Below are positions 1 to 64,000 of a DNA stretch of 64,000 bases, piece after piece (position 1 is the stretch's first letter; each line of letters starts with the position of its first letter). Origin of the DNA: Chloroflexota bacterium (lineage in GTDB: Bacteria > Chloroflexota > Dehalococcoidia > Dehalococcoidales > UBA2162). The notes under the pieces are model-generated. The model had not been told where the DNA came from. It worked only from the letters and a program-made list of their open reading frames with translations, and did no database searches. Made by a program: the position numbers and the translations under genes. The stretch spans positions 31,308 to 95,307 of the forward strand of contig JBDRLU010000069.1 of NCBI GenBank assembly GCA_043812795.1. The letters run 5' to 3'.

Positions 1-372
1 GAGGTAGTGCTGGGTATCGCCGAACACCATGGCGAAACAGGCACGATGAGTGTCTGGGGCTATATTACTTCAGCTGCCGATGCTATCAGCAGCGCCCGAC
101 CCGGGGCACGGCGTGAGTCTCTGGAAAACTACCTGAAACGGCTCAAGGCGCTCGAAGATATTGCCAATGGTTTCAAGGGAGTGAAGGAGTCCTTTGCTAT
201 CCAGGCCGGCCGCGAAATCCGTATTCTGGTCAAACCAGAGGAGGTCGATGACCTTGCCTCGATGCGGCTGGCTCGTGATATCGTCAAGAAAATAGAGGAA
301 GGGCTGGAGTACCCCGGCCAGATAAAGGTTACCGTACTGAGGGAAACGAGGGCGGTTGATTATGCCAAGTAG
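1..372 (+). CDS. rny: Ribonuclease Y, C-terminal fragment (gene starts upstream of the window)
   Basis: The frame is open from nt 1. The translation ..[58 protein letters not shown] has the HD-domain/C-terminal pattern of RNase Y. It is followed by a ymdB-type gene, as in the conserved rny-ymdB pair. Confidence 0.85.
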
Positions 373-399
373 CCTATTTTGTCATCGAGTGGAGAAACG

Positions 400-1167
400 G
401 TGTTAATATTAGCCATCGGCGATGTCATCGGCCAGCCGGGCCGGCGGGCCGTTAAGAAAGTCCTGCCTGGGCTGCAGAAGCGATACGGACTCGACCTGGT
501 CATTGCCAACGGCGAAAATGCCGCCGGTGGCATCGGCCTCACGCCGGGAACGGCCGAAGAACTCTTTAATGCCGGCGTCGATGTGTTGACTTCGGGCAAT
601 CACATCTGGGCGCAGAAAGATATTATACCGCACCTGAACGGAGAAATGCCCATCATCCGTCCGCTTAATTATCCGACGGGCGTGCCGGGACGGGGTTATC
701 TGGTGACGGGCCGGGCGGTTATCGTGAACTTAATCGGGCGGACTTTTATCGGCAATTTCGATTGTCCCTTCCAGGCGATGGACCAGTTCCTTTCCGAACT
801 CCGGAACCATTCGCCGGTTATCATTGTTGATTTCCATGCCGAAGCTACCTCAGAGAAAGTGGCCATGGGCTACTATCTGGACGGGCGGGTCAGCGCCGTA
901 CTGGGAACGCATACCCACGTCGGCACGATTGATGCCCGGTTACTCCCCAAGGGTACGGCCTACGTCACCGATATCGGGATGACCGGCCCGACGGAATCTG
1001 TCATTGGCGACGATATCGATTCGGTACTACAGCGCTTCTTGACGGCGATACCCAACCGACTCTCGGTCGGACACGGCAAAACAACGCTTAATGCCATTCT
1101 CGTCGAGGTAGATGATAAGACAGGCAAAGCAATCAGTATCGAACGACTTTCCCGGGAGGTAGATTAG
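400..1167 (+). CDS. ymdB: YmdB-like metallophosphoesterase (TIGR00282 family, 2',3'-cyclic-nucleotide phosphodiesterase type)
   Basis: ILAIGDVIGQPGR..VIANGENAAGGIGLT..SGNHIW..DFHAEATSEK..GTHTHV are calcineurin-like motifs. The GTG at 400 is preceded by GGAG. The ORF track starts at TTG 379. Confidence 0.8.
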   Translation: MLILAIGDVIGQPGRRAVKKVLPGLQKRYGLDLVIANGENAAGGIGLTPGTAEELFNAGVDVLTSGNHIWAQKDIIPHLNGEMPIIRPLNYPTGVPGRGYLVTGRAVIVNLIGRTFIGNFDCPFQAMDQFLSELRNHSPVIIVDFHAEATSEKVAMGYYLDGRVSAVLGTHTHVGTIDARLLPKGTAYVTDIGMTGPTESVIGDDIDSVLQRFLTAIPNRLSVGHGKTTLNAILVEVDDKTGKAISIERLSREVD

Positions 1168-2021
1168 TGGCGTCTAAAGTGGACCTTCACATCCACTCCA
1201 CGGCGTCCGATGGGCGCTATAGCCCGGCCGAGATTGTTCAGAAAGCCGCCGCCGCCGGACTGGCCGTCATGGCTCTGGCCGACCACGACACCGTTGCCGG
1301 CATTGTGCCAGCCCTCGAAGCGGTCAGGGCTTATCCCGGCCTGAGACTGATACCCTGCGTTGAAATCAATACCGATGTGGCTTCGGGCGAGGCCCACGTC
1401 CTCGGCTACTTCATCGACTATACTTGCGAGGAGTTGCTGACTAATCTCCAGCGAATGCGCGGTTCACGGGAGGAACGGGCCAAAGGTATGATGGCCAAGC
1501 TGGACAAACTCGGCCTGCCTCTCGCTTGGGAGCGTGTTCGGGAGTTAGCGAGCGGCGGTAGCATCGGCCGCCCTCATATTGCTCAAGCCATGCTGGAGAA
1601 AGGCTATATTCACACCATTAGAGAGGCCTTCGATAAGTATATCGGCTGGGGAGGGCCGGCTTACGTCGAACGTAAAAAAATGACTCCGGTCGAAGCCGTG
1701 AAGCTGGTGCTGGCGGCTAGCGGCCTGCCGGTACTGGCGCACCCGTTTACTTTCGAGAACCCCGAAGCCATGATTACGGAACTGAAAGCCGCCGGTCTAA
1801 TCGGACTGGAAGCCTATTACGGGAGCTATTCGGCGTCCCAAGTCAATCGGCTGGTCGGGCTCGCTCAGGAAAACCACTTGCTTACCACCGGCGGCAGCGA
1901 TTATCACGGCCTCGATGAAAGTGCCGAGGTCCCTATCGGTGGTGTTAACGTACCCCTGGCGTCAGCCGAACGGCTTTTTACCTTGGCCAAGCAGCAAAAC
2001 CTCAAAATGGCTCGTCCGTAG
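1167..2021 (+). CDS. PHP-domain phosphoesterase (TrpH/YciV-like)
   Basis: VDLHIHSTASDG..LALADHDT..AHP..GGSDYHG is the PHP metal-binding pattern. The start overlaps the stop of the upstream gene by 1 nt. Confidence 0.8.
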   Translation: MASKVDLHIHSTASDGRYSPAEIVQKAAAAGLAVMALADHDTVAGIVPALEAVRAYPGLRLIPCVEINTDVASGEAHVLGYFIDYTCEELLTNLQRMRGSREERAKGMMAKLDKLGLPLAWERVRELASGGSIGRPHIAQAMLEKGYIHTIREAFDKYIGWGGPAYVERKKMTPVEAVKLVLAASGLPVLAHPFTFENPEAMITELKAAGLIGLEAYYGSYSASQVNRLVGLAQENHLLTTGGSDYHGLDESAEVPIGGVNVPLASAERLFTLAKQQNLKMARP

Positions 2022-2033
2022 CTAAGGAGGCCC

Positions 2034-2756
2034 ATTATCATTGAGTTTATCTTCCTGCTACTCGGAGCTTATCTCTTAGGCTCGATACCGGCTGCCTATC
2101 TGGTCGGCAAGTGGTCACGGGGGATTGACATCAGGCACCATGGCAGCGGTAACGTTGGTGCTTCGAATATCCTGAGCGTCTCGAAATGGTGGTCTTTACC
2201 GGTCATCATTTTCGATGCGGGCAAAGGAATGTTACCGGTCTATCTGGCCCGCACACTTGGTTTACCGGACTACCAGGCGGTAATTATCGGTCTGGCGGCC
2301 ATCATCGGGCACAGCTGGCCGGTCTTCCTTCACTTTAACGGTGGTCGCGGCATCCTGACCGCCTTTGGTGTAGTTTTTGCCTTAGCTCCCTGGCTCGCCG
2401 TGGCCATGACCATTCTCGCTTTTGCCGGCCTGCCCTTCGGGTTATTCAGCCTCACGGCGCTTTTCGTTATCGTATTACTACCCATTTTGAGCTGGTTTGC
2501 CAGTCAACCATTCAGGATTGAACAATCGCTGGCGCTAACTCTGGGGCTGGTCGCATTATTACTTCTGGCCATCATCCGGCGACTGACCGCACTGCGGACG
2601 TCGCTCACCGCTTCGGTCACAACACGAGAGCTAATTATCAACCGCCTGCTTTTCGACCGGGACATACGCGATAGGAAGAAGTGGCTTAACCGGAATGAGG
2701 AGCATGTGTCAGACCAACCCAAGCAAAAGAGCCTGAACACTAGCAAGAACAAATGA
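2034..2756 (+). CDS. plsY: Glycerol-3-phosphate acyltransferase PlsY (start codon non-canonical or unresolved)
   Basis: The ORF track begins at ATG 2229. The same frame is open back to the TAG at 2019-2021 and encodes IIIEFIFLLLGAYLLGSIPAAYLVGKWSRGIDIRHHGSGNVGASNI..DAGKG, the conserved PlsY N-terminus. An AAGGAGG Shine-Dalgarno sits at 2024-2030. Confidence 0.8.
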   Translation: MIIEFIFLLLGAYLLGSIPAAYLVGKWSRGIDIRHHGSGNVGASNILSVSKWWSLPVIIFDAGKGMLPVYLARTLGLPDYQAVIIGLAAIIGHSWPVFLHFNGGRGILTAFGVVFALAPWLAVAMTILAFAGLPFGLFSLTALFVIVLLPILSWFASQPFRIEQSLALTLGLVALLLLAIIRRLTALRTSLTASVTTRELIINRLLFDRDIRDRKKWLNRNEEHVSDQPKQKSLNTSKNK

Positions 2757-2829
2757 GTGGCATTCTATCTAGTCATCATTAAGGAAATAAGATAAGGTGG
2801 ACATCTGGCACTGGCCGAAGGGGGTGGGT

Positions 2830-3393
2830 ATGAAGAATATGCCCGAGAGGGCAGGTAGGCGGCCAAATCTGTTAACGGTTCCTATTACAATTATTCTAAT
2901 TCTTACTTTTCTTGCCGGGTGTACAAAAGCACCGGCACAACCTTTACCGATACCACCAAGTTCGGTAAACTTCGGTGACGAGCCAGCACCACCTTACACA
3001 CTAGAATTATCGTTTCCCAACGGCGCACCGGCATTAAACCAAGTAGCAGAACTAAAAGGTGTGATAAAAAACAAGAATGTAGAGATGGTCGGTGTCAACA
3101 TCCTAGCAAGTTTACCTGAAGGTTTTGAACTAATAAGCGGTAATATTTCCTGGTCAGCAAATAGCCTGCCGTATGGGGATACAGAGGTAATAAGTGCACA
3201 ACTCAAAGCCATCAAGACGGGCAATTGGACAATTGAGGTGCGCTTGAACGAGGGCAATAGCGTTGGATACCCTGAGGGAGGAGCTAGACATCCCATTTAT
3301 GTTTCAGTACAAGAAAATTCTGCGGAATGGGGTGTCTATCCACCATGGCTAAAGAACAACAGTCCCACGACCCCGGTTCAAAGAACAGATTAG
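2830..3393 (+). CDS. Hypothetical lipoprotein
   Basis: ATG 2830 follows GGGGTGG. There is a signal peptide with the lipobox LTFLAGC. I recognise no family. Confidence 0.5.
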   Translation: MKNMPERAGRRPNLLTVPITIILILTFLAGCTKAPAQPLPIPPSSVNFGDEPAPPYTLELSFPNGAPALNQVAELKGVIKNKNVEMVGVNILASLPEGFELISGNISWSANSLPYGDTEVISAQLKAIKTGNWTIEVRLNEGNSVGYPEGGARHPIYVSVQENSAEWGVYPPWLKNNSPTTPVQRTD

Positions 3394-3415
3394 CCTTCAG
3401 GAAAGAGAGGAAAAA

Positions 3416-3442
3416 ATAAGAGGGAGCAAAGCTCCCTCTTAT
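3416..3442. terminator. Hairpin between convergent genes (candidate bidirectional terminator)
   Basis: ATAAGAGGGAGC-aaa-GCTCCCTCTTAT is a perfect 12-bp stem. An A-run lies upstream, and TAT plus T-poor sequence lies downstream. Confidence 0.55.
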
Positions 3443-3468
3443 GATACATAGTAAAAGGTTGCAGCTAA

Positions 3469-4398
3469 TTAAAGACCACGGAAAATCTTGATAACCTCGA
3501 TGGCAGCCGCCCGTGGATTAGTTTTCCGCTGGGCCAGGTCGTCAACCAGCTTATCCAGATAGTCCTGGTCCATTCTCTCGATGTGTTCTTGGAGGATGCA
3601 CTCGATAGCCATCAGTAGCTCGATTCTGGCCCTTTCCCGGCGGCGCTTTCCCATCTCATTATGGGTAATGATGAATTCTTTATGTTCCAGAATCCCGTCA
3701 GCCAGCTCGTCGATACCACGCCCTGAAGTTGCTTCAGTCAGGATAACCCGTGGTTTCCAGGCCTCCGGCGGATACTTCTTCATGCCCAGCATAACTTCCA
3801 GCCATGTCTTTACGTTCTCCGCGCCTTCCCGGTCGGCCTTGTTGACCGCGAAAATATCGGCCACCTCCAAGATACCGGCCTTCATCATCTGGATTTCGTC
3901 GCCCATTCCCGGCGTCATGACAACCAGAGTGGTATCCGCTACGCGGGCTACATCAACCTCATTCTGACCGGCACCGACCGTCTCGACAAAGATGATGTCT
4001 TTGCCCATGGCATCCATAACATGTACCACGTTTACTGTACATTTGGATAACCCACCCCGCCAGCCCCGGGATGCCAGGCTGCGGATAAAGACGTCATTAT
4101 CACTTCCACAGGCCTGCATGCGGATTCTATCGCCGAGTATCGCCCCGCCCGTGAAAGGGCTCGTCGGGTCGACGCAGACCACGCCGATGGTCATCTCCTT
4201 CTTACGAAAGGCAGCAATCAAGGCACCGATAAGCGAGCTCTTGCCGGCACCAGGGGCACCGGTCAGCCCCACGATATAAGCATTACCGGTCTCGTGGTAA
4301 ACATTTTCCATCGCTTCCAGGGCTTCAGGTGCTTCGTCTTCTATCCCTCGCATCAATCTGGCTGCGGCTAAAACGTCGCCTTCTTTAACTTTGCTCAT
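3469..4398 (-). CDS. meaB: MeaB/ArgK-type G3E GTPase (methylmalonyl-CoA mutase-associated chaperone family)
   Basis: The P-loop is GLTGAPGAGKSSLI. Also present are VDPTSPFTGGAILGDR, ETVGAGQ and NKAD motifs. Confidence 0.85.
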   Translation of the reverse strand: MSKVKEGDVLAAARLMRGIEDEAPEALEAMENVYHETGNAYIVGLTGAPGAGKSSLIGALIAAFRKKEMTIGVVCVDPTSPFTGGAILGDRIRMQACGSDNDVFIRSLASRGWRGGLSKCTVNVVHVMDAMGKDIIFVETVGAGQNEVDVARVADTTLVVMTPGMGDEIQMMKAGILEVADIFAVNKADREGAENVKTWLEVMLGMKKYPPEAWKPRVILTEATSGRGIDELADGILEHKEFIITHNEMGKRRRERARIELLMAIECILQEHIERMDQDYLDKLVDDLAQRKTNPRAAAIEVIKIFRGL

Positions 4399-4469
4399 AA
4401 GTTGTAGGTCACCTCCAAAGTGGTTCTAAAATCTATTATCGCATTTTTTGCTCTACTTGTGAAACAGGC

Positions 4470-6026
4470 TTAACTTTTGGCATACTGCTCGCGCAGCACT
4501 CTTTTCAGCACCTTACCCATCGGATTACGCGGCAGGTCATCGACGAATACCACGCCTCTCGGTCTCTTGTAGCTGGCCAGATTTGCCCGGCAATACTCCA
4601 TCAATTCTTCGGGCGTTGCCTGGACTCCCTGCTTGAGGACGGTAATTGCCAGCGGTAGTTCTCCCCACTCCAAATCAGGCACGCCGATGACGGCGACGTC
4701 GTCAACTTTCGGATTGGTACGCAGTACTGCCTCGACTTCCTCTGGAGAAATAAGCTCCCCGGCCCGTTTAATCATATCCGTGTTACGGCCCGCCAGGAAG
4801 AAATAGCCGTCCTCATCCCGGTAGCCCAAATCGCCGGTATGGACCCAGCCTTCTTTGTCGATGGTCTTATCCGTTTTCTCTTTGTCTTTCCAGTACCCGC
4901 TCATGACCCGCGGCCCGCGGGCGACAATCTCGCCGACCTCACCTGGCGGCAGGTCCTGGCTGCTTTCATCGATGACCTTCATTTCAACATCTGCCATCGG
5001 TTTGCCGATGGAAGAAAGTCGCTTTAACCTCTTCTCCTTTTCGGCTTCGGTGCCGCTAATATTATGGTCTTCCGGGCCGAGCATGGTCACCGTTGAGGCT
5101 GTCTCCGTCTGACCGAAGGCATTGATAAAGCCCACGCCCGGGAAAACCTCGACGGCTTTCTTAATAATCTCGAAGGGCATCGGGGCGGCTCCGTAGGTAA
5201 TGACCTTCAGACTGCGCAGGTTATACTTGTTAAAATCGGGGTGGTCCATCAGTTGCTTCAGCATGGTGGGCACCATCATCGCCCGGCTGACTTTCTCTCC
5301 CTGTACCAGCTCCATCCATTCCTTGGGGTCGAACTGCCGTTCCATAACCAGCGTCCGCCCTCCATAAATAGCGGCCATCATCGCCTGCATGCCGGCAATA
5401 TGATAGAGCGGCACGGTCAGGATATTTTTTTCGTTTGTCTCCGGGTCAGCGGGCGTAACATTTTCCAAAACATAAACGGAGAAGCTATTGTGAGAGAGCA
5501 TGACTCCTTTGGGGAAGCCGGTAGTGCCCGCAGTGTACATCAGTATCGTCGTGTCATTATCATCAACTTCGGTGAAGATATCGTCGGTCGGAGACGAGGT
5601 AATCAAGTCCTCGTAATACAGCATACCTTCCTGTTTCTTATCGAGCGAGACAAGATTTTTGAGCGATTTCGCCTCAGACTTTACCGACTCAGCCAGCTCG
5701 GTATAGCGGTCGCCGACAAAGATAGTGGTCGCTTCCGAGCTATTGAGCAGATAGACAAGCTCGCTGGCCTTAGCCCTGAAGTTCAAGGGCAGGTAAATAC
5801 CACCAATCTTGGCCGTGGCGAAATAGGCTTCGACACACTGGTTGGTGTTCACCTGCATCATCGCTATCCGGTCGCCTTTTTTCACGCCCAGCTTCAGCAA
5901 GGCATTCCCCAGGCGAGTGGCCCGTTCATTAAGCTGGCTATAGGTGTATCTCTTGTCTTCAAAAACAATAGCTTCTTTATCCGGGCAGATGGACGCGGCA
6001 ATAGTGAGAAATTCGGCTGTGTTCAT
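4470..6026 (-). CDS. AMP-dependent acyl-CoA synthetase/ligase
   Basis: MYTAGTTGFPKGV is the AMP-binding signature. Also present are GQTE, TGDLGYRDEDGYF and KVLKR C-terminal motifs. Confidence 0.85.
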   Translation of the reverse strand: MNTAEFLTIAASICPDKEAIVFEDKRYTYSQLNERATRLGNALLKLGVKKGDRIAMMQVNTNQCVEAYFATAKIGGIYLPLNFRAKASELVYLLNSSEATTIFVGDRYTELAESVKSEAKSLKNLVSLDKKQEGMLYYEDLITSSPTDDIFTEVDDNDTTILMYTAGTTGFPKGVMLSHNSFSVYVLENVTPADPETNEKNILTVPLYHIAGMQAMMAAIYGGRTLVMERQFDPKEWMELVQGEKVSRAMMVPTMLKQLMDHPDFNKYNLRSLKVITYGAAPMPFEIIKKAVEVFPGVGFINAFGQTETASTVTMLGPEDHNISGTEAEKEKRLKRLSSIGKPMADVEMKVIDESSQDLPPGEVGEIVARGPRVMSGYWKDKEKTDKTIDKEGWVHTGDLGYRDEDGYFFLAGRNTDMIKRAGELISPEEVEAVLRTNPKVDDVAVIGVPDLEWGELPLAITVLKQGVQATPEELMEYCRANLASYKRPRGVVFVDDLPRNPMGKVLKRVLREQYAKS

Positions 6027-6056
6027 TTTTGGTCGTTTACCTCCATTTAATTTAGT

Positions 6057-6806
6057 TTAGCTTACTATCTGATGGTGGCGCAATAAATATCCACCCAGCC
6101 TGGCCTCCAGTTCCAGCCCTTGCTCCAGACTCAGGTCGAGTCCGCGGGTAATTGCCTGTTTGGCACAACTGAGGGTACACTGGTCATGGACTTTGATTTT
6201 ATTGGTCATTCTTTCGGCAGCGGGTAGCAGGTCAGCGCGAGATACCACCTGATTTACTAGCTTTAAGCGGCGGGCTTCTTCAGCCTTGACCCATCGTCCG
6301 GTCAGCAACACTTCCAGGGCAGGCGCTCTGCCGATTGCTCTGGGTAATGTCTGGCTGCCGCCAGCGGCCGGAATAATTCCCAGCCCCATCTCGGGAACGC
6401 CAAATTGAGCATCTTCCGAAGCTAACCTGATATCACAGCAAAGAGCGATTTCGATGCCCGACCCGAGAACGTAGCCGTGGAGGGCGGCAATCAGGGGCTT
6501 ATCGATACTCAGGAAAAGGCCCCAGATATCGCGTTCCCAGCGCGCCTTTCGGGCAATTATCGGTGACGGGGCAGTGAGAAACTCGCTAAGGTCGGCACCG
6601 GCACAAAAAGCCCGCTCTCCGGCGCCCTTAAAAATAGCTACCTTTACTTCCGGGTCATCTTTGATGGCGCCCAGTACTTCGTAAAGCTCGTCCCTCATCT
6701 GAATATTATAAGCGTTTAAGAGCTGAGGGCGGTTAAGGGTGACGTAACCGACCCCATCGTGCTTCTCGTAAATGATTACTCCGAAATTATTCATCGTGCT
6801 TATCAA
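6057..6806 (-). CDS. Enoyl-CoA hydratase/isomerase (crotonase family)
   Basis: FCAGADL..GYVLGSGIEIALCCDIRLAS..PEMGLGIIP is the crotonase oxyanion-hole pattern. Confidence 0.85.
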   Translation of the reverse strand: MISTMNNFGVIIYEKHDGVGYVTLNRPQLLNAYNIQMRDELYEVLGAIKDDPEVKVAIFKGAGERAFCAGADLSEFLTAPSPIIARKARWERDIWGLFLSIDKPLIAALHGYVLGSGIEIALCCDIRLASEDAQFGVPEMGLGIIPAAGGSQTLPRAIGRAPALEVLLTGRWVKAEEARRLKLVNQVVSRADLLPAAERMTNKIKVHDQCTLSCAKQAITRGLDLSLEQGLELEARLGGYLLRHHQIVS

Positions 6807-6808
6807 AA

Positions 6809-7606
6809 TTACTGTCCCTTGAACTGCGGACTTCTTTTCTCCAGGAAAGCATGGATACCTTCGGTCCGGTCGGCAGTCGTATGCAACAGAAAGTAAAGGT
6901 CGGCTTCCAGACGAAGCCCCTGCTCCATGGTTAAATCCAGCCCTTTATTGACGGCTTCCTTAATGAACCGTAAGGCAATGGGTGCCTTTCCTGCCATCGT
7001 CTCAGCCATGGACTCGACTTCCGGAATCAGGTTGGCCGGCGTGACGACTTTACTTACGAGGCTTATTTCCAGTGCTACTCCGGCACTTATCGTTTCACCG
7101 GTGAAAATCATTTCCAGAGCTTTACTCCGCCCCACGATGCGGGGCAGCCGCTGCGTTCCTCCGTCCATCGGGATAAGACCGGACGATACCTGGGGAAAAC
7201 CGAACTTTGCCTTAGGTACTGTCAGCCTGATGTCACAGCTCAACGCTAACTCCAAGCCCTCCCCGAGTGCGTCCCCATTAATCGCCGCAATAACCGGTTT
7301 TTCGATGTCGGCGATAGCCTTAGCCACATTATACTGCGAGCAATCTTTCGCTTCGGCTGAAGATATCTGACTACGTTGAAGTACTCTCTCGCATTCGCTA
7401 CCCGCACAGAACGCCCGGCTGCCGGCTCCGGTAAGTATCACCGCATGAATACCATCATTGCGGCCTATCTCGGAGCAAATATCTATTAACTCTTGGGTAA
7501 GCTGCCGGTTAATAACATTACCTGCTCTCGGCCGGTTCAAGGTTATGCGGGCAACATGCCCTTTTTCGGTGTAAAGAACGGTGCCAGACACAGTGTATGC
7601 TCTCAC
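6809..7606 (-). CDS. Enoyl-CoA hydratase/isomerase (crotonase family), second copy
   Basis: FCAGSE..GDALGEGLELALSCDIRL..PQVSSGLIP. It sits 2 nt upstream of the paralog. Confidence 0.85.
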   Translation of the reverse strand: MRAYTVSGTVLYTEKGHVARITLNRPRAGNVINRQLTQELIDICSEIGRNDGIHAVILTGAGSRAFCAGSECERVLQRSQISSAEAKDCSQYNVAKAIADIEKPVIAAINGDALGEGLELALSCDIRLTVPKAKFGFPQVSSGLIPMDGGTQRLPRIVGRSKALEMIFTGETISAGVALEISLVSKVVTPANLIPEVESMAETMAGKAPIALRFIKEAVNKGLDLTMEQGLRLEADLYFLLHTTADRTEGIHAFLEKRSPQFKGQ

Positions 7607-7707
7607 CTCTGGTTAAGGCAAATGCCAACCTATCTTACCCGACCATGCCGATAACGTCAAGGCTTATCGTAAGTAACGACCAGTAAAGCCGCCGTAAGCC
7701 ACCGGCA

Positions 7708-8157
7708 CTAGAGTTTACTAACCCAGGAGGGAACTCTGACCTCACCAAGGTCATGCCTGGGGATATAAGGCTTGATATCTATTACCGGCGTGCCGTCAAA
7801 AGCGTCGAGCCCCTTTACCTTTAAGACATTACCCTGGCATTGGAGCAAACGGACGACGGTCTCGCCGATTCGATTCGGCCGGTTAGGCGTTCGCGTGGCA
7901 AAAAGCCCGAGCAGTGGCAGTTCCGGCTTACCCTTGGGATGAATCATGAGCGGCATCTCAGTCTTAGTTATTCGGTGCATCCAGCAGAGAGTTACAATAT
8001 GGGAGAATTCGTCCAGGCCAGCCAAGGCTTCAATTAGGCTGTCGTCAATTACAATGTCAGAAATGATTTCGCCCCAGTCCGGAGGTGGTCCAGCTCTCAC
8101 CCTGTTTTTGACCACACCAACTGCCTTCAGCTTCATGTTACCCGCTTCTCCTGCCAT
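7708..8157 (-). CDS. trmO: TsaA/YaeB-family methyltransferase (TrmO-like)
   Basis: ..FSHI..WMH.....HPKG......GLFATRTPNRPNRIG..V.L......L.V.GLDAFDGTPVIDIKPY is the TsaA-like domain pattern. AGGAGG precedes ATG 8157. Confidence 0.75.
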   Translation of the reverse strand: MAGEAGNMKLKAVGVVKNRVRAGPPPDWGEIISDIVIDDSLIEALAGLDEFSHIVTLCWMHRITKTEMPLMIHPKGKPELPLLGLFATRTPNRPNRIGETVVRLLQCQGNVLKVKGLDAFDGTPVIDIKPYIPRHDLGEVRVPSWVSKL

Positions 8158-8181
8158 TATCTCCTCCTCAACCCAGTTATA

Positions 8182-8218
8182 AAAAGGGAGTGCCGATATT
8201 GAATCGGCACTCCCTTTT
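8182..8218 (-). terminator. Rho-independent terminator downstream of the solute-binding protein gene
   Basis: AAAAGGGAGTGCCGAT-5 nt loop-ATCGGCACTCCCTTTT. On the minus strand the stem is followed by a T-run. Confidence 0.7.
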
Positions 8219-8248
8219 AACTTGCTGCCAGGCTTGCCAGGCTAGTAC

Positions 8249-10051
8249 CTAGTAGCCCATGGATTTCTTCAGGTTCTGGTCAACCCAAGAATACTGGGAC
8301 CAGCCCCAATAATCGTAGTAGCCGACGCAGTACTCTCCATGGTAATCCGTTAGCCACGGCCACCAGAAAGTATAAACGTAGGGCGACGGAAATTCTATCT
8401 GATAAACAAGTCCGAGTAAGTACTTCGTCATGTCCTTATATACTCCGGTAATGACATCAGGTTTGCCGATGTTCTCAAAGGCAAAGGCCTGGGCTTGCAG
8501 GTCATTAATATACGAGTCGTTAAGGTTGCTGTAGTTGCCGGTAAACTTCGGTTTGCTATCGAAAAATCCCCAAGAAGCGTTATGCCCCTTACCGGCGACT
8601 ACCATCTGCTCGAAAGCCTTGTTCCGGGAGGAAGACACATACGCACCGGATTCAAGCACCTTCAGTTCAAGGTCAATGCCGACTTTCGCCCAGTAATCTT
8701 TAAAGATAGAGGCGATATCAACGTAGTCCTTCAGCAAAATTGCTTCGGTCTTAAAGCCGTTGGGATACCCGGCGTCGGCCAAAAGCTGCTTGGCCTTGTC
8801 CGGATTATAGTTCCACTGGTCCTGGATATCCTGAGGCATTTGCTCCAGCGGTACATACCAGTCCGGGAAATCGGGGGACATCGGCCAGGTCAACAGCTCA
8901 GCCTCACCGCCATAGAAATCTTTTTGGATTGCCCGTCGGTCCACGGACATAGCCATGGCCAGGCGTACCTGTTGTTTATAAATGGCCAGGTCCGGCTTAT
9001 CGACCCGGATGAAGAAGGACTGCTCGCTGGCAGTAAGACCCTTGGCGAACCCCAGGTCGGGATTGCTCTTCTTCAAAAGTGACGCGTCTTCGTAGCTAAT
9101 TTCAGGAAGCACATCGATTTTGCCGGTGCGCAGCCCCGCCAGTCTGGTAGAATAGTCCGGAATGGTGAGTATCTTGAAAGTTTCGATGTAGGGTAACTGG
9201 TTGCCCTTACCCGGGCCAATAGGGTCCGTCTTCCAGTAATTGGGATTCCGAGTCAGAGTTACCTGGCTCTCTGACACATAGTCGGTCAGGATGAAGGGGC
9301 CGGTTCCGATGCTATTGTGCCAGTCCAGGAAGTTGCCGAATTGTTTCAGACCATCGGAAGGGAATATCCGAACAAGCTTGCTGATGCGGTCCAGCACGCC
9401 GGCGGTTGGTGCGGTCGCAGTATTCTTACCCTTCAGTGTCACCGTGTATTTATCGGTGGCTTCAGCCGAGACAATCCAGCCGGGCCAGGTAGAGGCGCCA
9501 CCCTGATGGGTCGGTGTCGTCAGCGCCCGATATAAAGTGTCCGCTACGTCCTGGGCAACCAGTTCCCGGCCATTGGTTGGCGGTTTATTCTGCCAGTGAA
9601 TTCCCTGACGGATATGAAAGATGATGGTATTTTCGTCAGGTACCTCCCAGCTTTCCGCTAGAGCACCCGCGTGCAAGCTGGACAAGTAAGAGCCGTTGCC
9701 CCACCAGTTCGTCTGGTCAGTGCCAGCCGGACCTTTCGTCCAGTCCCCTTCGACCAGGTCATCATTGGTAAGGTGGAGGGGCTGGCAATTGAAGGTCAGC
9801 ACCAGGGCATCATCAAAGCCAAGAATGGTCTGCGAAGTAATACAGGTTTTTATTTCGCCACCATACTGGGGGCCGGTTGGCGTTGGGGTCGGTGTTGGCG
9901 TTGGCGTGGGTGTTGGGGTAGGCGTCGGGGTTGGAGTTGGGGTTGGAGTTGGGGTTGGAGTCGGCGTCGGTGCTGCCGGAGCACAGGACGCCAGTAATAC
10001 GCCAACCACTATCAGAGCACACAGGGTGAACCATACAATTCGGCTCTTCAT
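8249..10051 (-). CDS. ABC transporter substrate-binding lipoprotein (family 5, peptide/nickel type) with a (Pro-Thr)16 linker
   Basis: The signal peptide ends in the lipobox LLASC, followed by 16 PT repeats and then an SBP_bac_5-like body (..NPNYW.., ..AGYPNGF..). Confidence 0.8.
   Translation of the reverse strand: MKSRIVWFTLCALIVVGVLLASCAPAAPTPTPTPTPTPTPTPTPTPTPTPTPTPTPTPTGPQYGGEIKTCITSQTILGFDDALVLTFNCQPLHLTNDDLVEGDWTKGPAGTDQTNWWGNGSYLSSLHAGALAESWEVPDENTIIFHIRQGIHWQNKPPTNGRELVAQDVADTLYRALTTPTHQGGASTWPGWIVSAEATDKYTVTLKGKNTATAPTAGVLDRISKLVRIFPSDGLKQFGNFLDWHNSIGTGPFILTDYVSESQVTLTRNPNYWKTDPIGPGKGNQLPYIETFKILTIPDYSTRLAGLRTGKIDVLPEISYEDASLLKKSNPDLGFAKGLTASEQSFFIRVDKPDLAIYKQQVRLAMAMSVDRRAIQKDFYGGEAELLTWPMSPDFPDWYVPLEQMPQDIQDQWNYNPDKAKQLLADAGYPNGFKTEAILLKDYVDIASIFKDYWAKVGIDLELKVLESGAYVSSSRNKAFEQMVVAGKGHNASWGFFDSKPKFTGNYSNLNDSYINDLQAQAFAFENIGKPDVITGVYKDMTKYLLGLVYQIEFPSPYVYTFWWPWLTDYHGEYCVGYYDYWGWSQYSWVDQNLKKSMGY
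9875..9970 (-). repeat. Coding tandem repeat, 16 x (Pro-Thr); includes three copies of a 12-nt unit at 9929-9964
   Basis: I counted it codon by codon on the minus strand. The plus strand reads GGTTGGAGTTGG x3 with one mismatch. Confidence 0.95.
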
Positions 10052-10420
10052 ACCTTTACAGCGGGTCCTCCTTTTTCCATTTTATGTATAGCTCTAATTT
10101 AACAACAACTTTCGATAAAATGTCAAGCTAGTTATTCTTCTCAGCAGACTATTTTGGCTGATATTTCTCCTGCACTTTAGTACTATATTAGTGGTACTAT
10201 TTGTGATAAGAACAGGGCAAAACGATTCTTCGTTGTGGTTGCATCTCGGTACGCCAAAAATCACGATAGGTAATAAAGAATGCAGAAGGTAGCAGCAGGG
10301 AGTAGCCGATGTCCTCCAACCACTCATTGCCGAGACGGAGAGCAGGCAGTATAATTTAGTTAGTTTCCCCGTAGCGGTAGGATGAAAATCGAATCTTGTT
10401 GTGAAGAAGGAAGGTAAGAC

Positions 10421-10924
10421 ATGGTTGATAGTTTACAGATAATCCATCGTGTTATTGAAGAGCATCACAGGATTAGAGAAAATATACAGCTTGCCGGCGC
10501 GGCTATCAATGACATGGAAGGTCTGTTTAGTTTACAGAGGTCATATGCTGGCTGGACACAGAGCTCACTGGAGAGTCTGGCTGATAAGTTAAAACAGCTG
10601 CAGCAAATAATCGGCTCTCTTAACGAAGGCCTTCAAAGGCACTTCAGTTTTGAAGAAGCGGCCTTGCCGCCATTGTTTGGTGACTCGCTGATGCGCGCGC
10701 TTATCTTTGAGCATAATCAGGTAAGAAATAGGATAGGGGAAGTCAAATTGACCCTGGCGGATACCCATCTCGAAGGACTGAAGCAAGAAGAGATGCTGTC
10801 CCGGAAGTCCCATCTGCAAGAATTAATCAATAACGCCTGCCAGACAGTGAGTGAACACGCCGCCCATGAAGAAATAATCCTCAACATGATTGCCCGAACC
10901 CTGGAACAAGAACAAAAAAGTTAG
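10421..10924 (+). CDS. Hemerythrin-like (HHE cation-binding) domain protein
   Basis: Spaced His/Glu motifs: EEHHRIRE, LQRHFSFEE, FEHNQV, EHAAHEE. The prediction is all-helical. Confidence 0.5.
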   Translation: MVDSLQIIHRVIEEHHRIRENIQLAGAAINDMEGLFSLQRSYAGWTQSSLESLADKLKQLQQIIGSLNEGLQRHFSFEEAALPPLFGDSLMRALIFEHNQVRNRIGEVKLTLADTHLEGLKQEEMLSRKSHLQELINNACQTVSEHAAHEEIILNMIARTLEQEQKS

Positions 10925-11027
10925 CCGGAAGTCTCTTAGAAACCCCGATTGTTAGGCAGTAGCCTGTTTGGAAGCAGAAGACGGGGGTGGGCGTCGCCAG
11001 TTGCCTGCCCACAATAGATTCGGACGT

Positions 11028-12464
11028 ATGATGAAACGAATAGCCGGGTTAATGGTCATCGCATTATGTATGGCGCTTGCCTGGCCGACTCAGGTGTTCT
11101 CAACGCCGGAAGATACCGTGCAGCTTAAGAAGCTAAACTTTGTTTTTCTGCACGGGGCCGGCGCCACTGCTTTTGCTTTGCAGTTGTTGGCTGACAGCAT
11201 CGCCGAACAGCTTCCAGCCTATATTCAGGAATATGAGGCAGCTAACCCGGGCACCACGGTTCAAGCTAATGCTCTGCTAAGATACTATCCGCACGATGTG
11301 GACATCGGTACCTGGGCGAATAATATTGTTGCCACTATAAATAAATATTCTCCAGAAGGAGACCTAATCTTAATCGGGCATAGCATGGGCGGGAAGACCG
11401 CCCTCTATACCGTCGCTAACGACATTGGCGGCCTCGCAGAAAAAGTCCCACTGGTAGTTACTATCAATAGCCCGATAAGGAGCCTGGATAACTATTATTT
11501 CACCGGCGGGGTTTCGGAACTTCTTCGTATCCGCTATACCCTACCTACGGACCGTGGCGTCATTAATTCTGCATCATACTATGATAGTACCGAGGATGGG
11601 AATTGGGTCGGTACAAATAAGCACTGGTTGGCTTTTATTTCCGCCGAACCCTACCCAACCAGTCAGCAATTTGATCTAGCGGGAGTTGACCCCTTGCCCA
11701 GAGATATGGATGACGGACTTATTCCAATTTCCGCCCAGTATTCGGAGGGGGCAGATGTGGTTTATTATGGAGAGCGTGGTCATAGTGATATTGGCAATAT
11801 TGACACAGTGGCTCAGTCCGTAGCGCAGCAGATTCTGCGTTACATTTTTGGGGGTCAAGTGGAGCTTTCTGTCTTTGCCAGAAGCGATACTTTCCATCAC
11901 CAGGCTAACTGGCTGCCGCTGAGAAACCACTGGACAGATACTGTTGGTGATGTTACTGCTGGCCGGGCTATAATATCGCATAAGAATGAGTCCTACTTTC
12001 GCTGGCAAGAATGGGAAGACACCGTCGAGGCCAACCTGTTTGGTGAAGGGCGCAGTGGCTACGAAGCCAGGAATGTTGACTCCTTTCCGTTTCTGACAGC
12101 TCTTAAAGAAGCACGCTGGTTGAACGATGACGCTAAAGATGGCCGCCTTTACCTGCGTACCCGGACAGCACCGCGAACCAGTATTCAGGTGGGATGGAGT
12201 ATCAAGCGGCCGGGACTACTACCGACTACGGTGATGCGCGACCATTATGAAATCGAAGAGACTACCGGTACTTTCCTCACCCAGATTACCAGTGCATCCT
12301 GGGCAACTGACAATCCGCTTGATGTAAGGCTAAAGATAGCTTCGACCGCGGAGGGCCCTTTCCGCTGGCTCCAAATTGGCTGGAGAGTTTACTTCAAAGA
12401 AGGGCGAGAAATAAAATTGATTGACCAAATTCCGGGGCAACTGTTACCAAATTCCAGCCAGTAA
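11028..12464 (+). CDS. Secreted alpha/beta-hydrolase (lipase/esterase-like)
   Basis: A signal peptide follows ATG 11028. The nucleophile elbow is LIGHSMGG. The ORF track starts at TTG 10968. Confidence 0.7.
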   Translation: MMKRIAGLMVIALCMALAWPTQVFSTPEDTVQLKKLNFVFLHGAGATAFALQLLADSIAEQLPAYIQEYEAANPGTTVQANALLRYYPHDVDIGTWANNIVATINKYSPEGDLILIGHSMGGKTALYTVANDIGGLAEKVPLVVTINSPIRSLDNYYFTGGVSELLRIRYTLPTDRGVINSASYYDSTEDGNWVGTNKHWLAFISAEPYPTSQQFDLAGVDPLPRDMDDGLIPISAQYSEGADVVYYGERGHSDIGNIDTVAQSVAQQILRYIFGGQVELSVFARSDTFHHQANWLPLRNHWTDTVGDVTAGRAIISHKNESYFRWQEWEDTVEANLFGEGRSGYEARNVDSFPFLTALKEARWLNDDAKDGRLYLRTRTAPRTSIQVGWSIKRPGLLPTTVMRDHYEIEETTGTFLTQITSASWATDNPLDVRLKIASTAEGPFRWLQIGWRVYFKEGREIKLIDQIPGQLLPNSSQ

Positions 12465-12527
12465 TGTATGGATACTGACTTTCACCGACGTAGAGCGGAC
12501 AACTAAGCGTCAGACGTATCGCTATCG

Positions 12528-13658
12528 CTACATGCCTAGTTCTGCTCGGGTCCGGCCCACGCGGGTCAAGTTTTCCCGGGTAATAATGCCGACCAATTTA
12601 TCTCCGGCCAGTACCGGCATTCCGCTGATATCAAGCATTTCCATCTCCTGGAGCATATTAGCCGCCGAGTCGCCAGGATGAGCTGCTTTAAGGTTAGGAG
12701 CGGGTGTCATGATTTTGCCGACTATGGTCGAGTCCCAGCGCTTTTTGCGTATTCTTTTAACATCGCGAATAGTTACTACTCCGCTCAGCCCGACATCGTC
12801 AACCAGGACAAAGTAACGGTATCCGGTGGCTAGACTATACCGCCGGACCAATTCTCCGATGCTCAACTCCGGAGTAGCTGCAGGGTACTCGGTAAGCATT
12901 ACATCGCCAACGGTAACACCATGAAGGGCTCTGTGTAGGAATGTTACCCGGCTAGCCCGGGTTGCCCCGCGGTATAGTGCCCATCCGACCAGTGCCAGCA
13001 TCAGCCCGACGAACCATTGCCGTCCCAGTAGCGCAATGTAAAGCCCGCCGAGGAACAAGGCCAGCCCGATTAGCTGGCCCATCCACCCGGCGATACGTGT
13101 TGACAGGTCATAGTTACCGGTCAACTGCCATAATGCCGCCCGGAACATTCTACCTCCTTCGAGAGGAAAAGCCGGGATAAAATGAAAAAGAGTCAAGGCG
13201 AAGGTAATGAAGGCCAGCCATTGGGCCAGTGCGGCTACCGTAACATTGCCGATGGTGATGAGGAGAAGGTAGGTCAAGTAGAGAACCACGGCAATAACGA
13301 GGTTAGACAAAAGGCCGAGAGCCGCCATCAACGTTTCTAGTGCCGGCAAGGTCGTCGCTTCAACTATCTCCGCAGCGCCGCCAAAGATGTACAAAGTGAC
13401 ACGTCCGACTAAAATCCCCCGTCGGCGGGCTACTAAATTAAGGGCAAATTGGCGTACGAAGAGGATAATGAACAGGGCTAACCAGGCGGCCGCGCCAAGC
13501 GCCAGACTCTCCCATAGAGGATAGGCTTCAGAGAATTGCGTGGCGACAATTATGGCTACCAGCAAAAAGGCAAAGAGCCAGGTATAGTGGAGCCGCACCC
13601 TTGTGCTCAAAAGATTGCTGGGATAACTGATGTCTCTCAGATTAGTAATATCTCTCAA
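12528..13658 (-). CDS. M50 (site-2 protease) family membrane protein with C-terminal CBS pair; catalytic motifs degenerate
   Basis: The M50 topology is present, along with the FGGAAEI and FIPAFPLEGGR blocks and C-terminal CBS-like repeats. The expected HExxH position reads RQFAL (13440-13454), and the LDG Asp is Glu (13158-13160). Confidence 0.75.
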   Translation of the reverse strand: MRDITNLRDISYPSNLLSTRVRLHYTWLFAFLLVAIIVATQFSEAYPLWESLALGAAAWLALFIILFVRQFALNLVARRRGILVGRVTLYIFGGAAEIVEATTLPALETLMAALGLLSNLVIAVVLYLTYLLLITIGNVTVAALAQWLAFITFALTLFHFIPAFPLEGGRMFRAALWQLTGNYDLSTRIAGWMGQLIGLALFLGGLYIALLGRQWFVGLMLALVGWALYRGATRASRVTFLHRALHGVTVGDVMLTEYPAATPELSIGELVRRYSLATGYRYFVLVDDVGLSGVVTIRDVKRIRKKRWDSTIVGKIMTPAPNLKAAHPGDSAANMLQEMEMLDISGMPVLAGDKLVGIITRENLTRVGRTRAELGM

Positions 13659-13933
13659 TTAACCTCACCGCTTCTATCCGATGCGTAAACAGCACCCTGC
13701 CGACCACAAAATATTTGCCCGTTAAACTCACCGCAGGCGCAGTCCATGGGCTTTGGTAAAAAGTTGGTAAAAAGTAGGTAAAGTGAACCCAGCAGGTAAC
13801 CTATCCAGGAACCATCGCCGAGGATTATCCCCATTCCGCCAAGGACGTAATGGGCCACCGTAGTGCCATTGTAAATCAGTACACGGGATGATGGATACCG
13901 GGTATATAAGTTCCTTTTCTCCCCTGATGTCAT
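13655..13933 (-). CDS. Hypothetical small membrane protein (weak call)
   Basis: A 4-nt ATGA-type overlap with the downstream M50-like gene suggests translational coupling. There is a hydrophobic core. I recognise no family. Confidence 0.3.
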   Translation of the reverse strand: MTSGEKRNLYTRYPSSRVLIYNGTTVAHYVLGGMGIILGDGSWIGYLLGSLYLLFTNFLPKPMDCACGEFNGQIFCGRQGAVYASDRSGEVN

Positions 13934-14382
13934 TTTTCCCCGACGGACGATATTTAATCTGCAACGAGTGTTGCTCTATCGCCAATTCTACTCCGAGGCT
14001 AAGTATTAACGCAATGGCAGGTCTTCCCTTAACCAAGGAACACTAGCTAGCGCGAAATTCTGGTACAAGAAGCTAGATTCGGCTATATGTTTACGGGTGG
14101 GTGGTGAACCGATGGGTTCCATAGATAGAACTGCCCAATCGGTCTTCAAAGCCGTATTAGCTTTCGTCCAGAGCTAGCCATGGCCCCTTTCCGTGGTCTT
14201 GCCTGATTGTAGTACTAGTAAGCAGATACTTTGTAGCCCACAACCATTGACTAATCCGTATGATACCCCATATCTACACAAAAGGAATAGCGGGACCACA
14301 GGATGACTGACGCCAGTGACGGGAGAGGGCCTCACATGATGGCCGAGTGTAACTTCTCCGAACATTACTCATTGATATTGTA

Positions 14383-14408
14383 TATAATATCTAGTATAAT
14401 ATATCTAG
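14383..14408. repeat. Tandem direct repeat TATAATATCTAG / TATAATATATCTAG in an AT-rich intergenic region
   Basis: Read directly from the sequence. Each copy carries a TATAAT hexamer and a CTAG core. It lies about 120 nt upstream of the wHTH regulator gene. Confidence 0.8.
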
Positions 14409-14527
14409 AAGTAACATTCTAGTAATACCTATCCAGTAACGCTACACTTGAAATACTGCAAATAGGCAGGTAGTTTTATCAACGGGATTTTGGAAGTTCA
14501 AATGTGTAGAAGGAGATCAACAAGGAA

Positions 14528-14863
14528 GTGAGAGAGTGGAGTCTGATTACAAATCATGGGCTTGTATTGGCTGCAATATCAAGGGATTCAAAGCAGACTA
14601 TCAGAGAAATAGGTGATGCTGCTGGTATTACGGAGCGAACGGCATACGGGATTGTTGTAGATCTCGAGGAGGCAGGATATATCAAAAGAATCAAGGTTGG
14701 CACACGTAACACGTACGCGATAAACCCTGACATGCCGGTCGTGAGTAGACTGAGCGATGCTTCCGTGGGAGACCTGCTTGCATTGTTTGGCCGGCAACCT
14801 CGGAAAGGAACGAAGAGTACCAAGACCTTGCGAGGGTCAATGTCTGACGTTGGTATGCACTAA
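14528..14863 (+). CDS. Winged helix-turn-helix transcriptional regulator (ArsR/MarR-like)
   Basis: TIREIGDAAGITERTAYGIVVDLEEAGYIKRIKVGTRNTY is an HTH plus wing pattern. Confidence 0.6.
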   Translation: MREWSLITNHGLVLAAISRDSKQTIREIGDAAGITERTAYGIVVDLEEAGYIKRIKVGTRNTYAINPDMPVVSRLSDASVGDLLALFGRQPRKGTKSTKTLRGSMSDVGMH

Positions 14864-14932
14864 TCTGAACCCCAAAAATCAGTCCGCTTTAATGTTAGAC
14901 TGATGTGTAAACTCAGTTCGAAGGAGAAAACA

Positions 14933-15583
14933 ATGAAGCAAATAGAGCTACAGGCCGACAATCGTAATAGTGTGGGTAAAGGAGTGAAGTCCTTGCGCCT
15001 CCAAGGAATTACGCCAGTGCATCTTTTTGGTCATGACCTGAAGTCCTTGGCATTGCAGTGTGAAACTGCAAAGCTTGAGCGGTCACTAGCTCAAGCGGGA
15101 GAATCCAGGCTTATCGCACTGACAGTAAATAATGAAAAGATGGCCAGGCCTGTTCTAGTTCGTGAAATTCAGCGGGATGCATTAACAGGCAGATTACTCC
15201 ATATAGACTTCTATCAGGTCAAGATGGACGAGAATCTGGAAGTCGAGGTTCCCATTAATTTGGTCGGGGAAGCGCCAGCCCTGGCAACAAAAGATAATAC
15301 GCTGCTGCAGAGCCTTCAAGTCTTAACTGTTAAATGTCTCCCGGCAAAAATTCCTGCCAGCTTGGAAGTGAATGTCAGTTCACTTACTGAGACGGGGCAG
15401 GCAGTACGGGTAAAAGACATTGCCATTGGCCAGGATATTACTGTTCTTACCGACCCGGAGCAGGTGGTTGTGGCGGTCATTGCACGGCTTGAGGAGGAAA
15501 TTAAAGAGAAAGAGACGGTAGAAGAGGTAGTTAGACCGCTGGAAGACGTCAAGCAGTCTGAGGAGAAGCCAGAGCAGAAGTAG
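14933..15583 (+). CDS. rplY: 50S ribosomal protein L25/general stress protein Ctc
   Basis: MKQIELQADNRNSVGKGVKSLRLQGITPVHLFGH.. followed by an acidic C-terminal tail. AAGGAG lies upstream of ATG 14933. Confidence 0.85.
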   Translation: MKQIELQADNRNSVGKGVKSLRLQGITPVHLFGHDLKSLALQCETAKLERSLAQAGESRLIALTVNNEKMARPVLVREIQRDALTGRLLHIDFYQVKMDENLEVEVPINLVGEAPALATKDNTLLQSLQVLTVKCLPAKIPASLEVNVSSLTETGQAVRVKDIAIGQDITVLTDPEQVVVAVIARLEEEIKEKETVEEVVRPLEDVKQSEEKPEQK

Positions 15584-15596
15584 AGGGGATAATACA

Positions 15597-15791
15597 ATGA
15601 ATTTTCAGGACAAGTCGATCCAGTGTTCCGATTGTGGGGACACTTTCACTTTCAGCGCTAAGGAACAAGGCCTTTTCGTATCAAGAGGTTATATTAATGA
15701 GCCAAAGCGCTGTTCCTGGTGCCGCGCCGCAAGGAAGATAGAGCGTCAGGGAGATGGCGACTACGGCCATCGGTCCAGATCCTGGCGGTAG
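15597..15791 (+). CDS. Zinc-ribbon protein (CxxC..CxxC), paralog of 17749..18051
   Basis: MNFQDKSIQCSDCGDTFTFSAKEQGLFVSRGYINEPKRCSWCRAARK. It sits 13 nt after rplY. Confidence 0.65.
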   Translation: MNFQDKSIQCSDCGDTFTFSAKEQGLFVSRGYINEPKRCSWCRAARKIERQGDGDYGHRSRSWR

Positions 15792-15923
15792 ATCTGAGCA
15801 ATATTCCTACCGTGTGTTAAATACATCAAGACACCAAGACACCATTCGAATCTTTCAACGGTAGACCGGCTCTTGTGGTAGCCGCTTTTGTAATCAGACG
15901 TCTGGGAAGCGAGTAAATAAGAC

Positions 15924-17381
15924 ATGGATGATTTCGAGAAATTGCAGAATCATAATGATCACAAATACGGAGATTCGCCGAAAGAAGATGACGAAGAAAA
16001 GCTCTTCTTTGAGGAGATGCTTAAGGAAGAGACGGAAGCCGAGAAAGTGTTGAAACCAAAGTTAACACCGGGGGAACAGGGTGAACAGGCGGATTTTAAT
16101 AACCCGATAAGTTTGTACCTCCGACAGATAGGGCTGGTCCAGCTCCTCACCGCTGCGGACGAAAAGGGGTTGGCAAGGAAAATAGAAGACGGTAAGCTCA
16201 TCACTGATATTAAACGTAAGTGCTTCGAGAAGCAGGGGAGAACGCCTTCCGCCGGTGAGGTAGTACTAGCCATCTTGGGAGAGTTGGGGGAAGCCGCCGC
16301 GGTCATGCGTATCTGCCAGACGGAGCTTGGTCTACCTCCGACTGAAGGCTTTAAGAAAGCCATCACCAACGATAAAATGTGCCGCTACAATGATGCTCAG
16401 ATAGACCAGCATCTCATCCAGACCATCGCTGCCCAGACTGAGAAACCGGAAAATGATGTGGAACGTCTTTTTCTTGACCTTACACTTAACATGAACCTAC
16501 TGCCCAGGGAAGTGATTGCTCTCATTGACGATACGGTCACTCTGGATGGTGTAGAAAACCTCATCGCAAGCGAGAGTTTCAGGAAAGCTTTAAGCCGTTT
16601 TGATGAGCCATTTGGGGCCTATATTAGCGGTATTGTAAAGGAAGCAGATAGAGCAAAGAGTAAGCTTACTGAGGCCAATCTGAGACTGGTCGTGAGTGTT
16701 GCCAAGAAACACGTCGGTGGGGGCATGCCACTTCTTGACTTGATTCAGGAGGGGAATATCGGCCTTATCAGGGCGGTTGGCAAATTTGACCACCATCGAG
16801 GTTATAAGTTTTCAACTTACGCCATCTGGTGGATACGCCAAGCCATAACCCGCTCTATTGCCGACAACGCACGTACCATCCGTATCCCGGTACATATGAT
16901 TGAGACCATTAGAAAACTCTTCAAAACAAGCCGCCGTCTGACACAAGAATACAAGAGAGAGCCCACCTCACAGGAAATCGGAGAGGAAATGGATATGCCT
17001 TCTGAAGAAGTTCAGGGCATCATCAAGCTGGCTCAGCTACCTCTATCGCTTGAAACACCCGTTGGCAAAGAAGGGGACGCGGTCTTAGGTGATTTCATTG
17101 AAGATCCCAATGTCGTTTCTCCGCCCGATTCTGCCTCTCGACAATTGCTCAAGGAACAGATTGGCGAGGCCTTAGAAACCCTGAGACCTCGGGAAAAGCA
17201 AGTACTTCAGCTGCGTTTTGGCTTAGAAGACGGCAGGGGCCGAACTCTGGAGGAGGTGGGGAAAGTATTCAATGTAACTAGGGAGAGAATTCGCCAAATT
17301 GAAGCCAAGGCCATCAGGAAACTGCGTCACCCCAGCCGGAGCCACAAACTGAGGGACTTCTTGGGAAGCCCAGAAGAATGA
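15924..17381 (+). CDS. rpoD: RNA polymerase sigma-70 factor RpoD/SigA
   Basis: Regions 1.2 to 4.2 are present: [74 protein letters not shown]. Confidence 0.92.
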
Positions 17382-17457
17382 ACGCAGATTACCTTGCACT
17401 TTAGAGGCTTTCGGAGTAAGCGATGACTCGCAAGATATTCGGGCAGCCGGCCTAATG

Positions 17458-17539
17458 TGGGGAAGTGGGGACTCGAACCCCAACGCCTTGCGGCACGTGG
17501 TCCTAAGCCACGCCTGTCTGCCAATTCCAGCACTCCCCC
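17458..17539 (-). tRNA. tRNA-Leu (anticodon UAG), class II with long variable arm, no encoded CCA
   Basis: Manual cloverleaf: acceptor GGGGGAG/CUUCCCC, U8, anticodon stem CGUGG/CCACG with loop CUUAGGA, T-arm UGGGG-UUCGAGU-CCCCA, discriminator A. Confidence 0.9.
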
Positions 17540-17608
17540 GGGCCGAACCGCCGTCATATTTTACCATATTGCCTGACTCTTTGTTGCTTAACCGTCTTAC
17601 AGAGGCTC

Positions 17609-17637
17609 TTGTAAAGCGGACGCTTCGGGTGTATAAT
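17609..17637 (+). promoter_or_regulatory. Candidate sigma-70 promoter upstream of the second zinc-ribbon gene
   Basis: TTGTAA, then a 17-nt spacer, then TATAAT preceded by TG (extended -10). Confidence 0.45.
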
Positions 17638-17748
17638 GTAATTACAGTTTAAGTTTAGGTTGTTTTGCACTCAAGGCACATTTCCTTCTTGCCCCCTCCA
17701 GTGTTGGATGGCCAAGGCTCTAACTAAACAGTAAGAGGAGGTCATCCA

Positions 17749-18051
17749 ATGAGTTTTCAGGATAAATCACTCCGGTGTTCCGATTGCGGGGTTAGTTTCA
17801 CTTTTACCGTTGAGGAACAGGAATCCTTTCAGTCCAAAGGCTATACTAACGAGCCAAAGCGCTGTCCTACCTGCCGCCAGACCCGGAAATCAGAGCGCAA
17901 CACCGGCGATTCCAAGTACGGTTCCCCCCGTCAGATGTTTACCGCTACGTGCTCTGAGTGTGGCAAGGACGCCCAGGTACCATTTCAACCCACCAGTGGC
18001 CGGCCGGTGTATTGCAGCGATTGCTATCGAAAAGTCAGACCGGGTAGATAA
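17749..18051 (+). CDS. Zinc-ribbon protein with an additional C-terminal CxxC-x17-CxxC module
   Basis: The N-terminal 45 aa are paralogous to 15597..15791. The C-terminus is TCSECGKDAQVPFQPTSGRPVYCSDCYRK. Confidence 0.7.
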   Translation: MSFQDKSLRCSDCGVSFTFTVEEQESFQSKGYTNEPKRCPTCRQTRKSERNTGDSKYGSPRQMFTATCSECGKDAQVPFQPTSGRPVYCSDCYRKVRPGR

Positions 18052-18095
18052 CCTATAGTTTAACTTCAGGGACATAACCAGAAAAGGAGGCGGAA

Positions 18096-18221
18096 ATGTA
18101 CACTGGATTATTTATCTTAGGTGGCCTGTTTGTTGTCGGTTTTGTCGCACTCGTCGTTTTCAAGGTAAGAATGGGTAAAGCCGAAGTCAACAGATGGAAG
18201 TCTATAAATAAAACACAGTAA
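18096..18221 (+). CDS. Candidate 41-aa single-pass membrane peptide (below the ORF-track cutoff)
   Basis: AAAAGGAGG lies 5 nt upstream of the ATG. The translation is MYTGLFILGGLFVVGFVALVVFKVRMGKAEVNRWKSINKTQ. Confidence 0.35.
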   Translation: MYTGLFILGGLFVVGFVALVVFKVRMGKAEVNRWKSINKTQ

Positions 18222-18347
18222 GGCGTAGGCCATATCGCCCGTAGCCCGGCAGAAGTTTTCTTCCGGCGATTTCCATTCTCCTTTACCAAACCTGCCTGCC
18301 CGTGATATATAATGAGGTGATTGGTTCAATGAAGGGAAGGTGAAGGT

Positions 18348-18563
18348 ATGTTTATTGGTCTCGTACTGGTGGCGGTCGGCGTAATCGCTATTCTGGTCCA
18401 GACCGGCATATTGACCGGTTCCGTCTGGAGCTATACGTGGCCGATAATCCTTATTATTCTGGGGCTGCTTTTCATCACCCGGCGCTTCGGACGGCGCCAA
18501 AGGTGGTACCGCTGGTGGTACCCGCCGGGGTCGGAAGACGAGAAGAAAGACAGGACTGGATAG
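18348..18563 (+). CDS. Small two-TM membrane protein with a basic/Trp-rich tail (LiaF-N/DUF5668-like pattern)
   Basis: Two hydrophobic helices are followed by RRFGRRQRWYRWWYPPG. GAAGGTGAAGG precedes the ATG. Confidence 0.4.
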   Translation: MFIGLVLVAVGVIAILVQTGILTGSVWSYTWPIILIILGLLFITRRFGRRQRWYRWWYPPGSEDEKKDRTG

Positions 18564-18572
18564 TGGACGTCT

Positions 18573-19229
18573 CTATGCCTGTTTTTCGGTACCGGTAACG
18601 GGCGACTTGAGAATAATTTCTTCGAGCGGTAGGCGCGGGCGGGGTGGCGGTATTTTCCCGACTGGATAGCCGACGGGGACAACAGCTACGACTACCAGAT
18701 TATTCGGCAAACCGAAAAGACGGTTAATCTCGATAGCATGGGTAAAACCCCCGACCCAGCATGTCCCCAGCCCCAGGGCCGTCGCCATCAGCACCAGATG
18801 CTCGATAGCGATGAAACTGTTGGCCGTCAGCGGCCGTAGCAACTGGCCGCGTGGTGGCACGGGCAGGGATTCCAGATAGGCACGGTATTCGGCGTCAGCA
18901 AAACGGCCCGACCTCTCGGCACCGATGGCCGGCTCAAGTTCTTCATTCCTTTTCCTTCTCGCTTCCATCGAATACGCGTTAAGGTCGCCGAAACAGACGA
19001 TAACTACCGGTGCCTCGGTGACAAAGCGCTGGTCAAGACAGACGTGACCGAGCTGCCTTTTCAATTCCTTATCCCTCACCACCAGGAAACGCCAGGGCTG
19101 CCGGTTACTGCCCGAAGGCGCCAGCCGGGCTGCCTCGAGCATTTGTTTTATCATTTCTTCGGGGACGTCATCCGGCGCGAATCTACGGATACTGCGCCTC
19201 ACCTGAATCGCTTCCCATACCGATAACAT
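18573..19229 (-). CDS. Nitroreductase family protein
   Basis: AIQVRRSIRRF..APSGSNRQPWRF is the nitroreductase signature. GGGAGG precedes ATG 19229. Confidence 0.8.
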   Translation of the reverse strand: MLSVWEAIQVRRSIRRFAPDDVPEEMIKQMLEAARLAPSGSNRQPWRFLVVRDKELKRQLGHVCLDQRFVTEAPVVIVCFGDLNAYSMEARRKRNEELEPAIGAERSGRFADAEYRAYLESLPVPPRGQLLRPLTANSFIAIEHLVLMATALGLGTCWVGGFTHAIEINRLFGLPNNLVVVAVVPVGYPVGKIPPPRPRLPLEEIILKSPVTGTEKQA

Positions 19230-19449
19230 ATTTGCCTCCCGGATTGAATTAGGCCATGCTTTCCACACAGTCATGGCCTTCGTGCACTGACACTATACCT
19301 GTGTCATAATAGTAAGTCAAAAACATCTAAGATTGTTCCCTGTCTCTTCCCGCTGGAATATGGTCATTCTGCCCATTGACCGCAACTGGACAATCACCTA
19401 TTATTGACAATTAGTCAGACACTCCGACAAGCGGGAAATTGCGGCTCAA

Positions 19450-20679
19450 GTGAAAAGAATAGTTACGGCTGAAATAGTCGTTGTTATCATTATCATGGGA
19501 CTGAGCGTTCTGTCCCGTAGTATCCTCGACCCAATTATACCTCTTTACCTGACCTCAATTGGGATTGCTCCCACGGCGCTGGGCTTGATGCTGGCCGTCG
19601 CTATGGTGGGGATGGTGTTCGGTGAGACTACCGGCGGATGGATTGCCGATAGGATGGGCATAAGTATCCCGCTTGGGGTAGGTACCTTCGGTTGCGCCCC
19701 GATAGTACTTAGTTTTATCTTAACGTCCAATACATTGCTTATTTTCCTCATTTTCTTCTTATGGGGGGTCATCCGGTCGGCTATTTTCGGGCCCGGCCGC
19801 GGCTATATCGGCGGTAACGTACCTCTGACCCAGAAAGCCACCTTCATGGCGATTTTCTCCACTTCGATGGCGGCTTCCCGGAGCCTCGGTTCTTTCACCA
19901 GTGGCTTTATCGTTGATAGGTTGGGATATGACTGGAACTTTTACTTCTCTGCTTTCGCCACGTTCCTTGGTGGTGTGGCGGTAGTAATCGGGCTGAAGAA
20001 ACTACGCCAAAAGAAGGTGCTACCAATCGAAATCCAGCCTCCCCCCACCCCCCGTGACGTGCCCGAAATCACCGCCTCCAATCATGTATACAACCACTCC
20101 TTTATTCTTCAATGCACTATCGCCGCCCTTCGCTTCTTTGAAATGGGGGTGACCCATGCGTTTCTGCCTTTATTTGCTACGCAGGTCGTCGGGGTAGATG
20201 CCATAAAGGTGGGTATCCTCTTTACCGTCAGTGGCTTAGTTACCGCCGTATTGCTCATTCCAATGGGTAGGCTGGCCGACTGGAGGGGGAAGAAAGTTTT
20301 TATCATTGTTGGTCTGCTGCTCTCGGCTATTGCCATGGCCGGTATTGCCTTGGCCAGAAGCTTTCCCTGGCTCCTGGGGGCGGTCGTCTTGCAGGGTCTC
20401 AGCATGGCCATCTTCAGTCCGGCCGCCGTAGCCTTGCTGTCCGATACCGTGCCGCGCCATCGTCAGGGTACGGCCATGGGTATCTACGGTTCTGCTGAAG
20501 ATGTCGGGAATATTGTCGGTTCGGCTCTGGGCGGATTTGTCTGGGTGGCCGGAGGACCGCAGTTGACTTTCCTGACCGGTACCATTGCTTCCGGTCTGGG
20601 GGCACTGATTTGCTTCACTTTTATTAAAGAAAAGGTCATCAGAAGCCAGCCGCCGTCAACCGGATTGACTAATTCCTAG
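19450..20679 (+). CDS. MFS transporter
   Basis: About 12 predicted TM helices. GWIADRMG and GRLADWRGKK are MFS loop motifs. Confidence 0.85.
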   Translation: MKRIVTAEIVVVIIIMGLSVLSRSILDPIIPLYLTSIGIAPTALGLMLAVAMVGMVFGETTGGWIADRMGISIPLGVGTFGCAPIVLSFILTSNTLLIFLIFFLWGVIRSAIFGPGRGYIGGNVPLTQKATFMAIFSTSMAASRSLGSFTSGFIVDRLGYDWNFYFSAFATFLGGVAVVIGLKKLRQKKVLPIEIQPPPTPRDVPEITASNHVYNHSFILQCTIAALRFFEMGVTHAFLPLFATQVVGVDAIKVGILFTVSGLVTAVLLIPMGRLADWRGKKVFIIVGLLLSAIAMAGIALARSFPWLLGAVVLQGLSMAIFSPAAVALLSDTVPRHRQGTAMGIYGSAEDVGNIVGSALGGFVWVAGGPQLTFLTGTIASGLGALICFTFIKEKVIRSQPPSTGLTNS

Positions 20680-20749
20680 TATCCTGTGATAGCACCATCC
20701 GTCAGCAGCAATATGATATGATTAAATCAAGATTAATGCTTCAGAAAAA

Positions 20750-21838
20750 ATGAACCTTCAGGCTAACTGTAAAACCATGGCGATGGGTATCATGCCCCAC
20801 ACTGACGTGGAGCAAGCTTTAAACCTGGCGCTCAGCCTCGATATTCCTTTCTGGCCACAATTGCCCAAGATTGACTTCGGCGAGGATATGTACGCCCAAA
20901 CATCGCGCAATTTCCCCGGCATCATGGTAGATGTCGATAATGAAAAAATCAGCTTCAGTACCGCCAGATTCGAGGAGGAGGTAGCTGATTATTCACAGAA
21001 CATGGTCAAGCCGGAAACTTTTGCCCTGGATCCCAACCACTCCATCACGTACCACAGCTTCCTGTCTCGCGACCTCGGTCGCTATCCGGCTATCCGTGGG
21101 CAGATAACCGGGCCGGTCAGTTTCGGTTTCAGAGTCACCGATGAAAGCAACCGGCCCATTATTTATAACGATGGCATCAGAGCTCTGCTCTTCGATTTCA
21201 TCCAGAGAAAAACAAACTTCCAGTGCGGGCAGCTCAAAGAAAAGAACCCGAACGCCTTTGTCTGGCTCGACGAGCCGGGATTGGGCTGGGTCTTCAGCGG
21301 CCTCTCCGGCTACAGTGATATTCAGGCGAAACAGGACTACCGGGACCTCGTGGCCGGTCTGGATGGCATCAAAGCGTTACACCTCTGCGCTAATGTCAAC
21401 CTGCCTTACCTGCTAGACCTGGGGATTGGGCTTCTCTCTTTTGATGCCTATCAAATAGAACTTATGCCCAAGGGATACGCGAAAGCGGTAGCTGATTTTA
21501 TTGCTAAAGGTGGTGTTATCGCGTGGGGCATCATCCCCACTGATTCGGTTCGTCTCTTACAGGAGACACCGGAAACCCTGGTTAAATTACTCTCGGATTA
21601 CTGGGAAGTAATCTCGCAAAATGCTGGCCTGCCTGTCGAGCAAATTGCTTCCCAGTCCCTGCTGGCCCCGGCACGGTGTTGCCTGAGAAACATTGGCCGG
21701 GTCGGTGCCAGCGATGATGCGAAGGCCTGTGAACGTCCTGAGCGGAAGGCCGAGGAAGAACTGGTGGAAAAGGCGTTCGATTATCTGAGTGCCGTTTCGG
21801 CCATGCTCAAAAATAAGTTTAATTTCAAGAATACATGA
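20750..21838 (+). CDS. UROD/MetE-C-like TIM-barrel superfamily protein (putative methyltransferase; family uncertain)
   Basis: The N-terminal pattern GIMPHTD..A....L..DIPFWPQLP is reminiscent of cobalamin-independent methionine-synthase-like proteins. No catalytic motif was verified. Confidence 0.35.
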   Translation: MNLQANCKTMAMGIMPHTDVEQALNLALSLDIPFWPQLPKIDFGEDMYAQTSRNFPGIMVDVDNEKISFSTARFEEEVADYSQNMVKPETFALDPNHSITYHSFLSRDLGRYPAIRGQITGPVSFGFRVTDESNRPIIYNDGIRALLFDFIQRKTNFQCGQLKEKNPNAFVWLDEPGLGWVFSGLSGYSDIQAKQDYRDLVAGLDGIKALHLCANVNLPYLLDLGIGLLSFDAYQIELMPKGYAKAVADFIAKGGVIAWGIIPTDSVRLLQETPETLVKLLSDYWEVISQNAGLPVEQIASQSLLAPARCCLRNIGRVGASDDAKACERPERKAEEELVEKAFDYLSAVSAMLKNKFNFKNT

Positions 21839-21883
21839 GGCGTATTACGTCAAATTACTTCGGCGATTGGGGGAATAGGTTTT

Positions 21884-21913
21884 AAGAGAGTCCCGACACG
21901 TCGGGACTCTCTT
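21884..21913 (+). terminator. Rho-independent terminator after 20750..21838
   Basis: AAGAGAGTCCCGA-cacg-TCGGGACTCTCTT is a 13-bp stem followed by TCTTCTTTCGGTTT. Confidence 0.7.
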
Positions 21914-22006
21914 TCTTCTTTCGGTTTCTCCTTTACAAGGCTTTGCACTGCACCTTCGGTTCGTGGTCGTAAGACCAATGAGATATACGTCGGCCGAGAT
22001 AGGCGG

Positions 22007-23209
22007 CTAATCCTCCTGGCTATCTCCGTTGCTCCGAGACAAGGAGGGCACCAGTTCGGCGGCATCGGTCAACTTTCGAAGGTTCGCTTCGTTTCTCTCA
22101 CTGTTGGTCTTGTTCTTTTTAATTAATCCAGGCATTTTATCATAGTATTTCCATACCTTCTCCACAAAGCTCAACCGGGACACAATAACCGTGATCGTCA
22201 ACGTAGCAGCTCCATTAGGATAGTCGCCATATCTGACGATAGCGTCAGGAACCAACTCACCCATATATTCGGAGAGGTCCTTGACCAGGTTGACATTCAT
22301 TTCTTTGGTCGGTGCTGATAACAGATAAAGTGCACTGGACGAATCTTTAGGCTCGCATTTGAGCGATAGGTTGCTGATAGCCTCATCCATGGCGTGTAAG
22401 CCTTTGTGGGTTTCAGTAATCTTGTTTCTGAAATGTTTCCGCCGCCAAAAAGGAAGCTTAATCACCGGCAATTGCGATGAGCCGTAGCCAATTGCCGTCC
22501 AGCCGCTCAAAGTCTCAATGATGTCGCCCGCATCCAGTAGCTTGGCACCGATACGTTTGACCTTTTTCTCCTCACCGGCGCAAAGCAAATCGTAGAATGG
22601 AGCGGCGACTAATTTGTTGATGGCACCGATATTATTTATGAGAGAGGCGTCCTTCTCGATGTACCGCTGGTTATCAACCAGGAACACTGCGTTCGCTACC
22701 GAGTAAGTCCCCTTGAGGCACGTGGCCGTATTATGAAACGTCCTGCCATCCGTTTTCTCTTCGTGTTCGAAGGGTAACACAAGAAGGGCGTAGACCGGCC
22801 TGTGCTTGAAGCGGTCTTTTATTGCCTGTACCATCACCGGTACCGAACCTGAACCGGTGCCGCCGGCAGCACCGGCGATGACCATGAACGCGTCTGCCTC
22901 GTATAATTGTTCATGTGACTTTAGAGCGTCTAGAACCTTGTCGCCGTCTTCCTCAGCTATTTCGGCAGCTAATTCGTTCACCTTACCGACACCATGACCG
23001 CTCGTCCGGCGGGCCCCGATTACGATTCTATGCTGGTAATCAGACCTTATCGCTGACAAGCCGCTCAGGTCAGCGGTGTCTGTGTTTACTGCGAAAGTGT
23101 CGATAATCACATTGATTCGACGATGAGAACAAGCCCTGGAATTCAATCGACAAAACTCGTCGGCAATCCTGCCGCCACACTGTCCAAAACCGATAACCGC
23201 TAGTTTCAT
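22007..23209 (-). CDS. Tubulin/FtsZ-superfamily GTPase, CetZ-like
   Basis: MKLAVIGFGQCGGRI (T1 loop of GQxG type), GHGVGKVNELAAEIAEED, tubulin signature GAAGGTGSGSVP, VFLVDN, T7-like LDAGDIIETL. AAAAGGAGG precedes the ATG. Confidence 0.75.
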   Translation of the reverse strand: MKLAVIGFGQCGGRIADEFCRLNSRACSHRRINVIIDTFAVNTDTADLSGLSAIRSDYQHRIVIGARRTSGHGVGKVNELAAEIAEEDGDKVLDALKSHEQLYEADAFMVIAGAAGGTGSGSVPVMVQAIKDRFKHRPVYALLVLPFEHEEKTDGRTFHNTATCLKGTYSVANAVFLVDNQRYIEKDASLINNIGAINKLVAAPFYDLLCAGEEKKVKRIGAKLLDAGDIIETLSGWTAIGYGSSQLPVIKLPFWRRKHFRNKITETHKGLHAMDEAISNLSLKCEPKDSSSALYLLSAPTKEMNVNLVKDLSEYMGELVPDAIVRYGDYPNGAATLTITVIVSRLSFVEKVWKYYDKMPGLIKKNKTNSERNEANLRKLTDAAELVPSLSRSNGDSQED

Positions 23210-23546
23210 TTCTGACCTCCTTTTGAAGACTTAGTCCTTTCGTTTTATCACGGTTTGGGCTTAAGACTCCGGCGCCTTGCGAGAGCCCAGCCACATTTCG
23301 CGGCTCTTATCTGGAGTCTTTGTCTGCATCCATCACCTCCTTTTAGCTAACAACCGATAGCTAAAGACTGTAGCTTCTTGTATCTCCTCCACTGAATATC
23401 GGCCCTGTTAAGGCAGATATCCCTATATCATTATCCTGTGTTGATACTGAGATAGGAAGGCTCAAAAGGAGTAAGTCTACCAACCGAAAGGTGAATTGTT
23501 TTGAGCTAAAAGGGCAAAATATTATGATTAAAAGAGGAAAATTGCA

Positions 23547-23575
23547 TTTACAGCCCTGAAGCCCTATGATATAAT
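23547..23575 (+). promoter_or_regulatory. Candidate sigma-70 promoter for rpsO-pnp
   Basis: TTTACA, then a 17-nt spacer, then TATAAT. It lies about 60 nt upstream of the rpsO start. Confidence 0.45.
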
Positions 23576-23635
23576 TCGTTTATTTCAGGATACTCCATAT
23601 TTAATAGAGTAGCCCACATCAAGGAAGGTGTAATT

Positions 23636-23899
23636 TTGGATAAAGAGAAAAAGACAGAAGTCATGAGTACCTATGCCCGGCATGAAGGGGATACTGGCTC
23701 AGCCGAGGTACAGATAGCGCTACTTACCGAAAGGATAAACCAGTTGACCGGACACATGGCGGCCAATCGTCATGACTATCATACGCGGTATGGCTTGATT
23801 AGACTGGTCGGACAGAGACGGAAATTACTGGCTTACCTCAGCCGTGAAGATGTCAGTCGGTATAACGCCCTGATTAGCCGGCTCGGACTGCGTAAGTAA
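23636..23899 (+). CDS. rpsO: 30S ribosomal protein S15
   Basis: HEGDTGSAEVQIALLTERINQLTGHMAANRHDYHTRYGLIRLVGQRRKLLAYL. Confidence 0.92.
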   Translation: MDKEKKTEVMSTYARHEGDTGSAEVQIALLTERINQLTGHMAANRHDYHTRYGLIRLVGQRRKLLAYLSREDVSRYNALISRLGLRK

Positions 23900-23922
23900 G
23901 AACGGAAGAGGTGAAATAACTA

Positions 23923-26121
23923 TTGCCTAATATTCAAACTTTTCAACATGAAATAGGCGGCCGGCAACTTATTATCGAGACAGGTAGGTTTGCCGAACAG
24001 GCGGATGCCGCAGTCACTGTCCGCTACGGGGATACCCTCGTTCTGGTCACTCTCGGTATCGGTAAAGAGCCACGCGAAGGCGTGGACTTTCTCCCACTAA
24101 CTATAGATTATGAAGAAAGGCTCTATGCCGCCGGCAAGATTCCAGGCGGCTTCATCCGACGGGAAGGCCGTCCGAGCCAGGAGGCAACCCTGGCCAGCCG
24201 GCTGACCGACCGGCCTTTGCGTCCGTTACTACCCAAGCAGTGGCGCCGTGAAATACAGATTATTATCACGGTGCTTTCCGCCGACCAGGAGAACGATGCG
24301 GACTTGCTAGCCGTTATCGGCAGTTCGGCGGCCCTAGCGATGTCAGAAATACCATTCGGCGGTCCGGTAGGCACCGTCCGTGTCGGCTATGTCGACGACC
24401 AGTTAATACTGAATCCTACCTTACACCAGCTTGGCGATAGCCAGCTTGACCTGGTTGTCGCCAGCACCCGGGATAAAGTCGTTATGCTTGAAGCCGGGGC
24501 GGAAGAAGTAAGTGAGGAGATTATTTTCAAGGCAATCCAGTTCGGTCACGAGGCCAATAAGGCTATCATCGAACTGCAGGAGCAGCTTCAGCAGGCCTGC
24601 GGCAAAGCCAAAGCCGAGGTCCCGGTCAGCCAGATTAATCCGGAAGTGACGAGCGCCGTCTCGCCCCTCATTGATGAGAAACTGGCATCAGCGGTGAGCT
24701 TATCTAACAAGGCACAGCGCGACGAAAAGCTCACCGAACTCCAGAATGAGCTCATCGAGCGTTTCGGGGAATCACTACCGGCCAAAGACATACTGTCTGT
24801 CCTCGACATGAGAATCAAGGCTGAGATAAGGAACAGTATTCTGGACAAGGGACAGCGGGTCAGCGGCCGGAAACTGGACGAGATACGCCCGTTGAGTTGC
24901 GAGGTCCGTTTGTTGCCGCGAACTCACGGTTCGGGCCTGTTTACCCGCGGGCAGACTCAGGTACTGACCATTACCACCCTGGGTTCGATGCGGGAAGTAC
25001 AGCAGCTCGACGGCCTTGGCATCGAGGAGACCAAACGGTTTATGCATCATTACAATATGCCGCCGTTTTCCACCGGTGAAGTAAAACGTATCGGTACCCC
25101 CGGGCGCCGCGAAATCGGGCACGGGGCACTGGTCGAGCGTTCTCTTGAGCCGGTATTACCCGAAGAGAAGGCATTCCCCTATACGATTCGTCTTGTCTCC
25201 GAAGTACTTAGCTCAAGTGGGAGTACTTCGATGGCGAGCGTCTGCGCCAGCAGCTTGTCTTTGATGGATGCCGGCGTGCCGATAACCTCTCCAGTCGCCG
25301 GGATAGCTATGGGACTCGTTACCGATGACGCCGGCAGATACACTGTGCTGACGGACATTGAGGGTATCGAAGACAACTATGGGGACATGGACTTTAAGGT
25401 GGCCGGTACCCGTGATGGTGTCACCGGGGTCCAGATGGATACTAAAATCAAGGGCCTGACCATGGAAATCGTCGAAAAAACACTGGCTCAGGCCAGAGAA
25501 GCTCGCCTCTTTATCCTGGATGTCATGCAACAAACAATCAGCGGCAGCCGCACCGAACTCAGCCAATATGCCCCCCGAATGTACCGGATAACCATCCCGC
25601 AGGAAAAAATCGGCGCGGTTATCGGCCCCGGCGGCAAGACAATTCGGTCGATAATCGAGGAGACAAAAACGACTATTGATATCGAAGATGATGGTACCGT
25701 TCTGGTTGGTTCCACGGATGAGACGGCTGCCCGCCGTGCCATCGGCATTATCGAGAATATGACTAAAGAGGTGGAAGTCGGTGCCATCTATACCGGGAAA
25801 GTAACCCGCCTTTTTAATTTCGGGGCTATGGTCGAGATTTTGCCGGGGAAAGAAGGCCTGGTTCATATCAGCGAGCTGGCCGACTATCACGTCGCCAGTG
25901 TCGAAGACGTTGTCGATGTCGGCGATGAGGTTATGGTTAAGGTAATCAACATTGATAACCAGGGAAGAATAAACCTGTCGCGGCGAGCGGTGCTGGGCAA
26001 AGGGTCCGAATCAACAGCCGAGAGAAGTGCCGCACCGGAGCGTTCGCCACATGGTGGCCGGCCGCAGCGTGACGAACGCGAACATAATTCACGTCCCTAC
26101 CATGACCGCCGGCCCCGGTAA
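23923..26121 (+). CDS. pnp: Polyribonucleotide nucleotidyltransferase (PNPase)
   Basis: Two RNase PH domains plus KH plus S1 (GAIYTGKVTRLFNFGAMVEILPGKEGLVHISEL). This is the conserved rpsO-pnp pair. Confidence 0.92.
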   Translation: MPNIQTFQHEIGGRQLIIETGRFAEQADAAVTVRYGDTLVLVTLGIGKEPREGVDFLPLTIDYEERLYAAGKIPGGFIRREGRPSQEATLASRLTDRPLRPLLPKQWRREIQIIITVLSADQENDADLLAVIGSSAALAMSEIPFGGPVGTVRVGYVDDQLILNPTLHQLGDSQLDLVVASTRDKVVMLEAGAEEVSEEIIFKAIQFGHEANKAIIELQEQLQQACGKAKAEVPVSQINPEVTSAVSPLIDEKLASAVSLSNKAQRDEKLTELQNELIERFGESLPAKDILSVLDMRIKAEIRNSILDKGQRVSGRKLDEIRPLSCEVRLLPRTHGSGLFTRGQTQVLTITTLGSMREVQQLDGLGIEETKRFMHHYNMPPFSTGEVKRIGTPGRREIGHGALVERSLEPVLPEEKAFPYTIRLVSEVLSSSGSTSMASVCASSLSLMDAGVPITSPVAGIAMGLVTDDAGRYTVLTDIEGIEDNYGDMDFKVAGTRDGVTGVQMDTKIKGLTMEIVEKTLAQAREARLFILDVMQQTISGSRTELSQYAPRMYRITIPQEKIGAVIGPGGKTIRSIIEETKTTIDIEDDGTVLVGSTDETAARRAIGIIENMTKEVEVGAIYTGKVTRLFNFGAMVEILPGKEGLVHISELADYHVASVEDVVDVGDEVMVKVINIDNQGRINLSRRAVLGKGSESTAERSAAPERSPHGGRPQRDEREHNSRPYHDRRPR

Positions 26122-26193
26122 AGGATGACCAAAAGAACAGAATACGGGGGAAATTATATCCGGATTTCCCAATAGACTTTCAGGAGTCGGGTA

Positions 26194-26988
26194 GTGCCGC
26201 CAATAAACGTAGTCATCAACGGAGCACTCGGTAAGATGGGACGGGAAATGACCAATGCCCTCTGCCGTGAGCCAGAAATAAAAATAGTGGGTGCCGTCGA
26301 GCTAAAAGCTACTGAAGACTCCTTGCCCTTACCCGATGGGTCGGGTAAAGTCCCTCTCTCGGCTGATTTGGAAGCCGTACTAGCTTTGTGCCAGGCTGAT
26401 GTACTGGTTGATTTTTCGGTGGCTAAGGCAACGATGCCGGCGGCCCGCATCGCCGCCAAACACCAGGTCAATCTGGTCATCGGGACGACCGGTCTGACCA
26501 GCGATGATATCGACGAGATTGGGCGATTAGCCACCACCAATAAGATTGGCGCGGTCGTGGCGCCGAACTTTGCCCTGGGGGCTATTTTGATGATGCACCT
26601 GGCTAAAATAGCCGCCAAATATCTGGATTATGCTGAAATTATTGAGCTCCATCACCACCTGAAAGCCGATGCACCTTCAGGTACGGCTATCGCCACAGCG
26701 AAGGCCATGTCCCAATCTAAAGGTAAGCCATTTTCCGAGCCGCCGAGCAATGCCCAGGCTTTTCCCAGTCGTGGTGATTGCGTGGAGGGTATTACCATTC
26801 ATAGCGTGCGTCTGCCCGGTTTGATGGCCCACCAGGAGGTAATCTTGGGAACGCTCGGTCAGACCCTGAGCATACGGCATGACACCATAAACCGGGAATG
26901 TTACGTGCCGGGAGTCTTACTTGCCATCAAGGAAGTGATGAAACACCAGGGGCTAATCTTTGGCCTGGATGCTCTACTCGGTTTGTAG
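26194..26988 (+). CDS. dapB: 4-hydroxy-tetrahydrodipicolinate reductase
   Basis: INGALGKMG..IGTTG..APNFALGA..ELHHHLKADAPSGTA. Confidence 0.9.
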   Translation: MPPINVVINGALGKMGREMTNALCREPEIKIVGAVELKATEDSLPLPDGSGKVPLSADLEAVLALCQADVLVDFSVAKATMPAARIAAKHQVNLVIGTTGLTSDDIDEIGRLATTNKIGAVVAPNFALGAILMMHLAKIAAKYLDYAEIIELHHHLKADAPSGTAIATAKAMSQSKGKPFSEPPSNAQAFPSRGDCVEGITIHSVRLPGLMAHQEVILGTLGQTLSIRHDTINRECYVPGVLLAIKEVMKHQGLIFGLDALLGL

Positions 26989-26997
26989 GAGGTGGTG

Positions 26998-28071
26998 ATG
27001 AAAGGCTATCGAGTAGCCATAGTTGGTGCTACCAGCCTGGTCGGACAGGAGCTTATCAAAGTCCTTGAGCAGCGTAACTTTCCGGTGGAGTCAATTAGCC
27101 TGCTGGCGTCGGACCGTTCCGCAGGCAGGAAGATGTTTGTCGCCCACCAGGAAACGGAAGTCAAAGAGACCACTCCGGAGTCTTTTCGCGAAATAGACCT
27201 CGCCTTTTTCTCGGCCGGAGCCGAAACGAGCCGGTATTTTTCACCAATCGCCGCTCAATCAGGAGCCGTGGTCATTGATACCAGCCCTGTTTTTAGAGCG
27301 GAGCCAACTATACCGCTGGTCGTCCCCGAGGTGAACCCGGAAGACATGAAGGAGCATAAGGGGATTGTGGCCAGTCCTAATTGCCTCAGTATCCAGATGG
27401 CCATGGCGTTATACCCGTTGCATAAAGTCAACCCTGTGGGGCACGTTGTTGTCTCGACTTATCAATCGGTCTCGAGCACGGGGGTGGCCGCTGTGGAGGA
27501 ACTCACCAACCAGGCCAAGCTGGTGCTGGAAGGGCAGAATGTCAACCCGCACGTTTACCCCCACCAGATAGCCTTTAATTTGCTGCCCGAAATAGATGTT
27601 TTCCTGGATAATGGCTACACTAAAGAAGAGTGGAAAGTAACCGAGGAAACCAAAAAGATAATGCATGCCAGCGACATGTCTATTTCGGCGACTTGCGTGC
27701 GGGTGCCGGTGTTCGTTGGTCACAGTGAGGCGATACACGTCGAGTTCACTCATCCGATGACTAGAGAAGATGCCCGGCGTATTCTCGCCCAGGCGCCCGG
27801 GGTTAAAGTGCTGGATGACCCGGTGGTTAGTCTCTATCCCCAGCCTTGGTCAGCCACCGGTACCGACGAAGTCTTCGTCGGTCGTATTCGCCAGGATGCT
27901 TCTCACCCGCGCGGTCTGGCGATGTGGATTGTGACGGATAACATGCGTAAGGGAAGCGCCCTGAACGTAGTGCAAATCGCTGAAGAAATGGCCAAAAGAG
28001 ATTGGCTTCATGGGAGAGGGAAAAATGAAAAAAATAGGACGACTGCTGACCGCCATGATAACCCCCTTTGA
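26998..28071 (+). CDS. asd: Aspartate-semialdehyde dehydrogenase
   Basis: VAIVGATSLVGQE..ASPNCLSI..STYQSVSSTG..RVPVFVGHS. The C-terminal tail overlaps the dapA start by 47 nt. Confidence 0.9.
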   Translation: MKGYRVAIVGATSLVGQELIKVLEQRNFPVESISLLASDRSAGRKMFVAHQETEVKETTPESFREIDLAFFSAGAETSRYFSPIAAQSGAVVIDTSPVFRAEPTIPLVVPEVNPEDMKEHKGIVASPNCLSIQMAMALYPLHKVNPVGHVVVSTYQSVSSTGVAAVEELTNQAKLVLEGQNVNPHVYPHQIAFNLLPEIDVFLDNGYTKEEWKVTEETKKIMHASDMSISATCVRVPVFVGHSEAIHVEFTHPMTREDARRILAQAPGVKVLDDPVVSLYPQPWSATGTDEVFVGRIRQDASHPRGLAMWIVTDNMRKGSALNVVQIAEEMAKRDWLHGRGKNEKNRTTADRHDNPL

Positions 28072-28954
28072 TGAAAAGGGGGCGGTGGACTACGAACAAG
28101 CCAAAAAGCTGGCACGGGCTTTACTCGATTCAGGGAGCGAGGGCGTGCTGGTGGTAGGGACTACCGGCGAATCGCCCACGCTTATCCGTACGGAAGAGGT
28201 ACGTCTCTTCCGGGAGATAAAAAAGGTTGTTGCTGGCCGTGGGGCGGTCATTGCCGGGACGGGCAGTAACAGTACCGCCGAAGCTGTAGAAGCCACCAGA
28301 GAAGCCGAACGTGCTGGTGTGGATGCCTGTTTGCTGGTCGTACCTTATTACAACAAACCGACCCAGGAAGGCTTGTACCAGCATTTCAAAACAATTGCCG
28401 ATAGTACCACCCTGCCCTGCATCCTGTATAACGTGCCTTCCCGTACTGTGACCAGTCTGAGTGCCGAGACCGTCATCAAGCTCAGCCGGATAGACAATAT
28501 CATCGGTATCAAAGAAGCCAGCGGCAACCTGGAACAAATCGCCCGGATAATCAGTGGGGCAAAGAAAGACTTTCTGGTCTGGAGCGGCAATGACGGCGAT
28601 ACTCTGCCGATACTGGCCATCGGTGGCTATGGCGTGATTAGTGTTGCCTCACATCTCGTCGGCAACCAGATTAGCGAAATGATTTATAGCTTCATTAATG
28701 GGCGGGTCAACGAAGCTGCCCGGATGCACCGGAGCTTGATGCCCATATTTAGTGCCATGTTTGTTGTCTCTAATCCCATCCCGGTAAAGTATGCCCTCAA
28801 CCAGGTCGGTTTTCGCGTCGGCTCTCCCCGCCCGCCGCTCTGCGAGCCCGATGAAAAATCAGCGGCCGTTATCCGGGAGACGCTTAAGCAATATAAAATC
28901 GACCTGCCTCTGCCGGTAAGCCGCAAGAAGGCGGCCGTTAAGAAGCGGGCCTGA
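28025..28954 (+). CDS. dapA: 4-hydroxy-tetrahydrodipicolinate synthase
   Basis: ITPF..GTTGESPTL..YYNKP..YNVPSRT..IGIKEASG (active-site Lys context). Confidence 0.9.
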   Translation: MKKIGRLLTAMITPFDEKGAVDYEQAKKLARALLDSGSEGVLVVGTTGESPTLIRTEEVRLFREIKKVVAGRGAVIAGTGSNSTAEAVEATREAERAGVDACLLVVPYYNKPTQEGLYQHFKTIADSTTLPCILYNVPSRTVTSLSAETVIKLSRIDNIIGIKEASGNLEQIARIISGAKKDFLVWSGNDGDTLPILAIGGYGVISVASHLVGNQISEMIYSFINGRVNEAARMHRSLMPIFSAMFVVSNPIPVKYALNQVGFRVGSPRPPLCEPDEKSAAVIRETLKQYKIDLPLPVSRKKAAVKKRA

Positions 28955-28959
28955 CCCTC

Positions 28960-29415
28960 TTAAAAATAAAGACTAAAGCTATGGGCAGAGATAGTGAAGC
29001 CCAAGGAACGATAGAATTCGTGCGCTTCGTGACGCTTAATGTTACTACTCAAGCTAATTTTGTAGCAGCCTGCTTTGCTTGCCTGTTCCACCGCGTAGTC
29101 CATTAGCTTCTTGCCTAAACCTTGTCCTTGGTATCTGTGGTCAACGACTACATTCTCCACCACTGCCCACGGTAAACCGCCATGGGCCAGATTAGGCGCG
29201 ATGAGAAGCTCCAGTGTCCCCACGACTACGCCCTCATGCTCAACAACGACAAGCTGGTAGCCGGGCATGGCCTTGATTTCAGCAAAAACCCGGCGATAAT
29301 CGTCTGGAGAAGGAGACCGTTGCTCTTCCGCCGGAGCGGTGGTAATCGCCAGTTCCCGGTAAAGTTCAATAATGCGGGGGATATCTGCCTCTCTTGCCAG
29401 TCGGACTATAGCCAT
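28960..29415 (-). CDS. GNAT family N-acetyltransferase
   Basis: The acetyl-CoA-binding motif is RYQGQGLGKKLM. Confidence 0.8.
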   Translation of the reverse strand: MAIVRLAREADIPRIIELYRELAITTAPAEEQRSPSPDDYRRVFAEIKAMPGYQLVVVEHEGVVVGTLELLIAPNLAHGGLPWAVVENVVVDHRYQGQGLGKKLMDYAVEQASKAGCYKISLSSNIKRHEAHEFYRSLGFTISAHSFSLYF

Positions 29416-29448
29416 TTTTAACTCCAGGTCGAAACTTCCGGCATCAGA

Positions 29449-30750
29449 CTATGGCTTGAGCTGGCTGAAAACAGCTTTACGCTCAATAGTCTGTTCGCGC
29501 TCCGCCCCAACCGAGATAATGCTGACCGGGCAACCGGCCAACTCTTCTAATCTGGACACATACTGGCGGGCTTGTGGCGGTAACTGTTCGAAGTTACGGA
29601 TATCGCTGGTTGGCGTCTGCCAGCCGGGTAGCTCTTCATAGACCGGCTGGCACTTGCCTAGAGCGGTGATACTGGCGGGAAAATTATCGACCGTTTTGCC
29701 CTCCAACTTGTAGCTCACGCATATTTTCAGCCGTGGTAACGAATCGAGGATGTCCAACCGGGTAAGAGCGATGTCCGTGTAGCCATTTACCCGGGTGCTA
29801 AAACGGCCGGCAACGGCATCGAACCAGCCGCAGCGACGCGGCCGGCCGGTCGTGGCGCCGTACTCCTGAGCGCGTTCCCGGATTAAATCGCCCGTGGCAT
29901 CGGTAAGTTCCGTCGGCATCGGCCCGCCGCCGACTCGAGTGCAATAAGCCTTGAATACGCCGACGATGGCGTTTATCTTGGTCGGTCCGATACCGGCACC
30001 GACGCAGCCTCCGCCCGCCAGCGGTGAGGAGGAAGTAGTATAAGGATAAGTGCCGAAGTCAACATCCAGCAAGGTTCCCTGTGCCCCTTCCAGAAGCACC
30101 GGCTCCCCTTTGCTCACCGCTTCCTCAATCATGACCGTTGTCTCACGGATGTGGGGGGCGAGGCGGTCGGCATACCGGCAATATTTGTTGTAGACCCCAT
30201 CGAGTGAGAGCGGGGTTGCCCCATAAACTTTGGTTATAATGTTATTCTTACCCTCGAGAACCTGGTGCAGCCGTTCCCGGAAAGCGTCTCTTTCTAACAG
30301 GTCGCCCGCCCGGATACCCTGACGGGCTGTTTTATCGGCAAAGGCCGGACCGATACCCCGGCCGGTGGTGCCCAGTGCCCCGCCGCCCCTAGACTTCTCT
30401 TCCAGGCCGTCGAGGAGGACGTGGTACGGCATAATCAGGTGGGCGCGGTCGCTGATAAAAAGCCGGCTGGTATCTACACCACGCTCTTTCACCTGGTCGA
30501 TTTCGCCCAGGAGTACCTCGGGATTAATGGCAACACCGTTACCGATGATGCAGGTCGTATGGGGATAAAAAATGCCTGAGGGAACGAGATGTAGTTTGAA
30601 CTCGCCATAGTGGTTAATGACCGTATGGCCGGCATTATCGCCTCCGGAAAAGCGTACCACCAGCCTGGCCCTTTCGGCCAGCATGTCAACCACCTTGCCT
30701 TTCCCCTCATCACCCCATTGAGCTCCGACGGCTGCAACGACTGACATCAT
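29449..30750 (-). CDS. purA: Adenylosuccinate synthase
   Basis: GAQWGDEGKGKVVD..GGDNAGHT..TTGRGIGP..GTTGRPRRCGW. Confidence 0.92.
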   Translation of the reverse strand: MMSVVAAVGAQWGDEGKGKVVDMLAERARLVVRFSGGDNAGHTVINHYGEFKLHLVPSGIFYPHTTCIIGNGVAINPEVLLGEIDQVKERGVDTSRLFISDRAHLIMPYHVLLDGLEEKSRGGGALGTTGRGIGPAFADKTARQGIRAGDLLERDAFRERLHQVLEGKNNIITKVYGATPLSLDGVYNKYCRYADRLAPHIRETTVMIEEAVSKGEPVLLEGAQGTLLDVDFGTYPYTTSSSPLAGGGCVGAGIGPTKINAIVGVFKAYCTRVGGGPMPTELTDATGDLIRERAQEYGATTGRPRRCGWFDAVAGRFSTRVNGYTDIALTRLDILDSLPRLKICVSYKLEGKTVDNFPASITALGKCQPVYEELPGWQTPTSDIRNFEQLPPQARQYVSRLEELAGCPVSIISVGAEREQTIERKAVFSQLKP

Positions 30751-31361
30751 TCCCTCCCAGACTTATTCCCTTTTCGGGTCTGGCGCCAGACATAGACCAG
30801 TCTCTGGCCTACGGTAATAAAACTGAAGAGCGTCATAATAACAAGAGCAGTAACGAGAGCGTAATTGACCCGATATAACAACAGACCCACGGCCAGTATT
30901 ATTACCCGCTCGGTACGGGTGAATATTCCGACCTGGCATTCCAGGCCGGCACCCTCCGCCCGGGCCCGAATATAGCTTACCAGAAATGAACCGAGCAGGG
31001 TGACACCGACGAGTAATATCTTGGGCACTGAGCCTTCGACGGCGTAGATTGCCAAAATACCGAGTAGTGGTATGGCATCAGCCACGCGGTCGAGCGTAGA
31101 ATCAAGGACACCCCCGAAAATGGTGGTCCGCTGTGTGGTGCGCGCCAGCGCCCCATCCAGGATATCGAAGAAACCACCGACCAGGACGATGATACCACCG
31201 ACTACAGGATAACCGGTGGCGATAACCACACCTGCTGCCAGAGTCAGAACGAGCCCGAACCAGGTTATTTGATTGGGTGTTATGGCCGTTCTCGCCAGTA
31301 GATTGATAACAGACTGGGTGAGAGCTCCAGCCAAAGTCTTGCGAATATTCTGCAACTTCAT
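30747..31361 (-). CDS. CDP-alcohol phosphatidyltransferase (phosphatidylinositol-phosphate synthase-like)
   Basis: DILDGALARTTQRTTIFGGVLDSTLDRVAD matches D(x)2DG(x)2AR..G(x)3D(x)3D. The ATGA overlap with purA is 4 nt. The ORF track start at 31406 would overlap the upstream gene by 26 nt. Confidence 0.8.
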   Translation of the reverse strand: MKLQNIRKTLAGALTQSVINLLARTAITPNQITWFGLVLTLAAGVVIATGYPVVGGIIVLVGGFFDILDGALARTTQRTTIFGGVLDSTLDRVADAIPLLGILAIYAVEGSVPKILLVGVTLLGSFLVSYIRARAEGAGLECQVGIFTRTERVIILAVGLLLYRVNYALVTALVIMTLFSFITVGQRLVYVWRQTRKGNKSGRE

Positions 31362-31380
31362 CCCTTGACTCTTCACTATA

Positions 31381-32520
31381 TCAAGCCTTGTTCTGTCGTG
31401 TTTCATTTAATACTTGCGTATAGAAATCGAAGATACGGCGGGCAACGCGCTCCCAGCCATACTCTTCAACTTTAAGCTTGGCCCTTTCGCCCATTTGCCG
31501 CTGGAGAGTCGTATCCTTCATCAGGGAAATCAGCGTTTGGGCCAACTGATGACTATCACGCGGCGGGACGAGTAAACCCTCCGAACCGTGAGTGACGACA
31601 CTGGCATAGCCCTCGATATTGCTGGCGACAATAGGTTTGCCGAGAGCCATCGCCTCGAGCAGTATGATGCCAAAACTCTCCCGGCTGGTCGCTGGCGCGC
31701 AGAAAATATCGGCGGTCTGGTAATAGCGCGGGAGGTCGGCATCGGAGACGTAACCGATAAAAACGACGTCCTTCAGGCCGCTCTTCTTGACCCAGCCTTC
31801 GTACTTCTTGCGCAGGCGGGTGCCCGGGCCGACGGCAATGAGCCGTGAGTTAGGAATTTCCTGCTTGACCTTGTGATAAGCTTGAATCAGGTAACCCAAT
31901 CCCTTACGGCGTTCGAGGCGCCCGACAAAGAGAATGTTCTTCTTACCGTCGGAGAATTCCGGGATAGGCGTAACCTTCGGGGAAAAACGGGTCAGGTCAA
32001 CCCCGTTGGGAATAATAGCGTAATCACCCGGAACGTACTTGCGGGCAAAGTCCATCGCCGGTTTGGAGACGGCAATCTTACCGTCTAGCCGGCGGGACCG
32101 CCGCCATACCAGGATATTGGTGATAGGCCAGAATAAATTATAGCCCGGGCTACCGTGACAGGCATGGAAAGTCCCGATATTGGTGGAATCGGAAAAGCGC
32201 AATACCGCCGAACAGAGCATGGGCATGAAAGGCTCGTGCAAATGGACAATATCGAATTTTTCTTTAGCCAGGACTTCCTTTATCGTGGAAGCAAGCCGCA
32301 CCGATAAGGAAATGCGAACGATAGAGCCACTGCTCGGCAGCGGGCGGGGCTTACCGATGGGAATAAACCTATCGCCGAAGACAGAGACAGCCCGGGATAC
32401 CGGAGCAATGACCCGGACGTCGTGTCCCATCTGGGTAAGACGCTCTTCCAGCGCTGCAATATGATTGGCCACGCCTCCCGGGTAAGCAAAATCGTAAGGA
32501 GAGACCAGCGCTATTTTCAT
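31381..32520 (-). CDS. GT4 glycosyltransferase, PimA-like
   Basis: MKIALVSPYDFAYPGGVANH..FDIVHLHEP..IIPNGVD..FVGRLERRKG..ESFGIILLEAMALGKPIVAS is collinear with my recollection of mycobacterial PimA. Confidence 0.75.
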   Translation of the reverse strand: MKIALVSPYDFAYPGGVANHIAALEERLTQMGHDVRVIAPVSRAVSVFGDRFIPIGKPRPLPSSGSIVRISLSVRLASTIKEVLAKEKFDIVHLHEPFMPMLCSAVLRFSDSTNIGTFHACHGSPGYNLFWPITNILVWRRSRRLDGKIAVSKPAMDFARKYVPGDYAIIPNGVDLTRFSPKVTPIPEFSDGKKNILFVGRLERRKGLGYLIQAYHKVKQEIPNSRLIAVGPGTRLRKKYEGWVKKSGLKDVVFIGYVSDADLPRYYQTADIFCAPATSRESFGIILLEAMALGKPIVASNIEGYASVVTHGSEGLLVPPRDSHQLAQTLISLMKDTTLQRQMGERAKLKVEEYGWERVARRIFDFYTQVLNETRQNKA

Positions 32521-32635
32521 CGATCAACGTCCCGAACTAGCTTCAGCTTCATACCCACCACCTGAAGAGTAATGGACAAAGTTGAACCCACCGCTAACGT
32601 ATTCAGTCTCTCAAGCGGGCATCGCTCGGGAAAGA

Positions 32636-33745
32636 TTAACCTTTCGCCTTACTTTTAGTAGTGGTCTTTTTGGGTGCATTGGCGGCGATGTACTCTTCTA
32701 CCTTATCACGCGCCTCGTAATCTGCGAATTGTACCGGCGGTGATTTCATAAAGTAGGAAGAAGGCCCCACCAGTGCCCCCTTCAACCCACGGTCGAGGGC
32801 CAGCTTGACGCAGCGGATGGCATCGATGACCACACCTGCCGAGTTGGGGCTATCCCACACTTCCAGCTTCATGTCTAGGTTCAAGGGTACGTCACCGAAG
32901 GTACGCCCTTCCATCTTGATGTGGCAGAACTTGCGGTCGAGCAGCCAGGGCACGTAATCACTCGGCCCGACATGGATGTCATCCTGGTTCATCTTATAGG
33001 GTAACTGGGAAGTAACCGAGTTCGTCTTGGAAATTTTCTTGGACTCGAGCCGTTCCCGCTCCAGCATATTAAGAAAGTCGGTATTGCCGCCGAAGTTCAA
33101 CTGGTAGGTGTGTTCCAGCTTGACGCCACGCTCGACGAACAGGCGGGTGAGCACGCGATGCACGATAGTGGCGCCGACCTGGGATTTGACGTCATCGCCG
33201 ATAACCGGCAGGCCATGCTCCGCGAAACGGTCACTCCAGTCTTTGTGACTGGCGATAAAGACTGGAATACAGTTGACCATCCCGCAGCCGGCCTGCAGTA
33301 TCTGCTCAACGTACCATTTGGTGGCCGATTCGCTGCCTACAGGTAGATAGTTCAACACGACATCGGTCTTGGTATCCTTCAGGATTTGCACGATATTGGC
33401 CGTGGAGCCGGGGGCTTTTTGGATTATTTCCGAGAGATACTTGCCGAGGCCATCGTGCGTCATGCCCCTCTGTACCTTAACGCCGGTCACCGGCACGTCG
33501 CAGAACTTGTAAGTATTATTGGGCAGGGTATAAATTGCCTGGGCTAAGTCCTTGCCTACTTTGTTCTTATCGATATCGAAGGCAGCCACAAAATTGATAT
33601 CGCTGATATGGTAGCCGCCGAGGTTGACATGCATAATGCCGGGTATCTGCTCATGTTCTTTGGCGTTCTTGTAGTAGTGCACGCCCTGGACGAGCGATGA
33701 GGCACAATTACCAACGCCGATAATAGCGACGTTAATTTTTCCCAT
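32636..33745 (-). CDS. ino1: myo-inositol-1-phosphate synthase
   Basis: [16 protein letters not shown]..the archaeal/bacterial short MIPS pattern..[23 protein letters not shown]. Confidence 0.85.
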
Positions 33746-33956
33746 AATTAGTTTACTCCCCCTTTCTTCGTAAAGAAGACTAGTTATAACCCACGTGGCA
33801 CTATACCCTTTTTATATACGAACTGTCAAGGTTTGTGAGTTACGCTGAGAGTATTTAAATTTTTGATTAGTCCATTATTTCCCCTTGTAAAAATAGCCCC
33901 GAAAATACTCCCTTGTGCTATAATTACTGAGTTAAAACGCTGCGTCAGGAAAAAGC

Positions 33957-36900
33957 ATGTTCACTCATCTTCATGTCCATTCCGAGTACAGTCTGCTTGA
34001 CGGTATGTGCCGTATCCCGCAACTGGTGGCACGGGCTAAAGAACTTGGCATGGACAGCCTGGCCATAACCGACCACGGCGTGATGCACGGTGCCATTCAA
34101 TTTTATTCCGAGGCGAGGGAAGCTGGCATTAAACCGATTATCGGCTGCGAAGTTTACGTCGCCCCGGGTAGCCGCCTCGACCATAATGCCGGCGATAAAA
34201 ACAACTACCATCTGGTGTTGCTGGCCAAGAACCAGACCGGATACCGTAATTTAATCCAGCTTACCACCAGGGCCCACCTCGAGGGCTTTTACTATAAACC
34301 GCGCATCGATAAGGAACTGCTGCAGCAATACCATCAAGGCCTGGTCGGACTCTCCGCCTGTATCGCCGGTGAGGTTCCCGGTCTTATCCTGCAGGGCAGG
34401 CTCGACGAAGCCAAACAAGCGGCTTTATGGTATAAGGAAACCCTCGGTGATTTCTATCTGGAAGTGCAGCGGCATCCGATGCCGGAGCTCGACCAGATAA
34501 ATCGAGGTCTTATTCCGCTCAGTGCTGAGCTCGGTATTCCACTGGTGGCGAGCAACGATGTCCATTACATTAACCAGCGGGATGCTTCCTCCCACGACTT
34601 AATTATGTGTATCGGCACCAACTCAACCGTTAATGACGAGAAACGGATGAGAATGGCCGGGGACTTCTTCTATCTCAAAAGTCCCCAGGAAATGGCCGAG
34701 CTTTACCGCGACCTCCCTGAGGCGCTGGCTAACACCGAACGTATTGCCGAGATGTGCAATCTCAAGTTGGAGTTCGGCCGGCTGCATCTACCCGAAATAG
34801 AGCTGCCTGAAGGTAAGACTCCCGATGAGTACCTCAGTGACTTGTGTCATCAAGGGTTAGCTCAGTACTATCCCAACCCAACGCAAGAAATAAGAGAGCG
34901 GCTCAACTATGAACTGGATGTCATCAACAAGACCCAGTTTGCCAACTACTTTCTAGTAGTTTGGGATATTATCGCATTTGTAAAGAAACAGAAAATTCTC
35001 TTTGGTGTCCGAGGCAGCGCGGCGGCGAGCATCGTCTTGCATTGCCTGGGTATTACGGAAATCGACCCGATTCCGAATAAGCTCGTTTTCGAGCGCTTTC
35101 TTAATATCGAGCGTCGGGAAATGCCCGATTCGATATGGACTTTGAAGACACGCGCCGCGATGAAGTTATTGCGTATGTTTCCCAGAAATACGGGCAAGAC
35201 CATGTAGCCCAGATTATTACCTTCGGTACGCTGGGTGCCCGGGCTGCTCTCCGCGACGTCGGACGGGCTCTGGGCATGTCCTACGGAGATGTTGACCGTA
35301 TTGTCCGGATGGTCCCCTTTGCCCTTGGTATAACCCTGGAACGGGCGTTGAAGGAAAATAACGAACTGAAGACTATTTATGACGCAGATAAGATTGTTCG
35401 CAATCTTATCGATTCGGCACGGAGATTGGAAGGTATTTCCCGCCATGCCAGCACTCACGCTGCCGGTGTGGTTATCTCTAAAGAACCGCTCACCCGGTAT
35501 GTGCCGTTGCAGCGGGCGAGTAAGGGTAACGGCGATGCCTTGGTCATGACCCAGTTCAGTATGGAAGACATCGCCAAAATCGGCCTTCTGAAGATGGACT
35601 TTCTCGGTCTGGCTAACCTCAGCCTGTTAGGTAAAGCCAAAGAAATCATTACGCGGGAACGGGGCGTTGAGATTGACCTGCATAACCTGCCTATGGACAA
35701 TGCCAAGACTTTCCAGCTTCTCTCTTCGGGAGAAACCGCCGGTGTTTTCCAGCTGGAAGGTTCCGGCATGCGGCGGTATATCAAAGACCTTAAACCGACC
35801 GTCTTCAGTGATGTGGCCGCTATGGTTGCCCTCTACCGCCCGGGGCCGATGGAGCATATCCCCACTTTTATCAAGGCCAAACATGGTATCGAGGCCGTCC
35901 GTTATCCCCACCCCGCTTTAGAGAGTATCCTCAAGGAAACTTACGGTGTCATCGTCTACCAGGAGCAAGTGTTATTTATCGTGCGGGCTCTGGCGGGATA
36001 TAGCCTGGGGCAAGCCGATATTTTCCGCAAAGCGATGGGGAAGAAGATTCCTGAAGTTATGCAGAAAGAAAAACAGAATTTTCTGGCCGGAGCCGGGAAG
36101 AAGGGATTTTCGGCCGAGGTGGCATCGCAGATATTTTCCCTTATCGAGCCTTTCGCCGGCTATGCTTTTAACAAGGCTCACGCCTTTAGCTATGCCCTCA
36201 TCGCCTACCAGACGGCTTATCTCAAGGCCAATTATCCGGTAGAATATATTACCGCCTTTCTGATGACCAATGCCGGTCAGGCGGAAAAAGTGGCCAGCGG
36301 CGTTGCCGAGTGCCGGCGCCTGGGTATTAACGTGTTACCACCCGATGTAAACCGTAGCTCGGCTAACTTCTCTATCGAACGCGATACTGACCGGGCTGCC
36401 GCTATCCGCTTTGGCCTGGCTAATATCAAGAACGTAGGGATTGGGGCCATCGAACCGGTTATTGCCGAGCTCATTCAAGGCGGTGAGTTTAAATCTATTG
36501 AGGACTTCTGCCGCCGTAGCGACCCACGGGGGATAAATAAGCGGGTGATGGAAAGCCTGATTAAAGCCGGTGCCTTCGATTCTCTTGGTAAAAGAGGCCC
36601 GCTGCTAGAGAACCTCAATAATATTCTGGGTCTGGCGCAAAAAGAGCAACGTTTGCGGGAAACCGGCCAGTCCACCATGTTTGACCTCTGGGGAGCGACT
36701 GTTCCCGTTCCGCTCCCCAGTCTCGATTTGGATATTGAAGATGTTACCGCCCAGGAGAAATCAACTTGGGAAAAAGAGCTGCTGGGGGTCTCGTTTTCCA
36801 AGCAACTGTTCAGTCTGGGCAAGGTCGACCCGGGAACAACACTCTGCGGAGAAATTGATGCCGAATTAGCCGGGCAGGCAGTTACGGTAGTGGGCGAAGT

Positions 36901-37447
36901 AGCGATGGTAACCTCATCTTTCACCCGGGACCGCCGTCCTTTTATCACCGCAACGCTGGAAGATATTAGCGGTCGGCTGGAGGTCATGGTCTGGCCGAGA
37001 GTCTTTGAGAGCACGGGTGAGTTGTGGCATGAGGGTAATGTCCTGCGTGTCGAGGGTAAAGTGAGGGTCAGGGACGACCGGATGCAAATGAGCTGTGATA
37101 AGGCTGAGCCTTATGAACCGGAAGCTCAGAAACAGCCGGTGCCAGCGCCTAAATCTGAGACACGTGCGGCGAAAAACCCTTCACCTGAGGTCGTGCTTCC
37201 GAAACACCGGCTGGTAATCAGCATTGCCCAGACGAGCGACGAGAAGAGCGACGAGACCTACTTACAGAGAGTTTTTAACATTATTAAAGAATTCCCCGGC
37301 GACGATGAAGTCAGTTTGAAAGTCAATATTGACGAAAGTGTACATAACCTGAGGTTGACGACCGCACGTTGCTGTTCGGAACTCGAACAGCAACTGGCGG
37401 AGGTGGTCGGGCCGGATGGGCTGAGAGTGGAAACTATTATTCCCTAG
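33957..37447 (+). pseudogene. dnaE: DNA polymerase III alpha subunit (DnaE). The frame is broken by an apparent 1-nt deletion at 35130/35131; this may be an authentic frameshift or a sequence error.
   Basis: ORFs 33957..35207 (PHP domain, frame 0) and 35135..37447 (palm/fingers/OB, frame 2) are collinear with one roughly 1163-aa DnaE. The junction reads ATG CCC GAT TC GAT ATG GAC. Confidence 0.85.
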
Positions 37448-37471
37448 TGAGGTCAGCCAAGAAGGAAAGCA

Positions 37472-38260
37472 ATGCCAGCCGAGGATGTAACCCGGGGACA
37501 CCGCAAAAGATTACGGGAAAAATTTATCCGCTCCGGTCTCGAAGGTTTTCATGACTACGAGATTGTTGAGTTACTGTTGAGTCTCGGTACGCCACGTCGG
37601 GACTGCAAGCAGGCGGCTAAAGAAGCATTACAGAAATTCAAGACTTTGCGGGGGGTACTCGAAGCTCCACCCGAAGCGCTGCAGGAAATAGAAGGTATCG
37701 GGCCGCATAACGTTTTTGGCATTAAGCTGGTGCAGGAAGTTGCCCGGGAATTCCTGCGGGAAAGGATTCTGGAAAAACCCGTTTATAAGTCGGCCCAGGA
37801 GATTTTTGACTACCTTTACCATTCGATGCGCGACCTCGAAAAAGAGGTCTTCAAAGTCCTTTATCTCAACGGCCAGAATCAGATTATCGATACCGATGAC
37901 CTTGCTGCCGGTACGGTAAATAGTGGCGCTATTTCTCCCCGCGAAGTTATCGAAAGTGGCCTTAAGAAGAGCGCCGTCTCGCTGATAGTTGTCCATAACC
38001 ATCCGTCGGGGAACCCGGCACCCAGTCCGAGCGATAAGGAATTGACCCGTGACCTGGTCTACGCCGGGAGTATCATGCAGCTTAAGTTGTTAGACCATAT
38101 TATTGTCGGCGAAGACCGCTATTTTAGTTTCGCCGCCGAAGGATTCATCGAACAATACGAACTGGACTTCCTGAATCTGAAAATGAAGGGTGTCTCCGAG
38201 GCCAAACGGAGACTATACCGGGCTAAGCTATCGGCTGACGGGCTACCCTGGCAGCCCTAG
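37472..38260 (+). CDS. radC: RadC-family JAB-domain protein
   Basis: HRKRLREKF...the HhH region..SLIVVHNHPSGNPAPSPSD (JAMM motif). Confidence 0.85.
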   Translation: MPAEDVTRGHRKRLREKFIRSGLEGFHDYEIVELLLSLGTPRRDCKQAAKEALQKFKTLRGVLEAPPEALQEIEGIGPHNVFGIKLVQEVAREFLRERILEKPVYKSAQEIFDYLYHSMRDLEKEVFKVLYLNGQNQIIDTDDLAAGTVNSGAISPREVIESGLKKSAVSLIVVHNHPSGNPAPSPSDKELTRDLVYAGSIMQLKLLDHIIVGEDRYFSFAAEGFIEQYELDFLNLKMKGVSEAKRRLYRAKLSADGLPWQP

Positions 38261-38765
38261 TCTTAGCCGGTTTGGGGGCTTCCAGCCGGAGCAGATACCT
38301 CTTTAAGGCCAGTCCACCGCCAAACCCCCCCAGTGTACCGTTGCTGGCGATTACCCGGTGGCAGGGCACGATGATATGTAGTGGATTTCTACCCAGAGCT
38401 TGCCCTACGGCGCGGGCGGCCCGCGGTTTTTTCATCTGCCTGGCTATCCACAGATAACTTCTGGTCATACCGTGAGGGATGAGTTGAGTTGTTTTCCAGA
38501 CTTTACTCTCGAAGGGAGTAGCTCCTGATAGGTCGAGCTTATCGGTAAAGGCTACCTTCTGGCCGCTAAAGTAAGCTTGCAGTCGTTTGTCGAGGTCGCC
38601 GAACTCCTCGGGGTCCCAAACGGCCTGATTGTCGCTGATGCCTAACGACTGTCTTGCGGCCTGGTCGTTAGGTTGGGGTAAGGTGGTACTAACTAACCCG
38701 TTAGCCGAAGCCATTACTCCGACCCAACCCAGGGTAGTCTGAAAAGTGGCGTATTTTAATTCCAT
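38223..38765 (-). CDS. ogt: Methylated-DNA--protein-cysteine methyltransferase
   Basis: The active site is IVPCHRVI, with GGFGGGL downstream. Confidence 0.85.
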   Translation of the reverse strand: MELKYATFQTTLGWVGVMASANGLVSTTLPQPNDQAARQSLGISDNQAVWDPEEFGDLDKRLQAYFSGQKVAFTDKLDLSGATPFESKVWKTTQLIPHGMTRSYLWIARQMKKPRAARAVGQALGRNPLHIIVPCHRVIASNGTLGGFGGGLALKRYLLRLEAPKPAKTRAARVARQPIA

Positions 38766-38985
38766 GCTGTGCTCACTGTCTGGCTCATACCCCTCTCCCC
38801 TTCATCCACCTGAGGAAATGCCGAGGTTGATGCGGCGTTGGCATCATTGCTCCCTTTTTCCTCTGCGGGGAATTATACCCTGTAAGGATGGACAATTCAA
38901 GGTAGGCACAAGACAAATTTCAGTAGCCATGAAGGCTTGCTTGGCTCCGTGTTATAATAGACATAAACTATGGCAGGGAGGAAGT

Positions 38986-39627
38986 ATGGTTGTCGTCGTT
39001 AAGGATAATAAGCTGCAAATCGAACGGCTGGAACTGGGCCCCTACGGGACTAATGCCTATATCGTGACGTGTCAGCAGACGAAGGATAGTGTCCTAATCG
39101 ATACTCCGGCTGAGGCGCCGACCATTCTGGAGAAGCTGCAGGGTACTTACCCGAAGTATATCCTGCTCACTCACAACCACATGGACCACCTCGGTGCCTT
39201 TGCCGAGTTACGCTCGGCGCTGAAGGTGCCCGTAGCGGTCCATGCCGCCGATACCGGGAATCTGCCTTCGCCACCCGATGTAGTTCTTAAAGATGGCGAT
39301 ACGGTTGCTTTTGGCAGCATCAAGCTGGACGTTATCCATGCTCCCGGCCATACTCCGGGCAGCCTGTGTTTTCGAGCCGGAAAGTACCTGCTATCGGGGG
39401 ATACCATTTTCCCCGGTGGCCCGGGTAAAACAAAAGGGCCGGCGGAGTTCAGCCAGATAATCAAGTCACTGACGGAGAAAATTTTTGTCTTACCAGATGA
39501 TACGCAGCTATATCCCGGCCACGGCGCAGATACGGTACTTAAAAAAGAGAAGGAAGAGTTTGCTCTCTTTTCTTCCCGCCCGCACGACCCCGGGCTGTGC
39601 GGTGATGTGCTCTGGCTTTCTGCCTAG
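38986..39627 (+). CDS. MBL-fold metallo-hydrolase (glyoxalase II-like)
   Basis: LTHNHMDHLG (HxHxDH)..HAPGHTPGS..PGHG. ATG 38986 follows GGGAGGAAG. The upstream extension in the ORF track has no family signal. Confidence 0.8.
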   Translation: MVVVVKDNKLQIERLELGPYGTNAYIVTCQQTKDSVLIDTPAEAPTILEKLQGTYPKYILLTHNHMDHLGAFAELRSALKVPVAVHAADTGNLPSPPDVVLKDGDTVAFGSIKLDVIHAPGHTPGSLCFRAGKYLLSGDTIFPGGPGKTKGPAEFSQIIKSLTEKIFVLPDDTQLYPGHGADTVLKKEKEEFALFSSRPHDPGLCGDVLWLSA

Positions 39628-39637
39628 GCAGGCCGGA

Positions 39638-40327
39638 TTACCCAGGCGCCTCAATACAATGGAAAACCTCGGCTAATTCGAATTTCTCTCCCTCAGCCAT
39701 CATCCGGGCGCGCTGTCTCATCCGCTCCCTGAGTCCATCAAGATTATCCCCCACCTGGCTCCGGTGGCAGTGTAAAGCCGCAATCTTGAGGTCAAAAGTT
39801 TTGGTGATATCGGAGCGGTAATTGGGTTCGTCCGAACCCCACAAGAGGACTTCTTTTACCTTGTGCGGCAGAAGACCCTGTTCCGTCAGGTCGGGATAGG
39901 CGAGCAAATCCCTTGCACCGGGGAAAATAGCGTCCAGGGTAACCTGCCCGACGATACGGTGGTCGCGATGCGAAAGATAGCGACGATATGGGTCCGAGGT
40001 CAAGATTACCTCCGGACGGTACATTCTGATTAAGCGGACAATTTCCTTCCTGAAGTCGGACGTTTCTTCCAGCCCCTGGTCGGGGTAGCGCATGAAGATA
40101 ACTTCTTTCACTCCGAGCATTTTGGCGGCGGCGAACTCCTCCTGCTCCCTGATTTTAGCCAGGTCTTCCGGTTTTATATTTTCTTTGGCGCCTTTATCAC
40201 CATTGGTGCAAATCACAAAGACTACGTCCTTACCTTCGCCTGTCCAGCGGGCCACTGTTCCCGCGGCACCGAATTCGGGGTCATCCGGATGTGCCGCTAT
40301 CACCATCGCGTAAACCTTTTTTGTCAT
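39638..40327 (-). CDS. PIG-L/LmbE family deacetylase
   Basis: VIAAHPDDPEFG...the HRDH motif. Confidence 0.8.
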   Translation of the reverse strand: MTKKVYAMVIAAHPDDPEFGAAGTVARWTGEGKDVVFVICTNGDKGAKENIKPEDLAKIREQEEFAAAKMLGVKEVIFMRYPDQGLEETSDFRKEIVRLIRMYRPEVILTSDPYRRYLSHRDHRIVGQVTLDAIFPGARDLLAYPDLTEQGLLPHKVKEVLLWGSDEPNYRSDITKTFDLKIAALHCHRSQVGDNLDGLRERMRQRARMMAEGEKFELAEVFHCIEAPG

Positions 40328-40453
40328 GTAGTAAGCCTCCTGATTTTAGATGACAAGTGATTAGGGTCTTAAACTATAGATTGTATAACATCTTTCAGTC
40401 TGGCACAATCCAGGATTAACCAGCCATTTACTGGATGTATTATAATTGTATAA

Positions 40454-41203
40454 GTGACGAGTAATGTAACGAGCCTTCGGCGCCAGCTTAAGGAAGAAGC
40501 ACTGGCGATGGGGGCAGCTTATTTCGGGGTAGCTAATCTGGCGTTTGCCCATCAGGGGAAAATAACTTACTTCGAGCAGACCCTTGTTGCCGAATATTCG
40601 CAGGCTGTCTCAATCGGCGTCCCATTGGACACAGCCATCGTTGACGGTATTAGCGATACATCCGGCCGTATCGCCCACCGCGATTACTGGCACCACGTTT
40701 ATCAGGTGATAAGCCCTTTTATCGACCGGATAACGGCCCGTCTCTGTCCCATCCTCAAAGACAAAGGGTATTCGGCCATGCCCATTGCTGCTACCAAAAC
40801 TCTGGACTATGAGAATCACTACGGCCTCTTCTCGCACAAGATGGCAGCCAATCTGGCCGGGCTTGGCTGGATTGGCAAGAGCTGTATGCTCATCACTCCC
40901 GACCGGGGGCCGAGGGTGAGGTGGGGCACTATCCTCACCAACGTTCCTCTTGAACCGGGTAATATGATAAAAGCCAGGTGTGGCAGGTGTACTCGGTGTG
41001 TCGAAGCCTGCCCGGCCGGAGCTTTCCGCGGCAAAGACTTTGACCCATCGCAGCCGAGAGAAATGAGAATGATGGCAGAAAAATGCAGCGACTTTCTGGT
41101 GGAGAATATCAGGATGGTGGGTTTTGCTGTCTGCGGCCGGTGCGTTTATATCTGTCCCTGGGGACAAAAGGCCAGCAAACAGCGTATATTAAATAACCGC
41201 TAA
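40454..41203 (+). CDS. QueG-related 4Fe-4S protein (short epoxyqueuosine-reductase-like)
   Basis: SHKMAANLAGLGWIGKSCMLITP..CGRCTRCVEACPAGAF..CGRCVYICPWG. At 249 aa it is shorter than typical QueG. Confidence 0.55.
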   Translation: MTSNVTSLRRQLKEEALAMGAAYFGVANLAFAHQGKITYFEQTLVAEYSQAVSIGVPLDTAIVDGISDTSGRIAHRDYWHHVYQVISPFIDRITARLCPILKDKGYSAMPIAATKTLDYENHYGLFSHKMAANLAGLGWIGKSCMLITPDRGPRVRWGTILTNVPLEPGNMIKARCGRCTRCVEACPAGAFRGKDFDPSQPREMRMMAEKCSDFLVENIRMVGFAVCGRCVYICPWGQKASKQRILNNR

Positions 41204-41213
41204 GCACGTTTTT

Positions 41214-41243
41214 TTGACACATCAGCCACTCACCGCATATAAT
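41214..41243 (+). promoter_or_regulatory. Near-consensus sigma-70 promoter for tRNA-Gln
   Basis: TTGACA, then an 18-nt spacer, then TATAAT. The -10 element ends 10 nt before the tRNA 5' end. Confidence 0.6.
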
Positions 41244-41253
41244 TCTTATGCGT

Positions 41254-41327
41254 TGGGGATTAGTCTAGCGGTAGGACACCTGACTCTGGATCAGGCAGGC
41301 CAGGTTCGAATCCTGGATCCCCAGCCA
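41254..41327 (+). tRNA. tRNA-Gln (anticodon CUG), CCA encoded
   Basis: Manual cloverleaf: acceptor UGGGGAU/AUCCCCA, anticodon stem CCUGA/UCAGG with loop CUCUGGA, T-arm CCAGG-UUCGAAU-CCUGG, then G-CCA. Confidence 0.92.
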
Positions 41328-41330
41328 AGC

Positions 41331-41354
41331 GAGGTAATATCATTACCTCATTTT
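41331..41354 (+). terminator. Terminator hairpin after tRNA-Gln
   Basis: GAGGTAAT-atc-ATTACCTC followed by ATTTT. Confidence 0.55.
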
Positions 41355-41538
41355 AGCCTTAAGGTATCCAATCTATTCTTTTAGTCTGATTTCAAATTGG
41401 GTAATAATGTTACCCTGAAAGTCACGATTCAGAATCTAGCTATTTACGCCGATTGCCTTTAAAATTTAATAGATTTCATCTTCAGGTTGATTGCAAAGTC
41501 ATTTGCCTTTATGATTATAACGAACATAGAGGCCGATA

Positions 41539-41955
41539 ATGATAAGGATTGAAAACTTCCTAACCTCCAAAATTTTTCGAACAACTTTAATCCTTGGTGT
41601 ATTCTTGATTGTATTCGAGCTACTTACTGCTATGATTAGCCATGGCTTTCCACGAGACATGATTTACTGGGTAGCAAATGCCTTTCAGGTTACTATAGCA
41701 TTCTTCACCTACAAAACTTTCAAACGTGCAATCATTCAAATGGAGCATATTGAGAAGGTTTGGAGTTGGAGCGCATGGAATCGTTGGCTTACACTGTCTC
41801 TTCTTTTAGAAATAGTCGGAATAGGTGGCCCTTGGGTAATGTACTATTCCGGTATTGAGGTTTTAAGGCGTGCTTCAGCAAGTTGGTCTTTTTTCTTGAT
41901 AGCATATTTTGCCTTTTTTATTTACCTGAGTTTTCGCTACCAAAGAGTACGGTAG
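41539..41955 (+). CDS. Hypothetical membrane protein in the low-GC islet
   Basis: Four hydrophobic segments. The local GC is about 33-38% by hand count of two 60-nt lines, against roughly 45-58% in lines counted elsewhere. I recognise no family. Confidence 0.4.
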   Translation: MIRIENFLTSKIFRTTLILGVFLIVFELLTAMISHGFPRDMIYWVANAFQVTIAFFTYKTFKRAIIQMEHIEKVWSWSAWNRWLTLSLLLEIVGIGGPWVMYYSGIEVLRRASASWSFFLIAYFAFFIYLSFRYQRVR

Positions 41956-42466
41956 GAACAATCTGTCGTCGTACACTAATTGTACGCACAGTCCGAGTAT
42001 GATAGACTTATGCTGCTGGTCGCGGATAGGAAACGACTAATTCCTGTATCATAGGAATAAGCTGCTTTTTCTCGAATGAAAGTTCGGGGACTGTCCAGAA
42101 TGGCCAGCCAAGCTAATGTACTTTATCACTTCTTTCCCCTTCGGCTTCACCTCTACATCAAATGTGCCGGCAATCTCATTTACTTCCATCTGGATACCGA
42201 CGTAAGTCGGTATAGAAGCTTCCCATTTTAACCTGGTGTTCATGTTTTGTTAATGGCCAGTTCATGTTAGAATGCTAGGCTAGGTGAATGAGCGCTAGGA
42301 CGTTCCAGGTTAACAGGCTCGACGACTTATCTGAAATGTAATAATTCTGGATGATTTTGGTGCTTAATTTTATAATTATTTTATAGGCCGTACCATAGCA
42401 TCGGCCTTGGATAGTTTTTATGATGAAGAATGGTTGCATTTATCCGAAGGAGGCTGTAAAGGTCCT

Positions 42467-44074
42467 ATGAAAAAATATGGCCTGGCGATAACAATACTGA
42501 TGATTATCCTGCTCGTAACCTTACCCCTGATTAGCTGTAAGAAATCGACTTCAACGGCGGCCAGTACCCAGACCACAACGGTCAAACGGGGAGACATAAC
42601 TATAGATGTTACCGGTACCGGCAACTTAGCCTTATCCCATACCGAGGACCTTGCTTTTGAAATGGCCGGGACGGTGACCGACGTCCTCGTTCAGGCAGGA
42701 GATTCGGTTGAGACCGGGCAGGAGCTGGCCAAGCTGGATACATCGGACTGGGATACACAGCTAAAAACTCTGGAAAGACAGTTGATAACGGCCCAGCGTA
42801 GCTTGAATTCCAAAACGAATGCCGTGGCCGCGGCCCAGCGGAATATTACAACTAAAGAACTGGCTTTACGCTCGGCTCAGTTCAACCTGCAAAGCGCCCA
42901 GGACGATATCAATCAGATACCGATAGTGAAGGCGGCCAACGATGCCGTCGAGAATGCTAAATTTCAGTTACAGTACATTCAGATGGTGAATGCCGGGACG
43001 TGGGGAGCGGCACCACCCCCGGGCGGTCCCAGTTTCTTCGATGAGACTGCAGCCCAACTACAACTAACCCAGGCTGAGCAGAACCTGAAAGATATTTTGA
43101 ACGGCATGGGCCAACAGGTAAGCAGTGACGTGGCTTTGCAAATCGCCCAGATGCAGCTTCAGGCCGACCAGAGCCAGGCGTCCTTGGTTACGGCTCAGGT
43201 GGCGCTTGACGATGCCAGAGCCGCCGTGGCCGATGTGGAACTGGACCAGGAACTAGCCCAGCAGGACTTGGCCGATGCCCAGGAAGCACTAGACGAAGCC
43301 AAAGCCGCCAGCCCGGTCGTTAAAGCGACCTTCGGTGGTTTTGTGACCAAGGTTAATGTGAAGGGCGGCGATGAGATAAAAAAGGGGACGGTCGCCGTGC
43401 AAATCGCCGACCCGACCAAATTCGAAGCTAATATTCTGGTCAGCGAACGGGATATTTTCTCCGTCCAGACCGGTGGTAGTGCGACAGTACAGGCGGATGC
43501 ACTCTCCGGCCTTATTTTCCCGGCTACAGTCAGTTCGGTGGCACCGACGGCTACCATCCAGTCCGGTGTGGTCAACTATGCCGTGACGGTTGAGGTACAG
43601 CCGCTCTCTTTTGGCTCGGGTAATCAAACGGGGCAAAGTTCAGCTAACCTGACCAGGCCTGGCTCAGGTGATCAACCCGGACAGAGTTCGACGAATCAAA
43701 CCGGACTAAGTCAGGGATTCCAGTCGTTGTTCGGTGGGCAAGCTACGCCGACCACCACGCCGGCGGTCCAGCTCAGGCAAGGCTTATCCGTTACCGTTAA
43801 TATACTCGTATTGCAGAAAACCGATATACTCCTGGTGCCTAATCGGGCGATAACACGGCAGGGCCGTAACACTGTGGTGCAGGTGCTGAGGAACGGGGTC
43901 CAGGAGACACAGATAATAGAGACCGGTGTCAGCGACCTTTCCAATACCGAAGTAACCAGCGGTCTAAGTGAAGGTGAAGAGATAGTACTGCCGCAGGTGA
44001 CCACAACCACCAGTACCACGCAACAGCAAGGCGGCGGAACATTCAGACTACCGGTGGGGGGATTCGGCAGATGA
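42467..44074 (+). CDS. Efflux transporter periplasmic adaptor (HlyD/MacA-like membrane fusion protein)
   Basis: N-terminal TM/lipobox (LISC), a long coiled-coil Q/A-rich hairpin, and barrel-sandwich motifs. It is coupled to the downstream MacB-type ABC genes by a 4-nt overlap. Confidence 0.8.
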   Translation: MKKYGLAITILMIILLVTLPLISCKKSTSTAASTQTTTVKRGDITIDVTGTGNLALSHTEDLAFEMAGTVTDVLVQAGDSVETGQELAKLDTSDWDTQLKTLERQLITAQRSLNSKTNAVAAAQRNITTKELALRSAQFNLQSAQDDINQIPIVKAANDAVENAKFQLQYIQMVNAGTWGAAPPPGGPSFFDETAAQLQLTQAEQNLKDILNGMGQQVSSDVALQIAQMQLQADQSQASLVTAQVALDDARAAVADVELDQELAQQDLADAQEALDEAKAASPVVKATFGGFVTKVNVKGGDEIKKGTVAVQIADPTKFEANILVSERDIFSVQTGGSATVQADALSGLIFPATVSSVAPTATIQSGVVNYAVTVEVQPLSFGSGNQTGQSSANLTRPGSGDQPGQSSTNQTGLSQGFQSLFGGQATPTTTPAVQLRQGLSVTVNILVLQKTDILLVPNRAITRQGRNTVVQVLRNGVQETQIIETGVSDLSNTEVTSGLSEGEEIVLPQVTTTTSTTQQQGGGTFRLPVGGFGR

Positions 44075-44739
44075 TTCGTCTGCAGGATATCACCAAAGTC
44101 TATCCCATGGGTAAGCGAGAACTTACTGTTCTGAAGGGAGTAACCCTGGATATCGAAAAAGGCGAACTGGTGGCGCTGATGGGTCCTTCGGGCTCGGGAA
44201 AGACGACGCTGCTTAATCTTATCGGCTGCCTGGATAGGCCAACATCGGGGAGCTACTTTTTTGAGGATAAAGAAGTCAGCCGTCTCGGCGGTAGCGAACT
44301 CGCCCGCATCAGGGGACAGAGAATCGGCTTTGTCTTCCAGACTTTTAATCTATTGTCACGGCTCACGGCACTATCTAACGTGGAACTGGGCATGACTTAC
44401 GCCGGCGGCGTTGACCGGCAACGTGCTATCGAGGCGTTGAATAAAGTCGGCCTCGGTGACCGGGTCAATCACCGTCCCATCGAGCTTTCCGGCGGCGAAC
44501 AGCAACGCGTGGCAATTGCCCGCGCTCTGGTCAAGAATCCCTCCGTCATTCTGGCCGATGAACCTCCCGGTCAGCTGGACAGTCGTTCCGGTCAGGAAAT
44601 AATTTCCCTGCTGGCTTCTCTACATGCCGAGCGGGGAATAACTTTACTGATGGTAACTCATGATTCGAGTATTGCCGAACACTGCCAGCGTATCATTCGT
44701 ATCAGTGATGGCCAGCTTGTGGGCGAGGAAACAATATGA
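44071..44739 (+). CDS. ABC transporter ATP-binding protein (MacB/LolD type)
   Basis: [30 protein letters not shown]. Confidence 0.9.
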
Positions 44740-45971
44740 AAAAGTTCTTACAGCCACTATCTACAGCTTGGATGAGTGTGACGACGCATAAACTACGCAG
44801 CTTTTTAACTGTCTTAGGCGTGGTCATCGGCGTGGCGGCGGTCATTACTTTAATGTCTATCGGCCGGGGCACGCAAGAAACCATCCTTTCCCGGCTAAGT
44901 GGCCTGGGGTCGAACTTGATTTTCGTTCAACCGGGGGCGACAACACAGGGAGGGGTGAGGGGGGCTTCCGGCTCGGCTTCCACCCTTACTCTTGAAGATG
45001 CTCTGGCCATTGCCGATGAAGTCCCCTATGTGGTTGCGGCCGCCCCGTCCAGTACGTCCGGACTTCAGGTAATTGCCGGAGGCCAGAATATGTTCGTCCG
45101 GGTTACCGGCGTAACCCCTGATTATCAGCAGGTATATAATTTACAGGTTGCCGATGGCGACTTTATTTCGCAGTACATCTACGACCGGTCGATGAAAGTG
45201 GCCGTACTGGGCTCCAACGTCGCCGAGACCCTTTTCGGCACCGATGAGCCGGTGGGACAGACTATCAGGGCCGGTAATAACATTCTACAGGTTATCGGGG
45301 TCTTGCAAAGCCAGGGGGCCTCGATGCTTGGCTCGGCCGATGATACGATTCTTATACCATTATCGGCACTACAGATTATCGCGGCCAGACAGACCACAAC
45401 CAGCGGCGGACATGTAGTGAGTACAATCGCTGTTGCCGCCGATAGCCAGGACCATGTCAAAGATGTGATGGATGGCATCACCTTTTTGCTGCAGAATCGG
45501 CACCAGATTGCCCTGGGGGCCGATAATGACTTCTCGGTCACATCGTTGGAAGACCTGGCTGATACTATCTCTTCGGCTATGAGCAGCGTGACCATGCTGC
45601 TGGCAGCTATCGCCGGTATTTCCCTGCTGGTCGGAGGCATCGGCGTGATGAACATCATGCTGGTATCGGTCCTGGAAAGGACGAGAGAGATTGGTATCCG
45701 TAAAGCGCTGGGCGCCCGTGACCGGGATATCTGGGTCCAGTTCCTTATCGAGGCCGCCTTCCTCACGTTTACAGGGGGTGTCATCGGCGTTACTATCGGC
45801 TGGGGGGCTGCCTACCTCGTTACCCGTTTCGGGGCAATAACGACGCTGGTCTCGGCCGATATCGTTATTCTGGCGGTCGCTGTCTCGGTAGGTATCGGTT
45901 TGTTCTTCGGCTTTTATCCGGCGTGGAACGCCTCCCGGCTTAATCCGATTGAAGCACTGCGGTCGGAATAG
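44736..45971 (+). CDS. ABC transporter permease (MacB/FtsX type)
   Basis: A MacB periplasmic domain plus the FtsX-like C-terminal four-helix region (GGIGVMNIMLVSVLERTREIGIRKALGA). Confidence 0.9.
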   Translation: MKKFLQPLSTAWMSVTTHKLRSFLTVLGVVIGVAAVITLMSIGRGTQETILSRLSGLGSNLIFVQPGATTQGGVRGASGSASTLTLEDALAIADEVPYVVAAAPSSTSGLQVIAGGQNMFVRVTGVTPDYQQVYNLQVADGDFISQYIYDRSMKVAVLGSNVAETLFGTDEPVGQTIRAGNNILQVIGVLQSQGASMLGSADDTILIPLSALQIIAARQTTTSGGHVVSTIAVAADSQDHVKDVMDGITFLLQNRHQIALGADNDFSVTSLEDLADTISSAMSSVTMLLAAIAGISLLVGGIGVMNIMLVSVLERTREIGIRKALGARDRDIWVQFLIEAAFLTFTGGVIGVTIGWGAAYLVTRFGAITTLVSADIVILAVAVSVGIGLFFGFYPAWNASRLNPIEALRSE

Positions 45972-46027
45972 AAATAATATTGAAGAAGCTGCTTAGTATC
46001 TGATTCGGTTGCCTTCTTCTATTGCAT

Positions 46028-46384
46028 TCATAAATATTTGGGAAAGCCAACACTGATCAATGTCCTAATGGCGCCGATGACCGCAGCTGGTGCCATTAAT
46101 CGGGCAAGATACTGAACAATTTCGTTAACATGAGTACCCAGCCCACTCACCAATTGATTAAGGGGTTCGAAACCAGCGGTGCCAACTACAATGAGGGCTA
46201 TAGCTGCCACTGACAACGGAACAAAATCTCTAGCAGTGATATTAAGAACGCCGACAATGATACCTAAGACTGCGAGTGCTAGAACGATTGTGGCACTACT
46301 CGGGGCAGCCAATCCGGCGACAATAGCGAGTATCAGCCCCACGGTAAAGGCCAAAAAGCCGATTAATTGTATAATCCTTCTCAT
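46028..46384 (-). CDS. Hypothetical membrane protein
   Basis: Three or four hydrophobic helices. I recognise no family. Confidence 0.4.
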   Translation of the reverse strand: MRRIIQLIGFLAFTVGLILAIVAGLAAPSSATIVLALAVLGIIVGVLNITARDFVPLSVAAIALIVVGTAGFEPLNQLVSGLGTHVNEIVQYLARLMAPAAVIGAIRTLISVGFPKYL

Positions 46385-46431
46385 TTACAAATAACCTCCT
46401 CTTTCAGTTCGATGTTAGCGGTTCGCTAACT

Positions 46432-48378
46432 TCACCTCGGGCTCCCGAAGAAAACCACCGCTAGCGGGGGCAGGGTGAAGGTTATGGAACAGGGGCGGCC
46501 CTGGAAGGGAATCGGTGCTGCTTCCACGCCGCCAAAGTTACCGTGACCACTGCCTCCGTATTCCTTGGCATCGCTATTAAGTAGTTCTTTCCAGAATCCT
46601 GAACGCGGTACACCTATACGATAGTTCAGGCGAGGTACCGACGTGAAATTAGCCACTAAAAGCACACTATCGTTATTGACTCGTCCCTTTCTAACAAAGC
46701 TGACCACGCTTTGCTCGATATCTTTGCAGTCAATCCACTCAAATCCGGATGGAGTATAGTCCTGTTGGTAAAGAGCCGGCTGGCTCCGGTAGAAGCGGTT
46801 CAGGTCTTCAACCCAGAGCTTGAGTGCCGTGTGCGGCGGGTAATTTAAGAGGTGCCAGTCCAAGCTACCATCATGCTCCCACTCCCCCCACTGACCGAAC
46901 TCACCTCCCATGAAAAGCAGCTTTTTCCCAGGTTGAGCATACATATAGCCTAGGAGTAACCTCAAGTTGGCAAACTTCTGCCAATCATCCCCGGGCATCT
47001 TACCAAGAAGTGAACTCTTACCATAGACAACTTCATCATGAGAAAGGGGAAGAATAAAGTTTTCAAAAAAGGCATATATTAGCCGAAAGGTGAGATTATT
47101 GTGATGGTACTTACGGTAGATAGGGTCCATAGTCATGTATTCCAGCGTATCATGCATCCAGCCCATATCCCACTTGAGTCCGAAGCCTAACCCTCCAATG
47201 TACACTGGCCGGGATACCATCGGCCAGGCAGTGGATTCCTCGGCAATGGTCTGAACCCCAGGATTTTCCTGATAGACCGCTTCATTGAGGTGGCGTAGAA
47301 AGGCGATGGCCTCCAGATTTTCACGACCCCCATACTTATTGGGTATCCACTCACCTGCCTTGCGTCCGTAGTCCAGATAAAGCATGGAGGCAACGGCGTC
47401 CACACGTAGTCCGTCAACGTGGTGTTTGTCCAGCCAGAAAAGGGCACTACTGAGCAGGAAGCTCCTGACCTCGTTGCGGCTGTAATTAAAGATAAAAGTA
47501 TTCCAGTCAGGATGGATCCCCTGCTTCGGGTCCTCGTGTTCGTAGAGATGTGTACCATCAAAATAACTCAGTCCATGTTCATCGTTCGGGAAATGGGAAG
47601 GCACCCAGTCGAGGATGACACCTATATCATGCTGGTGTAGATAGTCAATAAGGTACATGAAATCCTGCGGGGTACCATAACGGCTCGTGGGAGCAAAATA
47701 GCCAGTAGTCTGGTAGCCCCATGACCCGTAGAACGGGTGCTCCATGACCGGCAAAAACTCAACATGTGTGAAACCCATTTGCTGTAAATACTCAGCAAGA
47801 AGAGGAGCCAACTCCCGGTAGGTGAGATGGCGGTTCTGCTCTTCAGGCACGCGCCGCCAGGAACCGATGTGTACCTCATAAATGGAAATAGGAGTATCCA
47901 GCGCGTTTCGTTCCTGCCTTTTCTGCATCCACGACTGGTCTCCCCAGTCATAATCTAAGTCCCAGACAACCGAGGCTGTTTTCGGTGGTATCTCATCATA
48001 GAATGCCAGTGGGTCAGCTTTGTCTACTTGGTAACCATGATGATGGGAAACAATGTGGTACTTGTAGAGGGCACCCTTACTTACATTTGGAATTAAGCCT
48101 TCCCAGATGCCAGATTGTCCCTTGGGACGCAGTGGATGGCTCGACTTATTCCAACCATTGAATTCTCCAGTGACGAATACTTGCTTAGCATTGGGTGCCC
48201 AAACGGCAAAATGGGTTCCTGCAACTCCGTCTACAATGGTAGGGTGGGCTCCCAACTTTTCATAGAGCCGATAATGAGAGCCCTCATTGAAGAGGTATAG
48301 GTCATTATCGGTCAATTTGCTCACATCGTATTTAACTGCTGCCTTTCTATCTTTCCTCTGTTCCATCCTAGACTTCAC
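46432..48378 (-). CDS. glgB: 1,4-alpha-glucan branching enzyme
   Basis: GH13 motifs [34 protein letters not shown]. The N-terminus is of CBM48 type. Confidence 0.9.
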
Positions 48379-48455
48379 CCCCTTTGTAATTTGGGATTAA
48401 TTCCAAACGAACTAATGACCTTAGTCGACTCAAATAATCGCTCCAGGCTTGTTGC

Positions 48456-51400
48456 TCAAATGCTTACCTCCATCACTTGCAATATGCCTTGAAGAGGTAC
48501 CCTTACCCAGTTAGGCCGATTGTTGAGCTCATAGCCAATTTCGTAGATGGCTTTCTCTAAAATATAGGCGTCGAGAAGAATCCTTAGCTGGTCTGGAGAC
48601 TCAGGTAGTAGGTGAGCCTGTCTCATCCCATCTAGGTACGACGTCAGAAACGATACTGAGACCCAGACGTACCAGTACTGTGCCCAATGCTCCAGTACAG
48701 GGAGGTCGCTTTCTGCATGGGGCGCTAACGGTACCTGACGAAGAAGGGCGCTGTGAGCAGCATAGTGAAAAGAACGTATGAGCCCAGCAACATCCAGAAG
48801 AGGCGAGCGCTTGAGACGCCGTTCACTCAGCGAACGTGCAGGCTCACCCTCAAAGTCAATGATGACAAAGTCTTTACCGGTATAAAGAACCTGACCCAAA
48901 TGATAATCGCCATGGCAGCGTATTCTTGCGGCCGAAATCCTTTGCTTACGGATTAGTTGATAGCGTTCAATGATAGGCTTTTCTAAGTCTAGAGTCTGTT
49001 GCGCGTTTTCCTTAAGTTCTGGCGGCAGATCCTTTAGCTTCTCTCGTAGCAACTGCAGTATTCGGATGGTGAAACTACGCATAGACTGGTAGAGCGAGGT
49101 CTGGTACATACCTGAAAACGGCTCCGGAGTAAAGTCTGGGTCATCCGGCACAGAGGCCAGAGCCAAATGAAGTTCGGCGGTGCGCTGTCCCAGAAGCTGT
49201 GCCGAAACTAGATAGGGACCGATAGTCTCCCTCGCAAGAGAGGGAGGCTCCTTTAGCAACGATAGCAGGTGTCTCTGAGGAACGGGTGGCGCCTGCACTG
49301 TAGGATGTGATAACACAGATTGAAAGTAACGCTCTAGTGAGTCCAGAGTATAACGCCATGCATCCCCCTCGTTGGGCACGAAGCCCTGTAGGACGGCCAG
49401 ACTTATCGGCTTGCCCTTTGCCCGAGAATATTCAAGAGCACCCGCTAATGGAGAAATGTGAGTAAACGATGTCTTTTCCGTAAGAAAGCGGCCGATTTCC
49501 AGTTCCGGATTAATCCCCTCTCCAAGCTGACGGAAAAGCTTGAGTATCAATCGGTTCCCATAAACTACAGAGGTATTGGTCTGCTCCACTTTCATCGGGG
49601 TGGGTTCCAGAGGAACTTCATCTGAGCCACGGGTACCGCGGAAAGTCCGAGTTGACGAAGCGACTATCTCCCCGACTTTCCCTTTGAAACGGCGCCTTCG
49701 ACCGATGCTTTGCAAGAGGAACTTGCAGAAGCTCTCGTCTATCATAGCATCGCAGAGTAGCGATTCACTGTCTTCGCCTGGTACCCCGAGGCGAGCGACA
49801 ATAGCCTGGGACTGGTCACTACCAATCCCACCCATCTGGTCAGCAGAAGTGACAATGAGAGGAACTACATAAGTCTCCGGCTCACCCTCCGTGTAATCAA
49901 TCTGAATGAGGATAACACAGGTAGTAGATTGTGAGGGGTTCATTGGAATGACATCCGTGATTCGGGATGACCGGATGTCTCTCGCTTTACTGCGGAACCA
50001 GCGGCGGCCTCTCATATAGTTCTGCAGTACTGATTCCAGTACAGGCCAGTTTTCTTTGTCAAACAGTTCACTACCCGTCTTCGCGATGTTTGGGACCGCC
50101 ATTATTTCCTCTGAAGGCAGAGTGCGGAGTCGCAGTGTCTCTGTCGGCTGTGGTTGTAAGGAAAACCAGTAGAAGGCGTACGGGCCAAGAGTAAAATAGT
50201 ATTTACCATCACTGACTGGTGTGAACTCCACCCGCCCGAAAAGGTCGATCAGCCTCCAACCTGTAAATTCGGGGAGGTCCAATTGTGTCTGTTGTACCAA
50301 ACGTGAAAGATTAACAACCACCAGGATTGTCTCCTCCTTATAGCGCCGGAGAAAAGCTAGGACCCTGCGGTTTTGCGGTTGAAGGAATTCAATAGTGCCA
50401 CGGCTAAGGGACTGATAGTGTTTTCGCAGGGTAATAATGCGCTTCATCCACCATAGTAAGGAATCGCTATTGGCCTGTTGTGTCTCTACATTTATTGCCT
50501 CATAGTGGTATTCTGGGTCAACTACCGGCGGGAGGTAAAGTCTCTGCGGATTGGAGCGGGAAAAGCCGGCATTCCGTTCGGGACTCCATTGCATCGGGGT
50601 GCGTACCCCGTTGCGGTCTCCGAGATAGAAGTTGTCACCCATACCGATTTCATCTCCGTAGTAAATCACCGGCGTCCCGGGCAGTGAAAAGAGTAGCGCA
50701 TTCATCAACTCGATCTTCTTCCGGTCATTGTTTAGTAGTGGAGCCAGGCGGCGGCGAATACCAAGGTTGATGCGGGCAGCGGGGTCGCTGGCATAGATAC
50801 GGTACATGTAGTCCCGCTCCTCATCGGTGACCATCTCCAGTGTCAACTCGTCATGGTTACGAAGGAAAATAGCCCACTGGCAGTTTTCCGGTATTGGTGG
50901 AGTCTGCTGGAGAATGTCAACGATGGGGAATCGGTCTTCCATGCGGATCGCCATAAACAAGCGCGGCATAATGGGGAAATGAAAGGCCATGTGGAACTCA
51001 TCCCCATTACCAAAATAGGGAACTACGTCCTCAGGCCACTGGTTAGCCTCAGCCAAAAGCATGCGGTTCTTGAATTTGTTGTCAATATGTGCCCGCAATT
51101 CCTTTAAGAAGGCATGAGTTTCGGGCAGGTTTTCACAGCTGGTTCCCTCCCGTTCGTAAAGATAAGGCACGGCGTCCACTCGCAGCCCGTCAACTCCCAG
51201 CTTCAACCAGAAGTCCATAACCTTGAATATTGCCCTTCGCACCGTAGGGTTATCGTAGTTCAGGTCGGGTTGATGGGAATAGAAGCGATGCCAATAGTAT
51301 GCCTTGGCCAGGTGGTCCCATGTCCAATTGGAATACTCAAAATCCTTAAATATGATACGGGCTTCCTTGTATTTCTCTTGAGTGTCGCTCCATACGTAAA

Positions 51401-51809
51401 AGTCACGCGAACGGCTTCCAGGAGCCGACCTTCGTGCCTGCTGAAACCACGGGTGCTGGTCAGAAGTATGGTTAACAACCAACTCTGTGATGACACGCAA
51501 GCTATGGCGATGTGCTTCCTCAACAAAGGTTTTGAAATCACCCATTTGCCCGTAGATAGAGTGGACGTTGTAATAGTCAGAAATATCATAGCCATCGTCT
51601 TTGAGTGGCGAGGGGTAGAACGGAAGTAACCACAGAGTACTAACTCCAAGGTCTTCAAGATAATCAAGTTTCTCTATCAGTCCCTGGAAGTCACCAACGC
51701 CGTCGGCATCACTATCATGGAAGGACCTGACGTGAAGTTCGTAAATTACTGCGTCCCTATACCAGAGGGGGTCGTCTCGAAATGATAATATTTCGGTGTT
51801 TCTTATCAT
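48456..51809 (-). CDS. treS: Trehalose synthase fused to maltokinase (TreS-Pep2)
   Basis: The N-terminal GH13 TreS region reads YELHVRSFHDSDADGVGDF..GLRVDAVPYL..RNHDELTLE. The C-terminal maltokinase kinase-like region reads RCHGDYHLGQVLYTGKDFVIIDFEGEP. Confidence 0.9.
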   Translation of the reverse strand: MIRNTEILSFRDDPLWYRDAVIYELHVRSFHDSDADGVGDFQGLIEKLDYLEDLGVSTLWLLPFYPSPLKDDGYDISDYYNVHSIYGQMGDFKTFVEEAHRHSLRVITELVVNHTSDQHPWFQQARRSAPGSRSRDFYVWSDTQEKYKEARIIFKDFEYSNWTWDHLAKAYYWHRFYSHQPDLNYDNPTVRRAIFKVMDFWLKLGVDGLRVDAVPYLYEREGTSCENLPETHAFLKELRAHIDNKFKNRMLLAEANQWPEDVVPYFGNGDEFHMAFHFPIMPRLFMAIRMEDRFPIVDILQQTPPIPENCQWAIFLRNHDELTLEMVTDEERDYMYRIYASDPAARINLGIRRRLAPLLNNDRKKIELMNALLFSLPGTPVIYYGDEIGMGDNFYLGDRNGVRTPMQWSPERNAGFSRSNPQRLYLPPVVDPEYHYEAINVETQQANSDSLLWWMKRIITLRKHYQSLSRGTIEFLQPQNRRVLAFLRRYKEETILVVVNLSRLVQQTQLDLPEFTGWRLIDLFGRVEFTPVSDGKYYFTLGPYAFYWFSLQPQPTETLRLRTLPSEEIMAVPNIAKTGSELFDKENWPVLESVLQNYMRGRRWFRSKARDIRSSRITDVIPMNPSQSTTCVILIQIDYTEGEPETYVVPLIVTSADQMGGIGSDQSQAIVARLGVPGEDSESLLCDAMIDESFCKFLLQSIGRRRRFKGKVGEIVASSTRTFRGTRGSDEVPLEPTPMKVEQTNTSVVYGNRLILKLFRQLGEGINPELEIGRFLTEKTSFTHISPLAGALEYSRAKGKPISLAVLQGFVPNEGDAWRYTLDSLERYFQSVLSHPTVQAPPVPQRHLLSLLKEPPSLARETIGPYLVSAQLLGQRTAELHLALASVPDDPDFTPEPFSGMYQTSLYQSMRSFTIRILQLLREKLKDLPPELKENAQQTLDLEKPIIERYQLIRKQRISAARIRCHGDYHLGQVLYTGKDFVIIDFEGEPARSLSERRLKRSPLLDVAGLIRSFHYAAHSALLRQVPLAPHAESDLPVLEHWAQYWYVWVSVSFLTSYLDGMRQAHLLPESPDQLRILLDAYILEKAIYEIGYELNNRPNWVRVPLQGILQVMEVSI

Positions 51810-51815
51810 GAGATT

Positions 51816-52181
51816 CTAGTCACCAAGCAGAGTATGTACAAACTCCATCAATTCTTTGATACCGATTGGTTTGACCAGAAGAGCACCGGCCCCATGTTTC
51901 ATACTGTCCCGCTGAATGGTGGGACTACGCTGTGGCGAAATCACAATAAATGGTATCTTTGTCTTCCGCATTTGCTCGCAGCGCTGCCAGATGCGCTGGT
52001 CAAACCCAGACAGGTCTACGAGAGAAAGTGCAATACCCTGTTTCCCCTGGATAGCATCATCGAGTTCCTCCATACTAGCGGCGCTGAGCGTCTTGTAGCC
52101 CTCTCTACCTAATTGCTGTGATAGTAGTTCCAAATTTGTACGATTGGTACCCACCGTTAGAATCACCGGTTTCTCAGTCAT
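51816..52181 (-). CDS. Stand-alone receiver-like (CheY-fold) protein lacking the acidic Mg-binding pair
   Basis: The REC pattern has the phospho-acceptor-position Asp (LSLVDLSG), Ser at the T87-equivalent position (FIVISP) and Lys (LLVKPI). The N-terminal DD position reads VGTN. It sits 6 nt upstream of treS-pep2. Confidence 0.75.
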   Translation of the reverse strand: MTEKPVILTVGTNRTNLELLSQQLGREGYKTLSAASMEELDDAIQGKQGIALSLVDLSGFDQRIWQRCEQMRKTKIPFIVISPQRSPTIQRDSMKHGAGALLVKPIGIKELMEFVHTLLGD

Positions 52182-52227
52182 GGCTCACCCCCCCACCAGT
52201 TGGTGACAATTCCATCTGCCCTATCGC

Positions 52228-53712
52228 TTACCTACTCCCCCCACCCATCAGGGAGCGCATAAGTCCCACACCTCCAAGAATACCGCCCATCATCGTTAAG
52301 GTCTTGCCTACTCTTATTCCCCGACGAGTAATTTCAAACTCACACAAGTTTTTATCAAAGTCACTCGTACGTTTTTCCAATATACCAATGGTCCGGCGCA
52401 GCTCTCCTGCCGTCTCCACGTAGCGTAGAAAAATGACGTTGTCTGCCAGGTAGCTTATACCAGCTTCGGTAGCACGGAACTCACCGGTTATGCTTTCCAC
52501 TTCGCTAATCAGTATCGCTGTCACCCCCATGTTTTTCAGATAACGGCACAGCGCATTAAGATGAGAGGCCAAGTCCTTGCTGGCCAAGGAAAGTTGATAA
52601 CCAGCGGTACTATCCAGCATTATAATCCGGGTATTATTCTCCTCCACTTCTCTTCTCACCAGGTAAGCAAACTCATCAGTCGTGTAGTATAGCGGCTCTA
52701 TCTCCATTACAGATAATGTGCCTTTTTCCAACATAGAACGGACAGGCATCTTAATACCATCGCACCGGCGGAGCATGGTTTCTCTGCCTTCTTCAAAACT
52801 GTAAACCACCGAACGCTCTCCTCTCCCCGCTGCCTCCCTTAAAAACTGGAGACCGAGCGTCGTTTTGCCTACCCCAGCCGGACCGCTGATGATGGTAACT
52901 GTCCCCCTCTCCAATCCCCCATGGAGCATTTTGTCCAGTTCCGGTACCCCGAAGGTAAGAGACTCAACCACAAAGTCTCTATGGTATGCCCCGGGTATTA
53001 GCCGCGGGAAGACTTCCATGCCGCTGCTTCCCAAGCGTAAGGAGTGCTGTCCGCTTTGAAAGCCCGAACCGCGGAACTTAGTCACGCTGACCGTCCGTCC
53101 CGTGGTCGGGAAGTCCAGGCTAATTACTCCATCGCTCAGGAATTGCAGGTCATCGTCAGGAGCCTCAGTACTTCCTTCAGAGCAGAGGAGAACGGTAGCG
53201 CCTTGTTCCGTCAGATAGCGTGACAGGGCCAGCATTTGCTTGCGGAACTGGAAAGCATCAGTGGTAAGGTAGCGAAATTGGGTGGCTGAGTCTACAAATA
53301 CGCGACTCGGCTTGAGCCTTTCTATCTCTCCCTTAATTTTCTCAGTGGTTGCTCCCCTCTCCACTTCCGCAGGAGAGAAAATGTCATAGCTCTGTGACTC
53401 GGTAAAGAATTCTGAAGATGGGGTCAGATCCAGAAAGCTGACCCCCTTAAGGTCAAAACTCAGAGATGCCGCATTCTCGCGCACCTGTTCTTCCGGTTCA
53501 CCTAAGGTGATGAAGAGGACATTCTCACCTGCAGTTGCACCGTTGGTCAGAAAGTGCAAACCGACCGTGCTTTTACCAGTGCCTGGCCCGCCTCGAACAA
53601 GGTAGACTCGCCGGGCAACGAGTCCGTGGTGCAGGATTTCGTCCAGACCCGGTACCCCGGTGGATATACGCATTTCAGATTCCTTGTTTTTCTCCACTCT
53701 CTCGCTAGGCAT
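52228..53712 (-). CDS. KaiC-like double-domain RecA-superfamily ATPase
   Basis: Two KaiC-type modules: GVPGLDEILHHGL..GGPGTGKST and GVPELDKMLHGGL..GPAGVGKTT. Walker B-like DS motifs are present. The C-terminal block reads ISYLADNVIFLRYVETAGELRR. Confidence 0.8.
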   Translation of the reverse strand: MPSERVEKNKESEMRISTGVPGLDEILHHGLVARRVYLVRGGPGTGKSTVGLHFLTNGATAGENVLFITLGEPEEQVRENAASLSFDLKGVSFLDLTPSSEFFTESQSYDIFSPAEVERGATTEKIKGEIERLKPSRVFVDSATQFRYLTTDAFQFRKQMLALSRYLTEQGATVLLCSEGSTEAPDDDLQFLSDGVISLDFPTTGRTVSVTKFRGSGFQSGQHSLRLGSSGMEVFPRLIPGAYHRDFVVESLTFGVPELDKMLHGGLERGTVTIISGPAGVGKTTLGLQFLREAAGRGERSVVYSFEEGRETMLRRCDGIKMPVRSMLEKGTLSVMEIEPLYYTTDEFAYLVRREVEENNTRIIMLDSTAGYQLSLASKDLASHLNALCRYLKNMGVTAILISEVESITGEFRATEAGISYLADNVIFLRYVETAGELRRTIGILEKRTSDFDKNLCEFEITRRGIRVGKTLTMMGGILGGVGLMRSLMGGGSR

Positions 53713-53739
53713 TTGTACCTCCTTCAGGTTGGCTAATCT

Positions 53740-55734
53740 TTACAGGTAATAATCAAAGTCACGCTCACTACGCACACGCCGACGCACGCGCAAGATATGA
53801 GCTGGTACAATCTGCGGGTTGAGTTCCACATAGTTTCGTGAGCCCTGCCACAGGTAGCGAGCTCCGCTCAGCAGGTCATGCACCTGGTAGGGTTGCGTGG
53901 AATCAAGCCCCAGTATATCGAGAGGGAGTTCTAGCCAGCCCGAGTGGGTATGGTGAGGATCCAGATTCGCAACGACCACTATGATATTGGAAAAATCTTC
54001 GGTATGCTTACTGTAGCAAATCAGGCGGTCGTTATCTATAGGGTGGAAACTCAAGTTCGAGTCGCGCTGAAGCGCCGCATTTTCCCGGCGAATGCGATTC
54101 ACCCGACCGATAAAATCCTTCAAACTGTCTGGCCGGGCAGTATCCCAGTGCTTCACCTCATACTTTTCGGAGTCCAAGTACTCTTCGCTTCCCGGCTCCT
54201 TCGGTCGGTTTTCACACAGCACAAAAGCGGGGCCATAAATCCCGTAATTTGCTCCCAACGTGGCGGCCAGGGTAAGGCGCACCATAAAAGCTGCTCGACC
54301 ACCTGCCTGGAGATACTCCGTCAGGATGTCGGGGGTGTTTGGCCAAAGGTTGGGACGGAAATACTCACGCAACTCTGATTGGGTCAGGTCATCAAAGTAC
54401 TGAGTGAGTTCCCATTTTGTATTCCGCCAGGCAAAGTAGGTATAGGACTGGCTAAATCCGAGCTCGGCAAGCTGATACATTACGTTGGGTCGAGTAAACG
54501 CCTCGGCGAGAAAAATTACCTCGGGGAATGTCTTCTTAATTTCACTAATCAGCCACTCCCAGAAACTGAATGGCTTGGTATGAGGATTGTCGACCCGAAA
54601 GATGCGGACGCCTTGCTCAATCCAAAAGAGCATTATACTTTTGAGTTCCTGCCAAAGCTGTTTCCAGTCATCACTTTCAAAATTAAGCGGATAGATGTCC
54701 TGGTATTTCTTGGGCGGGTTTTCCGCGTACTGCACTGTCCCATCTGGTCGCCAGGAGAACCACTTGGGATGCTCCTTTACGTAGGGATGGTCTGGCGAAC
54801 ACTGGAACGCGATATCTAGAGCGATTTCTATACCATGTTCTTCGGCGTTAGAAACAAGCCGACGGAAGTCTTCTAGTGTGCCAAGCTTCGGATGAACAGC
54901 CATGTGCCCACCTTCTTCGGCACCAACGGCCCACGGTGTTCCTGGGTCACCCGTCCCGGCAATAATCGTATTGTTCTTCCCTTTTCGATTGGTATGTCCA
55001 ATGGGATGAATGGGTGGGAGATAGAGAACATCGAAGCCCATTTCGGCAATGTAGGGCAGTTGAGCTTCACAATCCTTAAAGGTACCATAGCGTCCCGGCT
55101 CTATTGCGCAAGAGCGGGGGAACATCTCATACCAAGTGCTGAAGCGAGCTTTTTCCCGATCCACAACTACCACAAGTTGCTTGGGGTAGGTAGCGACGAA
55201 CTTCCGGCTAGCGTATTTGTCCATGAGGCTAGCTACCTCATCACTCAAGGCTAGCTGAACCTTATCCTTTTCCATAACCCCTGGCGATTGCAGGTTTTTT
55301 ACCCACCCTTGCATAATCCGTTTGTCAGCGGGGGCTGCTCTTTCGCTTCCCTCGGCAATAAGTTGCGCACCGGCGAGAATATTGACCAAGATATTCTCCT
55401 GGCTAGCCTCGACCCTTTTTTGCAGATCCACTCGCCAGGACTTGAAACGGTCTACCCAGGCTACAATCGTATATACATAGCGCCCGAGTTCAGTTACTAC
55501 AAAAGACCCTCGCCAGCAGTCATTCCGCGATGGTTCCATTACCGTTTCGGACCATTTGGAGTCGTTCTCTGTGCGATATAAAAGACATGTCGAAAGACTA
55601 TCGTGGCCATCCGCAAAAACGACCGCCTCGATATTTACCTTCTCACCAATGACCCGTTTGATAGGGAAACGTCCGTCCTCAATCTCAGGCTCCACATTCT
55701 TGATAGTTACGCGAACCCTATCTTCGAATTCCAT
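53740..55734 (-). CDS. glgE: Alpha-1,4-glucan:maltose-1-phosphate maltosyltransferase
   Basis: The N-terminal block is V.P..DGRFPIKRV.GE.V...A.VFADGHD, followed by a GH13_3 catalytic core. Confidence 0.9.
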   Translation of the reverse strand: MEFEDRVRVTIKNVEPEIEDGRFPIKRVIGEKVNIEAVVFADGHDSLSTCLLYRTENDSKWSETVMEPSRNDCWRGSFVVTELGRYVYTIVAWVDRFKSWRVDLQKRVEASQENILVNILAGAQLIAEGSERAAPADKRIMQGWVKNLQSPGVMEKDKVQLALSDEVASLMDKYASRKFVATYPKQLVVVVDREKARFSTWYEMFPRSCAIEPGRYGTFKDCEAQLPYIAEMGFDVLYLPPIHPIGHTNRKGKNNTIIAGTGDPGTPWAVGAEEGGHMAVHPKLGTLEDFRRLVSNAEEHGIEIALDIAFQCSPDHPYVKEHPKWFSWRPDGTVQYAENPPKKYQDIYPLNFESDDWKQLWQELKSIMLFWIEQGVRIFRVDNPHTKPFSFWEWLISEIKKTFPEVIFLAEAFTRPNVMYQLAELGFSQSYTYFAWRNTKWELTQYFDDLTQSELREYFRPNLWPNTPDILTEYLQAGGRAAFMVRLTLAATLGANYGIYGPAFVLCENRPKEPGSEEYLDSEKYEVKHWDTARPDSLKDFIGRVNRIRRENAALQRDSNLSFHPIDNDRLICYSKHTEDFSNIIVVVANLDPHHTHSGWLELPLDILGLDSTQPYQVHDLLSGARYLWQGSRNYVELNPQIVPAHILRVRRRVRSERDFDYYL

Positions 55735-55975
55735 CGTAAACTTCCTTTATATCATCGAATCTATTGAGATTGGAAGAACTTATATGCATTAGTATCCCTT
55801 ACAGACATTCTAACTGATGCGAACGTAACCTTCAACCAATAAGCCCATATGTCGGGGTATAGTGATAATTTGATATTGGTGCGCCATAATACTCAAGATG
55901 ACCTTGCGGTAGAAAAGTGTTTAACAATCAGTATAGTATCTAAGGAGATTACAATACAGGGCACCGGAAACATTG

Positions 55976-56209
55976 AAAGCTCAGATGGCGGAGCTAGAGG
56001 CGCAGATCAAGGCTGGCCAGGATGCCATTATCAGTATACCAAAGCTAGAGAGCTTTATTGCGCGTATGTAGGGTCGGATATCTGCGCTGGACTTTGAGAG
56101 TAAGCGCCAAGTGTTAGATATGCTCGGTATCACCGTATGAATTGGCGGTGAGTCTGTGGAAGTAACTGGCGTGATAGATACAGAGGCTGTGATTGTGACT
56201 GCGACCCCT
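55976..56209 (+). pseudogene. Remnant of the C-terminal tail of a large serine recombinase (two in-frame stops, N-terminal ~80% absent)
   Basis: The frame reads KAQMAELEAQIKAGQDAIISIPKLESFIARM*GRISALDFESKRQVLDMLGITV*IGGESVEVTGVIDTEAVIVTATP. This is a coiled coil followed by an LDFE.KR..L..L...V.I.G..V.I.G.I pattern typical of that family's C-terminus. Confidence 0.5.
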
Positions 56210-56215
56210 TATTCT

Positions 56216-56279
56216 TATTTCCCTTCTCCTCACCAGGAGAAGGGAAATAACTTTTAAAGAGGGGGCTAAGCCCCCTCTT
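56216..56279. terminator. Two consecutive perfect hairpins
   Basis: TATTTCCCTTCTCCT-cacc-AGGAGAAGGGAAATA at 56216-56249, and AAGAGGGGGC-taa-GCCCCCTCTT at 56257-56279. They lie between the recombinase remnant and the 3' end of the minus-strand gene. Confidence 0.5.
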
Positions 56280-56351
56280 GTATTTACCCACTCTCTCCTC
56301 ATAAGCTCATAGGAACGTACAAAATGAATAGCAATACCTGTACTACCAACC

Positions 56352-57122
56352 TTACAGACTCAAGCATGCCTCGATTGAAAGCCAGAATATTTTTTCTTGA
56401 AAGGTCATTTTATCACCGACATATCTTGGGTCCCACTGCTCACCGCTTACATCATCACCAACAGCTAGATACTGCCCGAACTTCACATTTCGGAATTCTG
56501 CGACGGCAATCAAAGCAGAACACTCCATTTCTACTGTTAGACACTTCTCCATTTTTCTTTGAGAAATTTTACCTCTGGTCTCTCTATAAAAGGCATCAGT
56601 TGTCCACGTCCTACCAACTTCGTAGTTTACGTGATACTTCTGGAGTACTCGCTCCAGTTTTTCGACAACCTTCGAGTCCATTTCTATATACCTTGAAGGC
56701 GGTGAGTAGTGATACGAAGTCCCTTCATCTCTCAGGGCTGAACTTGGAATTACGATAGCGCCTCTTTTCAATTCTTGCTTTAGCACACCAGCAGAGCCAC
56801 ACGCAACAAACTTCCTGCAGCCCATCGCTATCAGCTCTTCAAGCATTGCCGCAGCAAATGGTGCCCCCACCCCTGGATTTGCAACAATACATGTTTTACC
56901 GCCGTACTCAATTTCGTATATGCCCGCAGGCATAATGGAGATTAGTTCGGTACTCGTTTGATAAATCTTTTTTAGTTTGCCTTCCTTTTCAAGTTTCATT
57001 ATCAAAGACCCATAAATGGGCATGACACAGTACTTAGAGCTAATAACTTTCCCTGAAACTCTCGTTGGTTCAATAATTGCGCTTACATCAGGGTCGAACT
57101 CCGTCAGTGGTATCTTTTCCAT
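56352..57122 (-). CDS. Nucleoside phosphorylase family protein (PNP/UDP type)
   Basis: GVGAPFAAAMLEELIAMGCRKFVACGSAG..EGTSYHY..TTDAFYRET..VEMECSAL. ATG 57122 avoids overlap with the upstream gene. One hand-counted 60-nt line inside the gene is 30% GC. Confidence 0.7.
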   Translation of the reverse strand: MEKIPLTEFDPDVSAIIEPTRVSGKVISSKYCVMPIYGSLIMKLEKEGKLKKIYQTSTELISIMPAGIYEIEYGGKTCIVANPGVGAPFAAAMLEELIAMGCRKFVACGSAGVLKQELKRGAIVIPSSALRDEGTSYHYSPPSRYIEMDSKVVEKLERVLQKYHVNYEVGRTWTTDAFYRETRGKISQRKMEKCLTVEMECSALIAVAEFRNVKFGQYLAVGDDVSGEQWDPRYVGDKMTFQEKIFWLSIEACLSL

Positions 57123-57150
57123 ATAGCGACTCCAGTTATGGTTCTTATCC

Positions 57151-57735
57151 TCAAGCCGTTTTTTCTTTCTTGAGTTCTTGCCCGACGCTGAAGGCTTTGG
57201 CGACAAACTCGCCAAGAGCGTAATAACGGGTCTCCGGCGTGGAAACATAGGCCAGCGGCTGAATCTTATCGATATCCGGCTTGCCGTTGGTCAGGCACTG
57301 TTCGGAAACATAGGTCTCCTCAATCCGTCCAATCACCAAAGAATTATTGCCGATGTCCAGGATATGGACTACCTTGCATTCCATGTTGAGCGGAAATTGT
57401 TCAATAAGCGGGGCATTACCCAGTTTGCCGTAAAATACTTTGAATTTGCACGCTTCGACTTTATCGTATTTATGGCCGGTAGCGAGGCCGCAGTAATCTA
57501 CCTCTTTGACCATGTCTTTCGAAGCGATATTAATGGAGAAAGTCATGTTTTCCCGGATGCCTTTTAGCGTGTAGCGGACATGTCTTAACCCAACGCTGAC
57601 TATCGGTGGGTCGCTGCTGCTCGGGCAACAGTAGGCAATAGTGGTAAAATTGGGCTTACCATTAACATTAGCACCGACCAGTGAGATGGGTAGCGGATAA
57701 ACCATCGGCCTAGGACCTATTACCGTCTTACTCAT
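57151..57735 (-). CDS. Flavin reductase-like (FMN-binding split-barrel) protein
   Basis: P.VYPLPISLVGA..GKPNFTTIAY......PP.V.VGL is the flavin_reduct domain pattern. Confidence 0.75.
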   Translation of the reverse strand: MSKTVIGPRPMVYPLPISLVGANVNGKPNFTTIAYCCPSSSDPPIVSVGLRHVRYTLKGIRENMTFSINIASKDMVKEVDYCGLATGHKYDKVEACKFKVFYGKLGNAPLIEQFPLNMECKVVHILDIGNNSLVIGRIEETYVSEQCLTNGKPDIDKIQPLAYVSTPETRYYALGEFVAKAFSVGQELKKEKTA

Positions 57736-57769
57736 GGCTTTTCCTCCTTACTGAAATTTTCTTCTCGTG

Positions 57770-59215
57770 TTACGGCTGGTTTTTCTTCCGGTAGTATTCG
57801 ACCATCAGCTTAATCGCTCTCCCCGCCCGGCTCATCGACGCATAAAAAGGGATACCGGCGGTAATGAGCTTTGTCCTGGCTTCGTAAACCGGCTTCCACC
57901 AATAGTGGTCGTAATTATCGATACCCGGGCTCCTCTCTCCGACTATCACCAGCAACGGTTTTGCACTATCCTTCTTTATCTTGATGTATTCGTCGATATT
58001 GTTACTCAGCCGGGAAAGCATTCTTTCTTGGGTATTAAGAACAACACTTGTCCCTTCATTGAAATTGGCGATAAGCAGGTCGAAGTCCGGGTTAGCAGCC
58101 ATCATCCGCAGCATATCCAAGTCGGTAAATTTAAACCCGCCCAGGATGGATACATCCGTCGGGTTCCCGACCCAGTCCCATATCGGAATACCTTTACTTT
58201 TTAGCTCCTGACGGATTTTATCCGGCAGGTTGATAACGTCCAGCCCGGCCTCTTCGCAATCATCGGCGGAAAGTACGCTTGGTCCGCCGCCTCCACCGAC
58301 GATACCCACCCTCAGCCCGGCAATCGGGGGCAAGAAATAAAATGAGGTAACAACATCAGCCATTTCATCGAAATTATGAACGGGAATCGCCCCCGCCTGC
58401 ATGACCAGATTTTCCCATGTCCGGAAAGAGCCGGCCAGTGAGGCGGTATGGGAGGCGGTGGCTCTCGTCCCGGCTTGGCCGCGGCCACCCTTAATGATAA
58501 TTACCGGCTTGACCGGAGTCACCTTACGCAGGGTCTGGAAAAACCGGCGACCATCACGTACCCCTTCAACATACATCAGAATTATCTTTGTCTCCGGGTC
58601 CTACACCATATATTCCAGGTAATCCGATTCATTAAAATCGACTGCATTGCCGTAGCTAATCGCTTTGCTGAAGCGGACACCCCGCAACGAAGCCAAATGG
58701 ATAAAGTTAGCCGAACCGCCACCGGTCTGGGAAGCTAAGCTGACATACCCCGCCTCTTTAGGTAGGTTATACGCAAAAGAAATCCCCTGTCCGGGATAAT
58801 ATAGACCCATACAATTTGGCCCGATGAGGCGGATACCCAGTCTCTTAGCCTGTTCCAATATTTTCCGTTCGAGGTCAGCTGCCTCCGGACGCCCGGTCTC
58901 ACTGAAACGGGCGGTATAAAGATGGACGGCTTTGACCCCTTTTTGAGAACCTTCCTCCAGCATCGGAATAACCTCGGCGGCGGGGATACATGAAATCACA
59001 TAGTCCACAGAGTCCGGTACATCCCTGAGGCGTGCGTATGTCTTGATACCCAGGATTTCCGGATAGCTGGGATTTACCGGGTAGATTTTACCTTTGTAGC
59101 CATACTCTAAAAGATGATGGGTATAGCTGTAACCCATGGCATCGGGATTAGCCGAGGCTCCGAGCACGGCAATCGAACGGGGATGGAGAATTTCGTCTAA
59201 CACGTGTGTCGCCAT
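57770..59215 (-). pseudogene. ADP-forming acyl/acetyl-CoA synthetase alpha-type protein (CoA-binding plus CoA-ligase domains) with one in-frame TAG at 58601-58603
   Basis: ORFs 58601..59215 and 57770..58576 are in the same frame. The read-through is ..NESDYLEYMV*DPETKIILMYVEGVRDGRRF.., a contiguous conserved block of this family. Confidence 0.75.
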
Positions 59216-59261
59216 TAATATACCTCCTCAAGATTGGCACGACGTAAGCGCTGCCGGGAAG

Positions 59262-59933
59262 TTACATTAGGACTACTTCCTTAAGATCGGGAGCGATGAT
59301 AAGCTTTGGTTCGGTTAATGCTTGAACCGCTTCAGCATCCCACCCCGGAGCTAATTCTTTCAAGACCAGCCCTCCGGGCATAACTTCGATGACAGCGATG
59401 TCGGTAACAATCAAAGCGACGCACTTGGGAGCCGTCAGCGCATAAGTGCATTTTTTGACAATCTTAGGTTCACCGTTCCTGGCAGTGTGTTCCATAACGA
59501 CAATCACTTTCTTCACACCAACGGCCAGGTCCATGGCCCCGCCGATACTACCGATACCCCTTCCGGGAAGGAGCCAGTTGGCCAGGTCGCCCTGCTCAGA
59601 AACCTGCATTCCCCCCAGAACGCAAATATCAATATGCCGGCCCCTGACCATGGCAAAGGACTCATCGTGAGAAAAGAAACTCATGCCCGGCTTGGGGGTC
59701 AGGTATTCGCCCCCGGCGTTAATCAGGTCGAGGTCGGCTTCATCGGGAGCCGCCGTCGGCCCGAAATTAAGCGCTCCATTCTCGGTATGGAACAAGACCT
59801 CCCTCCCTTCGGGGATGTAGTTGACGCAAAGGGTCGGGATGCCGATGCCCAGGTTGACCACCATGCCGTCCTGGAATTCTTTGGCAACACGCAGCGCCAT
59901 CGTCTGCCGGTCTAACTTCTGTCTCTCAGTCAT
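59262..59933 (-). CDS. 3-oxoacid/acetate CoA-transferase subunit B
   Basis: LFHTENGALNFGP (catalytic Glu in the ENG motif)..GGAMDL. Confidence 0.85.
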   Translation of the reverse strand: MTERQKLDRQTMALRVAKEFQDGMVVNLGIGIPTLCVNYIPEGREVLFHTENGALNFGPTAAPDEADLDLINAGGEYLTPKPGMSFFSHDESFAMVRGRHIDICVLGGMQVSEQGDLANWLLPGRGIGSIGGAMDLAVGVKKVIVVMEHTARNGEPKIVKKCTYALTAPKCVALIVTDIAVIEVMPGGLVLKELAPGWDAEAVQALTEPKLIIAPDLKEVVLM

Positions 59934-59940
59934 AGCGCCG

Positions 59941-60702
59941 CTAGTGTTCCTCTCTCCGTATCTTTTGTATGATTTTTGTCCTCGCTTCCTGCGGTCTCAC
60001 CACCACCCTGTCCACATAGACCGCCGGCGTGACTATTTCTTCCGGGTCAAGCTTACCGACGGGGACGACTTCATCGACTTCGGCGATGGTAACATTGGCC
60101 GCACCGGCCATGGTAGCATTAAACGTCCGGGAAGTGCCCCGATAGATAAGGTTACCCAGCCTATCGGCTTTGTAAGCCCGGACCAGAGCAAAATCAGACT
60201 TGATGGGATACTCCAGAACGTAGGGGCGGCCATCGATGACCCGTACTTCTTTCCCCTGCTCTATTATCGTGCCTGCCCCGGTCGGAGTAAAGAAGGCACC
60301 GATACCGGCTTTATTCGCTCTGATTCGTTCCGCCAGTGTTCCCTGCGGCACATTCTCTACTTCCACTTCATGCGCCTGAAACAATTTCTCGAAGGGAACA
60401 ATTAGTTCCGGTGAAGCGCGGACCGGGAAAGAGGTAATCGCTTTTTTAATCTGCTTATTCTCACAGAGAATGGAGACATCGTCCCACCAATCAGGAAGAG
60501 TCCGCCCCATCCTTTTCATAATCTCCCGGCCGAGGCCGGTATTATTGCTGACCATGGTCAGGTTCTTCGCTCCCTGCCTTGCCAGCGCCTGGATAAGCAG
60601 GCTAGGTACATTGGCGCCAAATCCGCCAAAGAGGATAACAGCTCCGTCAAAGACATCTTTCACAGCCTCGTCAAAGCTGGCGACCACCTTATTTACTGAC
60701 AT
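59941..60702 (-). CDS. 3-oxoacid/acetate CoA-transferase subunit A
   Basis: KVVASFDEAVKDVFDGAVILFGGFG..the subunit A pattern. It sits 7 nt upstream of subunit B. Confidence 0.85.
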   Translation of the reverse strand: MSVNKVVASFDEAVKDVFDGAVILFGGFGANVPSLLIQALARQGAKNLTMVSNNTGLGREIMKRMGRTLPDWWDDVSILCENKQIKKAITSFPVRASPELIVPFEKLFQAHEVEVENVPQGTLAERIRANKAGIGAFFTPTGAGTIIEQGKEVRVIDGRPYVLEYPIKSDFALVRAYKADRLGNLIYRGTSRTFNATMAGAANVTIAEVDEVVPVGKLDPEEIVTPAVYVDRVVVRPQEARTKIIQKIRREEH

Positions 60703-60786
60703 CCTGCATCCCTACCGTAAACTAAGCGGAGATTAATATCCCTCAAAGTAGCATGAGCAAATTTACTTGTCAAACCTGTGGTCAGC

Positions 60787-61923
60787 CTATTGTAACAATG
60801 ACCGGGCGATAACCATTCGCTGTACTTCCGATGTTCCCTCGTAAATGGTGGTCAGCTTGGCATCACGGAAATAACGCTGCATCGGCGAGTCCATCATATA
60901 ACCGTACCCGCCCAAAATTTGAATCCCCTGCGTTGCCGCCTGCATACATAGCTCGGTGGCAGTCAACTTCGCCATGGCGGCACAGGCGGAGAAAGGCTCG
61001 CCCCGATCAGCCAGAAAAGCCGCCTTATAGGTAAGCAATCTAGCCGCCTCAAGCTGAGTGGCCATATCCGCCAGCATCCACTGTATGGCCTGGTTATGAT
61101 TGATTGGGACACCGAACTGAACCCGTTGCTTGGAATATTCAACCGATTTCTCCAACACTGCCTGGGTAATACCCAGAGCTTGAGCCGCAATCCCGATGCG
61201 TCCGCGGTCGAGGGTAGCCAGACACATTTTCATCCCCTGGCCTTCCTCACCGATACGGTTACTGGCCGGGATACGGCAGTCCTCAAAAGCTAGCTCGGCA
61301 TTGGTGGCCGCCCGCATACCGAGTTTGTCGTATTTCTTGCCCTGGCTGAAGCCTGGCGTTCCCTTCTCAACGATAAAAGCCGTCATGCCGCGCTTGCCCA
61401 GGGCCGGGATATTAGCAAAAACGACCGCAGTATCAGCCACATCGCCGTTGGTGATAAAGACCTTATTGCCGTTAAGGATATAGACATCGCCTTCTTTAAC
61501 GGCGGTGGTCTTAATGGCCGCGATGTCACTGCCGGCTTCAGGTTCGGTGATAGCCATAGCGCCGATTTTTTCACCTCTGGCCAGGGGTACAACAAATTTC
61601 TTCCGCTGCTCCTCATTTCCGTAGTTGTAAATTAGCTCGGTACATAGACATAAATGGCCATCCAGAATATCGGCGGTGGAAGCGCAAGCCCGGGCAATTT
61701 CTTCAGTGGCAATAGCTAGGGAAACAGCATCGGCACCGCCGCCGCCATACTCAGGCGGAATGGTCAGGCCAAGCAGTCCCGCTTCGGCCATGATTTTAAA
61801 GTTGTCCCTGGCAAAGGCTTGTTTTCGGTCAAGCTCATCGGCCACCGGAGCGAACTTGTTGCTGGCCAGCTCCCGTACCGTCGTCTGTAACATCTTTTGC
61901 TCTTCGGTCAATGTAAAATCCAA
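60787..61923 (-). CDS. Acyl-CoA dehydrogenase
   Basis: With TTG 61923 as start (AGGAGG 7 nt upstream) the protein begins MDFTLTEEQKMLQ. Also present are AITEPEAGSD, GYGYMMDSPMQRYFRDAKLTTIYEGTSEVQR. Confidence 0.9.
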   Translation of the reverse strand: MDFTLTEEQKMLQTTVRELASNKFAPVADELDRKQAFARDNFKIMAEAGLLGLTIPPEYGGGGADAVSLAIATEEIARACASTADILDGHLCLCTELIYNYGNEEQRKKFVVPLARGEKIGAMAITEPEAGSDIAAIKTTAVKEGDVYILNGNKVFITNGDVADTAVVFANIPALGKRGMTAFIVEKGTPGFSQGKKYDKLGMRAATNAELAFEDCRIPASNRIGEEGQGMKMCLATLDRGRIGIAAQALGITQAVLEKSVEYSKQRVQFGVPINHNQAIQWMLADMATQLEAARLLTYKAAFLADRGEPFSACAAMAKLTATELCMQAATQGIQILGGYGYMMDSPMQRYFRDAKLTTIYEGTSEVQRMVIARSLLQ

Positions 61924-61964
61924 GCTTTGTCCTCCTATCATTACTGATGGTGTCTTTGTGATAG

Positions 61965-63071
61965 CTATTTTAGCAAAGAGCGTACCCACTCCCGTTTGAC
62001 CCAGAGAGCACAGCCTCCCTCCGTTTCTCTCAGCTCACCATGGTTCCGGCGGATTGCCTCCAGGAATGGTGACTGCAAAGCGTCCTTCAGTGAGGAATCA
62101 CGCAGGTTTATATCGGAGTAGGGGGCAAAGGGACATGGCTCGACGTTACCCTCGGCACTGATATGGATGAACCCTCGCCCGGCGGACAGACAACCCCCGA
62201 TTTCATCTTCATCCCCGGGTACGGCGATAAACAAGGCCGGGTACTGTGAGCGAAAGGAGTCCCGCCGTTGAATAAGACCGGCACGCTGCTCATCGGTAAG
62301 CAGCCAATCTTCCGTACCGGGTTCGACCGGCGTATATTCGACGAAGAAAAACAGTTTACAGCCCAGATTGACTAGGCCCTTAATAAATGAATCGTCGGTT
62401 ATCGTGGCAAAGTTCGACCTGGTTACCGTTAAGGACACACTCCAGAAAATGCCCTGTTTCCGCAACCTCCCGGCCAGTTTCTGGAGTCGAGCAAAGACGC
62501 CTTCACCCCTTCGCCCATCGGTCTCATTTTCGTCTCCTTCCAGGCTGATTACCGGGACGACGTTTTTCTGCTCCTTCAATTTCTTCAGCATTTCTTCGTC
62601 AATGAGGAGGCCATTGGTGAAGACGAGGAAAATGACTTCGGGGTAATCTCCGGTGATGTCCAGCATTTCCGGGCGGAGGAATGGTTCGCCACCAGCGACC
62701 ACGACAAATGAGATACCAAGCTCCCTGGCCTCACCGATAATACCTCTAAGCTTGTCCCCATTCATCTCGGTACCTGCCGGGACATTACGGGCGTGGTGGT
62801 AGCAGCCTTTACAATGTAGATTGCACCGGTTGGTAATGCTGAAAATCATAATCGGCGGCACGTGAGTACCTTGTCCGGCCCAAGCAGCCCTTGTTCGTGC
62901 CGCTCGCTGCTGCCACCTTACCGTCCGGAAAAAGAAAAAGGCCTGGGCGGGACGGGTGATGCTGACCCGTAGGGCGTCTTTAAAGAAGATTTTGAGGGAT
63001 CGGTTAAGGACACGACGGAAGTCGCTGTCCGGCCTGTCTTCCACGCTGGCTTTCAGAGTATCGCTCGCCAC
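61965..63071 (-). CDS. Radical SAM protein (CxxxCxxC) with a Cys-containing C-terminal region
   Basis: FSITNRCNLHCKGCYH, AGGEPFL, and C-terminal GGC...EGNVEPCPF. The subfamily is not recognised. Confidence 0.75.
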   Translation of the reverse strand: MASDTLKASVEDRPDSDFRRVLNRSLKIFFKDALRVSITRPAQAFFFFRTVRWQQRAARTRAAWAGQGTHVPPIMIFSITNRCNLHCKGCYHHARNVPAGTEMNGDKLRGIIGEARELGISFVVVAGGEPFLRPEMLDITGDYPEVIFLVFTNGLLIDEEMLKKLKEQKNVVPVISLEGDENETDGRRGEGVFARLQKLAGRLRKQGIFWSVSLTVTRSNFATITDDSFIKGLVNLGCKLFFFVEYTPVEPGTEDWLLTDEQRAGLIQRRDSFRSQYPALFIAVPGDEDEIGGCLSAGRGFIHISAEGNVEPCPFAPYSDINLRDSSLKDALQSPFLEAIRRNHGELRETEGGCALWVKREWVRSLLK

Positions 63072-63193
63072 AATTTACTCCTCAGCGCTGCAAACTCAAG
63101 TATCTTGTTCTAGCCGTCTTCTTTTTGCCAGAATCTGCAGACAGTATAGTGTTTTTTAACCTATGAACGCAACAACACTTAAAGTGGAGTTCA

Positions 63194-63216
63194 GCCTTGA
63201 TTATATTAATCAAGGC
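63194..63216. other. Perfect 10-bp palindromic hairpin immediately downstream of the DUF4129-like gene
   Basis: GCCTTGATTA-tat-TAATCAAGGC. There is no clear U-tract on either strand. Confidence 0.4.
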
Positions 63217-63229
63217 GAACAGGCCTACT

Positions 63230-64000
63230 TTACTCAGTCTGTGGCTCTTTTTCAAGCAATGACTTGAGCGCCCGCCAGAGGCTATTGGCATCATCTATCT
63301 GTTTATCGCCGGCTTGAAGGTCACCGTAACGCACATCGATATAAAGACGGGTAAGGCCGCTCAGTGGCTCGCCGCTGCCGGGCATTGCCTGTCCCAGCCG
63401 AGTGGAGTATTCCAGCGGTGTCTCATCACGTCGTCGGGGAACTAGGCCCAGGTGGGCCGCTTCCCACAGCAAGCGGCGGTAAATCTCCCGGATATCCAGT
63501 CTTTCCCGGATGTCCGGCCGGCGGTACCAGTCCGGTATGGTGTCTTCCAGTGGCGGTTTACTTTTAGGAGTCAGGCGCTGCCGGAACGATTTGAAGAACA
63601 GGCGCAGGTCAGCCATCAGTCCATCCCAGCTCCAGAGCGACTCATGTATCTCTTCTACATCATCCCTCGTTTGAGCCGACCAGTAGCGAAAGACTGCCCG
63701 GCTCAGCAGGAAGAAGACAAATAAAGTTACCAGGACGAAAAGGCCCCACTTCATCGCCAGGACAACCTGCGGGGAAAGGGTCCGGCTCGCAATTTCGGGC
63801 AGGTCATTCGGTCCGAGCGGTCCTGATGACTGAAAAGGTTGCGGTGGTTGTCCGTGCTGAAACCAGCCGATGATTATCTGCCCGAGATAGACCAGACCCT
63901 GCACCACCAACCCGATGGGGAGAAGTAGGTAATAGAAAGCCTTGAGCAGGAGGTCGGAGGCTGAATTTAAGAGCACGCCGAGAAAGGCAACGACCTGAGA
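63230..64000 (-). CDS. DUF4129-like membrane protein (probably extends beyond the window end)
   Basis: TM helices are followed by ..RRRDETPLEYSTRLG.., which is typical of DUF4129. The frame stays open upstream of GTG 63976 to nt 64000. Confidence 0.5.
   Translation of the reverse strand, partial: SQVVAFLGVLLNSASDLLLKAFYYLLLPIGLVVQGLVYLGQIIIGWFQHGQPPQPFQSSGPLGPNDLPEIASRTLSPQVVLAMKWGLFVLVTLFVFFLLSRAVFRYWSAQTRDDVEEIHESLWSWDGLMADLRLFFKSFRQRLTPKSKPPLEDTIPDWYRRPDIRERLDIREIYRRLLWEAAHLGLVPRRRDETPLEYSTRLGQAMPGSGEPLSGLTRLYIDVRYGDLQAGDKQIDDANSLWRALKSLLEKEPQTE

Follow-up and report, generated by a model that had tools for sequence, protein, structure and literature searches.

A gene in the analysed window, a 64-kb stretch of DNA that is part of a 109-kb contig from a Chloroflexota bacterium, encodes a tubulin-superfamily GTPase that, judged by its sequence and predicted fold, is a genuine relative of the archaeal cell-shape tubulin CetZ. 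The gene is an intact 400-aa open reading frame on the minus strand (protein beginning MKLAVIGFGQCGG; Table 1), and its family appears to be a large, multi-paralogue and syntenic clade of Dehalococcoidia, moderately supported as monophyletic. We consider it rather likely that the gene, as a CetZ-like member of this Dehalococcoidia clade, specifies a GTP-driven, membrane-tethered filament acting in cell shape and/or division beside FtsZ.

Table 1. Features of the CetZ-like gene, its product and its immediate surroundings (window coordinates)
Feature	Position	Strand	Basis or remark
CDS, 400-aa CetZ-like tubulin-superfamily GTPase	22007..23209	-	ORF list, Pfam, PDB matches, AF2 model, Foldseek
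Stop codon of the CetZ-like CDS	22007-22009	-	
Shine-Dalgarno sequence AGGAGG, 6 nt before the ATG at 23209	23216..23221	-	Sequence reading; cctcct on +
Downstream neighbour gene, 362 aa, convergent	20750-21838	+	
rpsO, upstream neighbour, divergent	23636-23899	+	
GC-rich hairpin, 13-bp stem, between convergent genes	21884..21913	.	T-tract on + strand only
T1 nucleotide-binding loop, residues 7-13, GFGQCGG	23171..23191	-	Alignment
T4 tubulin signature loop, residues 115-121, AGGTGSG	22847..22867	-	Invariant; aligns to CetZ1 GGGTGSG
T7 (synergy) loop, residues 225-230, LDAGDI	22520..22537	-	CetZ1 alignment
M-loop-like basic insertion between S7 and H9, residues ~246-263, LPVIKLPFWRRKHFRNKI	22421..22474	-	
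Long C-terminal helix and charged variable helical linker, residues 350-384	22058..22162	-	AF2 model
C-terminal peptide LVPSLS, residues 386-391, putative anchor-docking peptide	22037..22054	-	

Pfam identifies in the window protein a Tubulin domain (PF00091; residues 3–183; E = 4e-29; 102.6 bits against a gathering threshold of 33), followed by a CetZ_C domain (PF21011; residues 192–352; E = 6e-12; 45.9 bits against a gathering threshold of 21.6). A phmmer search of PDB sequences returns CetZ1 (3e-40) and CetZ2 (2e-28), with FtsZ at ~1e-7. The AlphaFold2 model, built on a diverse 64-sequence alignment (27 close homologues alone gave a pLDDT of 48), has a pLDDT of 94, and Foldseek with this model ranks the structures of Haloferax volcanii CetZ1 (4b46) and CetZ2 (4b45) and the structure 3zid first to third. 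CetZ1 and CetZ2 have the same fold as the model (TM 0.91 at 2.0 Å and 0.93 at 2.1 Å, respectively), with FtsZ behind them (TM ~0.85, ~3 Å). The original prediction had proposed this comparison with CetZ structures, and its CetZ-like assignment stands, since CetZ_C is present and the best sequence and fold matches are CetZ1 and CetZ2. Pfam finds no Tubulin_C domain in the protein, and phmmer matches gamma-tubulin over residues 72–182 only, with an E value of ~1e-3; on these grounds a eukaryote-type tubulin or BtubAB was rejected.

CetZ1 and CetZ2 share with the window protein the Tubulin and CetZ_C pair, the GQxGG T1 loop, the GHGVG..NEL.AEIAEED block, the T7 motif D..(D/E)I with its catalytic acidic residue, a long M-loop, a C-terminal helix and an acidic tail. 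All CetZ1 motifs cited in the original prediction are present and align residue for residue with Haloferax CetZ1 (PDB 4b46). Specifically, the window protein and CetZ1 read MKLAVIGFGQCGG and MKLAMIGFGQAGG at the N-terminus, GHGVGKVNELAAEIAEEDGD and GHGVGADNELGAEIAEEDID in the GHGVG..NEL.AEIAEED block, AGAAGGTGSGS and SGLGGGTGSGG in the signature motif, RPVYALLVLP and EPVYGLGILP in the PVY block, and LDAGDIIETL and VDSSEIINTL in the T7 segment. The T1 loop is of the tubulin/CetZ type GQxG and not GGGG, as had been noted (GFGQCGG, against GFGQAGG in CetZ1 and GLGGGGC in the FtsZ of the lineage). The window protein differs from CetZ1 and CetZ2 in that its host is a Chloroflexota bacterium, whereas an archaeal host is expected for the CetZ family, in that the GTPase domains are just 35–37% identical, and in that it falls in a clade apart (65–77% bootstrap).

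Residue invariance was scored over an alignment of 27 homologues. Residues G7, G9, Q10, C11 and G12 of T1, D226, G228, D229 and I230 of T7, and R261 and K263 of the M-loop-like insertion are invariant. D226 and D229 align to CetZ1 D215 and E218, and also to the D..D motif of FtsZ; CetZ1 E218 is catalytic, and the E218A mutant blocks filament dynamics (PMC13556191). The T1, T4 and T7 residues are kept across paralogue classes, and the GTP-binding loops T1 and T4 and the T7 loop of the window protein are, as far as their residues tell, intact. The pattern ..R..FRKKSTETHKG in the M-loop-like insertion is also kept across paralogue classes and is gapped in FtsZ; with a pLDDT of ~60 at residues 251–260, the insertion is the sole low-confidence loop within the globular part of the model.

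The C-terminal helix and linker are variable in sequence among the 27 homologues, while A383, P388, S389 and L390 near the C-terminal end are invariant. The tail peptide of the family has the consensus (D/A)(I/V)PSL(L/F), and the motif occurs in 221/221 family members (101/101 and 120/120) versus 9/602 other ORFs (1.5%). It resembles the end of the conserved region of the lineage's FtsZ, ELDVPSFLR (tails of L013 and L039). In contrast to the bacterial family, which ends in the FtsZ-type (I/V)PSL(L/F), haloarchaeal CetZ-type representatives have endings such as DIDGLL or EPLF. The window peptide LVPSLS deviates slightly from the consensus, having Ser where the last hydrophobic residue would stand, and is followed by nine extra residues that form an acidic tail, so that docking could be weakened in the window paralogue. 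Archaeal relatives have comparable peptides at their ends, e.g. DIPPLL in Bathyarchaeia; the tail motif would therefore be ancestral, and its partner could be SepF or another protein rather than FtsA.

The start codon of the gene is fixed by the N-terminus MKL(V/A)V common to all homologues, and the strong Shine-Dalgarno sequence originally claimed lies 6 nt upstream of it. The gene is necessarily monocistronic, again as claimed, because its downstream neighbour is convergent and the upstream rpsO is divergent. The neighbourhood comprises rpsO-pnp-dapB-asd-dapA and a sigma-70 gene, and the setting is therefore bacterial. An earlier description of the flanks as 'a bacterial metabolic gene and rpsO-pnp' holds for rpsO-pnp but is not confirmed as to the metabolic label of the 362-aa neighbour; neither Pfam nor PDB searches matched that protein. 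The rpsO-pnp linkage is missing even beside the closest relative of the window gene (75% identity), for which reason a functional meaning of the adjacency was rejected. The hairpin between the convergent genes scores as a terminator on the + strand, and it might also serve the CetZ-like gene as a bidirectional terminator. A sigma-70 promoter scan of the 426-bp divergent intergenic region revealed a strong rpsO promoter on the opposite strand and no consensus promoter for the CetZ-like gene, and an Rfam search of the same region gave no match. Neither FtsA nor SepF turned up among the products of the window, and nor did a further tubulin-family gene; as the window covers 64 kb of a 109-kb contig, this says little.

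Species-representative genomes contain at least 584 related loci. The best 80 of these come nearly all from Dehalococcoidia MAGs (74 assemblies, often with 2–3 paralogues), and in them the CetZ-like genes sit among bacterial housekeeping genes in conserved synteny. The context of most paralogues is gap-cetZ-dnaX-ybaB-recR; this commonest synteny, with dnaX-ybaB-recR, could just as well point to a function connected with the nucleoid. In L013 and L039 the gene order is mraZ-rsmH-ftsA-ftsZ-cetZ-like-nrdR, and the ftsZ-adjacent paralogue scores 58.7 bits with CetZ_C. Two alanine/glutamate-rich coiled-coil proteins are encoded between CetZ-like paralogues. The bacterial clade is marked by the signatures GQCG, LPFEHEE, DNQRY and the basic M-loop pattern described above. 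Within the family, the window gene groups with a separate subclade of stand-alone paralogues (97% bootstrap; >100 members at 63–75% identity) with no conserved synteny and a mean column identity of 80%, a value that suggests purifying selection. Since the window copy stands alone, is monocistronic and comes from a distinct subclade, its role is probably specialised or condition-specific.

Neighbour-joining trees with Kimura distances, calculated without a Thermococcales reference, place the window protein in a separate bacterial/mobile-element clade with 65–77% bootstrap, away from labelled archaeal CetZ, on a backbone with <10% bootstrap; a tree of the C-terminal domain only was without resolving power. 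E. coli and B. subtilis FtsZ and B. subtilis SepF served as probes or outgroups only. The CetZ-like protein of Methanosaeta (Methanothrix) thermophila (3ZID) has the motifs GVGQCG, LPF.EE and VDNQ and the overall fold in common with the window protein, but it is 28% identical, superposes with an rmsd of 4.4 Å, and joins neither the bacterial clade nor the archaeal CetZ group in the tree. Of the two origins originally suggested, an archaea-to-bacteria transfer is not supported in a recent or isolated form: the clade is deep, comprises several paralogues and keeps its synteny across Dehalococcoidia genomes. An ancient inter-domain transfer of the family is possible, its direction being left undecided by the tree backbone.

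The other suggestion, an undescribed bacterial lineage, is not supported in view of two papers. Santana-Molina et al. (2023) contains Chloroflexota-Dehalococcoidia CetZ-like sequences whose C-termini match the CetZ_C HMM at ~1e-10 (PMC9871819), compared with 6e-12 for the window protein. That study treats them in passing, as 'sparse paraphyletic groups' outside canonical CetZ, a clade bounded by Thermococcales CetZ (Brown & Duggin 2023) and defined by a supported node (Santana-Molina 2023, PMC9871819). Kruse et al. (2021) list an 'FtsZ/Tubulin GTPase', btf_0551, distinct from FtsZ, in the proteome of D. mccartyi BTF08; the amounts of this protein and of a neighbouring hypothetical one are high in the disc-shaped cells of pure cultures and lower in the barrel-shaped cells of co-cultures, a correlative link to shape (PMC8163811). 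The window family is almost certainly the same as the CetZ-like group of PMC9871819 and as btf_0551, the latter matched by description. Whereas these groups received a passing mention in PMC9871819 and PMC8163811, the family seen here appears abundant (at least 584 loci), multi-paralogue and syntenic. We found no published description of the gap-cetZ-dnaX-ybaB-recR context, of a CetZ-like paralogue directly after ftsA-ftsZ, or of an FtsZ-like C-terminal docking peptide across the family.

It is highly improbable that the window gene is the organism's own FtsZ driving Z-ring division, even though the NCBI record is named 'cell division protein FtsZ' and NCBI and JGI names say FtsZ for P0001 and many homologues. 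The window protein does share with bacterial FtsZ the superfamily, the logic of a polymerisation-activated GTPase, and the layout of linker and docking peptide (DVPSFL in FtsZ, D(I/V)PSLL in the family), and one paralogue lies directly 3′ of ftsA-ftsZ. However, the protein scores 58 bits with the FtsZ equivalog TIGR00065 against a cutoff of 295.2, has CetZ_C in place of FtsZ_C (PF12327), carries GQCG for GGGG in T1, and is just 22% identical to the lineage's true FtsZ, and these points refute FtsZ as its family assignment, in agreement with the original view that it is not a canonical FtsZ. Unlike FtsZ, it also has an M-loop insertion and a long C-terminal helix. Furthermore, true FtsZ and CetZ-like genes occur together in L013 and L039, where the FtsZ, verified with Pfam, scores 370 bits to B. 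subtilis FtsZ and has FtsZ_C and a GGGGxN T1 loop; Dehalococcoidales are reported to keep ftsA-ftsZ despite the loss of dcw genes and peptidoglycan, with ftsZ in all examined (PMC10608941). An archaeal origin of the DNA itself, by mis-binning, chimeric assembly or a very recent single transfer, is hardly credible. The closest characterised proteins are archaeal, and Dehalococcoidia have other archaeal-derived genes, those of the archaellum (PMC12488501) and further proteins noted in PMC1852104, but the nearest labelled archaeal proteins are just ~30–37% identical to the window protein. The GC content of the gene (0.50) is close to that of its flanks (0.51–0.53), its GC3 likewise fits them, and bacterial genes lie on both sides within one contig. 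With the related loci in Dehalococcoidia and their conserved bacterial synteny, these observations led us to reject contamination, as had been anticipated, and they speak against chimeric flanks.

That the protein is a TubZ/PhuZ-like tubulin serving to segregate the chromosome or a mobile element is unlikely. TubZ, PhuZ and FtsZl-1 are likewise divergent bacterial members of the tubulin superfamily, some deep relatives of the clade have mobile or phage-like surroundings (P0144 lies with a conserved partner gene among transposases and resolvases, P0164 near Acb1), dnaX-ybaB-recR accompanies the main Dehalococcoidales paralogue, and the basic M-loop might touch DNA or an adaptor. Against this, the window gene has a chromosomal housekeeping context with no mobile-element neighbours, no plasmid or phage setting and no adjacent adaptor gene, the protein reaches 18.6 bits with Tubulin_2 (PF13809) against a gathering threshold of 27, plasmid matches are to haloarchaeal CetZ only, with no bacterial plasmid or phage matches, and the fold is closest to CetZ. 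We therefore rejected the TubZ-like reading, and the protein did not fall into FtsZl-1 or TubZ, a placement that the original prediction had named as counting against it. That the window gene is a redundant, decaying paralogue without independent function is very unlikely: an intact reading frame, a strong Shine-Dalgarno sequence, the invariance of all catalytic and nucleotide-binding residues, the support, size and conservation of the subclade and a high-confidence model outweigh the several paralogues per genome, the subclade's want of conserved synteny and the deviant terminal peptide.

In the reading that we favour, a CetZ-like filament beside FtsZ, the protein would bind GTP and polymerise head-to-tail, with the T7 loop of one subunit completing the GTPase site of the next to give dynamic filaments. 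The flexible tail peptide (D-I/V-P-S-L-L/F, compared with D-V-P-S-F-L in the lineage's FtsZ) would dock the filaments to a membrane anchor, most likely FtsA, with SepF as the alternative. In hosts that have no peptidoglycan and an S-layer-type wall, the filaments would organise the envelope for shape or division alongside FtsZ, a role that may be likened to that of CetZ in wall-less archaea. A bolder and tentative proposal, which we regard as doubtful, is a multi-tubulin cytoskeleton in which several CetZ-like paralogues and FtsZ, with like docking peptides and a common FtsA/SepF anchor, replace the lost peptidoglycan and elongasome. Such a cytoskeleton would shape and divide the S-layer-walled, disc-shaped Dehalococcoidia as a bacterial counterpart of archaeal CetZ, the coiled-coil proteins between paralogues would be filament partners, and euryarchaea may have been the donors of the family, in the evolutionary episode that also brought the archaellum to Chloroflexota.

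The FtsZ-type docking peptide provides a concrete, testable hypothesis, namely an anchor common to the CetZ-like protein and FtsZ. For genome annotation, the finding means that hundreds of CetZ-like genes are now mislabelled 'cell division protein FtsZ'. Reviews describe CetZ as archaea-specific, a third tubulin family responsible for the shape of archaeal cells that lack a wall (PMC9856176); if the family was acquired from euryarchaea as proposed, CetZ would not be archaea-specific. If true, the CetZ-like family would add to the archaeal-type cell-biology modules of Chloroflexota, alongside the archaellum, and the presence of so large, conserved and expressed a family in peptidoglycan-less bacteria with an archaeal-style S-layer would be a natural experiment in wall-less shape and division.

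The window gene is a real, intact and rightly recognised CetZ-like tubulin gene of a bacterium. The window protein contains a Tubulin domain (PF00091, E = 4e-29) and a CetZ_C domain (PF21011, 45.9 bits; cutoff 21.6). With the FtsZ equivalog model TIGR00065 it reaches 58 bits where 295 are required, and Tubulin_2 stays under its Pfam cutoff. Its top PDB sequence matches are Haloferax CetZ1 (4b46, 3e-40), CetZ2 (4b45, 2e-28) and a Methanosaeta CetZ-like protein (3zid, 5e-14), followed by weaker matches to FtsZ entries (from ~1e-7) and gamma-tubulin (~1e-3). It shares 58–60% of its residues with other Dehalococcoidales paralogues, 37% with CetZ1, 35% with CetZ2 (GTPase domain) and 22% with the FtsZ of its own lineage. 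The motif blocks listed in the original prediction are all found, in an in-register alignment with Haloferax CetZ1.

The gene is monocistronic, being convergent with a 362-aa ORF and divergent from rpsO, and carries its own strong Shine-Dalgarno sequence, both as predicted. The neighbourhood is bacterial as claimed: the gene lies between a group encoding a sigma-70 factor, a nitroreductase and an MFS transporter and the set rpsO, pnp, dapB, asd and dapA. The proposed position between a metabolic gene and rpsO-pnp holds for rpsO-pnp, but the 362-aa ORF has zero matches in Pfam-A and in PDB sequences that would support 'metabolic'.

Coordinates of features in the window and in related loci (numbered contig stretches, L)
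Feature	Position	Strand	Remark
CetZ-like ORF	22007-23209	-	400 codons without interruption; N-terminus MKLAVIGFGQCGG
Shine-Dalgarno AGGAGG	23216-23221	-	6 nt 5' of ATG
362-aa ORF	20750-21838	+	ORF call
rpsO	23636-23899	+	ORF call
Hairpin between the convergent genes	21884-21913		13-bp stem
myo-Inositol-1-phosphate synthase, GT4 glycosyltransferase, CDP-alcohol phosphatidyltransferase	30747-33745	-	in a row
Alpha-glucan (GlgE) pathway cluster	46432-55734	-	GlgE maltosyltransferase and 1117-aa fusion
ORF in GlgE cluster	46432-48378		without annotation
Small ORF interrupting GlgE cluster	51816-52181		without annotation
KaiC-family ATPase interrupting GlgE cluster	52228-53712
Inter-paralogue coiled-coil pair	L027:5048-7746	-	~20 loci, e.g. 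L010, L014, L016, L020, L021
mraZ-rsmH-ftsA-ftsZ, CetZ-like gene, nrdR	L039:3848-9930; L013:3811-9986	same strand	ORF calls
P0144/P0302 tubulin-like gene and partner	L081:8001-10305; L082:8001-10305; L083:8001-10296		418 aa, CetZ_C-positive
P0164 tubulin-like gene	L087:4229-5491; L088:4331-5593		420 aa, Tubulin domain only

AlphaFold gave an unusable model from a shallow alignment (pLDDT 48), whereas an alignment of 64 diverse sequences gave pLDDT 94 and pTM 0.91. In the comparison with CetZ structures that had been proposed as a check, Foldseek ranks CetZ1 (TM 0.91, 2.0 Å) and CetZ2 (TM 0.93, 2.1 Å) best among PDB structures, followed by 3zid, with FtsZ structures lower (TM ~0.85, ~3 Å). Homologues show no variation in T1 (GFGQCGG), T4 (GGTGSG) or T7 (LDAGDI), and T7 residues D226 and D229 align with CetZ1 D215 and E218; the CetZ1 mutant E218A is blocked in dynamics. 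The model also predicts a basic, flexible M-loop-type insertion (residues ~246–263), which FtsZ lacks, and a C-terminal helix of 35 residues.

Pattern scanning of GTDB species, each represented by one genome, confirmed at least 584 related loci, the best 80 of which, from 74 assemblies, lie almost all in Dehalococcoidales, Dehalococcoidaceae or Dehalococcoidia MAGs, with two or three CetZ-like copies on separate contigs in several assemblies. Searched exhaustively with HMMER, 1.8 billion cluster representatives yielded 58 clusters at E ≤ 1e-30, and the nearest labelled clusters are likewise from Dehalococcoidia. This abundance and distribution argue against the originally raised archaea-to-bacteria transfer as a recent or isolated event: the family is bacterial, abundant and old, neither a contaminant nor a one-off transfer. 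The window gene is a stand-alone paralogue within this large, barely characterised family, which is widely mis-annotated as FtsZ; the NCBI entry identical to the window protein, from a Chloroflexota MAG, is named 'cell division protein FtsZ'.

In a neighbour-joining tree of 188 sequences (100 bootstraps), rooted on real Dehalococcoidales FtsZ and on E. coli and B. subtilis FtsZ, all Dehalococcoidia-type sequences and seven deep representatives form one clade with 77% support. Four of five alternative treatments support this clade at 65–74%, and the C-domain by itself is not informative. Every labelled archaeal sequence (Haloferax CetZ1/2, Halogeometricum 'Tubulin-like protein CetZ', Nitrososphaerales, Bathyarchaeia and Methanobacteriota) falls outside this clade. 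Backbone support is below 10%, compatible both with a sister position of the bacterial clade to archaeal CetZ and with nesting within it, and so with either direction of any ancient transfer. The window protein's paralogue subclade (97% support) is under strong purifying selection (mean column identity 80%) and coexists with syntenic paralogues in the same assemblies (e.g. CAZNSC01, L002 and L007 versus L015). The deep representatives in the clade are bacterial or mobile-element-borne. Specifically, the P0144/P0302 gene is always followed by a conserved 324–327 aa gene without a Pfam match, and on at least nine contigs the pair sits among resolvases, transposases (IS605/TnpB, IS66 and others) and a group II intron RT. 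The arrangement resembles a module of tubulin and partner borne on a mobile element. P0233 adjoins a bacterial-sized rpsL-rpsG-fusA block and ParB. P0164 is surrounded by small genes without annotation, with a homologue of Acb1 (phage anti-CBASS) nearby, suggesting a phage-encoded tubulin.

ORFs called and clustered on the best 80 loci reveal a main context, eno - (HGD-D-like) - gap > cetZ-like > dnaX > ybaB > recR, with dnaX directly downstream in 46 cases and gap directly upstream in 39. About 20 loci carry a second CetZ-like paralogue; two divergently oriented genes, neither with a Pfam match, lie between it and the first. Their products are alanine/glutamate-rich coiled-coil proteins of ~700 aa (with alanine/glutamate/arginine-rich repeats) and ~174 aa. 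These proteins could be filament partners, and D. mccartyi btf_0548 ('hypothetical protein near the tubulin') may be their counterpart. A third paralogue, in L013 and L039, directly follows a reduced division cluster, mraZ-rsmH-ftsA-ftsZ, and precedes nrdR. This order directly shows that canonical FtsZ and CetZ-like genes coexist, answering at family level the question of a canonical ftsZ alongside, and in some Dehalococcoidales both seem to belong to one operon. It agrees with the report that Dehalococcoidales and SAR202 have lost peptidoglycan (dcw) genes, keep mraZ-mraW-ftsA-ftsZ and have an S-layer-like wall (Wiegand et al. 2023, PMC10608941). In two MAGs labelled 'Deltaproteobacteria bacterium' (L055 and L057), CetZ-like genes of the Dehalococcoidales type precede dnaX-ybaB, in L055 as gap-cetZ-cetZ-dnaX-ybaB-recR; mislabelling or contamination of these bins is the probable cause.

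The window gene and its nearest relatives (L001–L008, P0002) lie in none of these conserved contexts. The closest relative (75% identity) follows two response regulators near glnA, and since the closest relatives sit elsewhere, the rpsO-pnp adjacency is incidental. On that relative's contig (L084:3938-4933), a protein adjoining glnA and nadE has NRD1_2 and WHD_RNase_R, the two domains that make up NrpR, the archaeal nitrogen repressor. This would fit the archaeal MMP0607 homologues reported in Dehalococcoides (PMC1852104).

All 101 locus-derived proteins and all 120 closest hits end, after a variable charged helical linker, in the motif [ILVM]-P-x-[LFIM], found in 9 of 602 other ORFs. Syntenic paralogues terminate in KDIPSLL-COOH and the window subclade in AVPSL(L/F), the window protein itself having LVPSLS and then nine more residues. 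The corresponding sequence in this lineage's FtsZ is ELDVPSFLR, the classical FtsZ C-terminal peptide, which binds FtsA, ZipA or SepF in other bacteria. Some archaeal relatives end alike (e.g. Bathyarchaeia DIPPLL), so the motif was probably inherited from an ancestor and did not arise anew as mimicry. We found no description of it for CetZ-like proteins in the two published family surveys.

We reject the reading that the window protein is a true FtsZ: as predicted, it is CetZ-like, given CetZ_C, the low TIGR00065 score and the closest matches to CetZ1 and CetZ2, and a real FtsZ of low identity coexists in the lineage. Contamination, already judged unlikely, is disfavoured by the 109-kb contig with bacterial genes on both sides, and by a composition (GC 0.50, GC3 0.58) in line with the flanks; on these grounds, together with the number of loci and the conserved synteny, we reject contamination or recent transfer. 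A TubZ-like segregation tubulin is unlikely for the window gene in view of the Tubulin_2 score, which likewise upholds its separation from the TubZ and FtsZl-1 types, although the mobile-element-borne deep relatives may have such a role, and the dnaX-ybaB-recR linkage leaves a nucleoid-related role open. A decaying paralogue is also unlikely, given the invariant T1, T4 and T7, the column identity, the well-supported subclade and the confident model.

Elsewhere in the window, the 1117-aa fusion of the GlgE cluster combines alpha-amylase and maltokinase-type domains (TreS-Mak-like). The inositol genes are a phosphatidylinositol(-mannoside)-type lipid cluster, a notable envelope feature in a lineage with an unusual wall. 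ARAGORN calls a tRNA-Leu at 17457-17539 (-), but an Rfam gathering-threshold scan gave only the tRNA-Gln at 41254-41324.

The CetZ fold, intact nucleotide-binding and T7 residues, coexistence with ftsA-ftsZ and conserved tail peptide point to a GTPase that would polymerise head-to-tail in a GTP-dependent manner, with T7 activating hydrolysis. The tail would tether the filament to the membrane, most likely through FtsA or alternatively SepF, and the filament may organise the envelope for shape and/or division in bacteria without peptidoglycan. The sole physiological hint is a correlation from D. mccartyi BTF08. There, an 'FtsZ/Tubulin GTPase' (btf_0551, likened by description), which is not the FtsZ (btf_0595), is abundant in the disc-shaped cells of pure cultures, as is a nearby hypothetical protein, and both are reduced in barrel-shaped co-culture cells (PMC8163811).

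CetZ is called archaea-specific in reviews (PMC9856176). The Dehalococcoidia family has the CetZ domain and fold but not an archaeal host, and we file it as CetZ-like, bacterial variant. The original alternative of an undescribed lineage falls, as the existence of such bacterial genes is already published (Santana-Molina et al.). In the literature searched, we found no description of the family's size, paralogue classes and conserved synteny, copy downstream of ftsA-ftsZ, FtsZ-type tail peptide or associated coiled-coil genes. The family is thus not new in kind, yet it offers a concrete, testable way into wall-less bacterial morphogenesis.

Follow-up and report, generated by a model that had tools for sequence, protein, structure and literature searches.

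Organization of the locus

Five genes occupy positions 46432-55734 on the minus strand of the 64-kb stretch of Chloroflexota DNA that was analysed (termed the window), arranged in the order glgE, kaiC-like, REC, treS-pep2, and glgB with intergenic gaps of 27, 46, 6, and 77 nt. The ORF coordinates agree exactly with the packing and gap sizes of the original prediction, and the ORF order matches its placement of the kaiC-like and REC genes between glgE and treS-pep2. GlgE (53740-55734, minus strand, 664 aa) has no NCBIfam equivalog match above cut-off, and both GlgE-specific Pfam domains do match (GlgE_dom_N_S, 2.6e-53, and GLGE_C, 2.6e-33) together with Alpha-amylase (9e-11). It is followed by a two-domain RecA-superfamily protein, a candidate ATPase/autokinase termed KaiC-like (52228-53712, minus strand, 494 aa), which matches PF06745 twice (2.4e-79), and by a single-domain REC-like protein, an atypical or pseudo-receiver termed REC (51816-52181, minus strand, 121 aa). 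The treS-pep2 gene (48456-51809, minus strand, 1117 aa) encodes a fusion of trehalose synthase and maltokinase scoring above the cut-offs of both TIGR02456 (903.7 against 678 bits) and TIGR02457 (490.9 against 375 bits), and glgB (46432-48378, minus strand, 648 aa) encodes a branching enzyme (NF003811, 1002.5 bits against a cut-off of 741). By these profile matches the locus encodes the full GlgE alpha-glucan pathway set of GlgE, TreS, Pep2, and GlgB activities. Canonical treS/pep2/glgE/glgB clusters occur in actinomycetes and Pseudomonas (PMC11046441) and are comparable in having the same four enzyme activities and a fused treS-pep2, whereas the KaiC-like and receiver genes are absent from known GlgE clusters.

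Directly 3' of glgB lies a small hydrophobic ORF (46028-46384, minus strand, 118 aa), probably a membrane protein, which has no match in Pfam or NCBIfam and an 84% identical counterpart at the same position in one related locus only (L001); it is possibly the last gene of the operon unit. At the other end, two adjacent perfect hairpins read from the sequence are positioned 3' of the preceding gene, a PNP_UDP_1 family member (56215-56280, minus strand). One of the two, at 56261-56276, was flagged by the terminator scan, and the hairpins likely mark the 5' boundary of the transcription unit. A sigma-70-like match, TTGAAG-17-TAGAAT (55807-55835, minus strand, 9/12 matches), sits some 70 nt before the start of glgE and is a weak promoter candidate, as the regional count of such matches equals the shuffle expectation. 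The scan found no terminator-like site in the intergenic gaps of the five-gene run, the overall promoter and terminator counts being those of shuffles and uninformative, and we infer that the five genes are co-transcribed. Judged by eye only, an apparent recombinase-like remnant is present upstream of glgE. The GC content of the kaiC-REC insert is not distinctive.

Features of the KaiC-like and REC proteins

The KaiC-like proteins of GlgE-linked loci form a monophyletic clade (100/100 NJ bootstraps). The KaiC-like double-domain ATPase of the original description, with its two PF06745 domains, aligns with KaiC from PDB entry 8zn5 (E 7.7e-56) and scores below the cut-offs of both curated KaiC models (NF006799, 250.5 against 408 bits; TIGR02655, 160 against 546). 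Two tandem RecA-like domains each carry a Walker A motif, GGPGTGKS and GPAGVGKT, invariant in the clade. The catalytic glutamate pair of the CII domain (Glu-318/Glu-319 in KaiC) is kept within the sequence FEEGRE, of which FEE is invariant in the clade, whereas the CI domain reads LGEPEE with a glycine in place of the first glutamate of the KaiC Glu-77/Glu-78 pair, and the ATPase cycle may therefore differ from that of KaiC. Thr-415, Ser-420, and Tyr-421 align with Thr-426, Ser-431, and Thr-432 of KaiC, the last being replaced by tyrosine. The Walker A motifs, the CII glutamate pair, Thr-415, and Ser-420 are invariant or nearly so across the clade. A further difference occurs at the C terminus: almost every kinase-linked homologue has the LRGILxGTPEW (TPEW) motif, and the GlgE-linked clade has lost it.

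In cyanobacteria the KaiABC oscillator, with its SasA/CikA-RpaA output, governs glycogen cycling. The Walker motifs, the CII catalytic glutamates, and the Thr-426/Ser-431 equivalents are shared with cyanobacterial KaiC, and the common link to storage glucan is conceptual. The locus differs from the KaiABC system in the sub-cut-off KaiC score, the tyrosine at Thr-432, the GE in place of EE in CI, and the lack of detectable KaiA and KaiB. No match to the KaiB query is found in the 64-kb window (tblastn, E up to 1), no KaiA is detected there, and KaiB is not listed in the flanks of those related loci that have Pfam-annotated gene tables. The neighbouring partner also differs, having a CheY fold rather than a thioredoxin-like fold, and the output proposed here is enzymatic rather than transcriptional.

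The REC protein scores 29.3 bits against PF00072, just short of the gathering score of 30.2, and most of its homologues have a precomputed PF00072 match. Its AlphaFold2 model (pLDDT 93.4) has the (beta-alpha)5 CheY-like fold and superposes on solved receivers with Foldseek TM scores of 0.82-0.89 (about 0.85); there is no DNA-binding domain. The acidic Mg2+ pocket is missing, with Gly-11 and Thr-12 where CheY has Asp-12 and Asp-13. Members of the linked group have a G/S consensus at positions 11 and 12, those of the kinase-linked group D/R, and DD occurs in no member. The remainder of the active site is kept (Asp-56 in 98-100%, Ser-82 in 86-100%, and Lys-104 in 100%), and phosphorylation of REC, or some other use of this site, may still occur. 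Residues conserved in the GlgE-linked group only, Arg-85, Pro-87, Arg-91, Met-94, Lys-95, Ser-99, Lys-109, Glu-113, His-116, and Thr-117, cluster on alpha4-beta5-alpha5; alpha1 and the D56-G-F-D/W65/C68 surface are common to GlgE-linked and kinase-linked relatives.

Several pseudo-receivers, among them the KaiA N-domain, the CikA PsR, and FrzS, operate independently of phosphorylation. The CheY fold, the degenerate acidic pocket, and a presumed action through protein-protein contacts liken REC to these proteins; it differs in keeping Asp-56, Ser-82, and Lys-104, and its sequence kinship to them is no closer than to generic receiver domains.

Conservation of the linkage and relation to kinase-linked modules

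At all 15 loci whose KaiC-like protein shares 69% identity or more with that of the window, its gene is followed by REC and then treS-pep2 as far as the contigs reach, whereas at none of approximately 90 loci with a KaiC-like protein of at most 67% identity are GlgE-pathway genes present. The linked loci comprise the window with L001-4, L008, L068-75, L099, and L119. The order glgE-kaiC-REC-treS/pep2-glgB, or derivatives of it, is kept throughout this monophyletic Chloroflexota/Dehalococcoidales clade; a lack of conserved linkage to glgE and treS in relatives, which would have spoken against the original prediction, is not what the comparison shows. Orthologues of glgE (68-75% identical) hold the same position in L001-3, L070, L071, L073, L074, L099, and L119, one sub-branch no longer has glgE at the locus, and glgB follows treS-pep2 in every linked locus long enough to show it. 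Independent contigs from metagenomes and MAGs show the same gene order, with synonymous sites saturated relative to the window (pS 0.74-0.90). Purifying selection acts on both KaiC-like and REC (dN/dS ~0.10 against L068), and their dN values resemble those of the enzyme genes. Genes for glycolysis, PFOR, ADP-forming acetyl-CoA synthetase, glgP/C/A, and malQ neighbour the linked loci, and two of the closest contigs (L068 and L075, KaiC-like 88-90% identical) are labelled as sediment metagenome.

Throughout the linked clade the REC gene directly precedes treS-pep2, and the 14 loci measured all have 1-7 nt between the two. In a sister clade (L116-118 and L120-123; monophyletic in 190/200 bootstraps) the order is glgP-glgC-glgA-glgE-REC-treS/pep2-glgB with no kaiC at the locus, and no kinase is found in the 6-9-kb flanks of these kaiC-less loci. 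In L124 a repeat domain is fused to REC and the fusion ends 4 nt before treS-pep2; this domain, also found in related proteins, is long, rich in Ala, Gly, and Val, and amphipathic. The constant link is that of REC, rather than KaiC, to treS-pep2. A direct REC-TreS fusion is not found among the best 120 matches of a chimeric query. The sister clade has an aspartate at position 11, where the kaiC-linked clade mostly has glycine, and a simple account in which loss of the kinase led to loss of the pocket is not matched by this distribution.

A REC homologue, ~40-53% identical in most cases, lies directly 3' of the KaiC-like gene in approximately 45 unlinked loci, showing that the partner suggested by the original prediction belongs to a genuine and widespread gene pair. 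The order kaiC-like, REC-like, histidine kinase is present in 27 of the 30 unlinked loci tested, and the three-gene module with a REC-like-HisKA-HATPase_c kinase (L005-L044 and L076-L115) is found in Cyanobacteria, Chloroflexota, Armatimonadota, Tectomicrobia, and others. This module shares with the window locus the kaiC-then-REC order, at 55-67% identity for KaiC-like, and a tight coupling of REC to the next gene, the kinase typically beginning ~5-12 nt past REC where treS-pep2 begins after 1-7 nt. It differs in the third gene, which is treS-pep2 here, and the GlgE-linked proteins form a clade of their own. REC and the N-terminal domain of the kinase are homologous (hhalign probability 96.6%), suggesting that REC-type domains are docking units for KaiC-like proteins; by analogy only, REC beside a kinase with a REC-like N-domain recalls KaiB beside the KaiB-like N-domain of SasA. 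No match to a histidine kinase (HisKA/HATPase_c) or to a second receiver is found in the 64-kb window by tblastn, and since 64 kb of genome were covered, a cognate kinase could lie elsewhere. Judging from the sequences compared, the pair descends from a module of KaiC-like, REC, and histidine kinase, and the enzymes now fill the kinase slot.

Proposed role of the pair and alternative explanations

The explanation that best accounts for the locus, on which we place about even confidence, is that the GlgE operon has captured KaiC-like and REC as a signalling pair, with the enzymes taking the place of the kinase and REC proposed to act directly on TreS-Pep2 or GlgE. REC would be a phosphorylation-independent pseudo-receiver binding TreS-Pep2, or possibly GlgE, through the re-modelled alpha4-beta5-alpha5 face, and its binding would set how much trehalose flows into maltose-1-phosphate and glucan. 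The KaiC-like protein would form a hexameric ATPase/autokinase with conserved Thr/Ser phosphosites, and its nucleotide or phosphorylation state would determine whether REC is bound or released. The choice between trehalose and glucan would in this way be coupled to energy or stress status with no transcriptional step. We infer all of the protein-protein contacts and the direction of regulation in this scheme, and its full form, in which a KaiC-family ATPase/autokinase directly controls TreS-Pep2 (possibly GlgE) by protein-protein contact through a pseudo-receiver adaptor, independently of histidine kinase or transcription, is put forward tentatively.

[quoted passage not shown] Common features are a KaiC homologue of two domains that lacks KaiA and KaiB partners, an adjoining single-domain receiver-type protein lacking a DNA-binding domain, and an SY pair at the KaiC Ser-431/Thr-432 position (Ser-420/Tyr-421 here, as in Pseudomonas group I, the Pseudomonas proteins having SY or TY); the connection to stress physiology is counted as a further likeness. 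The locus differs in that treS-pep2 and no histidine kinase follows REC, that REC lacks the acidic pocket and KaiC-like the C-terminal motif of kinase-linked relatives, and that the organism is a Chloroflexota MAG.

The Pseudomonas proteins act via kinase and response regulator, as the ancestral module works with kinases, and both precedents favor an alternative in which the pair signals via a histidine kinase or response regulator not linked to the locus and controls transcription of the operon or a wider regulon, the operon position securing only co-expression with glucan genes. The 64-kb extent of genome inspected and the retained Asp-56, Ser-82, and Lys-104 are in keeping with this explanation, which we nevertheless consider unlikely given that REC has neither a DNA-binding domain nor the Mg2+-binding acidic pair, that the kinase-associated TPEW motif is lost in the linked clade, that REC stays by treS-pep2 without kaiC and with no kinase in the 6-9-kb flanks, and that the 1-7-nt REC-treS junction is invariant.

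Persistence of REC beside treS-pep2 when kaiC is absent could also mean that REC serves TreS-Pep2 as a subunit for structure or assembly, as an adaptor, or as a localisation factor and takes no part in signalling, and that KaiC-like is an optional accessory ATPase. The amphipathic repeat domain fused to REC in L124 and related proteins resembles a targeting or scaffold element, and mycobacterial TreS and Pep2 form a complex according to the account in PMC6509496. Such a role is still less likely, as the closest REC relatives all partner KaiC-like proteins in signalling modules, KaiC-like is under strong purifying selection with its catalytic and phosphosite residues kept, and TreS-Pep2 works in most phyla without such a subunit; between phyla its N-domain shares 75-87% identity, and a REC domain is present in none of the matches listed.

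Membership of the KaiC family and the kept Thr-426 and Ser-431 equivalents could instead indicate an hourglass or clock-like timer of glucan synthesis and mobilisation, as for KaiC output and cyanobacterial glycogen. The time-dependent phosphorylation of KaiC-like proteins that Terrettaz et al. describe in Pseudomonas (10.1101/2022.01.26.477890) is consistent with such a timer. It is rendered quite improbable by the absence of detectable KaiA and KaiB in the 64-kb window, by the KaiC equivalog cut-offs not being reached, by the tyrosine at Thr-432 and the missing CI glutamate, by the sister clade doing without kaiC, and by the setting, in which a diel cue is not evident: L068 and L075 are labelled as sediment metagenome, and the clade belongs to Chloroflexota/Dehalococcoidales. 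That kaiC and REC are a neutral or hitch-hiking insertion with no glucan role, to which the apparent recombinase-like remnant (by eye) and the undistinctive GC of the insert might point, is highly improbable and contradicted by the conservation data, since the linked loci are not near-identical recent copies, gene order is kept across lineages at saturated synonymous divergence, dN/dS is ~0.10, the linked clade is monophyletic, and REC-treS adjacency outlasts kaiC loss, glgE loss, and domain fusion.

Returning to the proposed capture of the signalling pair, the evidence points to REC, usually with KaiC-like, as a previously undescribed direct regulator of a trehalose-to-glucan operon in uncultured Chloroflexota. 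No prior description of the glgE-kaiC-REC-treS/pep2-glgB arrangement was found in the literature searched, in keeping with the earlier suggestion that it is undescribed. According to a 2024 review (Chem Rev, PMC11046441), how the GlgE pathway is regulated has received very little study and is for the most part unknown; the sole described control is phosphorylation of GlgE by PknB in actinomycetes. Maltose-1-phosphate is toxic on accumulation according to PMC4663749, making the TreS-Pep2 step a logical control point. The functions and outputs of KaiC homologues outside cyanobacteria are described as largely unknown by Terrettaz et al. (10.1101/2022.01.26.477890). If the proposal is true, the locus would provide the first case of a KaiC-family output connected straight to an enzyme and the first dedicated regulator of GlgE-pathway flux, between trehalose as stress protectant and glucan as storage. 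The locus is a natural experiment in which a kinase-associated KaiC-like/REC engine has been attached to four well-assayable enzymes, and the hypothesis is testable with recombinant proteins despite the organisms being uncultured, which would show whether KaiC-like modules act post-translationally on metabolism.

The GlgE gene cluster and its surroundings

Five open reading frames are packed on the minus strand between 46432 and 55734, and ORF calling and profile searches returned the gaps of 27, 46, 6, and 77 nt claimed in the original prediction. The first gene is glgE (53740-55734), with both GlgE-specific Pfam domains, followed by the gene for the two-domain KaiC-like ATPase (52228-53712, PF06745 twice) and that for REC, a receiver-like protein of 121 amino acids (51816-52181) that scores 29.3 bits against PF00072, slightly below the cut-off of 30.2. 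A treS-pep2 fusion (48456-51809) exceeds the cut-offs of both TIGR02456 and TIGR02457, and glgB (46432-48378), over the cut-off of NF003811, is followed by a small hydrophobic ORF (46028-46384). NCBI lists KaiC-like (P0001) and REC proteins identical to those of the window, both from a MAG labelled "Chloroflexota bacterium".

The spacer 5' of glgE is 617 nt long with a PNP/UDP-family gene beyond it. Two perfect hairpins lie in the spacer directly 3' of that gene, and a weak sigma-70-like match is located ~70 nt 5' of glgE. A terminator scan found no terminator-like match on the gene strand within the intergenic gaps of the cluster. Promoter and terminator match counts equal the shuffle expectation, and the scan is therefore uninformative on operon structure. 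Riboswitches and other RNA elements were absent from the operon and its vicinity in the Rfam scan, the one tRNA lying elsewhere. Within the spacer, an 82-amino acid ORF region at 55849-56097 (+) looks by eye like what is left of a recombinase C-terminus and contains an in-frame stop between ...LEAQIKAGQDAIISIPKLESFIARM and GRISALDFESKRQVLDMLGITV; it may be the scar of an earlier rearrangement beside the operon.

Searching the window by tblastn for kinase, KaiB, CheY, glgC/A/P, malQ, PK, PFK, and ROK gave an ACD-like gene as the sole match. The 64-kb window has no detectable kinase, second receiver, or KaiB, in agreement with the earlier statement that kaiB is absent here. A single gene resembling an ADP-forming acyl-CoA synthetase is broken into two ORFs, 57770-58576 (-) and 58601-59215 (-), with the Succ_CoA_lig domain interrupted at about position 50-60; the tblastn match of the intact homologue from L003, one of the homologous loci compared, spans 59197-58151 of the window, and in both L003 and L004 the gene next to glgB on its 3' side is an intact family member (38% identical).

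Elsewhere in the window, a 400-amino acid protein (22007-23209, -) matches the Pfam families Tubulin (4.4e-29) and CetZ_C (5.7e-12). It is a tubulin homologue of CetZ type in a bacterial MAG, although the CetZ family is known from archaea. Archaellum clusters are reported in Chloroflexota in the literature, and genes for archaeal-type cell biology may therefore merit attention in this phylum. The DNA polymerase III alpha subunit is apparently split into overlapping ORFs at 33957-35207 (+), with PHP and the start of DNA_pol3_alpha, and 35135-37447 (+), of 770 amino acids. The split could be genuine or could stem from a frameshift or an error of assembly. Genes for myo-inositol-1-phosphate synthase, a CDP-alcohol phosphatidyltransferase, and a GT4 glycosyltransferase stand in a row at 30747-33745 (-), which suggests a pathway to an inositol lipid or an inositol-phosphate solute.

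Recruitment of a KaiC-like/REC pair into the GlgE operon

The order glgE-kaiC-REC-treS/pep2-glgB, or a derivative of it, is present in all four loci of the first neighbourhood set (L001-L004, KaiC-like identity 70-80%). A wider set, in which the five window proteins were searched for, comprises at least 60 loci from species-representative genomes and 48 from metagenomes, the counts from the genome-contig scan being lower bounds. Where KaiC-like identity is 69% or above (the window, L001-L004, L008, L068-L075, L099, and L119), REC (71-82% identical) and then treS-pep2 follow wherever the contig extends. No GlgE-pathway genes lie nearby in at least ~90 loci with KaiC-like identity of 67% or below, which come from Cyanobacteria, Chloroflexota, Armatimonadota, Tectomicrobia, Terriglobia, and others, and identity thus cleanly separates the linked from the unlinked loci. 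Neighbor-joining recovers a monophyletic group of linked KaiC-like proteins in 100/100 bootstraps and of linked REC proteins in 175-184/200; where the source of a linked locus is named, it is a MAG of Chloroflexota, Dehalococcoidales, or "Dehalococcoidaceae". Downstream of many linked loci are genes for an ADP-forming acetyl-CoA synthetase, a DRTGG-domain protein, and malQ. Linkage to glgE and treS in relatives, whose absence would have spoken against the original prediction, is conserved in this clade in the full order or a derivative of it. Synonymous sites are saturated between the window and L001/L003 (pS 0.74-0.90) with gene order retained, and dN/dS against the closest relative, L068, is 0.10 for KaiC-like and 0.10 for REC. 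A neutral insertion of kaiC and REC was rejected, as conservation and selection contradict it.

The unlinked loci carry a REC homologue, mostly ~40-53% identical, after the KaiC-like gene, and the gene after REC usually begins 5-12 nt on and often encodes 346-396 amino acids. A Pfam scan of this third gene in 30 unlinked loci gave HATPase_c in 27 and HisKA in 23, and hhalign finds homology to REC in the N-terminal 120 residues of these kinases (probability 96.6%, E 6e-10). [quoted passage not shown] The kinase slot is taken in the window's clade by treS-pep2 and glgB. The data show a signalling pair recruited into a GlgE operon in a conserved, selected, and clade-specific arrangement, with enzymes replacing the kinase output.

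Two further loci illustrate the wider family. The KaiC-like ORF of L101 (match 673-2073) is ~686 amino acids long with a C-terminal extension ending ...AKKNGRNQVVFQEI, and this tail looks like a GGDEF diguanylate cyclase, an alternative fused output of the family. An Anaerolineae contig (L005:14344-16598) carries a second KaiC-like gene with two receiver genes 5' and a 2307-amino acid MEDS/GAF/PAS multi-sensor 3', so that several KaiC-like modules can share one genome.

The link between REC and treS-pep2

The distance from the REC stop to the treS start is 1-7 nt in 14/14 loci measured, and the kaiC-REC (4-80 nt) and glgE-kaiC (27-147 nt) gaps are looser by comparison. One sub-branch (L004, L008, L069, and L072) has no glgE upstream and instead has genes for PGK, PFK, aldolase or ROK kinase, pyruvate kinase, and PFOR. 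A 57-59-amino acid GlgE N-domain ORF persists between the pyruvate kinase gene and kaiC at L004:1658-1837, indicating that glgE was deleted from the locus in this sub-branch. A sister clade (L116-L118, L120-L122, and L123) is arranged glgP-glgC-glgA-glgE-REC-treS/pep2-glgB without kaiC, with a glgE-REC gap of 55 nt in L116, and its REC is monophyletic in 190/200 bootstraps. Since REC persists beside treS-pep2 without kaiC, REC is the part of the pair that is wired to the pathway, and the core link is that of REC to treS-pep2.

A REC profile searched against 1.84 billion representatives matched 457 at E <=1e-10, mostly standalone proteins of ~120 amino acids, together with a REC-kinase fusion and fusions of REC to Ala/Gly/Val-rich repeat domains. 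The fusion protein P0362 (L124:57-782; REC 56% identical) is encoded 4 nt before a treS-pep2 gene (69% identical) and shares with P0364, P0365, and P0384 the repeat consensus 'G.DV..V..KA.EGAIEA.K..G'. The repeat domain has no significant Pfam match, only a sub-threshold one to DUF883 (E 0.009, P0384), and may be a scaffold or targeting element. A REC-TreS fusion was found neither in this profile search nor among the best 120 matches listed for a chimeric REC + TreS(1-420) query, these being mostly TreS sequences of many phyla, with 75-87% identity in the best local alignment.

Protein features and the putative enzymatic output

The KaiC-like protein of 494 amino acids aligns end to end with a solved KaiC (8zn5, E 7.7e-56). 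Compared with KaiC, both Walker A motifs are present and the second domain, CII, has 'FEE', whereas the first catalytic Glu of the first domain, CI, is Gly, as CI reads 'LGEPEE'. T415, S420, and Y421 align with KaiC T426, S431, and T432 and are invariant or nearly invariant in the clade; in Pseudomonas, the phosphosite of group I KaiC homologues is SY or TY (10.1101/2022.01.26.477890). The core shares 182 conserved positions with the kinase-linked relatives, and because group-specific positions are limited to the C-terminal tail and one small cluster (residues 309-325), the KaiC-like engine is essentially unchanged. Nearly all kinase-linked proteins carry a C-terminal 'LRGILxGTPEW', whereas tails in the linked clade are Gly-rich. 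Assignment as a bona fide circadian KaiC was rejected, the window protein falling below the curated KaiC cut-offs and KaiB not being found in the 64-kb window.

The AlphaFold2 model of REC (pLDDT 93.4) has the (beta-alpha)5 fold and superposes on receiver domains with a TM of ~0.85 (Foldseek), and the match to solved receivers by sequence is weak (Spo0F, E 1e-4). The equivalents of CheY D12/D13 are G11/T12 in the window REC, the consensus at these positions being G/S in the linked and D/R in the kinase-linked group. Both groups keep D56, S82, and K104 and have in common alpha1 (N13, N16, L17, L19, L20, Q22, and L24), D56-G59-F60-D61, and W65/C68. Residues conserved in the linked group only are placed on alpha4-beta5-alpha5 (R85, P87, R91, M94, K95, S99, K109, E113, H116, and T117), and K73 and K75 are also specific to this group.

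We infer from these comparisons that REC would use its re-modelled output face to act, as a phosphorylation-independent adaptor, directly on its invariant neighbour TreS-Pep2 or possibly on GlgE, and that a KaiC-like hexamer would gate REC depending on the nucleotide or phosphorylation state of the hexamer. Such a kinase-independent output is favoured by the loss of the kinase-associated C-terminal motif and by the lack of a nearby kinase, and signalling of the pair through an unlinked kinase is unlikely. That REC serves solely in structure or localisation is rather less probable again. That the KaiC-like protein is a timer is doubtful, given its scores below the KaiC cut-offs and the lack of a KaiB match in the window, and neutral hitch-hiking of the two genes, contradicted by conservation and selection, is very improbable.

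The original prediction held the arrangement to be undescribed, and we found no account of KaiC/REC with GlgE-pathway genes in the open-access papers searched. According to a 2024 review, how the GlgE pathway is regulated has been studied very sparsely and is largely unknown, save for phosphorylation of GlgE by PknB (PMC11046441). The pattern is robust and new, with the mechanism deduced from gene neighbourhoods of uncultured organisms, and it apparently represents a KaiC-like/REC signalling module with a new, enzymatic output, a reading amenable to tests with recombinant proteins.
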